Of a stretch of 64,000 nt of DNA, positions 1 through 64,000 are shown one piece after another. The DNA is from Cenococcum geophilum (taxonomy: Eukaryota), in the NCBI GenBank assembly GCA_050273025.1, contig CP158635.1:8432001-8496000 (forward strand), read 5' to 3'. The first letter of the stretch is position 1; every line of letters starts with the position of its first letter. A model generated the notes under the pieces. It saw only the letters and a list, made by a program, of their open reading frames with translations. It ran no database searches and was not told the DNA's origin. The translations under genes were made by a program, and so were the position numbers.

Positions 1-2989
1 ATATATAAAGAAATAGAGAAAGGACTAAGTTATATACTAAAGAGATACCATAAGTATAATAAGAAACTATGGTCACCGGAAAGTAAAAAGCTGTTAGAGT
101 ATATAGCATGGGACTATAAGATAGAATTAGAACTAGGAATAAGTCTAAGGTTTTTTCTAATCTATAAGCTTACTAAAGAAAAAGGTAAAGCACTAAAAGA
201 GTTTATTTAGGAGAATCTACAAAAAGGATATATTAGACCATTACAGTTATTAGCGGGATATCCAGTACTGTTTATACTAAAGAAGAATAGCAAACTAAGG
301 CTGTGTATTAACTATAGACAGTTAAACAGTATTACTAGAAAGGATAGGTATCCTTTACCCTTAATTAGCGAAATCTAAGATAGGATAGGTAATACGCAAA
401 TCTTTATAAAGATAGATCTAAGATAGGCGTATTATTAGATTAGAATTAAGGAAGGCGATAAATAGAAGGCGGCCTTTAGGTCAAAGGAAGGACTATATAA
501 ACCGTTAGTTATATAATTTAGGCTTATAAACGCACTAGCAACATTCTAGAAGCGTATTAATAATGTATTAGAAGAACACTTAAATGAATTTATTATAGTA
601 TACCTTAATAATATTATTATCTACTTAATAACTAAGGAAGAATACGGAGAACACGTTAAATGGGTCTTAAAGAGACTATAAGAAGAATAGATGCTAGTAG
701 CAATTAAGAAATGTGAGTTCTTTACTAGGAAGACCAATTTCGTTAGATTTATTATTAAATTAGGCCAACTTAGCATAGATCTAAAGAAGATTAAGGCTAT
801 AGTAAATTAGTAAGAACTAGAGAACGTTATATAGTTAAGGTTATTCCTAGGGTTTTACAATTACTACAGAAGGTTTATAGCGTAGTGGTTAAAGGATATT
901 AAGCCATTTACGTAGTTAATAAAGAAAGAAGAACTATAGGCATAGGGAGAGGAATAAAGAAAACTCTTTAAAAAAGTTAAGGAGTTATTTACCTAGGAGC
1001 TAGTTCTTAAAATCTATTAACTAGGCCTAGAGACGGTTATAGAAATAGATATATTAGACTATGCACTAGGGGTATACTTTATACAGAAATATTAGGATGG
1101 ATGGCACCTAGTGGTATACTATAGTTAAAAGATAATACTACTAGAGTTAAACTATAACATTTATAATAAAGAGTTGTTAGGTATAGTTGTAGTATTAAAG
1201 GAATAGAGAGCATTCTTATAAGGCACAGAGAAACTATTTATAGTTAAGACGGATTATAAGAACCTAATAGGATTCCTAATAATAAAGAAACTTAACTAAA
1301 GATAGGTTAGATGGGCAGAGATGCTTATAGAATACTATTTTAAGATTTAGTATATTAAGGGTACAGATAATACGTAGGCAGATACTCTAAGCTATAAAGC
1401 TAAACTGCAGAATAACGAAAAGCCATTAGGGGCTTTACTACGAAAAGATATAGACGGATTTATTAGATACAATTATCTAAAGATTACAGCAACTTAAGAA
1501 GACAAGGAACTAGAGAAAGCTTATAAAATACTAGAAAGCTTTTAGGAATAAAGGATTCTAGAAGTATAACTAAAAGATCTATAGGCGGATATATATAAAA
1601 ATTAAAAAGTAAAGTATATCCTAAGAAATATAGCAGAGTAGTTCGTAGAGGACTTCTATAAGGGATTAACTTAAGGACATAATAGAGCTATAGGCTTAGT
1701 GTTAAGACTTTAAGAAGAGTATATTATTAACGGAATCTAGAGGATAGCTAAAAAGGTTACTAGAGAGTGTCTAAATTACTAGAGGAATAAACTAATAAGG
1801 TATAAGCTGTATAGAGGGCTACAACCTATTAAAATACTAGAGAGACCATAGGAGGTTATATTATGGGACTTTATTATTAAGTTGCTAAAGTTAAGAGATC
1901 CTATTACTAGATAAGATTATAACGTAATCTTAGTAATAGTAGACAAGCTTATAAAGTAGGGATACTTTATAGCATACACAGAAGAAATCTTAGCGGAAGA
2001 TATCGCTAGAATCTATATTAAAGAAGTGTTTATAAGATATAGAGCACTAAGTAAGATTATATTAGATAGAGATCTAAGATTTATAGCAGTATTCTAGGAG
2101 GTATTCTTGGCGGAGTAAGGAGTTTAAGTAGCAACTTTTACTGTATATTATCCACAGACAGACGGTTAAACGGAAAGATTAAATTAGACGCTAGAGCAGT
2201 ATCTAAGGCATTATATTAATTATGTATAGAATAATTAGGTATCGCTATTACTAATTATATAGTTTGCATACAATATAACACCTTAAAAAGGAATAGGCAT
2301 ATTATTATTTAAGGCAAATTATGGATATAAGCTAAAAATATTATTATTACTACGGTAAGTAAAGAAAATAAGTAGTATAGCTAAAGAAAGAATAAAGACG
2401 CTAATAAACCTCTATATAGACCTTATAGAACTAGCAAAGAAAGTATAAAAGAGAATGAAAAGGTACTATAATGCTAAGAGATCTAAAGGACCAGATCTTA
2501 AGGAGGGAGATAAAGTATGGCTACTATATAAAAATTTTAAGAGTTAATAACTAAGTAAGAAGTTAGATTATGTTAGACTAGGACCTTTTAAAATTACGTA
2601 GAAAATTTCACTGGTTACGTATAAGTTAAACCTACTAGCCAAAATAAAGATCTACCCTATATAGTATATCGCAATGCTAGAGCCAGTATATAGGAATATT
2701 AAGCCACTGGTTTACGAAGCAGACACGTATAGAGGATAAGAAGAAGATAAATAGTAAGTTTTGAGGATTATTAGTTATAAGGACGTTAATAATGAAATAT
2801 AGTATAAGGTTAAGTGGATAGGCTATACTAAGACTACCTAGGAGCCACTAGAAAATTTAAAGAATGTTATAGAAAAAGTATAGGAGTATCGGAAGAGATT
2901 AGGTTAGGTAGTATTAAAAAAAAAGGATTACTAAAGAATGAGTCACCTAAGGGGGACCTAAGAAGAGCAGTTGCTAAGCTACTTAGATT

Positions 2990-3539
2990 AATTTTTTTCC
3001 CGGTTAGAAAAGAATCCGTTCTTTTATTACCTAGTTCCTATAAACCTTATTCTATAAGTTTTTACTCCTTAAAATATACCTTCTTACGTACCTTTTTAAG
3101 ACGGATTAACTAAGCGGACGCCGTAAGACGAGACTTAAGGGCCCGTTGCTGAGTATTGGCAGCCTCCCGTTCAGCGTCCTAAGAATGGCGTAATTTAGCA
3201 AGAGTAACAGACAGTTTATTATTTAGTTACGTAGTAGCAGATTAAATATAAAACCTTAAGATAAATTAATTAGGGAACCAGACGACTATTAAGAGTAATA
3301 GGTTATATATATTTAGCATTAGAAATAAAGCGAACGTTATAGGACGAACGAATATTTGCTTTAGTGCACTCTAAGTAAGAGGACGGTTATCGCAAAGATG
3401 GGTTTGCTAGTATAATATAAACTAACCCCTCTTTTAAACAGCGAAAACACAAAAACGGTATAATCTTACTAAGAGACAGTATCGCAGCGACAGTGCGAGC
3501 ACGACGAGCAGTTAAGGAAGAAGAAATTGCTTTAGGTAT
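2990..3539 (-). pseudogene. Antisense accessory ORF of Gypsy family A with Zn2Cys6-like cysteine spacing
   Basis: Minus translation (M)PKAISSSLTARRARTVAAILSLSKIIPFLCFRCLKEGLVY...SSYLECTKANIRSSY; three Tyr are TAT/TAC codons compatible with RIP of Cys; homologue at 31252-31790; 3' end approximate. Confidence 0.65.
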
Positions 3540-3647
3540 AATGAGCAATAATATTAACTAAATTAATTAGACGGACATTATACCTTTAGTAAATAACTTA
3601 GAGATGTTAGGAATCTTTAAGGATAAAGATAAAGAGGAGGGAGATGG

Positions 3648-4056
3648 TGTTACGGACGCTTTAAGTACAATATTATAACTACTAAGAGAGGAGTTAGAAG
3701 AAGCTAGTTAGTTAATTTAGGTATAGTCTAGGATAAAGCCGATAGAACTATGTAACGAGGAATGGTAACTAAGGTCATATAATGTAATCTATATAATCTG
3801 TATAATCTATAAGATCTATAACAGAGTAGATAGAGTACACGTATATTACGTATAAGGAGGATTTTATAGGAGTATGGTTATGTATTTAAGGACCCTTAGT
3901 CCCTACCTAGATAGTTCCTTCCTTATAGTGATTTTTAGAATATAATTAGAGTTAATCTATTAGGCAACCACTCCACTAATTATTATTACTTGCATTTCCT
4001 ATACACTTAGCCCAATAACGAGCCCACCGTAGTTCCTGCTACAAGGTTCCGTTATA
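3648..4056 (+). repeat. 3' LTR of Gypsy family A copy 1
   Basis: Starts TGTTACGG after the PPT, ends CCGTTATA (RIP of ...ACA); matches reverse complement of 30723-31143 and 48200-48620. Confidence 0.92.
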
Positions 4057-4368
4057 TAATTAAAGTTTTTTTTAAAACTTAAAGTAGTAGCTATATACTT
4101 ATTAATTTAAATCTAAATTATAAAATAACTTTAGCAACTTTCTAAACTATATAGTAGAATAATAAAGATTTAATAAAGTAGTAGAAATGGTATTTCTTAT
4201 AAGTAGGAATTTAGTAGTATAATATACAATATATTTAGATAAAGGGAAGAATAAGATTATATAAAGCGCCTATTAATTAATATATTAAATAAAGTCTCTA
4301 CTATAGTACTATAACGTTATTAATCTGTTCTAAAGTCCTTTAAATTATCTTCTATATAATTAATAAGC

Positions 4369-4393
4369 CTATATATATATATATATATATATA
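4369..4393. repeat. (TA)n microsatellite
   Basis: Run of about 12 TA units. Confidence 0.9.
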
Positions 4394-6234
4394 CTTTAAT
4401 ATCTTAAAGATATAATACATATTTACTAAAACTAATCCTACCCTAGTAGAGATATAGGTAAAAGCTAGATAATAGCTTTATAGCTATTTAATAGAGATAC
4501 TAAGCTTACTATTTAATTATTTAATACTACTATTGGTATGGCTACTAAGTAGTAGGCTAGTAGAAGATATATTTAAAATTAAATAGTAAAGATTAATAGG
4601 CGCTATAGAGAATAGAACAAAATTTAATAAAGTACCTTATAAAGAAGGCATTAAAGAAGATTTTATATTTAATATAGGATCTACTATAAAATATCTAGTG
4701 GTAATAATTAGTAATATAAAAGAAAGTATTGCTATTTATATAGCATTTTATACCTATTATAATATTTACTAGTTCTACTACTACATCTAGTTTATTAAAA
4801 GCTACTATACTATTAATACTAATAGTTTTTACTATTAAATATAATTAGCTAATAATTATACAACTATAATATAAGTCTTTTATTACTACTATTATTAGAA
4901 AGGAGAGCTTATTAATTAATTAATACTATAAGAGTTACTTTAATAGTATTTATAGCTATATAGAGAGATATTTATATATTTATCCTCCTTATTCTATAGG
5001 TATTTACTATACTTAATCTGTAATAGTAAAGATAGACCTAATATATTAAGCGTAACTTTTTTCTGTTCTATTACGTCTAATTAACACGCTAAATAGTAGG
5101 GTTATATTAAGTAGTACTTTAATTTAAATTTAAGACAGTATATAATATTATGCTTTTTATTCTTATAGTATTATTAAAGATAGTAATAGCGTTTAAATAG
5201 TGTATATAGTTACTCTATTTAGTAGTCTCTTTTTACTAATAGCTTCTTTACTATACCTTTATAATAATTATTAAAGAACTCTACCTCTTTATTAACTACT
5301 ACTTTAGTTAAAATACCTACTATTTAAAGTGTTGCTTAAATAGCTGTAGTAATTTTAATAATTATAGTATTAGTAGACGTATTGATAGGTATAGTAGTAG
5401 CCTTATATTTAATTATAAGATTAACCTATTAAGTCTTTTTATATATTTTAACCATACCTCTATTATTCCTTCTGCTTTATACTATTTATCTATATTATTT
5501 ACTTCTTTAAGTATTATAAGATTCTTTAAACTTTATAATATAATAATAGTAGTTAATTAATTAAGCTAAAACGAATAAAGGCTGCAATATTTATTAGCTT
5601 AATATATATTTTAAATAATAAACTTTTAGTATTTAAAGACTTTAAATAGGACAACTATAATATTAATAAATGTCTTTATAGTATTAGTATATATAGTTAT
5701 ATTTAGAATAAATGTTTAAAAACCTTTAGGTTATTCTATAATAGTAAAAGGCGTTTATATAGGTAGTATAGGTTTAATAGTAAGGTCTACTTCTTTAGTC
5801 GCTTTAGAAGTGTTTTTAATAGTATTTTTTAAGTACCTTAGCTCCCCTCTTATATATTATAGTGCTAACTAAAATAAGAAAAAGTATAGGCTTTAAATAA
5901 CTTTCTTAAAGGAATAGATAATAGTAATATAGTATAAAGGGCAAGTAGTATATTATATAAGTATAGAAAAATAGTTTAAATAGGTAAGGTTTTAGTAAAT
6001 TGCTATTATTAATTATAATTTCTAATATTTAATTCTCCTTTTTTAAAGCGACTATATTATAGCCAACTTTTATATCTTAATAACTTTTTAACTACGCATT
6101 CTATCTATATACTTTTAAGATATAAAATATAAAGCTTAAGAAGCTAAATTTAATAGTATTATAATAATTAAAATTTAGTTATAGATAAAAAAGTTATTAA
6201 ATATTAAATAATATAACTCTATATTTATATAAAG

Positions 6235-7640
6235 TTTCGCATAGAGCTTTATACGGAGGCTCTACGTATAGGTACTTTATATAAGGCTTTATATAAGGCT
6301 CTACGCAGGGCTCTATATTAGGGACTTTATATATAGAGGCTCTATATATAGAGGCTCTGCGTATAAAGGCTCTGTATATAAAGGCTCTATATATAGGCTC
6401 TATACAACGCTTTATATTAAAGACTCTGTATATAAAAAGATTTTATAGACAAAGGCTTTATATATAGAGGCTCTATATATGGAGGCTCTGTACAATGCTC
6501 TACACGACGCTTTACACGACGCTCTATATTAAAGGCTCTATATATAGAGGCTCTATGTACGGAAGCTCTATACGATACTCTGCACGACGCTCTGCACAAC
6601 GCTCCGTATCGAAGACTCTGCGTACGGAGACTCTGCGTTTAGAGACTCTGCGTATAAGGCTCTGCGTATAGAGGCTCTGCGTATGGAGGCTCTGCGTATG
6701 GAGGCTCTGCGTATGGAGGCTCTGCGTATAGAGGCTCTGCGTATAGAGGCTCTGCGTATAGAGGCTCTGCGTATAAAGGCTCTGCGTATAGAGGCTCTGC
6801 GTATAGAGGCTCTGCGTATAGAGGCTCTGCGTATAGAGGCTCTGCGTATAGAGGCTCTGCGTATAGAGGCTCTGCGTATAGAGGCTCTGCGTATAGAGGC
6901 TCTGCATACAAAGGCTCTGCGTATAGAGACTCTGCGTACGGAGGCTCTGCATATAGAGGCTCTGCACGAAGCTACGTACGCGGAGCCTCCGTATGCAGAG
7001 TCTTTGTATGTAGAGTGTCGTGCAGAGCGTCGTGCAGAGTCTCCGTAGGTAGAGCCTCCATACGCAGAGCCTTCGCACGCAGAGTCTTCGATACAGAGTC
7101 TTCGATGCAGAGCATCGTGCAGAGCATCGTACAGAGCTTCCGTACGTAGAGCCTCCATACGCAGAGCCTTCGTACGCGGGGTCTTCAATGCAGAGTCTTC
7201 AATGCAGAGTCTTCGAGCATCGTGCAGAGCGTCGCGCAGAGCGTCGTGCAGAGCGTCGTGCAGAGCCTCCGTATGTAGAGCCTCCATACGCAAAGCCTCC
7301 ATACACAGAGTCTTCAATGCAGAGCGTCGTATAGAGCCTCCATACGTAGAGCCTCTATACGCAGAGCCTCCGTAGGCAGAGCTCCCTTAACCTCCCCTTT
7401 TATAGAGCTTTGTGCAGGCGTCTGTTTATTAAGGTGTTCGTAGAGGCAACCGCAAAGGCGTTCGTAGAGGCGTTCGTAGAGGCGTTCGTAGAGACGTTCG
7501 TAGAGACGTTCGTACGGGCGTTCGTGCAGGCGTTCGTGCGAGCGTTCTCAGGGACTTCCTAGTGTATTAATACTGTATATTAAAAGAGCTTTACCGCTCC
7601 GTATAAAGCTTTAAGTAGAGCTTTGTATAGAGCTTCAGGT
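6235..7640. repeat. Minisatellite array (15-mer GAGGCTCTGCGTATA and 12-mer variants) in two oppositely oriented blocks
   Basis: About 20 tandem 15-mers at 6655-6965; orientation flips near 6975 to TACGCAGAGCCTC; GTTCGTAGAGGC 12-mers at 7440-7545. Confidence 0.95.
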
Positions 7641-7852
7641 AGAGCTTTTGCATGATCAAGACTAAGAATTTGATGTTCTGAAATTTTCGGATTTCGGGCG
7701 TTGGCGGTTTGGTGCGTATGGCCCACCATAGAAGGGACAGAATTCATGGCTCGAAATGAACATTGAGATCCCCGGATTCCGCGACGACGACGCATTGTCC
7801 GTGTTCCCGGCTTATGCTCACCGAGTCCCTGCCCGCTCGCGGGGAGCTAAAA

Positions 7853-8364
7853 TATAGGCTGTATATCAACAGGAGGTTCCACTCGATGTAGGCTTGAATT
7901 CCCTTCTATCTTCCGGGTTCCTCTAATTATGTCACAGGTTCTTCTTCTGTCTCCCCCACTTTCCTATCTTCTTGCTCCTGTCTATGACTACTCACCTCGC
8001 CCTGCTCACCTCTAGGTTGCCTGCGCTGAAGTCGGAGAAAGACGAAGATCCGCTCTTCGACGACGACTGGGATGCATCTATGTCTCTCTATCCCAAGGGA
8101 AGCGCAAAGTCCTCTACTGACAGCGAGGCTGCCAAACCTCCTGTCATCGTGCTTGCTATGACCGTCGGACAGAACGCCATCTTCGATCCCTGCAAAGAAG
8201 AACTTGTAGTTGTTGATGTTGTGCTAGCGGTCGCGTGCATCTCTTCTCAACCTACCGGTGCTCGTATTGTATCCATCCGGACCATTGATCCTACTTCCTA
8301 CCTCACTCCGCCTGGCATTCCTAACTCCATGAATAGTGAAGCACCGATAAGAGCTGGAAGCTGA
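7853..8364 (+). pseudogene. RRP42: Fragment of exosome complex subunit Rrp42-like (RNase PH family) gene
   Basis: YRLYIN..[intron remnant, ctaat...cag]..VLLLSPPLSY, frameshift, LLSMTTHLALLTSRLPALKSEKDEDPLFDDDW...FDPCKEEL...IRTIDP..LTPPG resembles the C-terminal half of Pezizomycotina Rrp42; N-terminus absent and C-terminus truncated. Confidence 0.75.
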
Positions 8365-9235
8365 TGTAGTATGTGACGGGCTTGTGACGAGTCCACTTCA
8401 TGAGATTGATTCTTATTGTTCGGGCTGTATGCTGTTCATAGCCCAGCTCGCGTTTCTATTATCCTCTAAAAGATGTACTCGGACTTACTTTACTGGCTCT
8501 TTGCTTTACCTTGCATGATTTGCTAGACACATTCTGGGAATAAGCGCGCAACTAAGATTGTCTAGTCATTTGGCTCGCAACTTTCTCGAGCCGCATTAGA
8601 AGCCGGGGCATGAACAATCCGAAACTGCGTCAGTGAAGCCTGAGGTCATCTTCAGCCCACATCTACGGCTTGGAGAGCATCAATCACTTCTTCTGCAACT
8701 CATCCCTTTTCGACCACCATCTTTACGATCATGGATATGAGGCCCCTCTTTATTCCTCCCCTTGGCGGCGTCCATACCCCAGAATTAGCCAATATCTCCC
8801 GCTGAGTCAGAGCATCGGCGCTAGAAGTCGGAGCAGTACCTCCAGTCGCAGAACTCCCTGAACAATTCAGCGATGCGGATTCCATGGTCCAGACCGCTGC
8901 TTTTGTGAGATACTACTCAGGTGCATTGCTGCCAAGGACGAAGGCTTGCGGCTGGCGAACGACTCGCCATATAGAAGACCGAATCGAAACTTAGCGGCAT
9001 TTTCCGCCCAAAGCCAAGTCGACAGCTGAACATCTGACAACAACTTTTGGTTTTGTGGATTCAAAGCACAGCACAGCGTTCAGCCGATTCTAGATTTCCT
9101 CCTGCTTCTACCCTCACGCCATCATCTGTACTCCACTTATGCACCTACCTCTTGCAAGAAGTTTAACTAAAAAGTTCATTGCTCATAGTTGATATTAAAC
9201 ACCGGCCTCTCAGTATACTACTCAAGCCACGCAGT

Positions 9236-11667
9236 ATGGAAGGCGGCATGCGGTGGGTAGGTTGTGATGTTGTACATTGTGGATTCTGGATCAACTGGAG
9301 TGGGTGTTCCACGCCCTCACACCCAAATCGACTGACTTTTACAGGCAAAGGAGCAGTTTATGGCTCAACCCTCACTCTTCCAACCTCATGGGGCTTAGTG
9401 CTCGCCGCGGTTCTGGCTATGTTCCTGAAACTAATCGGCGACCACCTCTGGGGAATCTCATGTTTTGCTATCCATCAGCTCAACTCGACACCGAAGAAGC
9501 AGGACGACATGTATCACCAGCTTCAGCTCATATTGCGAAACACTGAAAGTACAGCAACTCTCATTTCGAACTCCATCAAACTCGGTCACGGTCACAAGGG
9601 TGCTAGATTCGAGGCATACAGGCGGTCCTTACTTCTGGTCATATTAGCTAGCTTTCACACACTAGCTTTCTACGGAGCTGGTAGCTTTTCCTCGCAAGTG
9701 ATTACTAGAAATGACGGGGTTAGAACAAGGAGCAAGTCCTGCGGGTTAATGGCAGAGCCATCTGAATTTTCCAACATCACCGACGACGCAATATTTGAAT
9801 CCGCAAATGCCTTTCTGATCATGGCTGGCAACGGGTGGCGAAAGGCTAACAGCTACTCCCGAGCCTGCTATAGCCAGACTGGAGGTAATTCCACGGTCTG
9901 TAACATATACGTCCGCCAGGCCATTCCTTACAATCTCACATCAGTTCCTTGCCCTTTCGATTCAAAAATATGTATCGGGCCAGGTATTGAACTCGACCCT
10001 GGTTTGATACATTCAGACCTTCATCTCGGCCTAAACACGCGCCCCAAGGATCGAATCTCTGTCAGAAAGGTCTTGACTTGCGCTCCATTGGCCGGAGAGA
10101 ACTACAGCGATGGATTGCAAACAATTCCAGAAGGCCTAATTCTTGGCCCCGGTTATCCGTCAGGTACGTTATGGCAAGGCTGGAAGTTTGGGCCTAGCGT
10201 ATGGTTAGAAGACACTGCGTCGGAATACACGTTCGTCATAGATGAACCTTTCTACAGGTCAGGCGACAAAGCGTATAACATGATGTTGGTCTCCCTTTTT
10301 CATTGTCTCTAACTCCCAATCCTCGGAATTTAAGCTTGCCAGCATCGGATCGAGCATTGTGCTCGCGCGAGAAACATCACCTTCATCTCCCCTTCCACAT
10401 TTCGCTAATACTCTTCCTAATATACATATGATATTGTATAGTTGGTGTATTCAAGGTGCCACCAATCGCGCATCCTTTCTTTTTGACCATCCCACCACGA
10501 TTTGCAGTCTCTTCAGACCGATGAAAACTTCAAAGCTGATCTCATCACAGATGGTTGACCAAATTTCTCAATAACCGTACTCTCACCGAACACCCCTTCG
10601 AACCTATTCCCGAACTTCAGTCTAATGATTCAGACACGATTATCGTTGGCCTCATGAACCGCATGGTTTATCGGACCGCCATCCGAGACCCTTGGTATGA
10701 CGCACAGAATTGCAGCAACACCACCCTTATCAATGAGTTAACCACTGGCTGCAAAGCAACGAACATGCTATCCTGGATCGGATGTCAAGAACGCTACCAA
10801 TTCTGCACTCATAATGAGGAACACTGTACACCACTCACTGGCCTCTACGCGATTTCGAACAAGGTCGAGACATGGAAGGCACTGAACAAGAACCAACAAG
10901 CAGTGTTCGAACTACTGTGGCAGGTTATCTACGGCACACAACTCAATTTTCAGCTCGGCTTCGTTGGCCTCGATAGCTTGATAGCAAACGAATACCTCTG
11001 GCCTGACGGTTTCGGGCTCGCGGTCTCTGGCAAGCTCCCCGACAATCAATGGGAGATCGAAATAGCGAACTGGATGAACATCACCCTAGCCGCTATGCAA
11101 CGCTCTGTACTGTTATACGCCCGACCCCCTGAATTCGATGCAGGCCCAGGCATTAGCTCTCTGAAATATATTCGCTCCCCTTCAACACCGGAAGCGCAAC
11201 TCCTTTGCCACGAAGTCAAAGCAAGGAGTAAATCACACATATCTTTCTCAGTCCTCGGATTCTTCCTCACAATTTCGCTCGGTCTGCTCATCATTTCCAC
11301 CAACCTCACTTTAGCGAAGGTTGTTGGCGCTTTGCAGAACTACTCGGGGAAGGGTCATTATAAGAGATTGGAATGGATCGAGAATGGATTCTTCCAATTA
11401 CAGAGAATGGCGGCTGAGGGTAGGGGTGTAGGGCCTTGGACCAGAAGAGAGAAGGATGTGCCGATGCTGGTGGAATATGGACATTTGTTCAGCCTAACGG
11501 GAAGTAGTATGAAGGGGAGGTGGAGTCGTGCGGAGAGCTATGAGCTGAGGGAGATGAGAGGAGGGATGGACGATGGCGATGGGGATGAGGAGATCGTGGA
11601 AGGGAGAGTGATGGGATCGACCGAGGTGAGAGGGGAGGAGGATACGACGCAATTGTTGAGAAGTTAG
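9236..11667 (+). CDS. Uncharacterised fungal membrane protein, ~706 aa; predicted exons 9236-9299, 9345-10284, 10551-11667
   Basis: ORFs 9179-10312 and 10555-11667 join in frame across intron 10285-10550 (GTTGGT..ctgat..CAG); 45-nt intron 9300-9344 (GTGGGT..ctgac..CAG) gives WINWSKGAVYGSTLTL; N-terminal hydrophobic helices, Cys-rich region with many N-x-S/T sites, C-terminal TM (SVLGFFLTISLGLLII); no RIP signature. Confidence 0.85.
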
Positions 11668-11879
11668 GGAGCCTGTTGGTGGCGATATATGCGGTTTGGA
11701 ATCTGCGCTTGGTGGTTGAGAGTGGACGGAGGGCTTACGGATTGTGAAAGAGTCAAGCACCAGGTCTGCTGCTAAATGGCTAGATCAACGAGCTATTATG
11801 TCTCTCGCTAGAGGTTTACGGCAGCATAAAACCGTGCTTTTTACCGTCTGCTATCAAACAGCAGCAACAGCATCCTTTT

Positions 11880-12030
11880 CAGGGTTGCAAGTCAATCAAC
11901 GAGATTTCAGTATTGAATTGAATTGAATTGAGAGCCAAGATTCAATTAATTCAACCGATTGAAGGTTCGCTAGCTTTTCAATTCAATCGATTTGGAAGTC
12001 CCAGATGAATTAAATCGGTTGAGAAATATT
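11880..12030. mobile_element. Terminus of a hAT-like element
   Basis: Starts CAGGGTTGCAAG, followed by repeated ATTGA/TCAAT motifs like the subtermini of 29300-30685; marks the GC-to-AT transition; partner end not found. Confidence 0.45.
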
Positions 12031-12586
12031 AAAACTTTTAATATTACTGGAGTTAACATATAATAATACTCTAAACCTTATTTTTCTTAGTTTCCCTCTT
12101 TAGAAAAAGTTTACCTAAGTATTGCCCGTTGTTTACACTATTACCCTGCCCACTAATAATATTAGTTCTATTACCACTAACGCGTCAAATAATAGCCGAA
12201 CGAATACCTTAATTCATTTTATAGCTCGTTTTAATCCTACTATACCTACATGGTAAACTTAGCTAAAAGTAGCCACTTTTTCCAGTTGTTTTATAGGTAG
12301 AAGCAGTACATTTATAGGTATTATTCTATAGTCGCGTTCGTAATTTTAGTTTAACTATCTATCTCCAGATAAAATACAGTTAAGAGTTATATTTATATAC
12401 TTAATTGTTTATATAGGGCTTACTAAAAGTCTAAAACAAACTAGCTTCTATAGTCGGATATTATTAAATTAAAAAGTTTATATAGCTTAAAGACGTACTT
12501 AATAAAATATTCGGCTACTAATATTATATTAATTAAGTCTATAGGAATTATGTGTCGCATTTTTATAAGATAGTTAATAACTACTA

Positions 12587-13002
12587 ACGTAATCTATCAC
12601 TAAGTGGTGGCCATCACCATGTGGTGCCCCATCAAAACTTACTAAAAATTAGAAAATTCGTACTTTAATATCTTAACAACCACTTAATAATAAATTTTAA
12701 AAATTTAGATTTAGGTTTATATATATACTCCATAGCTACTATTAAAGTTACATAGTAAATAGTTCAGTAGTTTTTAAAATATTAAATTTTGGGGGCTAAA
12801 ATAAGGCCAAATTACTATATCTTAAATACTACTAAACTATTTACTATGTAACTTTAATAGCAGCTGTAGAGTATATATATAAATCTAAATCTAAATTTTT
12901 AACATTTATTATTAAGTGGTTGTTAAGATATTGGGGTGCGGATTCTCCAATTTTTAGTACGGCGCCATATGGTGATGGCCACCACTTGGTGATAGATTAC
13001 GT
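12587..13002. mobile_element. Fold-back MITE with Fot1/pogo-type ends, TA TSD
   Basis: TA|ACGTAATCTATCAC...GTGATAGATTACGT|TA; near-complete 416-bp palindrome around a central loop ~12790-12815. Confidence 0.93.
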
Positions 13003-16000
13003 TATAATATTTGTAAACCTATTACTATTAGGCAGGTTAACTATAAAGTTAATTAAGATATCTTGCCATCTTTGCATTAAAATTAGCAACGGTTAAAGTA
13101 CTCCTTATTTCTTTATATAAGAGGTCTTCCTATATACGCACATTCTGTATACTTAAACGTATTTTTATATATAGTTATGCATTATAGGCCAGTAATATAC
13201 TTATTAGATAATCTTATAGGTCTTTATATAGCTGGGATGCCCTACCATAGGGGAATTGTATACAAATTTGAGTATTTTAAATTATAAGGGTTTGGAATTC
13301 GGGATTACTATCTTTTATTAATAATATAACTAATTATTATAGATTTCGCATTTAGTGAGTATAATATCCTTATATTACCGTTTCCCTATTTAAATTGCTT
13401 TTATTATATCTACTATCCAGGGGTCGTTTTTACATTTATACTCTATTAATTTATTAATTTCTAATTTATTCCTATTAAGCTCCGCGTTTAAAAATATAGG
13501 GCGTAGTTTCTTAAAGCGTTTAGGGGGTAGTAGAATTTATAATTAATTTATAATCTATTCGTTAAAGGCATTAGTAGGTAAGTTCTATAATTATTATATT
13601 AATAAGTTAGGCTTCTAATTAAGTTTACTAGGTTAGTATATAATCTTAAAGTTAAATTATAAAAGGTATTTAGCCTAACGAATTTAGTATTATATTAATT
13701 GCTTTATAGTTATAAAGTACTATAGGTTTTATAGTCCGTTAATACGTATATTAGGAATAACGATCCTTTAAGTTCTAAACGCCATTGTTTAAAACATTTA
13801 ATAATTATAAGCAGTTCCTTATTATAAATTTTATAGTTTAATTTAGTAGGGGTAAGTTTCCGGAAGAGAAAGGCTACTAGGCGTAGCTTGCCGTTTTTAT
13901 TATATTATAATAACACTCCTCCTAGTATATAATTAGATAAGTCTATTTTAATAATATATTTAAGGTCTAGATTAAAGTAGGTAAGAATTAAAGCAGTTAT
14001 AAAACAACATTTTAGGTTATTAAAAGCTTATTTATATTTAGTAGTCTATTTAAATCTTATATTCTTCCTTATTAAGTTTATTAATAGCTAAATAATTTTT
14101 AAGAAGTAATTAATAAATTAATAATAGAAATTTACAAATCCTAGAAATCCTTAGATATCTTATATACTATTAGGACTTTCCTAGTTTATAATTATAGCAA
14201 TTTTCTTAGGGTCTATTTTAATTCTATTATAGGATATAATTAGGCTTAAGTATATAACTTTAAACGCGTAGAACTTGTATTTCTTAATATTATATTATAA
14301 GCCCGCATCTCGCAGGCGTTTAAGGACTATTTAGATATGCCTTTAATGCTTAGAAAGTAAAGATAAATAGATTAAGATATTATTAATATACGCGGTAACA
14401 AATATATTAAGGAATTTATAAAGTATATTATTAACATATTACTAAAACATACTAAGACCATTCTTTACACTAATTGGCATTACTAGGTATTTAAAAAGTC
14501 CCTATTATATACAAAAAGCCGTATATTTTTTATCTCCTTTATAAACACGGATTTAATTAAAGGTAGTAACTACGTTAAGCTTTATAAAGTATTATACTTT
14601 TACTAAGTAGTTAAGTATTTCTTAAAGTAAAGGAATTAAATATTAGTTTTAAATTATAATCGCATTTAGGGCTTAATAATTAATATAGAACCTTAAGCCT
14701 CCTCTAGGTTTCTTAACAAATAGTATAAATAAGGTAAATAGTAATTAACTAGGGCGAATAAATCCTTTCTCTAGGTACTCTTTAAGGTATTATTATATTA
14801 TAAGTAGCTCTTTTTGCGATATACCGTATAACGGGCTAAACTTTAGCGTTATATTAGGTTTAAGTTCTATTTTAAAATTATATTCGTCTTAATACGGGAG
14901 TAGTTAATTTATAAATCGTTTTTTAAACGTATTAATTAGATTATAATATTTTTTAGGTATAAGAGGTTAGGGGTTAATATATTACTTTAGTTTTAACGCC
15001 TTCTTAATATCTTCTAGTGTTATAGTAAAGATCTTATAGTCTTGTTTTCTTGCTAATAAATAAAAGGGTGCGGCTTATATTATATAAATTTTAAGGGGTT
15101 TTAATATATTATCTTTGCATTCTTTATCGCAATTAGTAGTTATAACTTTATTATATTAGTTTAGGGTTTATAGTAAGGGTAATTTATATTATATTAAATT
15201 TAAATAGTTATATATATATTTATAGAGTAAGTAGTATTTTAAGTAATAACTTTAGCAGTAGGTTATATGGAATTTTAGTGTTTTTTTAACCTAGCTAATT
15301 AAAGGGTTATATTGTTTTAGTTATCTATATCTAAGCATTACCTTATAATACTTTAAGGGTATTATAAATAAGGAAACGTATTTAAGGTATTTGCCTATTT
15401 ATATCTTTATAAGAGCGTAGTACGTTAATTTACTATATATTAAAGGCTTACCATTAAAGCCTTATAGGCCTTAGGGCCTATTAAGTTTCTTTAAATTTAA
15501 GCATTAAGTTTTTGTGTAGTTTATATTAATAAAGCCTATACTAGTAGCTCCGCTATCTATAAGGATTTATACTTCCTTTTATTTTTTAAGTATTTAAATT
15601 TTGCTAAGTATATTAAAGGAGTTATTATATATTAGCGCTAAAAGAGCCTAGACACTTATACTCTTCCACTTTTTATCCTAAGGCATAACTTAGCCCTAGG
15701 ATAATTTATTTTCTAAATTAACTAAAGGTAAGATACTTTATAGCGACTAAGTATAATTTATAAAATAGGTATAATTTAAGGATTAAGAGGAACTACGGTA
15801 GACCTTTTTTAAAAAGTAAGTTTAATAATTCCTTTAAATATATCCCTTTTTACCGCATCTAAAGCATTCTCTATTTATAGCTTAAGTTCTTTATTTATTA
15901 GTTCCTAAGGGTGTATAAAATTGGGTTATATTAAGGTCTATAAGGTTATATATAGGGCTCTTAAGTCTTAAAGATAAATCGCGCTTTAGGGTATATACTA

Positions 16001-16643
16001 GTTTTATAGAGTTTTAAATATAAGGTATAGATAGCTTTAGAAAGTAAATCTATTTATTATATTAAAGGTCCTTATTAATTTGTTAATATATTATAGCAAA
16101 TTTAGGTAAGTCCTTTAGCAGTTTTTTACCTACTAACTATACTCTAATTTTATCTAAAATAGCTTAATAGAGAGTAGTAACTCTAGCGGCTTTATTTTAA
16201 TCTAGTTTACTAATAAGGCCTAAAAATTCTAAAAAGAAGCTAGTAAAGTCTTGGTTCCGTTATTATAGGTTTTTAAGTTTAGTAATAGCTATATATTCGC
16301 GGCTGGCGTTATTATATATTTATTTTAATAGAGAGATAAAGATTTTAAAATTAATAAAGGTGCCATTATAGAAGAATAGGTCTATAGTTTATATAGCGTC
16401 TTTACTTAAATAAAACATTTTATAGTTAATTTTACTAGCTTTAGTAGGGTATTAGTTATAGTTTATTAAAAGTTTAAGATAGAGCTTAGTTATAAAGGGA
16501 TGTAGGTTATTTTAATTTCTATTAAATATTAAAGGGTTAGGGAGCTTTTTAAATTTTATAGTAGGTATTAGGTTTATTATAGGTATAGGTTAAGCTACTA
16601 TTACTAGTTTAGGGTTTATATTTAATAGGTTAGGTTTATATAT

Positions 16644-19600
16644 TGTTGGTTATATAAGGTAATATTACGTAGCTACGGTTCGTAGATAGTATAATAATTA
16701 TTCTTTTTCTGTCTTTATAAGGGAGGGCGAGGAGCTTAAGGCTCCTTACCACGCTAGTGCCGCGGCGACACGTAACGGCAACTTGCCGCACATAACGGTA
16801 ACTTGCTATACGTAATGGCAATTTGCCTTATATAGTAACTACTTGCCTTTATTTCTAATACTAGCAACTCTTCTTTTATGGTTGCTATCTATATATATAT
16901 ACCGCTTAACTAGCGTAACAAATATTAATCCTCCTTACTTATTATTGCTATTATAATATAAGTCTCACTGTCCTAAAATTTTGCCCCTTAGTACGTGGTG
17001 CTTTCTTACTTAGGAGTTGTAGGTAGATATCTTATTTAGAGGGCCGCTAAGGCGCTAGTAGTAAGCGAGCTAATAGCGATTTTTTATCCCGGGGATAGAA
17101 AATCTTAATTAGCTAGGTTAAGTTAGGGTCTATAAAATATTATACTCCCCCCTCTAAAAAAAGTCTTAGCAAGAGAATCTAATTAATTAGACAACTTTAA
17201 CCGCCGGTTAAAGTTCCTAGATATCTTAAGACCTTACGTAACTAAGAAATTTCTAGGGAGTCCCTTTTAACCTAACCTTTAACTTATATATATAGAGTAT
17301 TTATATTAACAAACGTCTTTAGTGCCTTATTTAGGTTCGCCTTTATTATTATATCTACCGAGTTATCTTAGCCATTAATCTATTAAATTTTAAAGAGTTC
17401 TTAATGCTTGTAGGATTGCTAAAGTACTATAATGTTAATTATAAGGCGCTTTTTTTTTGTAGTATTAAGCTTAACTAAATACTTATAGAGGGAATATAAG
17501 TTAGTATATACGATTATAGGAATAACGGGAAGTTTAAGTTAATCTATAATTATCTTTAGGGTAGTTCTAATTATAATTACTATATTAACTTTACCAACTA
17601 TTCTATATATCTTTAACGCTAGAACGCTTTAAGTAACGCGCTTACTCTTAGTTAAGCTCTAATAGATAAGATTGCTGTGGATTATAAAGTTATTTTCTCT
17701 AGTAGACTTATTCGCGATAATAATCTTATATCCTAGCTAGGAGCTAAAATCTTTATTATTTATAAACGATTTATTAACAAATATAAAGAGCTTAGTAGTA
17801 GGAAGATTAATAGGCATATAGTGTAGTCCCTAGTTAAGATGGTTTATTTACCAGAAAAGACGTTTATTTAGGGTAAGAATGTCGTTCTTAGTTAGTTCCT
17901 AGTGTTAGGTGGTAACAGAGAGATTAAATAAAGCCTTAGGTTAATAGATAGAAGCAATATAAGCTCTGTAAGCGCGTTGCTTTATATATCCTTACTTTAG
18001 AGAATTAACATTAATAACGTTAATTTTCTTGCCTTAACCCTTCTAGCGTAAAGTAATAGAATCCTTATTTAGGGAGAGGATGCATTTATTAAAGAGTAAT
18101 AGTATTATTAAATTAAGCTTTTCCTTTAGCTTTGCTATAAGATTTATTTTTACTAGTTTATCTTCTTTAAGAGCTAAGAATTGGTTATCTCCTAAAATAA
18201 TTATATTATTAGTTTATATACTAACGATTCTAAATAGGGTTCCTATAGTTATAATAAGGAAGCAGGGATTAAATATAAAAGTAGTTATTAAAAGCTTCTC
18301 TTTATAGTGCTTGCTGTAGGTAGCCCACTAGTAAGTTCTTACCTTTGCGATTTTATATAATGGCTTAAGCATAACTATAATTATATCTTTAGGATACTAG
18401 TGGCGAATTTGCTCTAGAAGGTATGCTAATATTAAGCGCTAAAGGTGCGTCTCTAATTAGGTGTAGGCTTAAGTAATATCTTATAAATAAACTACTATTC
18501 TATTCTTTATTAAGGAGGGAGCTAATATAATAATAACTTGCTAACTAGCTTATTAAATTATAAGAGATTATATAAGAATTATCTCTTTACTATTATTGTT
18601 ATAACCTTAGATAATAAGCCTTAATTTCTTAAATAGGGCGTTAGTAGCTTTACCCTTAATCTTATTAACTATTTTTAACTTAAAGATGCAAACTCTATTA
18701 AACTTAGTAGGGTTATACTTCTTAAATTTAAAGACTCCCCTTATAATGAGACTATTAATCTCCTACTTATTAGATGCTTAGAAAGGAACTCCTAAAGTTA
18801 TAATATGACCTTCCTTTTAGAGCTGTTTTGCGAGTTTAAAGTTAGCCTTCTCCTTAGCTATTATAAAGGCTATTAATAGCTTAACTCTATTCTTAATAGC
18901 GGTAACAAATTGCTCTTTAAAATTAATAAGATATTAGTAATTCTGTGATCCCTTTAGGCGGCCTCTACTGCGTTATAGCTGCGGTGTATCTACTATAATT
19001 ATATTAGGATTATAGTCGCCTTTTAGAGCACGTTAATCGTGGTTCTCTTTTAGGGCGTTTTTTATAGCATCCTGTAAAGGCTTAGAACTGTTATCTTTAT
19101 AGTAAGGCTTAATAATAGTTAAACGGAATTAAGTGGGTCTATAAGGCATCTAAATAGTATAAGTTTAACTATTAATTATAATAAGTTAATATAGGCCTAA
19201 CTATTCTCCCTTTTTACGCTATACGCGTACCTTAGACTAGAGTGGTAGATTAAGCGTAGTTAAGATATTTAGGCTATTTCTTATTCCTAGTATATTGTTA
19301 ACCTAGTATATAGCGTAGAGACATTATACCTCCTTTATTGCCTTATGAATAGCCTTAGCTTATTATATAATAAAGGGAGATAATAGAAAATTGTTAGTTA
19401 TTTAAAGGTAGGCGCTAAAGACTAGTAATATAGGTATAAGTTTATCCAGGCTAGCGGAATTATTAATAGCTTTAATAGCTATTTATAAGGTAAGTTCTTT
19501 ATTAGCGTCCTTTAGTTCTAAAGAGATAATCTTATATACGCGGCGTAATAGCGTATAATATTGTTCTACTTTTTTAATACTATTATATACCTTAATAGGG

Positions 19601-22600
19601 ACTTCCTTAACCTTAATTACTATTGCCTTTATTTATTATTAAAACTCTATAGATAAGAAGTTCTTTTCTACATTATAGACGATTTAATTAGGGGGTCCTA
19701 AATAGACATTAATCTAGTATAATTAAAGGGTATCCTATATATTTCTGGCTAATATATCTTTTAAAAAACGCGCGGCTTAGAAGGAGGTTAAGAAGTTAAT
19801 AACTTAGAGTACTGGCTTACCGCTAAGATATATAACGTTAATAATAATATAGAAGTTAAAGTTGTAGTTATTTTTAAGGGTAAACTTAAATCGGCTAGGG
19901 GACTTCTGGTTTATTTAGTAGTAATAGTTATACTTTATAAAATGCTTAATTACCTTAACCTTAACTTTATAGCCTGCTTGCTAAAGGACCCTAAGTAATT
20001 AATAAATAGATAGGTGGCCAAAACGATAGTGTAGTTGGCGTAATTCTAACTTAGTTAAGTGGCTTTATATAATACTCTTTTCTAGTTAATAAAGGAGCAA
20101 CTAGGGGTGGCCCTACTTGCGTATAATAGGCACTTAATTGTCTCCCTAAATAAGTATATTTTTAAGGTTATTAAGCCTAACGCCTAATTTATTTATATCT
20201 TTAATATAAAATAGAAATAGAGTGTTTATAGGAATAATATAGAAAGTAATGTATCCTAAGGGGGTTTAGACCCTAATTATGCCGAAAGAGATTATAGTAC
20301 CCTTGCTAAAACGTATTATATATTAGCCTGCCATTAATTAGTTAATCTAGATAGAAGTATTAAGTTATTAGAGAGCTTAAACTTAAGGTTCTCCTACTAT
20401 AGATACTCCTACGGCCCTAGTATCTGGTATAATACTATAAAAGATGTTTATTAAGTATTTGTCGTTAAAGGAAAACGCGGAACTCTCCTTTAGCTTATTA
20501 AAGATATTTAATTTCATAATAGAATGGAGCGTAGATTAGTTATTAAGAACGGCGATGGTTTATATGCTATCTACCTTACTATACTTAGTAAAGTATTAGT
20601 TAAGAGAGTAGTCCTTAATTTCTATATCTATAAGGAGCTATTTAACCTTATTAACCTTACCTTTAAGATCTTTTACGCCTTTATATTAAACTAGGAAGCT
20701 TTAGAAGTAGGCTATAGTAACCTTATAATTTCTAACGTTTTTTATACTCTAACGAAACTTATTATATACCTCTTTTTACTTATTAAGGAAGTATCTAGTT
20801 AATTAGTAATTTGGCTTCTTATAAATATAGTACTTTTTTTAATAATTACTTTAAAATAAACCTCTATAAGGACCTCTATAATTACCTTATAGTTAACGTT
20901 AATTATACCCTCTTCTATATTCCCTACTACGGCCACTATATATTTAATTAGTCTAGTTATAATCGTATTAGTTAGGAATACTTAGTTAGGTAGGGTTTTT
21001 AGTATAGAACTGTTAAGATTCTTATATTTATATTATAGTACCTATAGCGGAGCGTAGCTTAGTATATACTTCTTTAAACGTATTTATAGGTTTATATAGC
21101 GCTAAGTTACACTTAGGAACGCTATAGCATGCTAAAATAACCTGGTCCCTTAGGCTGTTCTTATTTTAGTAAGTTTTAATAAGGCCACGTTAGATTTTCT
21201 AGAGTTTATTAAAGAGTAGTTAAAGGTACTCTAAATAAGTCTTTATTGGGTTAGAAGTAATAACTTTCTAAAACGTAGTTTCCCGCTATTTAAATATATA
21301 AAGTTGGCGATTCTTATTAGTCTTAAAGTGAGCTTTAGTAAGCTAAAGTATTATATTAAAGCTATAGTTTTTACCTATAATATAGTTATAATAGAATATT
21401 ACTACCCGTTCTTTTAACATAATAGAGAAAGCGTAGTAGTATTAGTGGTATTAAATTCTAACCTTATTATAACAGTTATAGAAAACCTATAGTTTTGCTC
21501 TAAGTATATTATATAATTCTCCTTTAAACTTCTTCTCTTTGTCTAAATATACCTTTATTAGATTCGTAACTTCTTATAGTAAAGGGTTACCGGTTAGCTA
21601 GAGTAGAGGAGCTAAAGGCAGCAAAGGTAGAGGAAGAGTACCTCTAGGTAGGAGAGTATCTTTAGGTGGGAGGGTAGCGTTTTAGGGGGTTTGTTCTAAA
21701 TTAAAGTTGCCTTTTAAAGAATATAGGTTAGTTCTAGGTTTCTATAGTTAATATATAATCTTAGCTTCCGTCTATACTAGTTCTTTTATACTAGTAATAA
21801 CGGCCTAAATATTACTAGTAATTAGGTTACCGTTCTTAGCAATATATACCCTATTTCTATAGAGGAAGTCTTAAAAATCCTAAACAATATTAAAATTACT
21901 AAGTGCCTAGGTATTAGCGGTCCATCCTATAAAATCCTCCCTAAAATATTCCCACAGCTATAAATTAGTATAGTGTAGGAGAAAGCCATTAACTTGTTTT
22001 ATGGTATAAGTTATTATATTAAAGGTAAATTTATCCTAATTTTTATTAATAAGTTTCGCGTATAAAGCTACCCCTAGTGGTAAAGAGTCTTCCTAGTTAT
22101 TTAAAGTAGGCGTAGCCATATTTTTAGAGGGAGGGAAGTGTTATTAGTATAGGGATTGTTGTTTAGTACGCGTTTATAATATATACTTATTATTTAGTAC
22201 GCGTTTATCGTTTAGTACGCGTTTATAATATATATTTACGATTATAGGGCTTAGGACTAGTTCTAGCCTTAAATTGCAAAGACTTATAAAGCGTATTATT
22301 CTGCGTAATAGACGCAAAAATCCGTAATCTTAAAAAGGCTTAGGACTAGTTCTGGCCTTTAAATCCTTAAATTTATAGAAGAGTTTTATTTAAGGTTTAG
22401 GACCAGTTCTAACCTTAAAAGACAGCTCCCTTTAGCATAAGTAGTACTAGTATAGTGGCTTATCTCTTCTTAGTGGAATACCTAGCTGCTCTATAGTATA
22501 ACAGTAATATTAACCACTAATTAGTGTTGGTTATACAAGGTAATATTACGTAGCTATAGTTCGTAGATAGTATAATAATTGTTCTTTTTCTATCTTTATA

Positions 22601-22741
22601 AGGGAGGGCGAGGAGCTTAAGGCTCCTCGCCACGCTAGTGCCGCGGCGACATGTGACGGCAACTTGCCGCACGTAACGGCAACTTGCCATACGTGATGGC
22701 AATTTGCCTTATGTGGTGACCACTTACCTTTATTCCTAACA
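16644..22741 (-). mobile_element. Full-length Ty1/Copia element, GalEa-like, RIP-degenerate; 217-bp LTRs at 16644-16860 and 22525-22741; TSD TATAT
   Basis: Paired TG..CA LTRs and 5-bp TSD; INT (HYRFGH ~19985), RT (DIT*AY, LKPLY), RNase H (KSKRVT*SVLA) in Copia order; palindromic CTAATTAG directly after the 5' LTR instead of a tRNA PBS, as I recall being reported for fungal GalEa elements. Confidence 0.92.
17045..17235 (-). promoter_or_regulatory. Conserved palindrome/CCAAT module in the Copia 3' UTR (shared with 38770-38965)
   Basis: GAACTTTAACCGGCGGTTAAAGTT and GATTTTCTATCCCCGGGATAAAAAATCGCTATTAGCTCG align colinearly with the Gypsy B 3' UTR; function unknown. Confidence 0.6.
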
Positions 22742-23100
22742 TATATAATTATTTTAATTTTGTTTATAGGTATTGCTATTAGGGTCTCTAATATAAATAC
22801 TTTAAGGTTACGGAGTTCTTCGTGGATTGCTCCTATTTATTGCTCCTATTAAGCTTCTAATATCGCTCGCTATTAGGCTAAAGTATCTATAAAGGACTGT
22901 TATATTATAGTTAACTATTCCCTAACTAGGGCTATAATACTTATAGTTAACGTAAGGGGTTCAAGTTTGTTTACCATTTTAATAGTAGTTTTTTTAATAT
23001 AATATAATATAAGGGCGCGAAGAAACTTTAGGGAAGATTTAAAGGAATAATATAAATTCTATCTAAATCTAAGGGTATATAGCTCTTACTAAGAACAAGA

Positions 23101-23351
23101 CGTTACGTAAAGAAGAGAAAGAAATAATAAGAGAATTATATAATTAAATAGTTAGAGGCTTAGTGGTTAATGCATGCGTATATACGCACGCGGTCTTTAA
23201 TGGACTTTAGTAAAATTTAATAGATCTGGCAGAACTTAGCAGAAGTTAATTAAGCTAGTAGAATTCGGCAGAATTTAGATAAAGTGTTAGAATTTATCTG
23301 TTAAGTGTTTTACCGAGACGTTCCTACTATAACTGGGCTAGTCCCGTTACA
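23101..23351 (-). repeat. 5' LTR of Gypsy E
   Basis: Ends CCCGTTACA; internal GCAGAA(C/G/T)TT ~10-mer repeats; same architecture as 27690-27991. Confidence 0.7.
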
Positions 23352-26300
23352 AGTAAAACTTATTTACTACGTTTTACCTTTAGATAGATAGGTAGATAAA
23401 AAGGTAAAATTAAACTATAGAGTAGTACCTTAGGGCATTCTATAACTTTAAATAGATAAATTAAGCCAGTCTCCTTACTACGGCGGAGTTTACTTATAAT
23501 AACTTAATCCACGCCTCTATAGAAATAACCCTATTTTAGGTAAATAAGGCTAAAACGCTATTTAGAGATAAGGGTCTAAGAGAAGCCTATAGAGGTAGTA
23601 TATTAAAGTATGCTAAAGAATTGGCCAATAAATTAAAGATAATTTACGATAAATTAAGGCAATCCTTAGTTAAGGCTTAAGAATTCTAAGCAAAATACTA
23701 TAATATAGGTCATAAACCTATAGAATTTAAGGAAGGAGACTATATATAGCTAGCGGGTAAGTATATATAGATAAGTAGACCTAAGGAAAAGCTAGATTAT
23801 AAAAACTTTGGACTCTTTAAGGTTATAAGGGTAATTAATATATAGGTATATTAGCTTAAATTACTAGAAAATTAAAATACCTATAATGTGTTCTATATGT
23901 CCCTCTTAGAAAAATATATACTAGATATAGTTAGTAGGAGATAATAGCTTATACCTTATTTTATAGATATACCCAAATTAGAATAATAGTATATTAAGGC
24001 TATTTTAGGCTAAATAAAAGACGAAAATAGAAATATAAGGTATTAAGTATATTAGAAAGGATATAGTCTAAAAGACACTATATAAAAACTAGCTAAAAAC
24101 CTATTAGAAACTATAGTAAAAGCTTATAAGCGCACTTTAGGATAAAATAGGCTACGGACTACCTATAACTTAGACCTTAAAAGTAAAAACTATAATAAAC
24201 TAGGACGGCCCCTGAAGAAGAAAAAGGGTGCTAAATAGTAACTCTTTTTTAATTTCCCCCTAAATAGGGTTTTATAGGTTTTAGTAAGACCATAAAAGGA
24301 CTTAATTAATCTAACTAGGATAATAATATAATTAGGAACGAATTGGAACTAATATAGTAAAATTTGGTTTAGGGAGCACTAATAGTAACCTATAGCTAAA
24401 AGAGCCAGTTTATACCTACCTAGGTAAGGAGTATAAAAGAAAAGGGCTAACCTATTACTATTTTTCGTTAACTAACCTAAATATAATAAAAGAAACTAAA
24501 CTAAAGAAGGCCGCCGCTTAAAGGGACCTATAAGATATTAACCTAGCTAAAAAGGGTTAAAAAAGGACTACTTATAAAGCGCTAGTACCAAATCCCGCTA
24601 AACTAAAGCTATTAGCTAAATTATCCCTAACTAAAGAAGAATAAGCTATATTAGTACTAGGATTACACTTTAGATTTCCTAAAGTATTAGGAGAAGTTAT
24701 ATCGCTACTAACTGGCTTAAAATGGCTAAGGGGATTAGCTTAAGGCGTAGGAGGGGCTATAGAGGTTAGAGTGCTGCTAATAAGCTCTATATTATCGAAA
24801 TAGTTAATAATATAGCATAAAGTAGTGTTAATACTAGTTATACTCCCTTTAAGAAAATTAAGCCGGGCCCCTAGGTCCTTAACGTTATAAGAAAGGCGCT
24901 AAAGGAGGTTAGTATAATTATTAAGCTCTATAATAACCTTAAAAAGAGTAACTAGAGTATATTATACCTAAAATAGACTAGTTAGCATTAAGAACAACTA
25001 AAGGATATTAATAAAACTTATAGTGGTAAGAGCTTCCTAGAGACGTTCTAAGTTTTATTTTAGTAAATTAAATATACTATTTAACTAGATAGATAGGACT
25101 CTATTAGAAGAAGTTAGGGCTAGTTTTTATAGAAAGAATAGGATAAGAGCTAGAATATCTTTTTATAGAGTAAAGGTTAACTTATTAGGCTTAGTAGGAG
25201 TAATAGGGTTAAAAAAGATAGTATAAGACTTCTTAGTAGTAGTAGAGCTAAATCTAGCCAAAGGGCTAGAATAGATCTTTATAGTACTAAAACGGGGCAC
25301 CTTAGTTATAATTACCTTATTAACTCCAGGAAGGTCCTCTTTAGAAAAATTAAGGTTAATTTTAACCTACTTGCGTTTAGGTATAGCTTTATAACACCGT
25401 TTACTACTAAATAAGAATAAATAGGGCGTGGGAGTAGTAAATAAGGCACTAAAGGCAATAGAGCTAAAAGATGCCTTAGTAATACCGTATTTAGCTAAAG
25501 CGGCCCTAATAAAGCAATTATAACGTAGAAGTTCTTTACTAGACCTATTAAAGTAATAAGTGCCTATATAGGCCGTAAGATTATTATTTTTAAGAATATA
25601 GTAGCTATTAAGGTTAATAGGAAACTAAAAGGATTAGAAGAAATCACTTATATATAAAGCGCCTTTATTAAAACTATATAAGCACTATTTACGTCACCTT
25701 AAAGAGTCTTAATTTAGTCCGCATTTTCTTAATTAATAGCTAAATTTAGGTCCTAAGCGAGCTTCTAAAATTTAATAGATTAGTTAAATAAGTGTTTAGG
25801 ATTTTATAGGACTAGTTAGTTTAATAAGTGTAACACTTAACTAAAAAGGTATAATTTAGATTTAATAGGAACTAACCTAGCTATAATAAAGCGAACTATC
25901 TCTAAAGTATCTGCGATAGTAAAAATTAGAAATAAATTAAGCCGAATTAAAACCGGCTGTAGTAGAGATAGAATAAACTATATTAAACTGTTAAACCTCC
26001 CTATTCTAGAACTATTTAAGCTACTTTAGGAACTTATAGTGATGTGCACGACCAGCTTCACCCCCCTCCCTTAGCGAGTTGCAGATTCGGTACGCGCATC
26101 CAATTTCGCCTGGTTGCCACCAGCTGTACATCGTAATTGTAGCGAACGGCTGTGGCTGCACGCAAGGACCTTTTTGGTTGCCCTGGAGAATCGCCTTAGT
26201 TGGCCAGGAGAATCAAATTGAAGACGACGCTTCCTTTTCTTCCCTTAGCTATGCCCCCCCATTGTGCCCGCCAAAACACGAATACAACGCTGTCTCTGCA

Positions 26301-27247
26301 GAGAGGTTGACGAAATTTGGCAATATCGTACGGGTGGAAACCTCACGATATTTGACGAAGATCACGACACTGCGGAAGGCCGCCAGAAGTAATGTTCTTG
26401 TAGCCAAGCATACGGCTTCGCTACAATTACTATGTACAGCTGGTGGCAACCAGGCGAAATTGGATGCGCGTACCGAATCTGCAACTCGCTAAGGGAGGGG
26501 GGTGAAGCTAGTCGTGCACATCACTGTAGAGAAATAATTATAGTAACTATTAGTTGTTAGGGTCTATTTTAATTTATTATTATAAATTTAGGTATAACTC
26601 TTTCCTATTACTACTATATTAGGCTAAAGGATAATAGACTTAGGTAAGTAGGTCCTAAATAAAGAAGAGAAAAGAAACGAAAAAAGGAGTAGACTATTGC
26701 TAATTAAAGTTAGTTAGAATATTTAGGACTATAAGGGTTAGAATTATTAGTAGAATTATTAGTAGAATTATTAGTAAGGACTAAAAGAGCTTATAAAGGG
26801 CTAGAGAGGAGTAAATTAGACTAAAAAGTAGGATAAAGCCTAAGAGTAAGTTATTAAGATTAATAAGGGAGTGACTAAAGAGTTTAAAATTTTTTATATT
26901 TTAGAACTATTATATAAAATAGTGCTAAGCCACTAGTCCCTAGTTCCTTAGCTAAGAAAGCTTAATTCTTAAAGAGCTATATTAAGGATTTTAGGGTTAA
27001 AATCCGTAAAAAGGGGGGCTTTATTATAAATAGCAACGATCTAGTAATAATTAGAGTAGATAAGGACTTATTACCTTATACGGAGCCTAAGTAGACCTAA
27101 GTTAGAATAATAAGGTATATTTAGTCCAAGCTATAGTTAAAATTAGACTAATTAGGGGCTTTACCTTAATTTAGTAAAGTCCTAACTAGATGGCGCTAGA
27201 TAAAACTATAAGTAGCTACTCTAGTAGGGGGATAGCTATTTATAATA
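23352..27247 (+). mobile_element. 3' part of Ty3/Gypsy element F (integrase C-terminus, chromodomain, long 3' region, LTR 27022-27247)
   Basis: RPKEKLDYKNFGLFKV..YNVFYMSLLEKY and chromodomain 23990-24130; PPT AAAAAGGGGGG ~27008; LTR bounded by 13-bp inverted repeats TATTATAAATAGC/GCTATTTATAATA. Confidence 0.8.
26037..26526. mobile_element. Tc1/mariner-type MITE, 490 bp, ~110-bp TIRs, TA TSD, almost RIP-free
   Basis: TA|(T/C)AGTGATGTGCACGAC...GTCGTGCACATCACTG|TA; long near-perfect TIRs; GC-balanced within AT-rich flanks. Confidence 0.93.
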
Positions 27248-27991
27248 TGTTAAATATAGATAGTATCCTCCATTAACTAATTATGCCAAGTTAAGCCTTT
27301 TTCTACTATATTAACCTTAGGAACTCCTAGTTCCCTTATACGTCGCGTTTTATATATAGGCCTTTAGAGATAGCATTCGGTCTTAGGGTCCTAGTATAGG
27401 TATCTTAAGGATATAGATTTCTTCTTAGAGAGCTTTAATTAATTATTAGTATTAGGCCTTTTATTCTGTAAAAGCGTTTATAAAGGATATCTATAAACCT
27501 ACCATTTGCTCTTTAAGTATAGTAAGTATATTAGCTACTGTTATAGGAGCTTTAGGTACGTTTTATATTTTAATAGTAGTATAGGTAGTTAATATAATAT
27601 AGTATTATAGAGTAAGTATAAGTAACAATAATATATAATGAGGTAGATATTATTAAGCTATATATATAAACTATATAATAAGGTTAAGACGTTATATAAG
27701 GAAAAAAGTTAAGAAAATAAAAAGAAAGGGTATATATTATAGACTTAGTTGCTTAGTTAATATATATATAAAGTAGAATAGAACTTAGGTAGTAGTTTTA
27801 GCAGAACTTGGCAGGATTTATAGAACTTAGTAGAACTTAGTAGAACTTAGTAGAATATAGTAAAATGCGGCAGATTGCCGTTAGATTGCCGCAGATTGCT
27901 ATTAGATTGCCGTCTCGTAGTCAGTCTCTGGTTGCTAAGTTGGTGGAAATAGGTAGACGTGTATAAGGTGTTATAGGGGTATCCCGTAACA
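27248..27991 (-). mobile_element. LTR (27690-27991) plus possible gag start of another LTR element, G
   Basis: LTR ends CCCGTAACA with GTAGAACTTA and GCAGATTGCC tandem repeats; left end AAGA|CGTTA as at 23101. Confidence 0.6.
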
Positions 27992-29299
27992 CTAGCCTAG
28001 CTGCGCTCGGGCCCCTAGCTACGCTAGGGTCTAAATTTCCAGATTTTCTTAGTAGGCGCCGCACCCTTTCTTAACGTGTTCTATTAGTTATCTGGTAATA
28101 TTAGTTATCTAATAGCCCTACCAAAATTAACGCGTCTTAGCGCGTTTAACTAGCTATAGACCTAATACTACAATCTTAATCGCTTTAAAAAGAAGGAAGA
28201 CTATCTCTAGATATTGCTGCTATTTAAAAGAAATAAATTTAATATGTCTTTAGCGCTATAAAGCTATATAATACTCCTCTTTCTACTCTTTAAGACCGCC
28301 TTATAGGTGCTCTACCTTAAGCTATAGCTAATGCAAAGAAACGGAAGCTACTCTCTACTAAAGAGTAGTCTCTTGTTTAGTAGATCCTAAACCTTAATTA
28401 ATGAGGATTTCCCCCCTAAATTATTAACGTATAATAAATAGTAGACGCTCTACTTACCGCATATAGCTAAAATCCTCCGCCTTAACCTATTAGTAAGTGC
28501 TAGGTATTGCGCTTTATTAAGACCTAGTTAGAGCTTTAAATAAAGTAGAATAGGAAATTCTACTTATAGCGCGCATAATATAAGGATCCTATTACGATTA
28601 ACGCGTGGTTTAAGCTTATATAGAAAACGCGTTAGGCATACAGCATCCTTAACTAAGATAACTACAACTTTAATTAGACTAAATTTATAATAGGCGTTGC
28701 TACTATATTAAAGGTTATTACAAGCTTTAACACTATTAGTTAAGTAGTTATTGTATAGCCTAGTAATCGCAACTAGGTAACGGTAATTAAAGCTATTAAT
28801 ACGTCTAGCTAGTCTATCCTACCCATTATTATCCTGTCTAAAAAGCTCCACTAAATAAGCTAGTATTGCAGTCTACCTACTAACTAGGTAATCGCGCTAA
28901 GTAATAATAGCTAGACGACTAATAAGCTTAGATTTAAGTGGCTAAAGTACTTTAATAGATATATAACGCCTTATATAATAGGAGTCTATTATTTACTTAC
29001 CCTTAATAGCTATAGTAGCTACGCTATACCTAAGTTTAACTAGTACTGTATAGAGAATAAGATTATTAGTCTCTATATACCTACGCATACGTCCTATCTC
29101 CTATAGCCTCTTAATATTGGCTGCTTTTCTTCTCTTAAGATAGCGTATGGATATAAGGTTAGGGAGCTCGCCTATTAAAGAGTCTTTTATATTAATAAGG
29201 ATAAGTTTCTTAATATTTACCCACGTATACGCACGTTAGTCTTCTTAAAGTAAAATATTAAGAGTAGATTTTAAGTAATAGGACTTATTCTATTCTATC

Positions 29300-30685
29300 C
29301 AGTGTGTTCGACAGGCAATCAATCGCAGGCAGGGGCCCCTGGTTGCGATTGATTGGCCAAAATCCTGGTTGCGATTGATCGACTGATGAGAATTAGCTAA
29401 TTGATTGAAGTGATTGCGATTGATTGCTAAGAATTACCCCATTGGGTAATCCGTGATAAAGAATCTAGGTACTAAACATTTTTTTAGCAGAGCTTCGCCT
29501 TATATAATAAATATACACTCTAAAAATAAGTCCTTCCTATACTTCTTATTTATCCTTATCCTTTTCTATATGCCTTTTATTTAACCAGCTCTTCTAAAGC
29601 TCTAGCGCCTTAATTATCTTATTAGCCAGGCGGTTTCGGTTATTAGTAATTACGTTAGCAGAGCTAAACTTACGCTGGCACTTAGAGCTTATTGCTAGTA
29701 TAGAAAAGAGGTCTATTGCGCGTTGTTAATTAGAATAAGGGAATTACGTATTAATGGTGTTAAATTTAATGATAATAAAGACGGTAAGTAGAGCTCTACG
29801 TGGAGCCTTGGCAGAGCTTCGTGCAGAGCCTTTGGTAGAGCTCTATGCGGAGCCTTAGCAGAGCTCCGTGTAGAGCTTTGAGGGAGCTTCGTAGAGAGCC
29901 TCTGGCAGAGCTTCGCGCAGAGCTTTCTAGCAGAGCCTTTGGTAGAGCCTCTGACTCAGTTTTAGCCCGTGCTATATTTAACTAAGAGTCTACTAATCTA
30001 TAATAATTCTAGCTTAAAGGTAGGCCCTATAATTAATTTCCCTAGCTACCAAATCTTTACTGGACCCTCTCCGCATGGGGCTCCGCATGGAGCTCTACAC
30101 GGGCTCTGCACGGAGCTCTACTAAAGGCTCTGCCAGAAAGCTCTGCTAGAAAGCTCTGCACGAAGCTCTGCCAGAGGCTTTCTACGAAGATCCCTTGAAG
30201 CTCTGCATGAAGCTCTGCCAAGGCTCCGCATAGAGCTCTACTGAGGGTAAGGGCGAGGTTCTAGGCCTTCGTTTGGCTCGTTGGAAGGGATTAAGAGGCA
30301 TAGTATTGGAGGTGGTTAAGGTAATGGAGGTTAGAAGACAATTAAAAAACTCTATAGGGACAGGCGTAAGTAAATACAGCTAATAAAACGCGTTCTATAG
30401 ACTACGCTAAACCTATTAATCTTAGCGTATTTAATTGCTGCATTCCTAAGCGATCTAATTAGATTAATACTGCACACCTTATTAAAACCGGACACCTTAA
30501 CACCAAAAGTCTATCACGAACCACCCCTCTATTGGTGAGATTTTATATCAATCAATCGCAGGCGCTTGATGAGAATTCATGGTTGCGATTGATTACTTGA
30601 TGAGAATTCCTGGTTGCGATTGATTGCTTATTAATCAATCAATCGCAGGCGCGCTCGTCGAGCGGCTTGCCTGTCGAACACACTG
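29300..30685. mobile_element. Non-autonomous hAT element, 1386 bp, 8-bp TSD ATTCTATC
   Basis: TIR CAGTGTGTTCGACAGGCAA at both ends; subterminal GATTGATTG/CAATCAATC repeats; internal inverted GCAGAGC arrays at 29790-29950 and 30060-30245. Confidence 0.93.
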
Positions 30686-31251
30686 ATTCTATCTAAAGCG
30701 CGTTTTTATATCGCTTACTATTTATAACGAAGCCTTATAGCAGGAACTACAGTAGACTTATTAATAGGCTGGGTGTGTAGGTAAATAAGAAGTTAACAAC
30801 GTAATAATAACTAGTGGAGTGGTTGCCTAATATATTAACTTTAATTATATTCTAAGATTCACTACAAAGGAGAGAACTATTTAGGTAGGGACTGTAGTCC
30901 TTTAAATATATAACCGTACTCCTAAGAAATCCCCTTTATATATAAGGTACGTGTGCTTTACTTACTCTATTATAAATCCTATAGATCTTATAAATTATAT
31001 AGATTACATTATATAACCTTAGTTACCATTTCTTATTATATAGCTTTATCGGCTCTATTCTAGACTATGCCTAAATTAACTAACTAGCTTCTTTTAACTC
31101 CTCTCTAAGTAGTTATAATATTGTATTTAAAGCGTCTATAACACTATCTCCCTCCTCTTTATCTTTGTCCTTAAAGATTCTAAATATCTCTAAGTCGTTT
31201 ACTAAAGGTGTAATATCCGTCTAATTAATTTAGTTAATATTGTTACTTATT

Positions 31252-31790
31252 ATATCTAAAGCTCTTTTTTTCTCTTTAACTATTTATTATATTCGCACTA
31301 TTACTATAATATTATCTCTTAGTGAGATTATACTATCTCCGTGTTCTTATTATTTAAAAAAGGGGTTAGTTTATATTGCGTTAGCGAGTCTATCTTTTTA
31401 ATAACTGTCCTTTTACTTAGAGTGCACTAAAGTAAATATTTATTTATCCTATAACGTTCGCTTTGTTTCTAATGCTAAATATACACAACCTATTACTTTT
31501 AATAGTTGTCTAGTTCCCTAATTAATTTATCTTAGGGTTTTATATTTAATCTATTACTATATAGCTAGATAATAAACTATCTATTACCCTAGCGGAATTA
31601 TATTATTCTTATAATGCTAAATAAGAGGCGGCCGATACTTAGTAACGGGCCCTTAAGTCTTATCTCGCTGCGTCCGCTTAGTTAATCCGTCTTAAGAAGT
31701 AAAAACTTATAAAATAAGGTTTATAGGAACTTAGTAATAAAAAAATAGATTCTCTTCTATCTAAGAAGGAAATAGATTTAAGTAGTTCGG
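31252..31790 (+). pseudogene. Antisense Zn2Cys6-like accessory ORF, second copy
   Basis: (M)SKAL...LSLSEIILSPCSYYLKKGLVYIALASLS...YLECTK; colinear with 2990-3539. Confidence 0.6.
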
Positions 31791-32334
31791 CAACTGCTCT
31801 TCTTAGGTCCCCTTTAGGTAACTTATTCTTTAACAATCTTTCTTTATTAATACTATCTAACCTAATTTCTTCTAATACTCCTATACCTTTCCTATAGCGT
31901 TTTTTAGATTCTCTAGTAGCTCTTAAGTAGTTTTAGTGTAGCCTATCTACTTAACCTTATACTATATTTTATCGTTAATATCCTTATAATTAACAATTTT
32001 TAAAACTTGCTATTTGTCTTCCTTTTATCCTCTATATATATCTACCTTATAAACTAATAGCTTAATATTCCTATATGCTAGTTCTAGCATCGCGATATAC
32101 TATATAGGGTAGATCTTTATCTTAGCTAATAGGTTTAACTTAAATATAACTAGTAAAATCCTCTACGTAATTTTAAAAGGTCTTAGTCTAACGTAGTCTA
32201 ACTTCTTACTTAGTTATTAACTTTTAAAAAATTTGTATAGTAGCTATACTTTATCACCCTCCTTAAAATCTAGTCCCTTAGATCTCTTAGTATTATAATA
32301 CCTTTTTATTCTCTTTTATACTTTCTTTACTAAT

Positions 32335-35300
32335 TGTTACGGCACTAACCTGACGCATACTGTTTCATACTATCTCGTACTATTTCCTACTATTAGCTAG
32401 CCCACTACTAGCGACTTGGCGGCCGGCCCTACTATTTATATATAATACCCCCTTTCCACCTTCTTCCCCTCTTTATACCATAACGTAGTTATTTAGTCTA
32501 CTTTATTATAGCACTGTAACAGTTTGTGGTATCTTTAATTTACGCCCTATCGCAATTACTGATTCCCCGTACCCTAGCCAATTAACCTCCGCCTTAGAGT
32601 AATCGCGACCTATACGCGCCCCTGCTAAAACTAATATATCCCCAGCATAGTCCTAGAACGATCCTTAGTTTTTACCTAGTGCCTAGATAGGTAACACTAA
32701 CGACGCCGAAATAGCCGAAACCTAAAACCCCCGCGACATTTTTATAGACCTCTTTATAGAGACATACCCTAATATCGCGTAGATAATCCGCCGCTTCCTA
32801 CTATACCCTAAGACCTTTAAGCCTAGTAAAGCTTACCTTACCCTTATTAACTATACCAATGAGTTCCTTAGCAATATTAAAGCAGGACTATAGTATATAT
32901 ATAATACAAATACCGCTAATAAAAAAGCTAACGAAAACCTTAGTACCCTTATCGCTTCCTAGATAGGAACTATTAACTCCTAGGTAAAGACTATTACCAT
33001 TCTAAAACAATTAACCCCTATAATAACGGTAGTAACCTAGCAGAAAAAACGGAGATCTAAAGACCTGCTAATATTTAGCGGAAAAGGTACCCCGCTAGAA
33101 CAATAAGCTAATTTTAAGACCTGGCATATTAAGATTAAGGGAGTCTTTAACTAGGACTAGGACTACTTTAATACAGTTTAGTCCTAGATCCTTTACATCT
33201 CGGATATACTAAAGGATAAGGCCTATAAGTTTATTAAGTAGGGCCTAGAGCTTATACATAAGAACCTAAACAACACATCTACGTGGAAATGGCCTATTAA
33301 GGAAGATATGCTTAAAGACCTTACTGCCTACTATAAGGTCCTTAATATAACCTAGGTCGTAAAGAATAAGCTTAACCATTTCCCCTAGGGCGAGCGTAAT
33401 TACTAGTCCTAGAAGGGAGAGCTTAGTAAGCTAATAGTCCGCGCTAAGAAGACAGACGAATAGAAGGTAGACCTACTCTAAAAGTTTATCTCTCTAAAGA
33501 TAGAAGAGCTAGTACTTGGACTTGCCTATAAAATTAATAACAGTAACTATATAGGTTGGAGTAAGTAGATAGATATATTTGCTAAAAACCTTATAAACCA
33601 TATATATTAAGCCAACCTTAAAAAGAACGCTAACTACCGCCTACCTGCCTAAGCCCCTGCCCCTATGTTAACTTTAACCCTAGTAGTAACTAGAGAACCT
33701 ATGGACCTTAATAGAATCTTAGATATGGAGCGCAAGTGCCGCGTTAATAATAGACTATACCTTACCTATAGCCTACCTAGCCACTAAAAGGATGCCTATA
33801 ACCCCGCTAAAATAGTAAACCTAGTCCTAATGCCACCCTATTAAATAACGCGAACTAATAACCGCGGATGCGGCGACCGTAGAGTCCATTATAGACGTGG
33901 TAACTACGGAGCCTATTATGGCCACGGCGGATGACCCCCCCCCCTTTAACCCTATGGCTTAGTTACTCTAAACCATGCCCTATATAGGAGCCTAACCCAT
34001 TAATAACGCCTAGTATTAGCGACTTTGCGCTAGCGAATACGAATATAGCTACGTCATTGGCAAGGTATTGTCTTTCTATACCCTAACCAAAACTAAGACC
34101 GACACTGCTAGCTAGACGGACACTAGACTGCCCTACTAAGACAGCCCCGTACCCTAGTCGTTAAAAGGTAAACCCTTAGACTAAGTTATATCTAAGGGTC
34201 TAAACCATATAAGGAGGAAGATAAGAAGATTAGGTCCCTATTACTAGATTAATTAGTCCTTTCTATTAGTAAACTGCTACTTAATCTTAAATTAGCAAAT
34301 AGTAATAAGAAATCAATCCTTATCTAAACCCAACTCTCCTTATTATATAACCTATACCCCCAAGTTTATATTAATATAGTAAGCCTAGTGAACTCTGGTA
34401 GTACTATAATAGTATTTACTAATGTAGAGTCTATTATAAGAAAGTATAACGTTATAATTAAGAAGCTACTAGCACCTAGGCCACTGTGCCTTGTAGATAG
34501 TATCCTAACTTTACTTATTATGGACTACTTTACCGCCTAAATATTAATCGGCCTCTATACTAAAGCTATGCTCTTTTTTATTACTAAACTCTCACCTACT
34601 ACCCTAATTATCCTAGGTATGCCCTGGCTTTAGAAGCATAAGCCCTGTCCTAGCTTTAGGAAACTTAAGATCCACTTTAACTTAGACTACTACTCTAGGC
34701 ACTGCCTCCCGTAGGGGATAACTAACGTTAGTAGGGACGCCCTATATAGATACTTAGCACTACTAAGCCTAGTGCCTAGGACTATATACAAAGCCCTAAT
34801 AGTAGAAGACGTTCCTGATAAAGGGGAGCCTATACAGCTGCAAAGAAATAAGATAGTAGAAGACTGGACTACCCTAGTACTTAAGACTAAAATAACGGGC
34901 TAGCCAGCCCCGCCGAGACTAAGGAAGAAGGTCCGCTTTACGCCGCCACTACTAAGAATCTAACCCTAACCTAGGCACTATTTAAACCCTAGCCGCCTAG
35001 CCTAACACCTAAAACTAAGCTATATGCTATATACGCACACTATAGCTCGCGTTATAGCAAGGACTAGCTATAGAACTACTAAAACCCGGATAATAGAAAC
35101 CGCGCCACCGTAACGCCCAACCTTACACCTGTCTCCCGCGCGTACCGTATAGGGCTACCGCCTTATTTTCGCCCCCCTGGGCCAACCGAGCTATGCTAGC
35201 CTAGCTGTAGCACTAGAGAACTAGATATACCCTAACCTAGACGATATTAAATGCACTTATGCTATTAATTTTACCCAGTTTTATAAATAAAAAGATATAA

Positions 35301-38300
35301 AGGTAATAAGGATCTATATAGCGGAGCTAGTAGAACTGGTTAAATAAGATAAGCACTAATAGCTGCTTAAAGAGCTGCCTATAGGCCTAATAGAAGTACT
35401 AAACCTATTAGAAAGGTCTTTTCGCTGGCTAGTAGAAGGCGACTATACAATAAAGGAAGCCCGTAAAGTGCTCCCCCCCTATTTCTATAACTTTCTTAAG
35501 ATAAATATAAAAACTAAACCCAAGCTTTTATATCGGAAGATAGTTAATATTAATATTAAAAAATTCCTAAAAAGCAAACTAGGATTAACCCGTAAAGATA
35601 TTCTATAATGCCTATTAAAGGAGTTGAGTAAATATATTAAGCACTTCCTCTCTAAAAATGTAGATAAGCTGCCCCCTTACCAACTATAGGACTATAAAAT
35701 TAAGATCACCCCCGGAAACCAGGCCCCGTACTATAAAAATAGACCACTCTTACCTGCTAAACTTAGGTATATAAAGAAGTGGATTAATAAGATGCTAGAT
35801 AAGGGTTTTATTCGCGAATTAACCTTACTAGCTACTATACTACTTCTCCTCGCTGCTAAGCCTGGCGGTAGTATATAAATCTACTATAACTACCAAGGCC
35901 TAAACACAGTTACTATTAAGAATTAATACCTACTGCTATTAATCCGCGAGATACTTAACGCACTTTATTGTGCTAAGTACTTTACTAAACTTAATATAAT
36001 TACTGCGTTTAACTAAATCCGGATTACGGAGGGCTATAAGTAGCTTATAGTATTTATTACCCGGTTCGGACTTTATAAAATGCTAGTTATACTATTTAGC
36101 CTCTATAACGCACCTGCTATATTCTAAAACTATATTAACTATATTCTATATAACGCCCTTAATGACTACTACACTACCTACCTTAATAACGTCCTTGTCT
36201 TTTCTAAAACACGCGCCGAGTACACTAAGTATATAAATGAAATTATCTAAAGACTCAGCAATGCTGGACTTTAGATTAATATTAATAAGTTTAAGTTTTA
36301 CTCTACTAAAACAAAATACCTCGGCTTAATTATCTTAACTAATAGTATAACTATAGACCCTAAGAAGGTATAGGCCTTATAAAAATAGAAGGACCTAATA
36401 TTAATTAAAGAACTATAACAATTTCTCGGCTTCGCGAACTTCTACTAATAATTTATCTAAGGCTACTCTGCTATCGCTATACCTATAACAAAACTCCTAA
36501 AGAAGGATATTAGATAGCTATAGGGACTAAAATAAGCTAAATTATTTAAGGCCCTTAAGGGAGCCTTTACTTCAGCACTAGTACTAGCATACTATAACTA
36601 TATAAAGAAAACAGTAGTAGAGATAGACGTATTAAATTGGGCTTCCGGCGGAGTCCTTTCCTAGTATAACAATAACGGAAAATTAAGACTAGTTGCATTC
36701 TTCTCCGCAAAGCACTCTGCGCTAAAGTATAACTATAAGATCTATAATAAAGAACTCTTAGCTATTATTAAGGCTTTAGAGGAATAGTATCCTAAGCTAT
36801 AAGGGACTAAGAAGCCGTTTAAAATTATTACCGACTATAAGAACCTATAGACGTTTATAACTACTAAGCAGCTAAACTAGCGCTAAGTCCGGTAGGCAGA
36901 GTTCCTTTTATAGTTTAACTTTATAATTATATATAGACCTAGCAGCAAAGCCACGCTCCCTAATACCCTAAGCCGGCTACTAGGAATAAGGCCTAAGGAC
37001 GCTGATAATAAACGCCTCCGCCACTAAGCCTAAGTCGTTATACCGCCCCAGAAAGTTAACCCTATAATCTTAGAAGAATTACTATATAAGTCCCGTAACT
37101 CTAATGACGCGGAGTTTATAGCCGCTCTAGACCCTAAAATAGCCAAAAGTCACTAGATAAGTTAATTTAGCTAAGATACTAGGAGAATAAACTTATAAGA
37201 GATATAGTGGCAGCCCTACGTGATTAGAAAGCTTGCCGTTAGCTAAAGAAGATTAGGAAATTACTTTATTGCGATAAGTTAGAATACAGTATTATTAACG
37301 GATAGATCTACTTCCACTAATATCTCTTTATCCCTAACGCCTTAGACCTCCGCCTAGAAGTTACCTATTACTCTTATAGCAGTAGCCCCGCTAATTACCC
37401 TAGCTAGGTTAAAACTCTTAACCTCTTAAACCGAATATACTAGTGGCTAGGAATCTCCCAGTTTATGGCTACCTTTGTTAAAGACTATGCCCTATACTTT
37501 CGCACTAAGACCCCCCGTTCTATCCCACCTAGTTTTCTAAAGCTATTAGAATTACCCGCTTACCTATAAACCGATATCTTAATTAACTATATTATAACGC
37601 TACTAGTATACTAACGCTACGGTAAGGTATATAAATATATTCTTATTATTATAAACCGCCTAACTAAAATGCGATACCTCGTTCTAGTAATAGGACTCTT
37701 AACAGAGGAGCTAGTTAATGGCTTTATTAATAACGTATATAAGCTCTACGGTGTACTAAGTACGATTATCTCCAATTATAGCATATAATTTATTAGCAAC
37801 TTCTGGCAATAACTAAGTAAACGCCTTAAGACAACCTTGTAACTAAGCTTAGCCTAGCACCTAGAAACGGACGGCTAAACTAAAATTATTAACGCTGCTA
37901 TAAATAAATACCTCTGTGCTTTTATTAGCTTTATATAGAACAACTAGGTTAACTACCTACCGCTCGCTAAGTTTACTATAAATAACTAAGTTAATAAGAG
38001 TATAGGCATCTCCCCGTTTTTTATAAACTATAGCTTTAACCCTCGCCTTAGAATTGAGCCTACTAGCTCCTACTCACTAATACTATTAGTATAAGTAAAG
38101 AAGGAGTTCTTTCGCGCAGACTCTGTGGCTAACCGCTTTAAGCGGATATTAATATAGCTTAAGGCCCTAGCCTAGATTTTATAGCAACGCTATAAAAATA
38201 ATATTAATACCTATAGGGATAAGAGCGCGTTATTCTATAAAGGCGATATAGTTATAGTTAGCTTAGAAAATATAAAGATAAACAGACCTAAGAAGAAATA

Positions 38301-39254
38301 GGATGACAAATGGGACGGCCCGTACCCCGTACTCGCAGTATACCGAGGGGTAGTTGTAGTAGACCTCCCGGACTATATCTAAGTAAATAAATCCTTTTAT
38401 ATATCTAAGGTCCGCCTCTAGGCTACTAAAGAGATCCCTAGCTAAGCAAATATTAATACCGTAAAGCGCCGTAATATATAAGGACGAGTGGTAGAGAGAG
38501 ATAATAACGGCAACATAGAAGACAAATAGGAGTTTAAGAAAATCCTTAATATATATGACGAAGACCCTTAGGGCCTAACTTATAAGATTAAATGGAAATA
38601 TTATAAGGATATAACCTAGCAGCTAGAGGAAGACCTAAAGGGTTACAAATAAGCTGTATAGCGTTTCTATAAGTAACACCCTAAGAAGCTAGGACCCCTA
38701 GACTAGGTATAAGATAAGGAAAAGTCACGCTAAGGTTGCGGCCGACCACCGTATTAAAATTTGTGGTGGTTAAGATGTTATAGAACTTTAACCGGCGGTT
38801 AAAGTTATCTAATTAGCCAAATTCTCGCCAAGAAATGCCATACGGACTAATTTGGGTGGTAGTGTAGAGTTCTGCCGACCTTACTTACTAAACTAACCAA
38901 TTAGGATTTTCTATGCCCGGCATAAAAAATCGCCATTAGCTCGGTTAAGGGCAGTAAGCGGAACTAACATCTTCGCGGTAAAAAAAAAAATAGGCAACCC
39001 CGTATACTGCGTATTTTTAAGTTATCTATTTAGTTTAGGGACCAAACCATCTAGGGGAGAGGAGTACTGTCACGACACTAACTTAACGCATACTGTTTCA
39101 TACTGTCTCGTACTATTTCCTACTATTGGCTAGCCCACTACTAGCGACTTGGCGGCCGGCCCTACTATTTATATATAATACCCCCTTTCCACCTTCTTCC
39201 CCTCTTTATACTATAACGTAGTTATTTAGTCTACTTTATTACAGCACTATAATA
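32335..39254 (+). mobile_element. Full-length Ty3/Gypsy chromovirus B; 187-bp LTRs at 32335-32521 and 39068-39254; TSD CTAAT
   Basis: Near-identical LTRs, 5-bp TSD, PPT AGGGGAGAGGAG; gag, protease, RT (YLNN ~36180), RNase H, integrase (HLETDG*T), chromodomain (YKIKWK ~38585). Confidence 0.95.
38770..38965 (+). promoter_or_regulatory. Conserved palindrome/CCAAT module in the Gypsy B 3' UTR (shared with 17045-17235)
   Basis: GAACTTTAACCGGCGGTTAAAGTT and CCAATTAGGATTTTCTATGCCCGGCATAAAAAATCGCCATTAGCTCG. Confidence 0.6.
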
Positions 39255-42200
39255 CTAATTTTATAAGGTCTATATAAAGGTTTATTAGTATCTTTATTTT
39301 TTCTTTAGCTATACTACTTATTTTCTTTGCTTGCTATAGTAATAGTAATATTCTTAGCTTATATCTATAATTTGCCTTAAATCGTAATATGCCTATTCCT
39401 TCTTATGGCGTTGCATTATATATAAACTATATAACTGGTAATAATAATACCTAATTATTCTATACGTAATTAATATAATATCTTAGATACTACTCTAGCG
39501 TCTAATTTAGTCTTTCTATTTAACTATCTGTCTGTAGATAATATATGGTAAAAGTTACTACTCTAACTCCTTACTCTACTAAGAATACCTCCTAAAATGC
39601 TGCTATAAATTTTAAATCTCTATCCGATATAATCTTACTTAGTGCTCTATATCTTATAAATACTTCTTTAATATAGATTCTAGCGATATTCTCCGCTAAG
39701 ATTTCTTCTATATATGCTATAAAGTAGCCCTATTTAGTTAACTTATCCACTATTACTAAGATCGCGTTATAATTTTATCCAGTAATAAGGTCTTTTAACT
39801 TTAGTAACTTAATAATAAAGTCCTATAATATGACCTCCTATAGTCTTTCTAGTATTTTAATAAGTTATAGCCCTCCATACGGCTTATACCTTATTAGTTT
39901 ATTTCTTTAGTAATTTAAATACTCTTTTATTACTTTTTTAATAATATTTTAGATTCCGTTAATAATATATTCTTCTTAAAGTCTTAATACTAAGCCTATT
40001 GCTCCGTTATGTCCTTAAGTTATTCCCTTATAGAAATTTTCCATAAAATACTCTACTATGCTCTTTAGAATATACTTTACTTTTTAATTTTTATATATAT
40101 CTATTTATAAATCTTTTAGTTATATTTTTAAAATCCTTTATACCTAAAAGCTTTCTAGTATCTTATAGACTCTTTCTACTTTATTATCCTTTTAAGTTAC
40201 TACTAGTTTAGGGTAGTTATATCTAATCTATTTATCCTTATCTCTACGTAGCATTACTCCTAATAGTTTCTTATTATTTTATAGTTTAGCTTTTCTACTA
40301 AGTACGTCTATTCTTATATTTTTAGTTCCTCTAATATACTAAATCTTAAAATGGTATTCTATAAGTATCTCTGCCTATCTAACCTATCTTTAATTAAGTC
40401 CTTTTATTATTAGGAACCCCATTAGGTTCTTATAATCCATTTTAACTATAAATAGTTTTTCTGCACCTTATAAGAATGCTCTCTATTCTTTAAGTACTAT
40501 AACTATACCTAATAACTCCTTATTGTAGACGTTATAGTTTAACTCTATTAGTATTATTTTTCTACTATAGTATAATACTGGGTGCTATACGTCCTTATAC
40601 TTCTATAGTAAGCATACTCCTAATATATAGTTTAATATATTCGTTTCCATAACCGTATCTAGTCCTAGTCAATAGATTTTAAGGATCAGTTCTTAGGTAA
40701 ATAACTTCTTAAGTTCCTTAAACAACTTTTTTTTATTTATTTCCCTATACTTATAGTTTCTTTTTCTTAGTAAGCCTAGTAAATAGTTTAATATTTTTTA
40801 ACTATTATGCTATAAACCTTCTATAGTAGTTATAAACCCCTAAAAATAACCTTAACTGCGTTATATTCTCTAGTTCTTACCAACTTACTATAGCTTTAAT
40901 CTTCTTTAGATCCATACTAATATAACCTAGTTTAATAATAAATTTAATAAAATCGGTCTTCCTTATAAAGAACTTGTATTTCTTAATTACTACTAGTATC
41001 TATTCTTTTTATAGTTTCTTTAAGACCTATTTAATATATTCCCCGTATTCTTCCTTAGTTATTAAGTAGATAATAATATTATTAAGGTATACCATAATAA
41101 ACTTATTAAGGTATACCATAATAAACTTATTAAGGTATTCTCCTAATACGCTATTAATTTATTTCTAAAATGTTACTAGTATATTTATTAATCCGAATTA
41201 TATAACTAATAGTTTATATAGTCCTTTTCTTAACCTAAAGGCTACCTTTTTTTATCGCCTTTCTTAATTCTAATTTAATAGTACGCCTATCTTAGATCTA
41301 TCTTTATAAAGATTTACGTATTACCTATTTAATTTTAGATTTTACTAATTAAGGGTAAAGGATACCTATCCTTTTAAGTAATGCTATTTAACTGTCTATA
41401 GTTAATGCATAGCCTAAGTTTTCTATTTTTCTTTAGTACGAATAATACTAAATAACCTACTAATAACTATAATGGTCTAATATATCCCTTTTATAGGTTC
41501 TCTTAAATAAACTCTTTAAGTACTCTAGACTCTTCTTCTATAAGCTTATAGGTTAAAAAGAACCTTAGACTTATTTCTAGTTCTAACTCTATCTTATAGT
41601 CCTATACTATATAATCTACCAGCTTTTTACTTTCTAGGCTTTATAGTTTCTTACTATACTTATAGTATCTCTTTAGTATATAACTTAAGCTTTACTTAGT
41701 CTCTTTATATATCGCTCTAACTTAGTACTATACTAACTTAGTTTACTATTGCGTTTTACGGCGTTATATATTTCTAATATTAACCTAGCCTATAATCTAA
41801 TTAATCCTTAGGTTGTATTTCTATAACTAAGGTATACCTAATACTGCCTTATCCTGTCCTAATAGTAGGATATTAAAAGACATCTTAATTTGTTTCCCTT
41901 TAATGGTTATCTAAATAGGTCCTATTTTAAGATTAATAATCCCTCCTCTATAGGCTATTAGATCTCCTAAAATCGTAATTAATAGGTAAAGTTGCTCCTT
42001 CTATCTGTAAGGTAATCCTCTTCTTTTAACTACTACTAATAAAATATAGTTTTGCGTTACTCTACTATTTATTAGCGCTTTAAACTGCTAATCTTACTAT
42101 TTAACTTATAAATTTAGGTGTTGTCCTTAAATTCCTTTAAGGGTTTAAGGCTCTATTACTGGCTCCCTCTAGTTTTATAGGCCTCCACTTTTTCTAACTA

Positions 42201-42543
42201 TTAGCTGCTTAATCCTATTACGCTTAGCTTACTCTTTAGCCAATACCTAGTTCGCTTTTTATCCTCTATATACTATAGATACGTATTCTTTAGATATTCC
42301 TACTACTATTATCCATCTAAGTATTCTTCTATAAGGAATCTTTCTAGTTAAAGTATTAAGTCTCCTAACTCTTAAACTTTTATTAGATGCTATGTTGGAA
42401 TTACAAGGTCATGGGGTCACAGCGGAGCTATCTTAAGGGTCTTATTGATGATAGAGATGACGCAGACGATGAATATTAATTGATTCGTGATGCAGTAGAT
42501 GCGGTTGATGTCTATGTAGATTGCATGCGGACTTCGTCCTCGC

Positions 42544-43144
42544 TTACCTCAGCGAGCTCAGACGTGAATTTGATTGGAGCGGATGTTCCTTCGGCCCGTC
42601 AACAAGTTGACTAACATCCACCAAAATCACGTCTGAGAGCGTTTGGCGAGTTTTGTTAAAAGCATAAGTAAAAATCTTAGTTTTAGCAATTTTATAAGGG
42701 GATTTTCTTTACGACATAATAAAATAAAGTCTCTAAAAGTTAATATATAAATTTTAGGGCGCTACTTTATATATTAAAGGGCTTTAAATTGCATTATCCC
42801 CTCCCGAATCTGAGATTAATTTCGTTAAAGTTAAAATTCCTATTATTAAAAGTATAAGCACTTTTTGTATAGGCCTATACGGGCCTATATAAAAATATAA
42901 AAAGCCTAAAATCTTATAATCTATAGAGCTTAATCTCCTAAGTAATTTAATATAATTTTTACCTTAAAATATATTGTGGGGATATTGATTAATTTTGTTG
43001 GGGTTTATGAGTTTTCCTTACTAAAAGTGCTTATGTTTCTATATAAATCTCGCTAAAGTACCTTAGACCAAGAAATCGATCAAATATCCGAAGGAGATTA
43101 GCGCGCCAGCGCAATCGATTTCTTAGTCTGAGCTTCTGAGGTAA
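42544..43144. mobile_element. 601-bp non-autonomous TIR element with 9-bp TSD (Mutator-like or other)
   Basis: CGTCCTCGC|TTACCTCAGCGAGCTCAGAC...GTCTGAGCTTCTGAGGTAA|CGTCCTCGC; splits the Copia C LTR. Confidence 0.88.
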
Positions 43145-43909
43145 CGTCCTCGCAATGTGTCTAGAGCTTAGTCAGCACCTCTTGCTTAATTCTGACACTC
43201 CCCCATGCTAACGACGCTCTTCTCGTCTGCTCGTCTGTTTCCTAAATAGGCAATTATAAAGCTATTCCTAAATACCTTGCAAGTGCCATTTGGCCTACAT
43301 ACGGAGGGAAAACCTAGTAGGCGAAAAACCTCTATCACTTGCTCCGTCAGTTACCAATTCCTAGCGTTATACAGTGCTTCATAAATTAGTTAATCGGTAG
43401 TACTTTAAGTCGACCTTACTAAACCATATCGTTTCGTACAAAAGGTTAACCATACCCTTATTGTCGCAGTAGAGCGTAGGGATAAAAGGGTTGTCGTCGT
43501 CTCTCTCTCCTAGGTCTCTTATCAGCTTCTTAAGCCATACTACTAACCTTACTCCTTCTAACGCTGCCATAATCTCTACTTCTATTAAACTTAATACCGT
43601 CAACTTCTGCCTTTAAGCCATCCAAATCACGGCTCCCCTATAGCGTATAACTACTATACCTTAAAATAATATCTAATCGTGTTTATCACATCGTCGTACT
43701 CAAGGGGGCGGATTACAGTTATAATCTCAATCGATTTAGAAGCCTACAAATACCTCTATAGGTCCTAGGTCTTCTTACGAATTACTTCTCCCTTAGCATT
43801 ATACTTACTTACTTAGAAGTAACAACCTTCCTTCTAGTACTCTCCCCCTTATAATAGTATAGGTGTACATTCTCTTCAGTACGGGTGTCTTACCCTTAGC
43901 ATCACCTTA

Positions 43910-44220
43910 CAGATTTAAGCGTCCCACTTAATTTAAGCGGCCCACTCGGTCTTAACCTAGGCTTCCCACTTAGTTTAAGCGGCCCACTTAGTTACCATCT
44001 AGCCTACTCATAGTTCCCGCTACTAAAGTCTTTATTAGCACTTAGTCTTAACCTAGGCTTCCCACTTAATTTAAGCATCCCGCTCGATCTAAGCGGCCTA
44101 CTTAATCACCATCTTACCTACTCGCAGTTCTCGCAACTAGAGTCTCTGTCAGCGTTTAAGGTAGTAGGGGGAGGTCTAGGTTGGTTCGCGGCTTAATTCA
44201 AGCGTCCCACTTAATCACCA
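43910..44220. repeat. Degenerate tandem repeats (TTAAGCGGCCCACT) within Copia C
   Basis: Motif recurs at least 6 times, with a larger duplicated unit. Confidence 0.7.
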
Positions 44221-47200
44221 CCTTTTATAGCTTAGCTTATAGCATGCACCTAACGTGCTCTATAAGGGAACCTATACTTATTATAAGCATAGCACGTTTA
44301 GGGTCAGGGGTAGATTAAATCGCTATTAAATTCTTCCTCAGCTATTGCTATATTCCCTACTTCCTTTACCTTAGAAGCACCTTAATCTTAATCTTTCTTC
44401 TTAGCATTATTAAATCGGAATTGTCTAAGCAGGGGACAGTCTTCCTAGTAGTGGCCTTCCTAATAGCATACTCTACACTCGTCTTTCTCTAGTAGCCTTA
44501 GCTCCTTACTATAGCTATAGCTCTTACCTACTTAAGACGACGAGCTATGGCGATAACGTAATAAGGAATAATCAAATCTACTACGACCTCTACCCCTTGT
44601 TCGACCTTAGTTTCCCTTTCTCCCCCTAGGTTCGTCTTTCCTTTCTTATACAAGTGCTGCATTTTATACCTATATAGGGCGAGCAGTCTCATGCTCCTGA
44701 AGAAGGGTAATGTAACTCTTAAGGTCTCGTTTATCTTATAGACACTAGGTCTTCGCATTCTACCACATAACATCACTTAGTAGGGCTAGAAGGAGTTACT
44801 CTTTAATATTGTTATTGGTAAGTGCTCAAGGTGTTAGAGCTAGATTGATCTTAAATCGATTCAGTATATACATAAACTCGGCAATTCGCATCTTTGTAGG
44901 GTCAAATATAGTGCTATAGAACTCCCTGCGAAGTCTAGAGGTATAGACCTCGTCATTGGCCTTATTAAACTTCTTTATTTCTTCCCACATTCCCTAAATA
45001 TTATACGCCTTCATTATCGCACGCATCTCTTCCTGGCGGTCATCTCCTATCGAATTATAGATGATCTTGTTTGCTTCCCCTCGTCTTCTTCTTCCGTCAG
45101 TTAAATTAACTCGATTTAGGTCCTCTGCACCAGTAATAAAATCCCAGCCCTCTAACATAATCAGGGCTGCCTCGCAGGTGCGCTCCCAGTCTGCAAAGTT
45201 GTCTCCATTGAAAATAACAATTTTACCAGCCTTATAATCGTATGTAGGCGTCGTTGAGGTTAAGGTAGAGGAGGTCATTTTAGGGGTCGATTTTCGAGTC
45301 AGGAGGTGTTACTACCCGGGCTTATAACCTGTTGGAATTACAAGGTCATAAGGTCACAGCGGAGGTGTCTTGAGGGTCTATTTGATGATAGAGATGACGC
45401 AGACGATGAATATTAATTGATTCGTGATGCAGTAGATGCGGTTGATCTCTATCTAGATTGACATACAGAGTTCGACTTTACAATGTGTCCAGAGCTTAGT
45501 CAGCACCTCTCGCTTAATTCTGACATGCTAGCTGTGTATATACTTAGCATTTTTATACTATTACTTATCTAACGCCTAATATATCCTTATAGGGTATTTC
45601 CAATTCTTTTCTTTTAGATTTTTATGTATTTTATATATATCGTCTATATATATAATCTATAATAGCGTGTAATATACTAAGTGCTTTAGGTTAACTCTTA
45701 ACTTATCTTTATTTTTAAGTTTAAACCTCTATTATATTAATCTAAACGTTATAACTTTATTTATAGGTACTAAGATGCGTTATTTACTTCTCTAGTCCTC
45801 TAATTGTTTCTCTAGATCCTTTAATATTATAATTAAGGCTCCTTTAATATAAGTTATGGCCTTCTCTATAATTAGGTGGTCCTAAATAACTCGTTTATTT
45901 AACTATATATAGAAATCTTCCCATTTATTATTATGTCGTTGCCTATACTACTTTTAGTATAGCTGCTAAAGTATATACGGCTTGTCCATAAGGAAGTATC
46001 TTTTTATTACTACGTTGTAATAGCCTTTTATATATTGTTCTTTAAACCTAATAGAGATCCCTAGATCCTCTTTATCTTCTAGTTTAGTAAGCTACTTAGC
46101 TTTTAGTATGCCTACCCTAGGCCTATTAGTAATTCTTTATATAGGTACTTTATCCCTTATACGCCCTAATATACTAAATCTCTTATTTAGTTTTTGTTCT
46201 TGCTATATGATAATTCTTTACCTAAACTCTTCTATAGTTTCTTTTAGTTTGCGTCTTATAGATAAATTCTTAAAGTCTTCTTACTTCTTAATCTTGGTAT
46301 TAATATTTCGATCCTATTACTAAGCCTTACTCGCAATTTCTTTAATAGTCCTTATTTTATTACTAAAATCTTAATTCTATAGGATTTTTAATCCTAAGCT
46401 TACTTCTGTTTTAAGCTTAGCTCTAGCCTTAGTCTAACTAGGCTTTACTAGTATTCTTATCTTATCTTAAAAGTCTTAAATCTTACTTATCTCGTCTTAA
46501 GAGTCTTATGCCTTTAGGAAACTTCGTCCTAAGCTTATTCGTATATTACTAAACTAAGCTATTACTCTACTTTATTAGTTATCGTCCGTTATAGGTCCTT
46601 AAGCTTACCTTATCTTATCTTAAGAATCTTAAGCTTTTAGCCTTTTGCTTTTATTAAGTGCTAAAATAGCTTACTATTTTACTTCTCTTATATTTTATAA
46701 AGCGATAAATATCGTATCTAGTGGGGTCTTAATCCCTACTAATATTCCCTATTTTATAGTGGAATTATCCTCTACCTCTTATATAATATCTCCGAGGTCT
46801 ATATACTTTTAGTAAGCTACTTTTATTACCTTATCGTTACGGAATGTTTTGCCTATATTAAATTTATCGTCCTTAATATCCGATCTGCGAACTAGTTTAT
46901 TAGTTTTTTTATATTCTGCTAAGTATAGCTTTTATAGCTAATAGCTTACGCTATACTTAGCGTCTTTATAAATTTAGTATACGTTATTATAACAAAACGT
47001 AAAGCTTTTAATTAAACATTTTTTTATTCCTTGTAGTATATTATTGTCCCTCTATATATATATATTGTCTACTAATCTCATTCCTTTTACTATATAGTAA
47101 CTCTAACTACTTCTATAGTCTTTAATATAATAACCTTATTTTCCGTAATTTATATAAGCTCCCTCTTTAAACTATTTTTCTTACTATAGAGTCCGCCTAA

Positions 47201-49686
47201 ATGTCTTCTGCTATTAAGATCCCTAATTTAGCCTCTACTCTTTAGACCTTTAATTACTTAATCCTTATTCTCTAGGTTTCCATAATTTCTTATTTTATTT
47301 CCTAGATTCTTTAGTACTACTTAGGTCTATTAGCTCTACGCCATACTATAGTTTTTAACTTAGCTTTAGTTATTGCGTACTTTACGCCTTATATAACTAT
47401 AAAACTCTATCCTAGCCTTTTTTAGCCTATTCCCTTTAGTAGATCTAATTGTTAATCTTAATTACTTAATCTATTAGTTCCTTTAGGGTTTCTGTATCTT
47501 TTATTAAGATAATTATATCTTAGATTTTAGCCTTAAGTCCTTACTTATACTATGCTATAAGCGTCTTATTATTCTACTTAATTATATTACTAGTGTCTAG
47601 AACTATATTGTATACTTAATTGCTAAGGTTTACTGCGTAATATTTTAGAGTTTTCTTTTTACCGTAGTTACTGCCTTTAGGTCTTTAAATATTTATATAA
47701 GTCGCTTTATAAACTCTTTCTAGCTTATAAATATAAACCACACCTCTTAATTAGTGGTTATTATCCCATTTACTTATATCTCTATAAGGTAAGGCTTAAA
47801 CTACTTAAGTGCTCTCCCTAATAGAAATAGTCCCGTATATACTATTCAATCTATAGGTATTAGTAGCTTTACTCCTTTTTACGTAACCTTAAAGTATATT
47901 TATATAAGGAATCCTTTAAGTTTTAATCTTTCCCCTAAGTACCTCTTAATTAATAGTAACTTAATCTTTACTACTCCTATCTTATTAATCCTATTTTTTT
48001 AATATTGTATTGTTTTCTGTTAACTAGTTAACTATCTCTTATAGTTGTTTAACCGTTATAGGTTGCTATAAGTTAGTGTCTACTATACTAGTGTTGTTTT
48101 CTAACCTTAAAGTAGTTGCCGCCGTTAATAGCGTTGTAGTGGCTGCTTTTGGTGACATATTGTTTAACTTTATTAATACTGTAACCTTAGTAGTAAATAT
48201 ATAACGAAGCCTTATAGTAGGAACTACGGTAGACTTATTAATAGGCTAGGTATATAGGTAAATAAGAAGTTAATAATATAATAAAAATTAGTGGAGTAGT
48301 TGCCTAATAAATTAACTCTAATTATATTCTAAGATTCACTATAAAGGAGAGAACTATTTGGGTAGGGACTGTGGTCCTTTAAATATATAACCGTACTTTT
48401 AAGAAATCCCCTTTATACGTAAGGTATGTATACTTTACTTACTCTATTGCAGATCCTATAGATCTTACAGATTATATAGATTACGTTATATAACCTTAGT
48501 TACTATTTCTCATTACATAGCTCTATCGGCTTTATCCTAGACCGTGCCTAAATTAACTAACTAGCTTCTTCCGACTCCTCTCTAAGTAGTTATAATATTG
48601 TACTTAAAGCGTCTATAACACTATTATTAGAACGCTATTACTACTAGTAGTAGCTAATAGCGTTATATAGATAGCAGAAACGCCGTATACTATTACTTAG
48701 CTTAAGTAGTAGGCTTAACTTATATAAGACCTTGTTTGTTATTAGTTATAAAGCCCTACTAGCTAAGATATCTCTTAGCTTATTAAAGGTTATTAAATAG
48801 TAATATATTTAGCAATAATCCTTATAAAGGAGAACACTAAGCTTTATGCTGTAAATTATTATTAGGAATGTAAAAAGCAGTAGTAACGACAGTATATTGC
48901 TACTGGGGGCGCTCTTTAGGCTTAAGAAGGTCGATTACTTATTATAAAGGCTAAAAGGGTAGTCTAGGAGGGTGACTAGGCTTAGATATCTTAGGTGTAA
49001 TAATAAGCACCACTAACGTATAGTAACTGCTATGTGTAAGGCTATAACAGGCGTCAATATATTAGTAGCTAAAGAGGCTATATATAGAATTTAAGTCTAT
49101 TATTCTATATTGTTAAAGAGTAATTATATAGAGAGACGCGTTAATTTTAGTAGGGCTATTAAATAACTAATATTACTGGATAACTAATAGAACACGTTAA
49201 TATAATCTTATCTTAGTAAGCGACCTAGACAGTAAGGGCAGAACTTAAGGCGCACTTACTAATAATAAAGTATTACTAGTCTTTATTCTAAAAAACGCTA
49301 CTTTCTTTTAATTAATTAGCTATTTACTAACCTTAAGTTTACTCTACTGTCTAAGGGCCTATAGTGCGGAACTCTATAGTGCTTAACTTTAATTTTCGCA
49401 ATTTTGTATAAGAGACACTCTCTCCTATATATTTAACTCCCTAATAATACCTTTTTAACCTAATAACCTAATAAGTCAAATTAGACTAATACCCTCTATA
49501 ATTAATTAGATTTTTATTAAAATATATAACTGTTAACTAGGTAAGATTTGGGTAGATTTTATGTTAGTAGGGGGGTACTTGGGCAGTCTCTTTAAGCTTA
49601 GTGGCGTGTTATGTGATAGCGCGCGGGCTATCGTATAGATACCTTCTCGGGGCCTTTAAGCCCCTGAGATTCTTCCTTATAGAGTA

Positions 49687-50112
49687 ACGTATTCCACTAT
49701 CGAGCCGGCAGAACCATCGAGCTGGCAGATCCATTTCCCCACCAAAAATCGTAAAAATCACAATATAATATCTCAACAACCACTTAATAATAAATTCTAA
49801 TAATTTAGATTTAGACTTTTATATACACTCTGCAGCTTCTATTAAAGTTGCATAGTAAATAGTTTAGTAGTTTTTAAGGTATTAAAATTTGGGGGCCAAA
49901 ATATAGCCAAATTACTATATCTTAAAAACTACTAAACTATTTACTATGCAACTTTAATAGAAGCTGTAGAGTGTATATAAAAGTCTAAATCTAAATTATT
50001 AGAATTTATTATTAAGTGGTTGTTAAGATATTATATTGTGATTTTTATAATTTTTGGTGGGGAAATGGATCTGCCGGCTCGATGGTTCTGCCGGCTCGAT
50101 GGTGGAATACGT
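49687..50112. mobile_element. Fold-back MITE with Fot1/pogo-type ends, TA TSD, in the Copia D LTR
   Basis: TA|ACGTATTCCAC...GTGGAATACGT|TA; 426-bp near-palindrome; core homologous to 12668-12930. Confidence 0.93.
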
Positions 50113-53100
50113 TATTATATGTATTATTCTATTAGCCTGCTTAGTGCCCTAATAGGTTATAAGCCCTCTTATAGCTTTAATTAAAGCTCTATTAGCTGCT
50201 ATATTATTATTTAATTAACTAAGTTAACACGAACCTATAAATCCTTAAATTTAGACCCTGGTACGGTGCAATAGAAATTTATAATAAACTAATATAAATA
50301 TATGCTACGCACGATACGGTTAAACCGATTGATTATATACTATGGCGGATATAGTATAAAAGAAGAAGGAATATTAGAGCTCTCTTGGGGCTGTTTTTGT
50401 ATTGAAAGGGGACAGTAATTACGAAGAATGGTATCGTTAAATTGTACAACGACTTAAGCTTTATAACCTCCTACTAATAATATAAGGTATAGCTATAGAG
50501 CCACTTTAGCAGATGGATAAGTATAGAGATTAGCGTTATAAATAGATAACGGGACTTAAGGTAATTAAGGGCGTAGTGTTGGAATTAATTCGCGATTGAC
50601 TTACTACATTAGGTAAGCCGCGCGACTCCATTAAGGATCTACTTAATTTAATTTGATTACTATATACCGCATAAGGTCTCGTTTATAACTACTAGATATA
50701 GAATTAATAGCTTGATCTTAGTTATAAAGACTATACCTTGAAGCCTATATAGAAGCTTTTGTCTTAGGTATAAGGAAATTAAATACGGCGTTAATGTTAA
50801 TATTAAGGAAGCAAGCGCACGCCTAACTACTTTATACGGTAGAGGAGGAGTTTCCTATTTGGATAGCCAATTGTTAAAAAGTAGCCAGGAGAGTTATAAA
50901 GGAGGATAACTTTATTATAATTAAGGAACTAGTAAGCGACCTTATAGACGAGAGTTGTACTTAACTAGTTACCTCTACTATAATATCCTTAATTAGCAGG
51001 AAGCTATTTAAAGATAATTAACTAAAATCTAATATAGAAGGATTAGCATTAATAAGAAGTATAAAGATTGTACGCACTGCGGTAAAAAATATTATAGTGG
51101 CAAGGATAGGTGCTTCTACCTTTGCTTAGACCTTTAACCTTAGATATAAAAGCCTTCTAATAAGGATATACTATGTGTAGATCCACCCTAGGAACTAAAA
51201 GTAACTTTACTAAATTCAACTTCTTAAGTTAGGATGACGGGTAGAGGCTTAGTAGGAGGCCTATTTATTAGTAGCATGGCTATAGTTAATAACTTAGATA
51301 ATAGTAACTAGGACGACTGGTTCCTTAACTCCTGTTCTAATATTATAATAAGTAATAATTAAAGTGAGTTTATTAACTATAAAACTCTATTAACACCTAT
51401 TGCGATAGGGACATTAGGAGGAACTATCTATTATATAACTAGCAAGGGAACGGTGCATATACCTTTACTAATAGACGATAACAGCACCTATATGGTAGCT
51501 ACTAAGGCCTTTTTTACATCTAAATTACCTTATAAACTCCTTTTAGAGTTAGCTCTTAAGAAGTGTAAGTAGCTCTATATTAGACCTGATAAGGAAATAG
51601 GTGGTTGTATAATTTAGAGGTACTTAGATAACTTAATTATAGGCAGAGCAATATGTATGAACGGCCTATATGTAATTTAACTGGCTCTAAAGCCTTAATA
51701 TATTATATACGCCACCGTACAGCAGCTTAACATCAATATACTACATCAGCGTCTCGGCTATGTGGGCAAGGATATACTATAAAAGGTGGCTAAGATAGGC
51801 GACTTTAGCCTTATAGGTACGCTGACTTAATGCGAAGCCTGTTACCTAGTAACGGCAAAGCGCTAGGTCTCTTGTACTACACCTACACCACCTTAACGGC
51901 TATTTAAACGCGTATATACTAATACCTTCTACCTTACCCTAGAGGGAGTCGGGGGTAATAAGTATATAGCAATCTTTATAGAAGCGCACGCTAGATATAT
52001 ATACGCCTTCTTTAGAACCAAAAAGACGATCGCCGTAGAAGGGCTTTAAAAGCTTAATAATCTAGTATATAACCAAACTGGATAATATATCAGCTCGCTC
52101 GTAATTAACGGCGGTAGAGAATTTAGCATTAAAGAGCTTATTAAATACACCAAATTAATAGGTATAAACGTACTGCGTACGGCTCCCTACACCTCTAAGT
52201 AGAACGGAACGCCCGAACGCATTAGAGGCATTATATTAGGCATAGCTAGATTAATGATAATTAAGGCTAATTTACTAGAACACCTATAGGACGAAGCTTA
52301 TAAGACAGCGATTTGAATTTAGAATAGAATACCTTATAGAAAAGAGACCAGATTACCGTTTTAAATTAACGCTAAGTACTATAACCAGCCGTTTAAAATG
52401 GGCATACTAAATATATTATATTTATAACGTTATAGTATAACTGCCTACGTCTATATTAAAGGACTAAAGAGCGTATAGTTAAGGAAGCTAGCTCTATAAG
52501 CTAAGAAAGGACATCTAGTTAGTTATAAAGGCAATAATAGTTACATCTATTGTATCTAGATACCGGCTAAGAATAAGATTGTATAATTGTATAATATAAC
52601 ATTTAATAAAGCTTAAGATCTACTAATTGCCACGCTAGAGGATAAGCTTACTATATAGGAGCTAGAGCCGGAACTACATCAGGATTTTTTTTTTTGGGCG
52701 CGTTGTTGTAGATTGCGGCAATTTGCTGCAAACTGTGCGATTTGCGTGGTCGTATATGGTCGTTAGCGATTCGCGTAAACCGCGCGTTTCGCAACAAATT
52801 TATAGCTTCTGCTAGTAAATTGCAGTAAAACGCTTAACCACCAAACCAATGCCAGCAAAACGCTACCCTATAAATAAATAGCTCGCAAACTGTACAAATT
52901 ATAAAAACTATACGAATTATAAAAACCGTACGAATTATAAAAACCATACGAATTGTAAAAACTATACAAATTATAACTATATAAATTGTAACTATAAATT
53001 ATAATTATATTACATAATAACCAAATTATTACATATTCCCATAGATTTCTATAATATACTTTTAAATATATTTATATTATAACTATATAAAATGTAGAGC

Positions 53101-53149
53101 TATCTACTTTGGGCGTTAAGGGGGAAGCCTCTCGCAGAGGCTCCAAATT

Positions 53150-53400
53150 ATCTACCTGCCTACCTGCCTGCCTGCCTGCCTGCCTGCCTACCTACCTGCC
53201 TGCCTACCTACCTACCTACCTACCTACCTACCTGCCTGCCTACCTACCTACCTACCTACCTACCTGCCTGCCTACCTGCCTGCCTACTTGCCTGCCTACT
53301 TGCCTACCTGTCTGTCTGTCTATCTGTCCGTCCGTCTATACCTACCCGTCTATGCCTACCTATCTGTGCCTACCTGTCTGTGCCTACCTGTCTATGTCAC
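53150..53400. repeat. (CCTR)n tetranucleotide microsatellite
   Basis: Mixed CCTG/CCTA tandem run. Confidence 0.95.
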
Positions 53401-53469
53401 CTTGATTCGATCGATCGATCGAATCGTTTATCGTGTTCGCTGGCTGGTCGTTCGAACGGTTGTCGTGTG

Positions 53470-53860
53470 GCTCTGGCGACGGTCGTGTGGTGATGACGAC
53501 GGTCGTCTGGCTCTGACGGTCGTCTAGCTCTGGCGACGGTCATCTGGCTCCGGCGACGGCCGTCTAGCTCTGACGACGGTCGTCCAGCTCTGACGACGGT
53601 CGTCCAGCTCTGGCGACGGTCATCTGGCTCCGGCGACGGTCGTCTAGCTCTGACGATGGTCATCTGGCTCCGGCGACGGTCGTCTAGCTCTGACGACGGT
53701 CGTCTGGCTCTGACGGTCGTCTAGCTCTGGCGACGGTCATCTGGCTCCAGCGACGGTCGTCTAGCTCCGGCGACGGTCGTCTAGCTCTGACGACGGTCGT
53801 CTGGCTCTGACGGTCGTCTAGCTCTGGCGACGGTCGTCTGGCTCCGGCGACGGTCGTCTG
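53470..53860. repeat. 21-bp minisatellite CTCTGGCGACGGTCGTCTGG-type
   Basis: About 18 tandem units of 18-21 bp. Confidence 0.95.
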
Positions 53861-54024
53861 CTGGCTATCGTTCTGGTGTCTTCCTAGGTAGGGAGAATGT
53901 AAGGAAGGGTAAAAAATAAGGTGGCTACCTAGGTGTATATAGGGGGTATACTTGGCAGAGGCACGTGTAGAGGCTATCGGGAATATAGCGGGGACCCGAT
54001 AGTAGTGTATCGCGCGCACACATA

Positions 54025-54712
54025 AAGGCTTTGTGTAGAGCTTCGTGTAGAGCCTCCGTATGCAGGGCTTCGCGCAGAGCCTCGTGTAGAGCTTCGCGCA
54101 GAGCCTCATACAGAGCCTCTATATATAGAGCTTCGTGTAGAGCTTCGTAGAGCTTTATGCAGAGCTTCGTGTAAAGCTTTATATAGAGCTTTATGCAAAG
54201 CTTCGTGTAGAGCTTCGTGTAGAGCTTCGTGCAGAGCCTTGTGTAGAGCTTCGTATAGAGCTTCGTGCAGAGCCTCGTATAGAGCCTCTATATACAGAGC
54301 TTTGTGTAGAGCCTCGTGTAGAGCCTCGTGCAAAGCTTCGTGTAGAGCTTCGTGCAGAGCTTCGTGCAGAGCTTCGTGCAGAGCTTCGTGCAGAGCTTCG
54401 TGCAGAGCTTCGTGTAGAGCCTCGTGCAGAGCTTCGTGTAGAGCCTCGTGCAAAGCCTCTGTACGCAAAGCTTCGTGTAGAGCCTCGTGTAGAGCCTCGT
54501 GCAAAGCTTCGTATAGAGCTTCGTGCAGAGCTTCGTGCAGAGCTTCGTGTAGAGCTTCGTGTAGAGCTTCGTGTAGAGCTTCGTGCAGAGCCTCTGTACG
54601 CAGAGCTTTATGTAGAGCCTTGTGTAGAACCTCGTGTAAAGCTTCGTGTAGAGCTTCGTGTGGAGCTTCGTGTAGAGCTTCGTGTGGAGCTTCGTGCAGC
54701 GCTTTATGCAGT
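54025..54712. repeat. 12-bp minisatellite GCAGAGCTTCGT
   Basis: About 50 tandem units with C/T and G/A variants. Confidence 0.95.
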
Positions 54713-57699
54713 TTTATGGTATTTTTGTTACATTTTTGTTGCATTTTTGTTGCAGCCAAAAATTAGGGTCTGCTTAAGTCGCTTAAGTCGCAATTTTAGC
54801 AATTTATATAAAGTAGCCTGCAAATCGCTGCAAATCGCCGCAAATTGCCAAAATTGCGACTTAAGCGAGTTAAGCAGACCCCAATTTTCGGCTGCAACAA
54901 CGCGCCCAAAAAAAAAAATCCTAATGTACTACCAGAACTACAAGGTCCGACTACTACTATAGTTACTATAGTCACCTACCCTACTATAAAAGCACTAGAA
55001 GAAAAGGAACACCGTATAGGTAAACTAGAAGAACCCTATACTTCTAACTTAGTACTAGGAGAACTAGGCCTAAGAGGGGCAATACTATAGTCGTCTCTAT
55101 TACCAGAGCCAGGTCCATTAATATAGCTAAATCGGTTATTAAGTTGGAGCCCCTTAACGGAGTTAGGGGCCCCTATAGCATTAGTGTTAATCTTTAAAAA
55201 GGTAAGTAACCTGTATAGAGATATGTAACGCTATGCCACTACATTTTAAATAACCAATGCATCTACTATAAAGGACGCAGCTAAGGCGCTATAAGCCTTT
55301 AAGAAGGCAGCCTGGCAATTGACTACTAACTTACTCCTAGTGGGTAAGGAGAGCATAATACCATTAATTGCTAAAAGCGACGACGAGGACTATAATAATT
55401 AAAATAATGTTGATTTAGATAATAATGGAGTCTACTAAATTAACTAATAGCTTAAGGGGGGTATAGAGACAGAGGCTTCCAAACTAGAAGAGCTTCCTAT
55501 TAGAGTAAATACTTATAGCCAAAAGAAGAAGGTCTCTTATATGGCGATCGCATTCTCATCCTATATATAGATATAGTTAGCTCCTTAGGAACCTCATTTA
55601 GAAGCTCCGCACAAGATTAAGATACCGCGAACATTAAAGGAGGCTCTACAGTTACTAGAAGCTCCTTACTGGCGTCAAGCGCTGATGGTTAAAATGACTT
55701 AACACCAAAAGGCTAAGATGTATTGACTGGTTAAAAGACCAAAGGGCGCATAAGTACTACTATTAAAGTTCGTCTTTAACCTTAAATATAACGTATCTAA
55801 AGAGGTGATCTGGTATAAGGTATAGTGGGTTATATACAGTAACCACTAAGTGGCGAATATTGACTATAACAGTACGTATACTACGGTAGTAACCTCAACT
55901 GCGTATAGGATACTACTGGCGTTAATCGCGGTATATAACCTTAAGGCTTACCAGATTAACGTTATTATAGCCTTCCTAAACAGCTTTATAAGGAAGTACT
56001 TAATATATATATAACAGCTAAAAGGATTTAAAGATGACGATTATAAGTTAGTCTATTTATTGCTAAAAGCGATATATAGCCTTAAATAGGCACCTCTGCT
56101 ATAGTATAACACCCTAACGAAGTATTTAAAGACGATAGGATTTAACCTAATTGACGAAGATCCTTGCGTATTTCGACACCGCGAACACTAGAACGCCTAT
56201 CTCTGCTTATATATAGATAATATTATAATTGCGGCAGCAACAATACTAGTCATTAAGGCCCTTAAGGAGCTCCTATGAAAACGATATAAGATTAAGGACC
56301 TGGGAGAGCTTTAATTCTTCCTAGGGATTCGTATAGTACGCGACCAAGTCAATTAAAAGATCGCGATTGTGTAGGACGCCTATATGACAAGGATCCTAGA
56401 GTCCTTTAAGCTCACTAAAATTAACCCAAAAGCGACACTAATAGCTACTAGCCTTTAATTAAGAAAGCGCTATCTAGAAGACCTCGCAGATAAGGCCTAT
56501 AAGAAGTAGTACTTAGAAGCCATTGGATCCTTTACCTAGCTCTTATATTAGACGAGGCTAGACCTATCTACAGCTATAGGAAAGCTATTGCGATATTTAG
56601 CTAATCCACCTAATAAATATTAAGCGCACGTTAAGAGAGTATTTGGATATATCTAAGGTATGAAAGACTATGGAATTATATATGGCGGCAAGCAGTACAA
56701 CTCCGGGAGACTTAACCTAGAAGTATACGTTGATGCAGCTTACGGTAATAACCTAGATGACCGTAAATCGACTTAGGGCTGGTTTATTAAACTAACTAGA
56801 GCTCTAATTAAATGGGCTTTAAAGAAGCAATTAACAGTGGCGATGTTATTTACGGTGGCAGAGTACCTAGCTATTAAATCGGCAGCATAAGAAGCGATTA
56901 AGATTACGACCTTCCTAAGAGCCCTTGGCTACAACGGCACGGATCTAGCCCTAGTTTAGATCTATATAGATAGTGCGAACGTACAAGCACTCACCAAGGG
57001 CGAACAACCGGTGCTAAAAGAGCGCTATGCGGATATTAAGCTCTGTAATATTAAAGATAATATTAAATAGGGCAGGATTAAACTACACTATATACCGGGC
57101 GTGGATTAGCCAGTAGATGGCTTGACGAAGGCTCTACTAAAGGTCGCCTATAAGGCGTTTAAGATGGGTATTAGAGTTACTAAAGTCTTCTAGGTCACCT
57201 AGGCCTAATTAGGAAATCATACTACGACCGGCGGAACCTAAGAATTAATGCCAATTAACTTAGTTTCAAATTTCAAAAGCTTACTAATACTACTTTTTAG
57301 CATAAGAGACGGGCGATCGAGCGCCGTTAATATTTAATATTTCCATTTTTTTTCCCAAGCTCATTTCTTACTACTTATACTACCCCTACCTAATAACTAC
57401 GACCTTATAGAGCATAGTATAGTCATCCTAGAGGAGTTTCCTATTCGCTAGAGCTTATAGAGCCTAGGGGGGTGTATTAGTAGGGGGGGGGTACTTAGGC
57501 AGTCTCTTTAAGCTTAGCGGCATATCACGTGACAGCGCGCGGGCCATCGTGTAGATACCTTCTCGGGGCCTTTAAGCCCCTAAGATTCTTCCTTATAGAG
57601 TATTATATATATCATTCCATTAGCCTACTTAGTGCCCTAACATTTTATAACGTTTTTATAACAAAATCGCGCCTAGGCGAGGCTCTAGTAATGCAGCAT

Positions 57700-58050
57700 T
57701 AAAATTACCTTTTTTACTGCCGTATCTCGACCTTTTTATAACGTCTAGTTATTATAAAAAATACTACAAGGTAGGAGCTCTTTAGCTTCTCTATCTATTG
57801 CATTAAATAATAACGTTGTAGCTATATTATATGGGATATTAGATATAGGCAGTCGGTCGCATTTTATTTAAAATATACTAAAATTACCTTTTTTACTACC
57901 GTACCTTAACCCTTTTATAACGTCTAGTTATTATAAAAATACTACAAGGTTGGAGCTCTTTAGCTTCTCTATTTATTGCATTAAATAATAACGTTATAGC
58001 TATATTATATGGGATATTAGATATAGGTAGTTGGTCGCACTTTATCTAAA
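57700..58050. repeat. Direct tandem duplication, ~179-bp unit
   Basis: TAAAATTACCTTTTTTACT...GGTCGCA occurs at 57700 and 57879. Confidence 0.9.
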
Positions 58051-58243
58051 TGTGACGGCGCTGGAGCGCGTCACCTAGTCAGGGGTTCGCTTAAGACTTG
58101 GCGTGTGTATATAGACGTGGCCTCACCACCTTCTCTTGCTCCTTAGCTTAATATCTTCGTAATACAGCATTCGTTCGCTTGATCTTGCAAGCATTCGTTC
58201 AAGTCTCTGTTGAGACATTTGTTCGATGGTTCGAGCCGTCACA
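58051..58243. mobile_element. Solo LTR, 193 bp, TSD CTAAA
   Basis: CTAAA|TGTGACGGC...GCCGTCACA|CTAAA; 9-bp inverted ends; little RIP. Confidence 0.92.
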
Positions 58244-58954
58244 CTAAACTCATTACTTTAAAATCTTATAAGTCGACCTAAAAAAGTCACTTTATATTTT
58301 TCTACCTGTAATTTTAATAACTTACTTTTATACTATAGGGTTTTTATATAAATATTTTTAAAAAGTAGCTTTAGTTATATAATTGATTAGATTTTTAAAA
58401 ATACGTTATTTAGGGTAAAAGTAGGGCAGTAGAAAAGGTGGGAAAGAGATACTAATCTTAAGTTAACCTCTATATATTTTCGTATTAAAGGCCCTTAAAT
58501 AGTAAACAAGATAGCGCTTATAAGTATAGGGGTTATATAACGCTAGTAGGGGTTTAATAAAGCTAGTAGGGGTTTTATATAAAGCTATACTAGTTAAGTA
58601 CTAGTGAGATTTATCTTGTTTACCACTTAAGTTATATTAGGGCACTAAGCAGGCTAATAGAATAATACATATAATGCTCTATAAGGAAGCTTAGGGGCTT
58701 AAAGGCCCTAAGAAGATATCTATCACATATTGGGGGGGGTTATTTAGCTCGGTTACGGCCCAGGTTAATACGAGGTTAGGGCCACCCCTGCTGATAATTG
58801 GCGCGAACCCCGCACGAGGTCACGCAGCGACCGCCCCCGAGTACCTTTGCACGCGATTTTGGGCGAAAAGGTACATAATTTAAGTTAGATCGGTACTTCT
58901 GGACGGTCGCGTAATGTTACTCTAAATTTTAAACACCCAAACGCGTGCCATTCC

Positions 58955-59195
58955 TATATTAAGGCGTCTTAGTTACTATAATATAGTCCTATATTGAGAC
59001 GTCTCGGTCGCTAAAGTATAGTCCTACATCGAGGCGTCTTAGTCACTATAGTATAGTCTTATATTAAGGCGTCTCGGTTACTGCAGTATAGTCTTATATT
59101 AAGGCGTCTCGGTCACTACAGTAGTCCTATATTAAGACGTCTCGGTTGCTGCAGTGCAGTCCTATATTAAGGCGTCTCGGTTACTATAGTAGTCC
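58955..59195. repeat. 30-35 bp tandem repeat in the Crypton 3' region
   Basis: TATATTRAGGCGTCTCGGTYRCTRYAGTATAGTCY, about 7 units. Confidence 0.9.
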
Positions 59196-59629
59196 TATAG
59201 TGAGATAGTATTACATATATATATATACTGTTTAATATAAAGCCTTTCTCTCCCTCCCCCGCCCTAAGAGCTAGTAGTTAGATATTCTTATAAAGCCAAT
59301 CTAAAGAACGCCGGCCCCGTAGCTGCTCTAGCTGGTTAATAGCCTATCTCTTATCTCTTGCCGTACCGTCTTCTACGCGCCGTCTTATATCCTTAATTAT
59401 CCTACGGCGACGGCTATAGAATATAGCCTCGCCGTTAACCCGCTAGCGCGCCCCCTAGCAGCGATTAAGAGCTTCAATTAACGGCCTACCCGCTAGCCCT
59501 AAAGTCCACTTAGCCTAGAGCTAGAATACCGAATTGCCGCCCCAAAGCATCTTATATTTTCTTGGCGGCGCCTACAGGTTAAGGATAAATAGGAGAAGTG
59601 GTTGAGTATCTACTTGCGCCTACGCTAGC

Positions 59630-59870
59630 GGGGGCGGCGCGGATATAGTAGATAGCTAAGCGGGTAGTGCGGATATAGTAGACAGCTAAGTGGGGGGTGC
59701 GGATATAGCAGACAGCTAAGCAGGGGGTGTGGATATAGCAGACAGCTAAGTAGGGGGTGCGGATATAGCAGATAGCGAAGCGGGGGGTGTGGATATAGTA
59801 GATAGCTAAGCGGGCGGTGCGGATATAGTAGATAGCTAAGCAGGTGGCGCGGATATGGTAGATGTTATAG
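59630..59870. repeat. 30-bp (10-codon) tandem repeat in the Crypton CDS
   Basis: GCGGATATAGCAGACAGCTAAGCGGGGGGT, about 8 units. Confidence 0.9.
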
Positions 59871-62616
59871 TAGACATTATGGTAGACGGTGGATGTACGG
59901 ACTCCATAGGCCCTATCTAGATGCCTGTCTTTCCTTACTAGATCTATATAGGTGTAGGTATAAATAATACTAATGACCTTTCTATCTCGCTAAGGCGTTC
60001 TAAGATTGTATATACGTGCAACTAAACCCCCTTAATCTCTAAGATTGCGGCCTTATATCTTAGCTTAGCTACAGCCTTATAGGCGGGCCAGTATTTCCGT
60101 ATTATTAGTTTATTTAGCGTAACTATGTTAGCTAGCGAGCTTTCTACCCGTGCGGTAAACCTCTGGTACTCCTCGCAGCTAAAGAGGAAGTCCTTCTATA
60201 GGGGGTGGAGCGGGAACTGCTTACGTAGGATTACTAAGTCCTATAATAGGATTACCCTAAGTGCATAAAGGAGACGTAGAAATCCTAAGCCCATAAGGTT
60301 AAGCTATATAACCTTATTATCGGCCCTATCTAGGTAGTAGGTCTCCATGCGTTTTAGCCAGACGTTAGTCTCGGGCCATATCTTTAAGCAGAGGGCCTCC
60401 TCTGGCACCTCCCGCGCGTAGAGAAAAAAGTAGCCCTTTCCCTCCTTTGGGAAGCCGGCAATCGACCGTATAAACGCACGGGGTAGGTAGCTAAGGTAGG
60501 CTCCCATCATCGCGTCCGTATTCTAGCGTCCGGCCCGTCTAATTTAGGTCTCCTTAACGCCGCTAAGCTTAGTATGCCGGACGCTCTGCTTACAGGCGCT
60601 ATAAGTCTTCTCTTTTAAGTAAATCCCTACCCCCTAAAACATCTTCTTATTTTATTTAAACTGCGTATAATAGCTTAGCGGCCATTATAGTACTTTAATA
60701 CTGCTAGGGAAGACGTATAGGTTATAGTAGTCCTTTAGCTATTAAAAGAATGGGAAGCTTTTAGCGCCATCCTTACCCTAGCGGTTAAAGAAGTAGAAGG
60801 CTATTATAGAGAGAGGGTAGAGGATAGGGTTAGTATTACGCATACAGCCCATATACTTAACCTTGCCGTGCTAATTCTGCTTCCCCTATATTATTAATAT
60901 AATTATATACGGCGCTAGCTCGTCCGGTTTAGGCCCTTTATTCTCTAGTTTAATAAGGATAAGGTTAGTAAGCTAAACGTCCCGTCTACTTTTACCCTAG
61001 GTAATGGTAGTATAGCCTAAGGAAAGGAATAGGTTAGAAAATGGTAGCTATATAGACTAGTAATATATAAACCTAATAAATACTTGGCCGCAGTTTAAAG
61101 GTAAGACTTAACTAAACCCAGCATTTTAGAGCCCGTCTCCTAGCACCAAGTAATCGCCCTTTTAAGCCCTTTAATGTTATAGCCGCCAGTAATTATAAAT
61201 AGGCCTCGGTTAATAAAGTTAACGCGTTAAATCCGGTCCTTATCGCGGCGGACGCTATCTAGTATCGCCGAGAGCTTCGCCCCCTATAGCGGCTGCGAGG
61301 CTTTACCTTCTAATTGCTATGTATAGAGCTTAGTAATAGCGGAGACGTAGCTATTTACAACTGAGTATCGGACTATCTCGTTAAAAAGGGCGTCTAGGGC
61401 CTCCTTATCCCATATCTCTCCTTCCTTATCCTTTATGGCTTCTTCCCCTATAGCTGCGGCTGCCCCTGCGGCTGCCTCCCCCCCTAGCTGCCCTCCCGCC
61501 TTAGCCGTCTTCTGCCTCTTCTTCGCCCACTCACCATCTTTCTACATCTCTTTCCGTTTCGACTTGCGTTTTTAATAGCCAGCGGCCCATAATTCTCGGT
61601 TAACGACTTACTGCTCTAGAAATAGGCAAAGCTTATCTTCCGTTACCCGGGCGCCGTCCGTATTGCCTTCTAGTCTCGCGCACCAGTCTTCCCACTCTTT
61701 CTGCTTTGGCTCGTACGCCCTCGTAGTATTCTTCGAGCGCTAGGCCTTATAAATATCCTGTAGCCGCGCCGTCTGGGCCTTAAATTCGCTCTGGAGGCTA
61801 TAGGGGGGGGAGGCTGGGGGGGCTTCCTTTGGCCGTAAAGTGGACCGTAGGGTAAGAAGATTCTTAAAAGACTCCATATCCGCAAGAGGTAAGGGGGAGA
61901 CGCGTGAGCGCGGCGCGGGTAAATAAAGCCACCGAACGCGTAAATATCACAGGAGAAGAAGAAGAGAGCTCTATATTATAGAATTAGAATTGCGGTAGGC
62001 CTTTCTATATAAAATCAGAAGCCCCACGCGAGCCATCGCGGGCACGAGAACAGTAGAGGGTTGGAAAATGGATTGTCGAGGCGACGATAAGGTCGAAGGC
62101 GCGCTAAGGCCCTCCATACTAACCTAGTACTAACCTAGGCCTCAAAAACGCGTCCGAAAAGTAGGGGCCACCACCTAGGGGGGGTGCGATATTTGGACGA
62201 TATGTCGAGGACCTTGGGGGCTCGTGCGTAACCCGAGGTTATGCCAAGCTTAACCCGGACCTCCGATACCTACACGATGGCCCGCGCGCTGTCACGTGAC
62301 ACGTCGCTGAGCTCAAAGAGACTGCCCAAGTACCCCCCCTACCAACACACCCCCCCAGGCTCTATGAGCTCTAGCGAATAGGAAACTCCTCCGGGATGAC
62401 TATACCATGCTCCGTAAGGTCGTGGTTAATAGGTAGGGGTAGTACAAGTAGTAAGAAATGAAATTGGGAAAAATGGAAATTTCGAATATCGACGACGCTC
62501 GATCGCCCGTCTCCCATGCTGAAAAGTAGTATTAGTAAGCCTTTGAAATCTGAAACTGAGTCGATTGGTATCAATTCCGAGGTTTCGCCGGTCGTAGTAT
62601 GATTTCCTAATTAGGA

Positions 62617-64000
62617 CTAGGTGACCCAGGAGACTTTGGTGACTCCGACACCCATCTTGAACGCCTCATGGGCGACCTTTGGTAGAGCCTTCGTCAAGCC
62701 GTCTGCTGGCTGATCCATGCTCGGTATATGGTGTAGTTTAATCCTACCCCGTTCAATATCCTTGCGGAGCTTAATATCCGCATAGTGGTCCTTTGGTCTT
62801 TTGACGAATCGATGCGTCTTGACCTTCTTGTGTTGAGTCGTCTCAACAGTCAGTGTCTGCCGCCAGCGAGGAGCCTCTGGTGACTGCAGGGCTTCCTTCA
62901 ACATTCGCGGTATCTTGATCTTGTGCGGAGCTTTTGGATGAGACTCCGGATGAGGCTCCAGAGGGGTCGGCTGTATATGTGCGTGAGACGAGCATGCAAC
63001 TGCCGTATAATAGACCTTCTTTGGTTCAGTAGTCGCTGTCTCCACACCCCCCTCAAGCTGTTGGTCAATTCGGTAGACGCCGCTGTTATCAGAATCGACG
63101 TCGTCTTGATCGTTATGACCTTCGTCGCCCTTGGCGATCGTCGGTATTATGCTCTCCCTGCTTTGAGAGATCTGGCGCTTTGCCTTCGAGGCGTGCGCAA
63201 TATATTGAGGCTTTGAAGCCTGTCGAACGACATATAGGCCGTTCTTGCAAGTCGCTCTGCCCACCACCAAATCGTCGGAGTACCGTCGAATCGTACGGCC
63301 GCCTGTTTCCTTGTCAGGCCCAATGTAGAGCTTCTTGCGCTTCTCAAGAGCCGACTCCGATAGGAGCTTGTAAGGTGATTTGGGTGCATAGTAGGCCTCA
63401 GTGGTTACCGTGCAGGTGTTGCCGTCGTCCATTAGTAGGGGTATATGTACCGTCCCTTTGCCAATCGCATAGTGGATAGTCCCCCCTGACGTTCCTATTT
63501 CGTAAGGTGGCAATAAGGTCTTGTACTCAATGAACTGACTTTGTTCATTGCTTATTGTAATATTGGAACAGGAATCAAGGAACCAGTCGTCCTGATTGCT
63601 GTCGCCCAAGTCGTCGACTATGGCCATGCTGCTGATGAATAGGCCTTCTGCCGAGCCTCTGCCTGTCGTTCCGACTTGATGATTCGAATTCGATGTAGTC
63701 TCTACCCCATCCTGGGGTGGATCTATGCATAAAATATGCTTTTTGTAAGGCCTCCACGCCGGGTATCGAAGCTCCGGGTGAAGGTAGAAACACCTCTCCT
63801 TGTCGCCAGGGTGCTTGCCATTGCAATGTGAGCAGCGCTCAAGTTCCTTTTCTTCTGAATTGGATTTTGGTTGATCGTCTGGCTTCTTGCTGACTGAGGA
63901 CATCGCGATGGAGGTATCTGGTCGAGTACGACTCTCGTCCATAAGGTCGCTCACCAGTTCCTCTATTGTAATAAGGTCTTCCTCCCTTGTGACTCTCCTG
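62617..64000 (-). CDS. Open, RIP-free, internally deleted Copia gag-pol polyprotein (zinc knuckle + protease + fused remnants); frame open to window edge
   Basis: 445-aa ORF 62617-63954: CSHCNGKH..C, WFLDSCS, KNGLYVV, then linker and RNase H tail DQPADGLTKAL; integrase core and RT absent. Confidence 0.85.
   Translation of the reverse strand, partial: RRVTREEDLITIEELVSDLMDESRTRPDTSIAMSSVSKKPDDQPKSNSEEKELERCSHCNGKHPGDKERCFYLHPELRYPAWRPYKKHILCIDPPQDGVETTSNSNHQVGTTGRGSAEGLFISSMAIVDDLGDSNQDDWFLDSCSNITISNEQSQFIEYKTLLPPYEIGTSGGTIHYAIGKGTVHIPLLMDDGNTCTVTTEAYYAPKSPYKLLSESALEKRKKLYIGPDKETGGRTIRRYSDDLVVGRATCKNGLYVVRQASKPQYIAHASKAKRQISQSRESIIPTIAKGDEGHNDQDDVDSDNSGVYRIDQQLEGGVETATTEPKKVYYTAVACSSHAHIQPTPLEPHPESHPKAPHKIKIPRMLKEALQSPEAPRWRQTLTVETTQHKKVKTHRFVKRPKDHYADIKLRKDIERGRIKLHHIPSMDQPADGLTKALPKVAHEAFKMGVGVTKVSWVT

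Follow-up and report, generated by a model that had tools for sequence, protein, structure and literature searches.

Two LTR retrotransposons and their 3′ non-coding regions

The window, a 64,000 nt stretch of the Cenococcum geophilum genome, contains a Ty1/Copia and a Ty3/Gypsy element that both carry a non-coding module between pol and the 3′ LTR. The Copia element (16644–22741, minus strand, 6098 bp; module copy 1) is complete, with a 5-bp TSD (ATATA) on both sides and 217-bp TGT..CA LTRs (22741–22525 and 16860–16644) that are 91% identical to each other. The hairpin-site motif CTAATTAGT (CHSeq1) was found at 22524–22516, directly 3′ of the 5′ LTR, and the RNase H end was read by eye in the translations as VDIIIK (LADIITK in the relative L019; L numbers denote loci). 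GalEa elements are characterised, in the accessible text of PMC5445492, by TGT..CA LTRs of ~235 bp, a 5-bp TSD, a length of ~6.1 kb, CHSeq1 after the 5′ LTR in place of the PBS, and ADxxTK at the RNase H end. The name GalEa-like Copia, given in a preliminary description of the window, was retained on LTR termini, TSD, length, CTAATTAGT and the ADxxTK-like RNase H end. The integrase-before-RT order was seen by eye only, and a Pfam search of the translation (X at stops) returned 0 families; the class of the element rests on structure, motifs read by eye and tblastn with relatives, which placed it in the Copia cluster.

The Gypsy element (Gypsy B, 32335–39254, plus strand, 6920 bp; module copy 2) is also complete, with a 5-bp TSD (CTAAT) and LTRs (32335–32521 and 39068–39254) 95% identical to each other. 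It is nested in another element, its flanks (30867–32335 and 39255–41712) matching the reverse complement of 1–3924. Pfam identified RVT_1 (1.3e-12), RT_RNaseH (1e-19) and RT_RNaseH_2 (3.7e-19); the integrase and chromodomain of the window copy were recognised by eye only, and among relatives Pfam found integrase and SH3 in L042 and integrase, SH3 and chromo domains in L022. RT, RNase H and integrase lie in this order on one strand between the LTRs, the arrangement that defines Ty3/Gypsy.

Copia pol, when read in frame with the de-RIP consensus of its family, ends ..RVKG* at a TAG stop (17272–17274, minus strand, as are all features of this element). The non-coding region that follows holds a foreign, Gypsy-like block, the full extent of which (17039–17258) was set by matches to L090/L101 and L039/L044/L069. 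Read in the sense of the element, it comprises core A (17171–17237; nhmmer E 2.5e-19), running AGATAT..AGG with palindrome 1 (17193–17215) and a RIPped CCAAT box 1, TCTAATTAATTAGA; a PPT-like tract, TTTTTTTAGAGGGGGGAG (17145–17162), and then LTR-start-like sequence, which weakly match L090 where its PPT meets the LTR (86% over 29 nt, E 8e-4); the palindrome 2 unit (17064–17118; nhmmer E 2.3e-17) with CCAAT box 2, palindrome 2 (17078–17104, C..G) and an inverted CCAAT box 3; and a ACTAGCGCCTTAGCGGCC box 3′ of palindrome 2 (17042–17059). This box also occurs in the Gypsy B LTR, upstream of TATA: positions 225–259 of the reverse-complemented Copia query (copia_rc) matched both Gypsy B LTRs by blastn, at 32390–32424 (86%, E 5e-5) and 39123–39157 (83%, E 4e-4). 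The putative working PPT, AAAAGAAGAG (16868–16877), was assigned by its position 7 nt before the 3′ LTR.

Gypsy B pol ends ..GRPPC* at a TAA stop (38755–38757, plus strand throughout; frame of the de-RIP consensus) and is followed by core A (38764–38830; AGATGT..TAG, with palindrome 1 at 38784–38806 and a RIPped CCAAT box 1; nhmmer E 7.2e-18), a spacer (38831–38890) and the palindrome 2 unit (38891–38945; CCAAT box 2, palindrome 2 at 38905–38931 in the G..C form, inverted CCAAT box 3; nhmmer E 2.8e-16). The 3′ part of the spacer (..GTTCTGCCGACC..) resembles the last ATTCTGCC repeat in the U3 of L069-type LTRs, and positions 131–208 of the Gypsy B query (WgypsyB) matched L069 with 74% identity over 78 nt (E 5.6e-12). 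By position, GGGGAGAGGAG (39054–39064), 3 nt before the 3′ LTR, is the presumed PPT. Within the LTR, the U3 carries an inverted CCAAT box and a ACTAGCGACTTGGCGGCC box, then TATTTATATATAA (39123–39157; 32390–32424 in the 5′ LTR), the order being CCAAT box, ACTAGCG..GGCGGCC box (also present in the module) and TATA.

The colinear relationship between the two copies that had been described from the window was borne out: rc(17062–17229) aligned with 38770–38947 over 180 columns at 71.7% identity (blastn within the window, E 1.8e-23), and a MAFFT alignment of the Copia and Gypsy B copies contained 121 identical positions, 28 transitions, 18 transversions and 10 gap columns. Palindrome 1, AACTTTAACCGGCGGTTAAAGTT, has the same sequence on the minus strand of the one and the plus strand of the other, and the reported C..G for G..C swap in palindrome 2 is present. 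Even with as many as 3 mismatches allowed, palindrome 1 was not found elsewhere in the window, and it gave 0 matches in 100 shuffles. A GalEa-type Copia and a Gypsy element have the module in common at an equal place and in equal orientation, as alignment and positions both indicate: each copy is sense to pol, 3′ of pol and 5′ of PPT and 3′ LTR, and the module starts 13–14 nt past the pol stop in both complete elements.

Mosaic composition and distribution of the module

What had been taken for one single module proved to consist of two separable parts and a PPT-like tract. Core A (~75 bp) is made up of RAGATGTYNRGG, the perfect 23-bp palindrome AACTTTAACCGSCGGTTAAAGTT, an inverted RRCCAAT(C/T)AG box and a GCCAAG box, and lies 5′ of the PPT in every family with an LTR placed. 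The palindrome 2 unit (~55 bp) has two inverted CCAAT boxes around a 27-bp palindrome centred on CCSGG, then a ACTAGCGCCTTGGCGGCC box; it was found in both orientations, and the spacing in the module varies from 83 to 145 nt. The CCAAT boxes proposed earlier hold after de-RIP as RRCCAAT(C/T)AG, the three reading GACCAATCAG, AGCCAATTAG and GAGCCAATAG/GG in the de-RIP consensus and less mutated copies.

Scanning with the 23-nt palindrome turned up at least 123 metagenome loci, and a profile search identified 128 unique instances in 585,636 nt; all loci were gathered through exact palindrome 1, so that its conservation and the seemingly invariable presence of core A are subject to ascertainment bias. 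Fungal transposon type was assigned to 116 of the 128 instances, 110 of which fell into six flank clusters. At least six LTR-retrotransposon families, drawn from both superfamilies, have the module; five carry it sense to pol and one carries it inverted. Cluster by cluster, pol was upstream of and sense to core A in 31/40, 17/18, 17/17, 11/14 and 10/11 copies; in cluster 5, it was downstream and antisense in the three long loci with pol matches (L016, L022, L024). Of 65 pol 3′ ends, 7 are without core A; in the other 58 it is sense to pol 54 times. Element ends lie 430–545 nt past palindrome 1. The core is near-invariant between families and its immediate flanks are unrelated. That cluster 5 is a small non-autonomous element was rejected, as the module there is inverted and pol is located on its opposite flank; a position of the module within the LTR of cluster 0c (L006/L027 type, with a reverse-strand PPT) was not borne out, pol being upstream and sense. 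L027 is a truncated copy.

The palindrome 2 unit was present in 18/18, 13/17, 19/40, 8/14, 0/11 and 10/10 copies of the individual clusters, missing from cluster 4 and about half of cluster 0. One Gypsy family has it within the LTR, shortly upstream of a TATA-like element. L044:2318–2547 is a 230-bp solo LTR with the unit; its TSD is a 5-bp overlap, and its flanks are contiguous Gypsy pol in at least 20 other loci. An L044-type LTR in L039 follows a PPT and L042-like pol with no core A, and L069 has the unit in its 3′ LTR as well. Positions 17104–17039 of the window are 88% identical to the solo LTR (L044:2363–2428). The window copies and core A lie upstream of the PPT, not inside an LTR. RNA libraries contained the palindrome 2 unit within U3-like flanks of other, less mutated elements; the RNA contigs match Gypsy B at 38895/6–38947 only, and the X21 raw RNA reads on the stretch numbered eight.

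Positions 3–102 of rc(16990–17260) match the pre-PPT region of the Gypsy loci L090/L101 at 94–95% (E 2.5e-34 for L090), and positions 149–251 match the LTR U3 of L039/L044/L069 at 79–88%. In Copia, the L090-like part (95%) comes first, then the PPT-like tract and then the U3-like part, as in Gypsy. An identity of 95% over 100 nt joins the Copia copy to the stretch before the PPT in a Gypsy family: sequence has moved between the superfamilies, as the preliminary description had proposed.

Promoter DNA, RNA element or neutral relic

By sequence and place, the palindrome 2 unit resembles promoter DNA of the U3 type. An RNA structure and a DNA enhancer had been offered as alternatives for the whole module; for its right half a promoter or enhancer acting as DNA is the better fit, because the unit is found in the U3 of real LTRs and in both orientations. 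Purines upstream of CCAAT belong to the NF-Y consensus. Once RIP is allowed for, all three boxes of the module have such purines upstream and read CSAAT, the pentamer given for sites of the fungal CCAAT-binding complex (CBC/HAP) in the accessible parts of PMC7144946 (see also PMC2831313), and each precedes a palindrome arm by 4–5 nt. The same part of PMC7144946 describes a composite CBC:HapX motif, CSAAT-N12-RWT, and a TKAN half-site at 11–23 bp. The composite site was not found at box 1, where the triplet at +13 is ACC (de-RIP family consensus, counted by hand); the TTAA half-sites of this box are at +10 and +24, just beyond the range.

The explanation that we favour, tentatively and with slightly less than even confidence, is a recombined 3′-end fragment of a chromovirus-type Gypsy element with U3-type CCAAT-box promoter DNA in the pol–PPT gap. 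Such a fragment would have recombined into the short pol–PPT gap of other families, including GalEa-type Copia, most likely by template switching of co-packaged RNAs or by nested insertion and then deletion; the palindromes may have been pause and annealing sites, and the palindrome 2 unit would have entered other families in either orientation. The cassette would act on DNA, as a putative docking site for the host CCAAT-binding complex and, beside it, for a putative dimeric factor on the palindromes, and would raise transcription from the adjacent LTR promoter. Such an effect could matter where the internal 3′ end lies upstream of an LTR, as in 1-LTR circles and tandem elements. The window cassette lies outside the LTR and is therefore never copied to the 5′ end of the element; an enhancer 5′ of the 3′ LTR brings the element no obvious gain, which counts against a role on DNA, and no fungal upstream activating sequence is known to act from 5–6 kb downstream.

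It is possible, if unlikely, that the module is an RNA-level cis element. Its palindromes would then be hairpins in the genomic RNA past the pol stop, serving a host-factor step common to the superfamilies, such as export or stability of the unspliced RNA, dimerisation and co-packaging by way of self-complementary stretches, or RNase H/PPT shaping; heterodimers formed between families with palindrome 1 in common would also account for the recombination. Both hairpins were predicted in both copies (whole-module z −2.1 each, equalled by 4 and 5 of 200 shuffles), and RNAalifold kept the palindrome 1 hairpin in 31 sequences. The orientation of core A relative to pol (54/58) and its start 13–14 nt past the stop would also suit a function on RNA, and the inversions leave such a role possible, because perfect palindromes give the same hairpin either way. 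At stem position 3 of palindrome 2, clusters 2, 3 and 5 each contain a switch from C:G to G:C, and no more than one of 74 units is a possible intermediate; this is what selection on base pairing predicts, and it counts for an RNA element.

Against an RNA element stands an uncompensated transversion at stem position 7, shared by cluster 5 and two LTR copies with little RIP, L039 and L044. The search for covariation came down to one swapped pair versus one uncompensated change, and RNAalifold gave no informative covariation for the core (term −0.41). The A..T form of palindrome 2 (L096 and others) was ruled out as a third compensatory state by TpG/CpA on both arms; judged from its sequence, it is a RIP product of the G..C form. 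The CCAAT flanks vary R/R, so that RRCCAAT is kept and the outer stem and hairpin 1b are broken (k=22: 30 Watson–Crick, 21 G–U and 23 other pairs). A closing stem around core A (GTCTT/AAGAC, GCAAG/CTTGC) was dropped because the 3′ side is constant and the 5′ registers differ; RNAalifold returned no such stem. The absence of the palindrome 2 unit from clusters 4 and 0 (in part) and its location in the U3 of one family also argue against a function on RNA, as do the results with Rfam 15, 0 matches at gathering threshold in the whole window and, when E values up to 1 were admitted, only sub-threshold noise (E 0.03–0.72; best 23.3 bits versus 74 for MIR6288, and 17.8 versus 80).

Precedents for an RNA element are the MPMV constitutive transport element and the Ty1 PAL and CYC sequences. 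The MPMV element measures ~150–200 nt, is situated 3′ of the last gene and 5′ of the 3′ LTR, shows internal two-fold symmetry and requires a host factor. The module is like it in size, predicted structure and location, but is without sequence or Rfam similarity to it, can be inverted, lies partly in an LTR and has no supporting covariation. A fungal precedent is the hairpin site of GalEa elements (CHS), a palindromic, hairpin-forming non-coding sequence, the ‘extended’ form of which is conserved between families of one species (PMC5445492, accessible text). According to the same source, CHS is a Copia-only site that takes the place of the PBS at the 5′ LTR junction, whereas the module follows pol and occurs in Gypsy elements too; no 3′ module is mentioned in the accessible text of PMC5445492. 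The window Copia carries both sequences, and after RIP the CCAAT box 1 region reads in many copies the same 9-mer as CHSeq1. This identity is probably RIP convergence, as less mutated copies suggest CTGATCAGT versus CTGATTGGT before RIP.

Also unlikely is a neutral relic, left behind by recombination between elements or by nested insertion and deletion, tolerated in the one gap that an LTR retrotransposon can spare and copied by the bursts of each family. The palindromes would then seem conserved because they are RIP-proof and were required by the search, and they may be template-switch hot spots. The surrounding DNA has undergone strong RIP (TpA/ApT 1.6–1.9; (CpA+TpG)/(ApC+GpT) 0.36–0.44), and the differences between copies are mostly RIP transitions. 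CpA/TpG sites are absent from palindrome 1 in both copies and from palindrome 2 in Copia, and number 2 in palindrome 2 and 9 in the spacer of Gypsy B. The contrast between palindromes and spacer had been read as a sign of selection. The spacer is divergent (56% identity), mostly through RIP (83% identity when transitions are ignored); the better preservation of the palindromes is confounded because palindrome 1 has no RIP-susceptible site, and selection was not borne out. RIP can evidently imitate conserved palindromes with a divergent spacer. A relic is further suggested by the ascertainment on an exact 23-mer, the mosaic build with an extent that varies between family pairs (spacing of 83–145 nt, presence or absence, inversions), the vestigial PPT and LTR-start-like tract of the Copia copy, which have no evident use, and the nature of the region, a graveyard of nested, RIPped elements. 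It is less easily reconciled with core A in the same gap of at least six families from two superfamilies, which requires repeated capture or long retention, with a near-invariant core between unrelated flanks, and with module copies in other, less mutated flanks in RNA libraries.

Very little probability attaches to a small mobile element in its own right (MITE, SINE or foldback), inserted separately in each family: a 7-bp direct repeat, GGTTAAG, surrounds the Gypsy B copy in the window only, L002 and L003 are alike only at −76..+105 around the core (182 bp, in nested, truncated DNA) and an unrelated repeat family of other metagenomes has the same 23-mer, but terminal inverted repeats are missing, as are poly(A), A/B boxes or a tail at consistent ends, the direct repeat is not kept in family members with less RIP (GGTTGAG/GGCTAAG in the de-RIP consensus) or in Copia (CTTAAG/CTTACT), the shared extent differs per family pair with no fixed ends, the module lies between pol and PPT in every family with a mapped 3′ end, and no clear stand-alone copies with target duplications were found in 585 kb (116 instances). 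The missing terminal inverted repeats, the TSD that is not kept and the variable extent argue against a MITE or SINE. It is just as improbable that core A encodes a peptide, M-[S/L]-[R/W]-NFNRRLKLSNW.., of 17–40 codons opened by the ATG of AGATGT in six family consensuses: the frame was seen by eye in consensus sequences, the ATG is kept in most copies with near-invariant columns and the G/C centre of palindrome 1 is synonymous (CGG/CGC), but the residue past W varies (L/S/P), length and C-terminus differ in every family, the inverted cluster 5 has lost the ATG from its sense strand, and coding leaves a perfect 23-bp palindrome unaccounted for.

Known systems and significance for fungal retrotransposons

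The CRM recombinants of maize are a case of inter-element recombination. The block is like such template-switch recombinants, in which RT switches between co-packaged RNAs and chimeric families can then amplify; known recombinants join related families of one lineage, whereas the block spans Copia and Gypsy. Inter-element recombination in LTR retrotransposons by template switching is described in the accessible text of PMC1950507. Sireviruses resemble the module in having short conserved CGG–CCG palindromes in the LTR, upstream of TATA (PMC2829016 and PMC4728375, accessible text), and, according to the accessible text of PMC2829016, additional PPT copies cluster just upstream of their 3′ LTR, recombination between co-packaged RNAs being discussed there. 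Their motifs lie within one plant Copia genus and are inherited there (PMC2829016, same text), whereas the module occurs in fungal Copia and Gypsy elements, has CCAAT boxes, is located in part outside the LTR and gives indications of lateral exchange. The Sirevirus architecture, with several identical PPTs, an inverted repeat about the PPT/LTR junction and repeated CGG–CCG motifs in the LTR of a plant Copia genus, was not found here: the hosts are fungal GalEa Copia and Gypsy elements, and the single PPT-like tract of the Copia module differs from the putative working PPT. The resemblance would appear to be one of design only. No report of a non-coding module common to Copia and Gypsy, and no paper with aaccggcggttaa, was found in open-access text.

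The non-coding control regions of LTR retrotransposons are usually treated as evolving within a family. Here, a ~75-bp core and a promoter-like unit are common to Copia of the GalEa type and a number of chromovirus Gypsy families, all from a single fungal lineage. A more far-reaching proposal, improbable on present evidence, is that core A is a selfish ‘common-currency’ cis element that links unrelated superfamilies to one host factor. If this were true, it would be needed for a shared step, for example genomic RNA export or dimerisation, or LTR activation, and would spread on its own account, RNAs with the self-complementary sequence pairing, co-packaging and recombining; it would be a parasite of parasites, with a phylogeny uncoupled from that of pol.

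If the block is neutral, it would still provide a clear natural record of recombination between replication intermediates of Copia and Gypsy, an event seldom documented. If it is functional, different superfamilies would rely on one host factor, for which the CCAAT-binding complex is a concrete candidate; the families would trade a docking site, and this would offer a handle on the mutual regulation of fungus and transposons in a transposon-rich, RIP-active genome.

Two homologous copies and their host elements

Within the window, the reverse complement of 17062-17229 was aligned with 38770-38947 by blastn over 180 columns (71.7% identity; E 1.8e-23), in agreement with the colinearity of the Copia and Gypsy B stretches claimed in the preliminary description. 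The shared block comprised 121 identities, 28 transitions, 18 transversions and 10 gap columns in the MAFFT alignment, and identity of the two copies outside the block was only 44-46% in the flanks. Homology of the two stretches is beyond doubt. Palindrome 1 (23 nt), described as identical, has the same sequence in both copies and occurs at no third site in the window; the C-G/G-C difference noted in palindrome 2 was also recovered, with C..G in one copy versus G..C in the other. The like position after pol and before the 3' LTR holds for both hosts: its distance from the pol stop codon is 13-14 nt, and 100-190 nt separate its end from the PPT.

The Copia host (16644-22741, minus strand) is a complete insertion with 217-bp TGT..CA LTRs and an ATATA target duplication. 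Its 5' LTR is followed directly by CTAATTAGT (22516-22524, minus), which in PMC5445492 is CHSeq1, the motif of the 'Conserved Hairpin Site' found in place of a PBS in fungal GalEa elements. Because of CTAATTAGT and of the element size, LTR ends and 5-bp duplication, which also match GalEa, the element was assigned to the GalEa-type Copia; Pfam matched no family on it with stops read as X. In many copies of the module, the post-RIP CCAAT box 1 region is the same 9-mer as CTAATTAGT. Gypsy B (32335-39254, plus strand), with Pfam matches to RVT_1 and RNase H, is complete, carries 187-bp LTRs and a CTAAT duplication, and is nested in one of two opposite-orientation copies of a third Gypsy-type element (1-3924; 30867-32335 plus 39255-41712), the arms of which are 80-85% complementary.

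Two related foldback structures (12640-12959 and 49679-50120; arms 153 and 214 nt, 88-94% complementary, 14 nt apart; loci 83-86% alike) look like MITE-type foldback elements. Inverted repeats lie at 26035-26528 (arms 112 nt, 97% complementary, 270 nt apart) and 29835-30241 (arms 105 nt, 90%, 197 nt apart). Minisatellite arrays at 6250-7400, 53117-53360, 53436-53909, 54028-54747, 58949-59189 and 59602-59892 (periods 15, 8/12, 20, 12, 35 and 30 nt) sit where RIPped DNA borders GC-normal DNA.

Relatives, anatomy and exchange between superfamilies

A metagenome collection was scanned for the exact 23-mer of palindrome 1, and at least 123 loci were obtained; the family picture is accordingly ascertained on that sequence. 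Among the matches listed, most loci lay on long, RIP-like contigs of two sets, and a core profile gave 128 unique instances over 585,636 nt. Of these matches, 116 were of the module type, the two window copies included, and 110 of the 116 were sorted into six clusters (0-5) by upstream flank. The remaining 12 belong to an unrelated repeat of other metagenomes that has the 23-mer alone in common. In this repeat (L015, L023, L026, L029, L040, L078, L082, L094, L095, L106 and others) the 23-mer is preceded by GGGCCCGTTTCACCA and followed by GACTTAACCGGCCGATTTGACG, with additional TTAACCGG motifs; its presence there may reflect chance or a candidate common protein-binding site.

By Pfam, tblastn and translations, clusters 0, 2, 4 and 5 are chromovirus-type Gypsy, and cluster 1 and part of cluster 3 are GalEa-type Copia. 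Sense pol lies upstream in 31/40, 17/18, 17/17, 11/14 and 10/11 of the listed instances of clusters 0-4, respectively, the flanks of the others being short or degraded. In the three long loci of cluster 5 for which pol was matched, the entire block runs antisense to pol, still between pol and PPT. Elements end 430-545 nt past palindrome 1. Where sufficient downstream sequence was available in these palindrome 1-ascertained loci, the core was found at 58 of 65 pol 3' ends and was missing at seven, one of these seven being the third Gypsy element in the window (end near 2889; no core A within 900 nt).

The core was defined from de-RIP family consensus sequences and a 31-copy alignment. Over ~75 bp it consists, in order, of RAGATGTYNRGG, AACTTTAACCGSCGGTTAAAGTT and GTCTRATTGGYYAGATTC .. 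CTTGCCAAGAC; on the opposite strand the third piece reads TCTRRCCAATYAGAC, a textbook CCAAT box, in line with the box noted after palindrome 1 in the preliminary description. The ~55-bp palindrome 2 unit consists of RRCCAATYAGG, ATTTTCYATSCC-N-GGSATRGAAAAT and CGCYATTGGCTYG, with a ACTAGCGCCTTGGCGGCC box usually next. This unit, 83-145 nt past palindrome 1, is optional and invertible: among the matches listed it is present in 19/40, 18/18, 13/17, 8/14, 0/11 and 10/10 instances of clusters 0-5. Clusters 0a, 1 and 2 share one orientation of the unit, and 0b, 3 and 5 have its reverse complement.

The unit is also found within LTRs. A 230-bp insert in one metagenome locus (L044:2318-2547), starting with TGTGACGG, was identified as a solo LTR with target duplication because its flanks are contiguous Gypsy pol in at least 20 other loci, with a 5-bp overlap; the unit lies 32 nt from its start and is followed by a ACTAGCGCC box. 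Locus L039 has an L042-like pol, a G-rich PPT and then the same LTR, with core A absent from the ~70 nt between pol and PPT. Related LTRs in L069 and L030 carry ATTCTGCC repeats ahead of the unit, and the Gypsy B LTR has its own inverted CCAAT box, the same ACTAGCG..GGCGGCC box, and then TATTTATATATAA. The unit is classed as LTR promoter-type (U3) DNA in one Gypsy family. In Gypsy C-type families (L090 and L101, about 360-400; L039, L069) a small hairpin, AAGCCTAAGGGCAGGCTT, stands directly before the PPT TTTTTTAGAGGGGGGGG, which recalls the Sirevirus inverted repeat around the PPT.

Three stretches of the Copia sequence rc(16990-17260) match Gypsy loci in order. Positions 3-102 (45 nt of flank, the core and AAGAC) match L090/L101 at 94-95% (E about 1e-34), where the sequence upstream of the match is Gypsy pol; positions 100-128 resemble the L090 PPT and LTR start (86% over 29 nt, a weak match); and for positions 149-251 the match, at 79-88%, is to the U3 of the L039/L044/L069 LTRs. 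The Copia block is therefore colinear, internal deletions apart, with the 3' end of a Gypsy element (pre-PPT core, PPT and 5' part of U3), and it lies immediately downstream of the Copia stop codon. In Gypsy B, the right half of the block also matches the L069 U3, at 74% over 78 nt. These comparisons show a mosaic block that at least six families from two superfamilies carry and that was exchanged between them, the exchange being as the preliminary description had proposed; its right half is U3-type DNA with CCAAT boxes. Closest in design are conserved motifs of Sireviruses (PMC2829016), the hairpin site of GalEa elements (PMC5445492) and template-switch recombinants, none of which is known to cross superfamilies. 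No report of such a superfamily-crossing block was found in the open-access text searched.

Pairing, transcripts and RIP

Pairing statistics were taken from 74 palindrome 2 units, in which stem variation was nearly all RIP transitions. The transversion swap at stem position 3 (50 units C:G-derived, 23 G:C-derived, one TT) occurs in both states within clusters 2, 3 and 5; at position 7, uncompensated G.G or C.C was found in cluster 5 and in little-mutated LTR copies. At k=22, beside the CCAAT pentamer, 30 pairs were Watson-Crick, 21 G-U and 23 unpaired, a pattern more in keeping with a degenerate RR than with a stem. RNAalifold of the 31-copy alignment gave a palindrome 1 hairpin with an AGAT/ATCT extension in the core and a covariation term of -0.41; whole-block folding was only modestly better than that of shuffles (z about -2.1). 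The proposed Rfam search was run, and nothing matched the block. On covariation, the position 3 swap stands against position 7 and the covariation term. A putative role of the hairpins at the RNA level, a rival reading, is considered rather unlikely.

Region 37300-39500 was compared at 80% likeness with raw reads of one RNA-seq run and with contigs of two metatranscriptome sets and one DNA set. DNA depth was about even and pol RNA depth was zero. RNA depth was maximal over the palindrome 2 unit (38895-38947), where the three RNA sets reached 594, 44 and 1.7, and was lower on core and LTR; raw RNA-seq support amounted to 8 reads, too few for strand or transcript ends. The RNA contigs match the unit alone and then diverge into sequence resembling a Gypsy C-type LTR U3 (..TGCCATATTCTGCCGACC.. 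before, CCACTAGCGCCTTAG.. after), and one at the core bears Copia flanking sequence. Other, less mutated elements that hold parts of the block are therefore transcribed; neither a separate small RNA nor a transcript start is demonstrated. An RNA contig of run X13 (at 38785-38816) matches palindrome 1 and ATCTAATTA only, with GC-normal sequence on both sides unlike any family found here; the core may have a further expressed setting as well.

In transposon DNA of the window, TpA/ApT is 1.6-1.9 and (CpA+TpG)/(ApC+GpT) is 0.36-0.44; the genic stretch 7500-12000 has 0.71 and 1.29. The indices were read as RIP against the usual thresholds. The spacer between the palindromes is indeed divergent (56% identity between the window copies), as described, and reaches 83% when transitions are ignored. 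Palindrome 2 contains few CpA or TpG and palindrome 1 none, so palindrome 1 cannot be eroded by RIP; the palindrome-spacer contrast gives no evidence of selection. A further rival reading, in which the block is a neutral recombination relic, is judged about as unlikely as the RNA role.

Insertion of a mobile element is very improbable. Equally remote is a short ORF in core A: by eye, the conserved ATG in AGATGT opens a frame of 17-40 codons (M[S/L][R/W]NFNRRLKLSNW..) in 6/6 family consensus sequences (17229-17180 and 38773-38825 in the window), in which G or C at the centre of palindrome 1 is a synonymous difference, and this frame is probably a coincidence.

A DNA-level reading of the block

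The preliminary description had left RNA structure and DNA enhancer as alternatives, and the DNA reading is preferred over an RNA role. It is favoured because the unit lies in the LTR of one family, orientation does not matter, and variation respects the CCAAT consensus, not the stems. Its weak point is that the block lies outside the LTR in the window elements. We tentatively infer, at somewhat short of even confidence, that the block functions as a docking platform at the DNA level, on which the CCAAT-binding complex and a dimer bound to the palindromes would dock.
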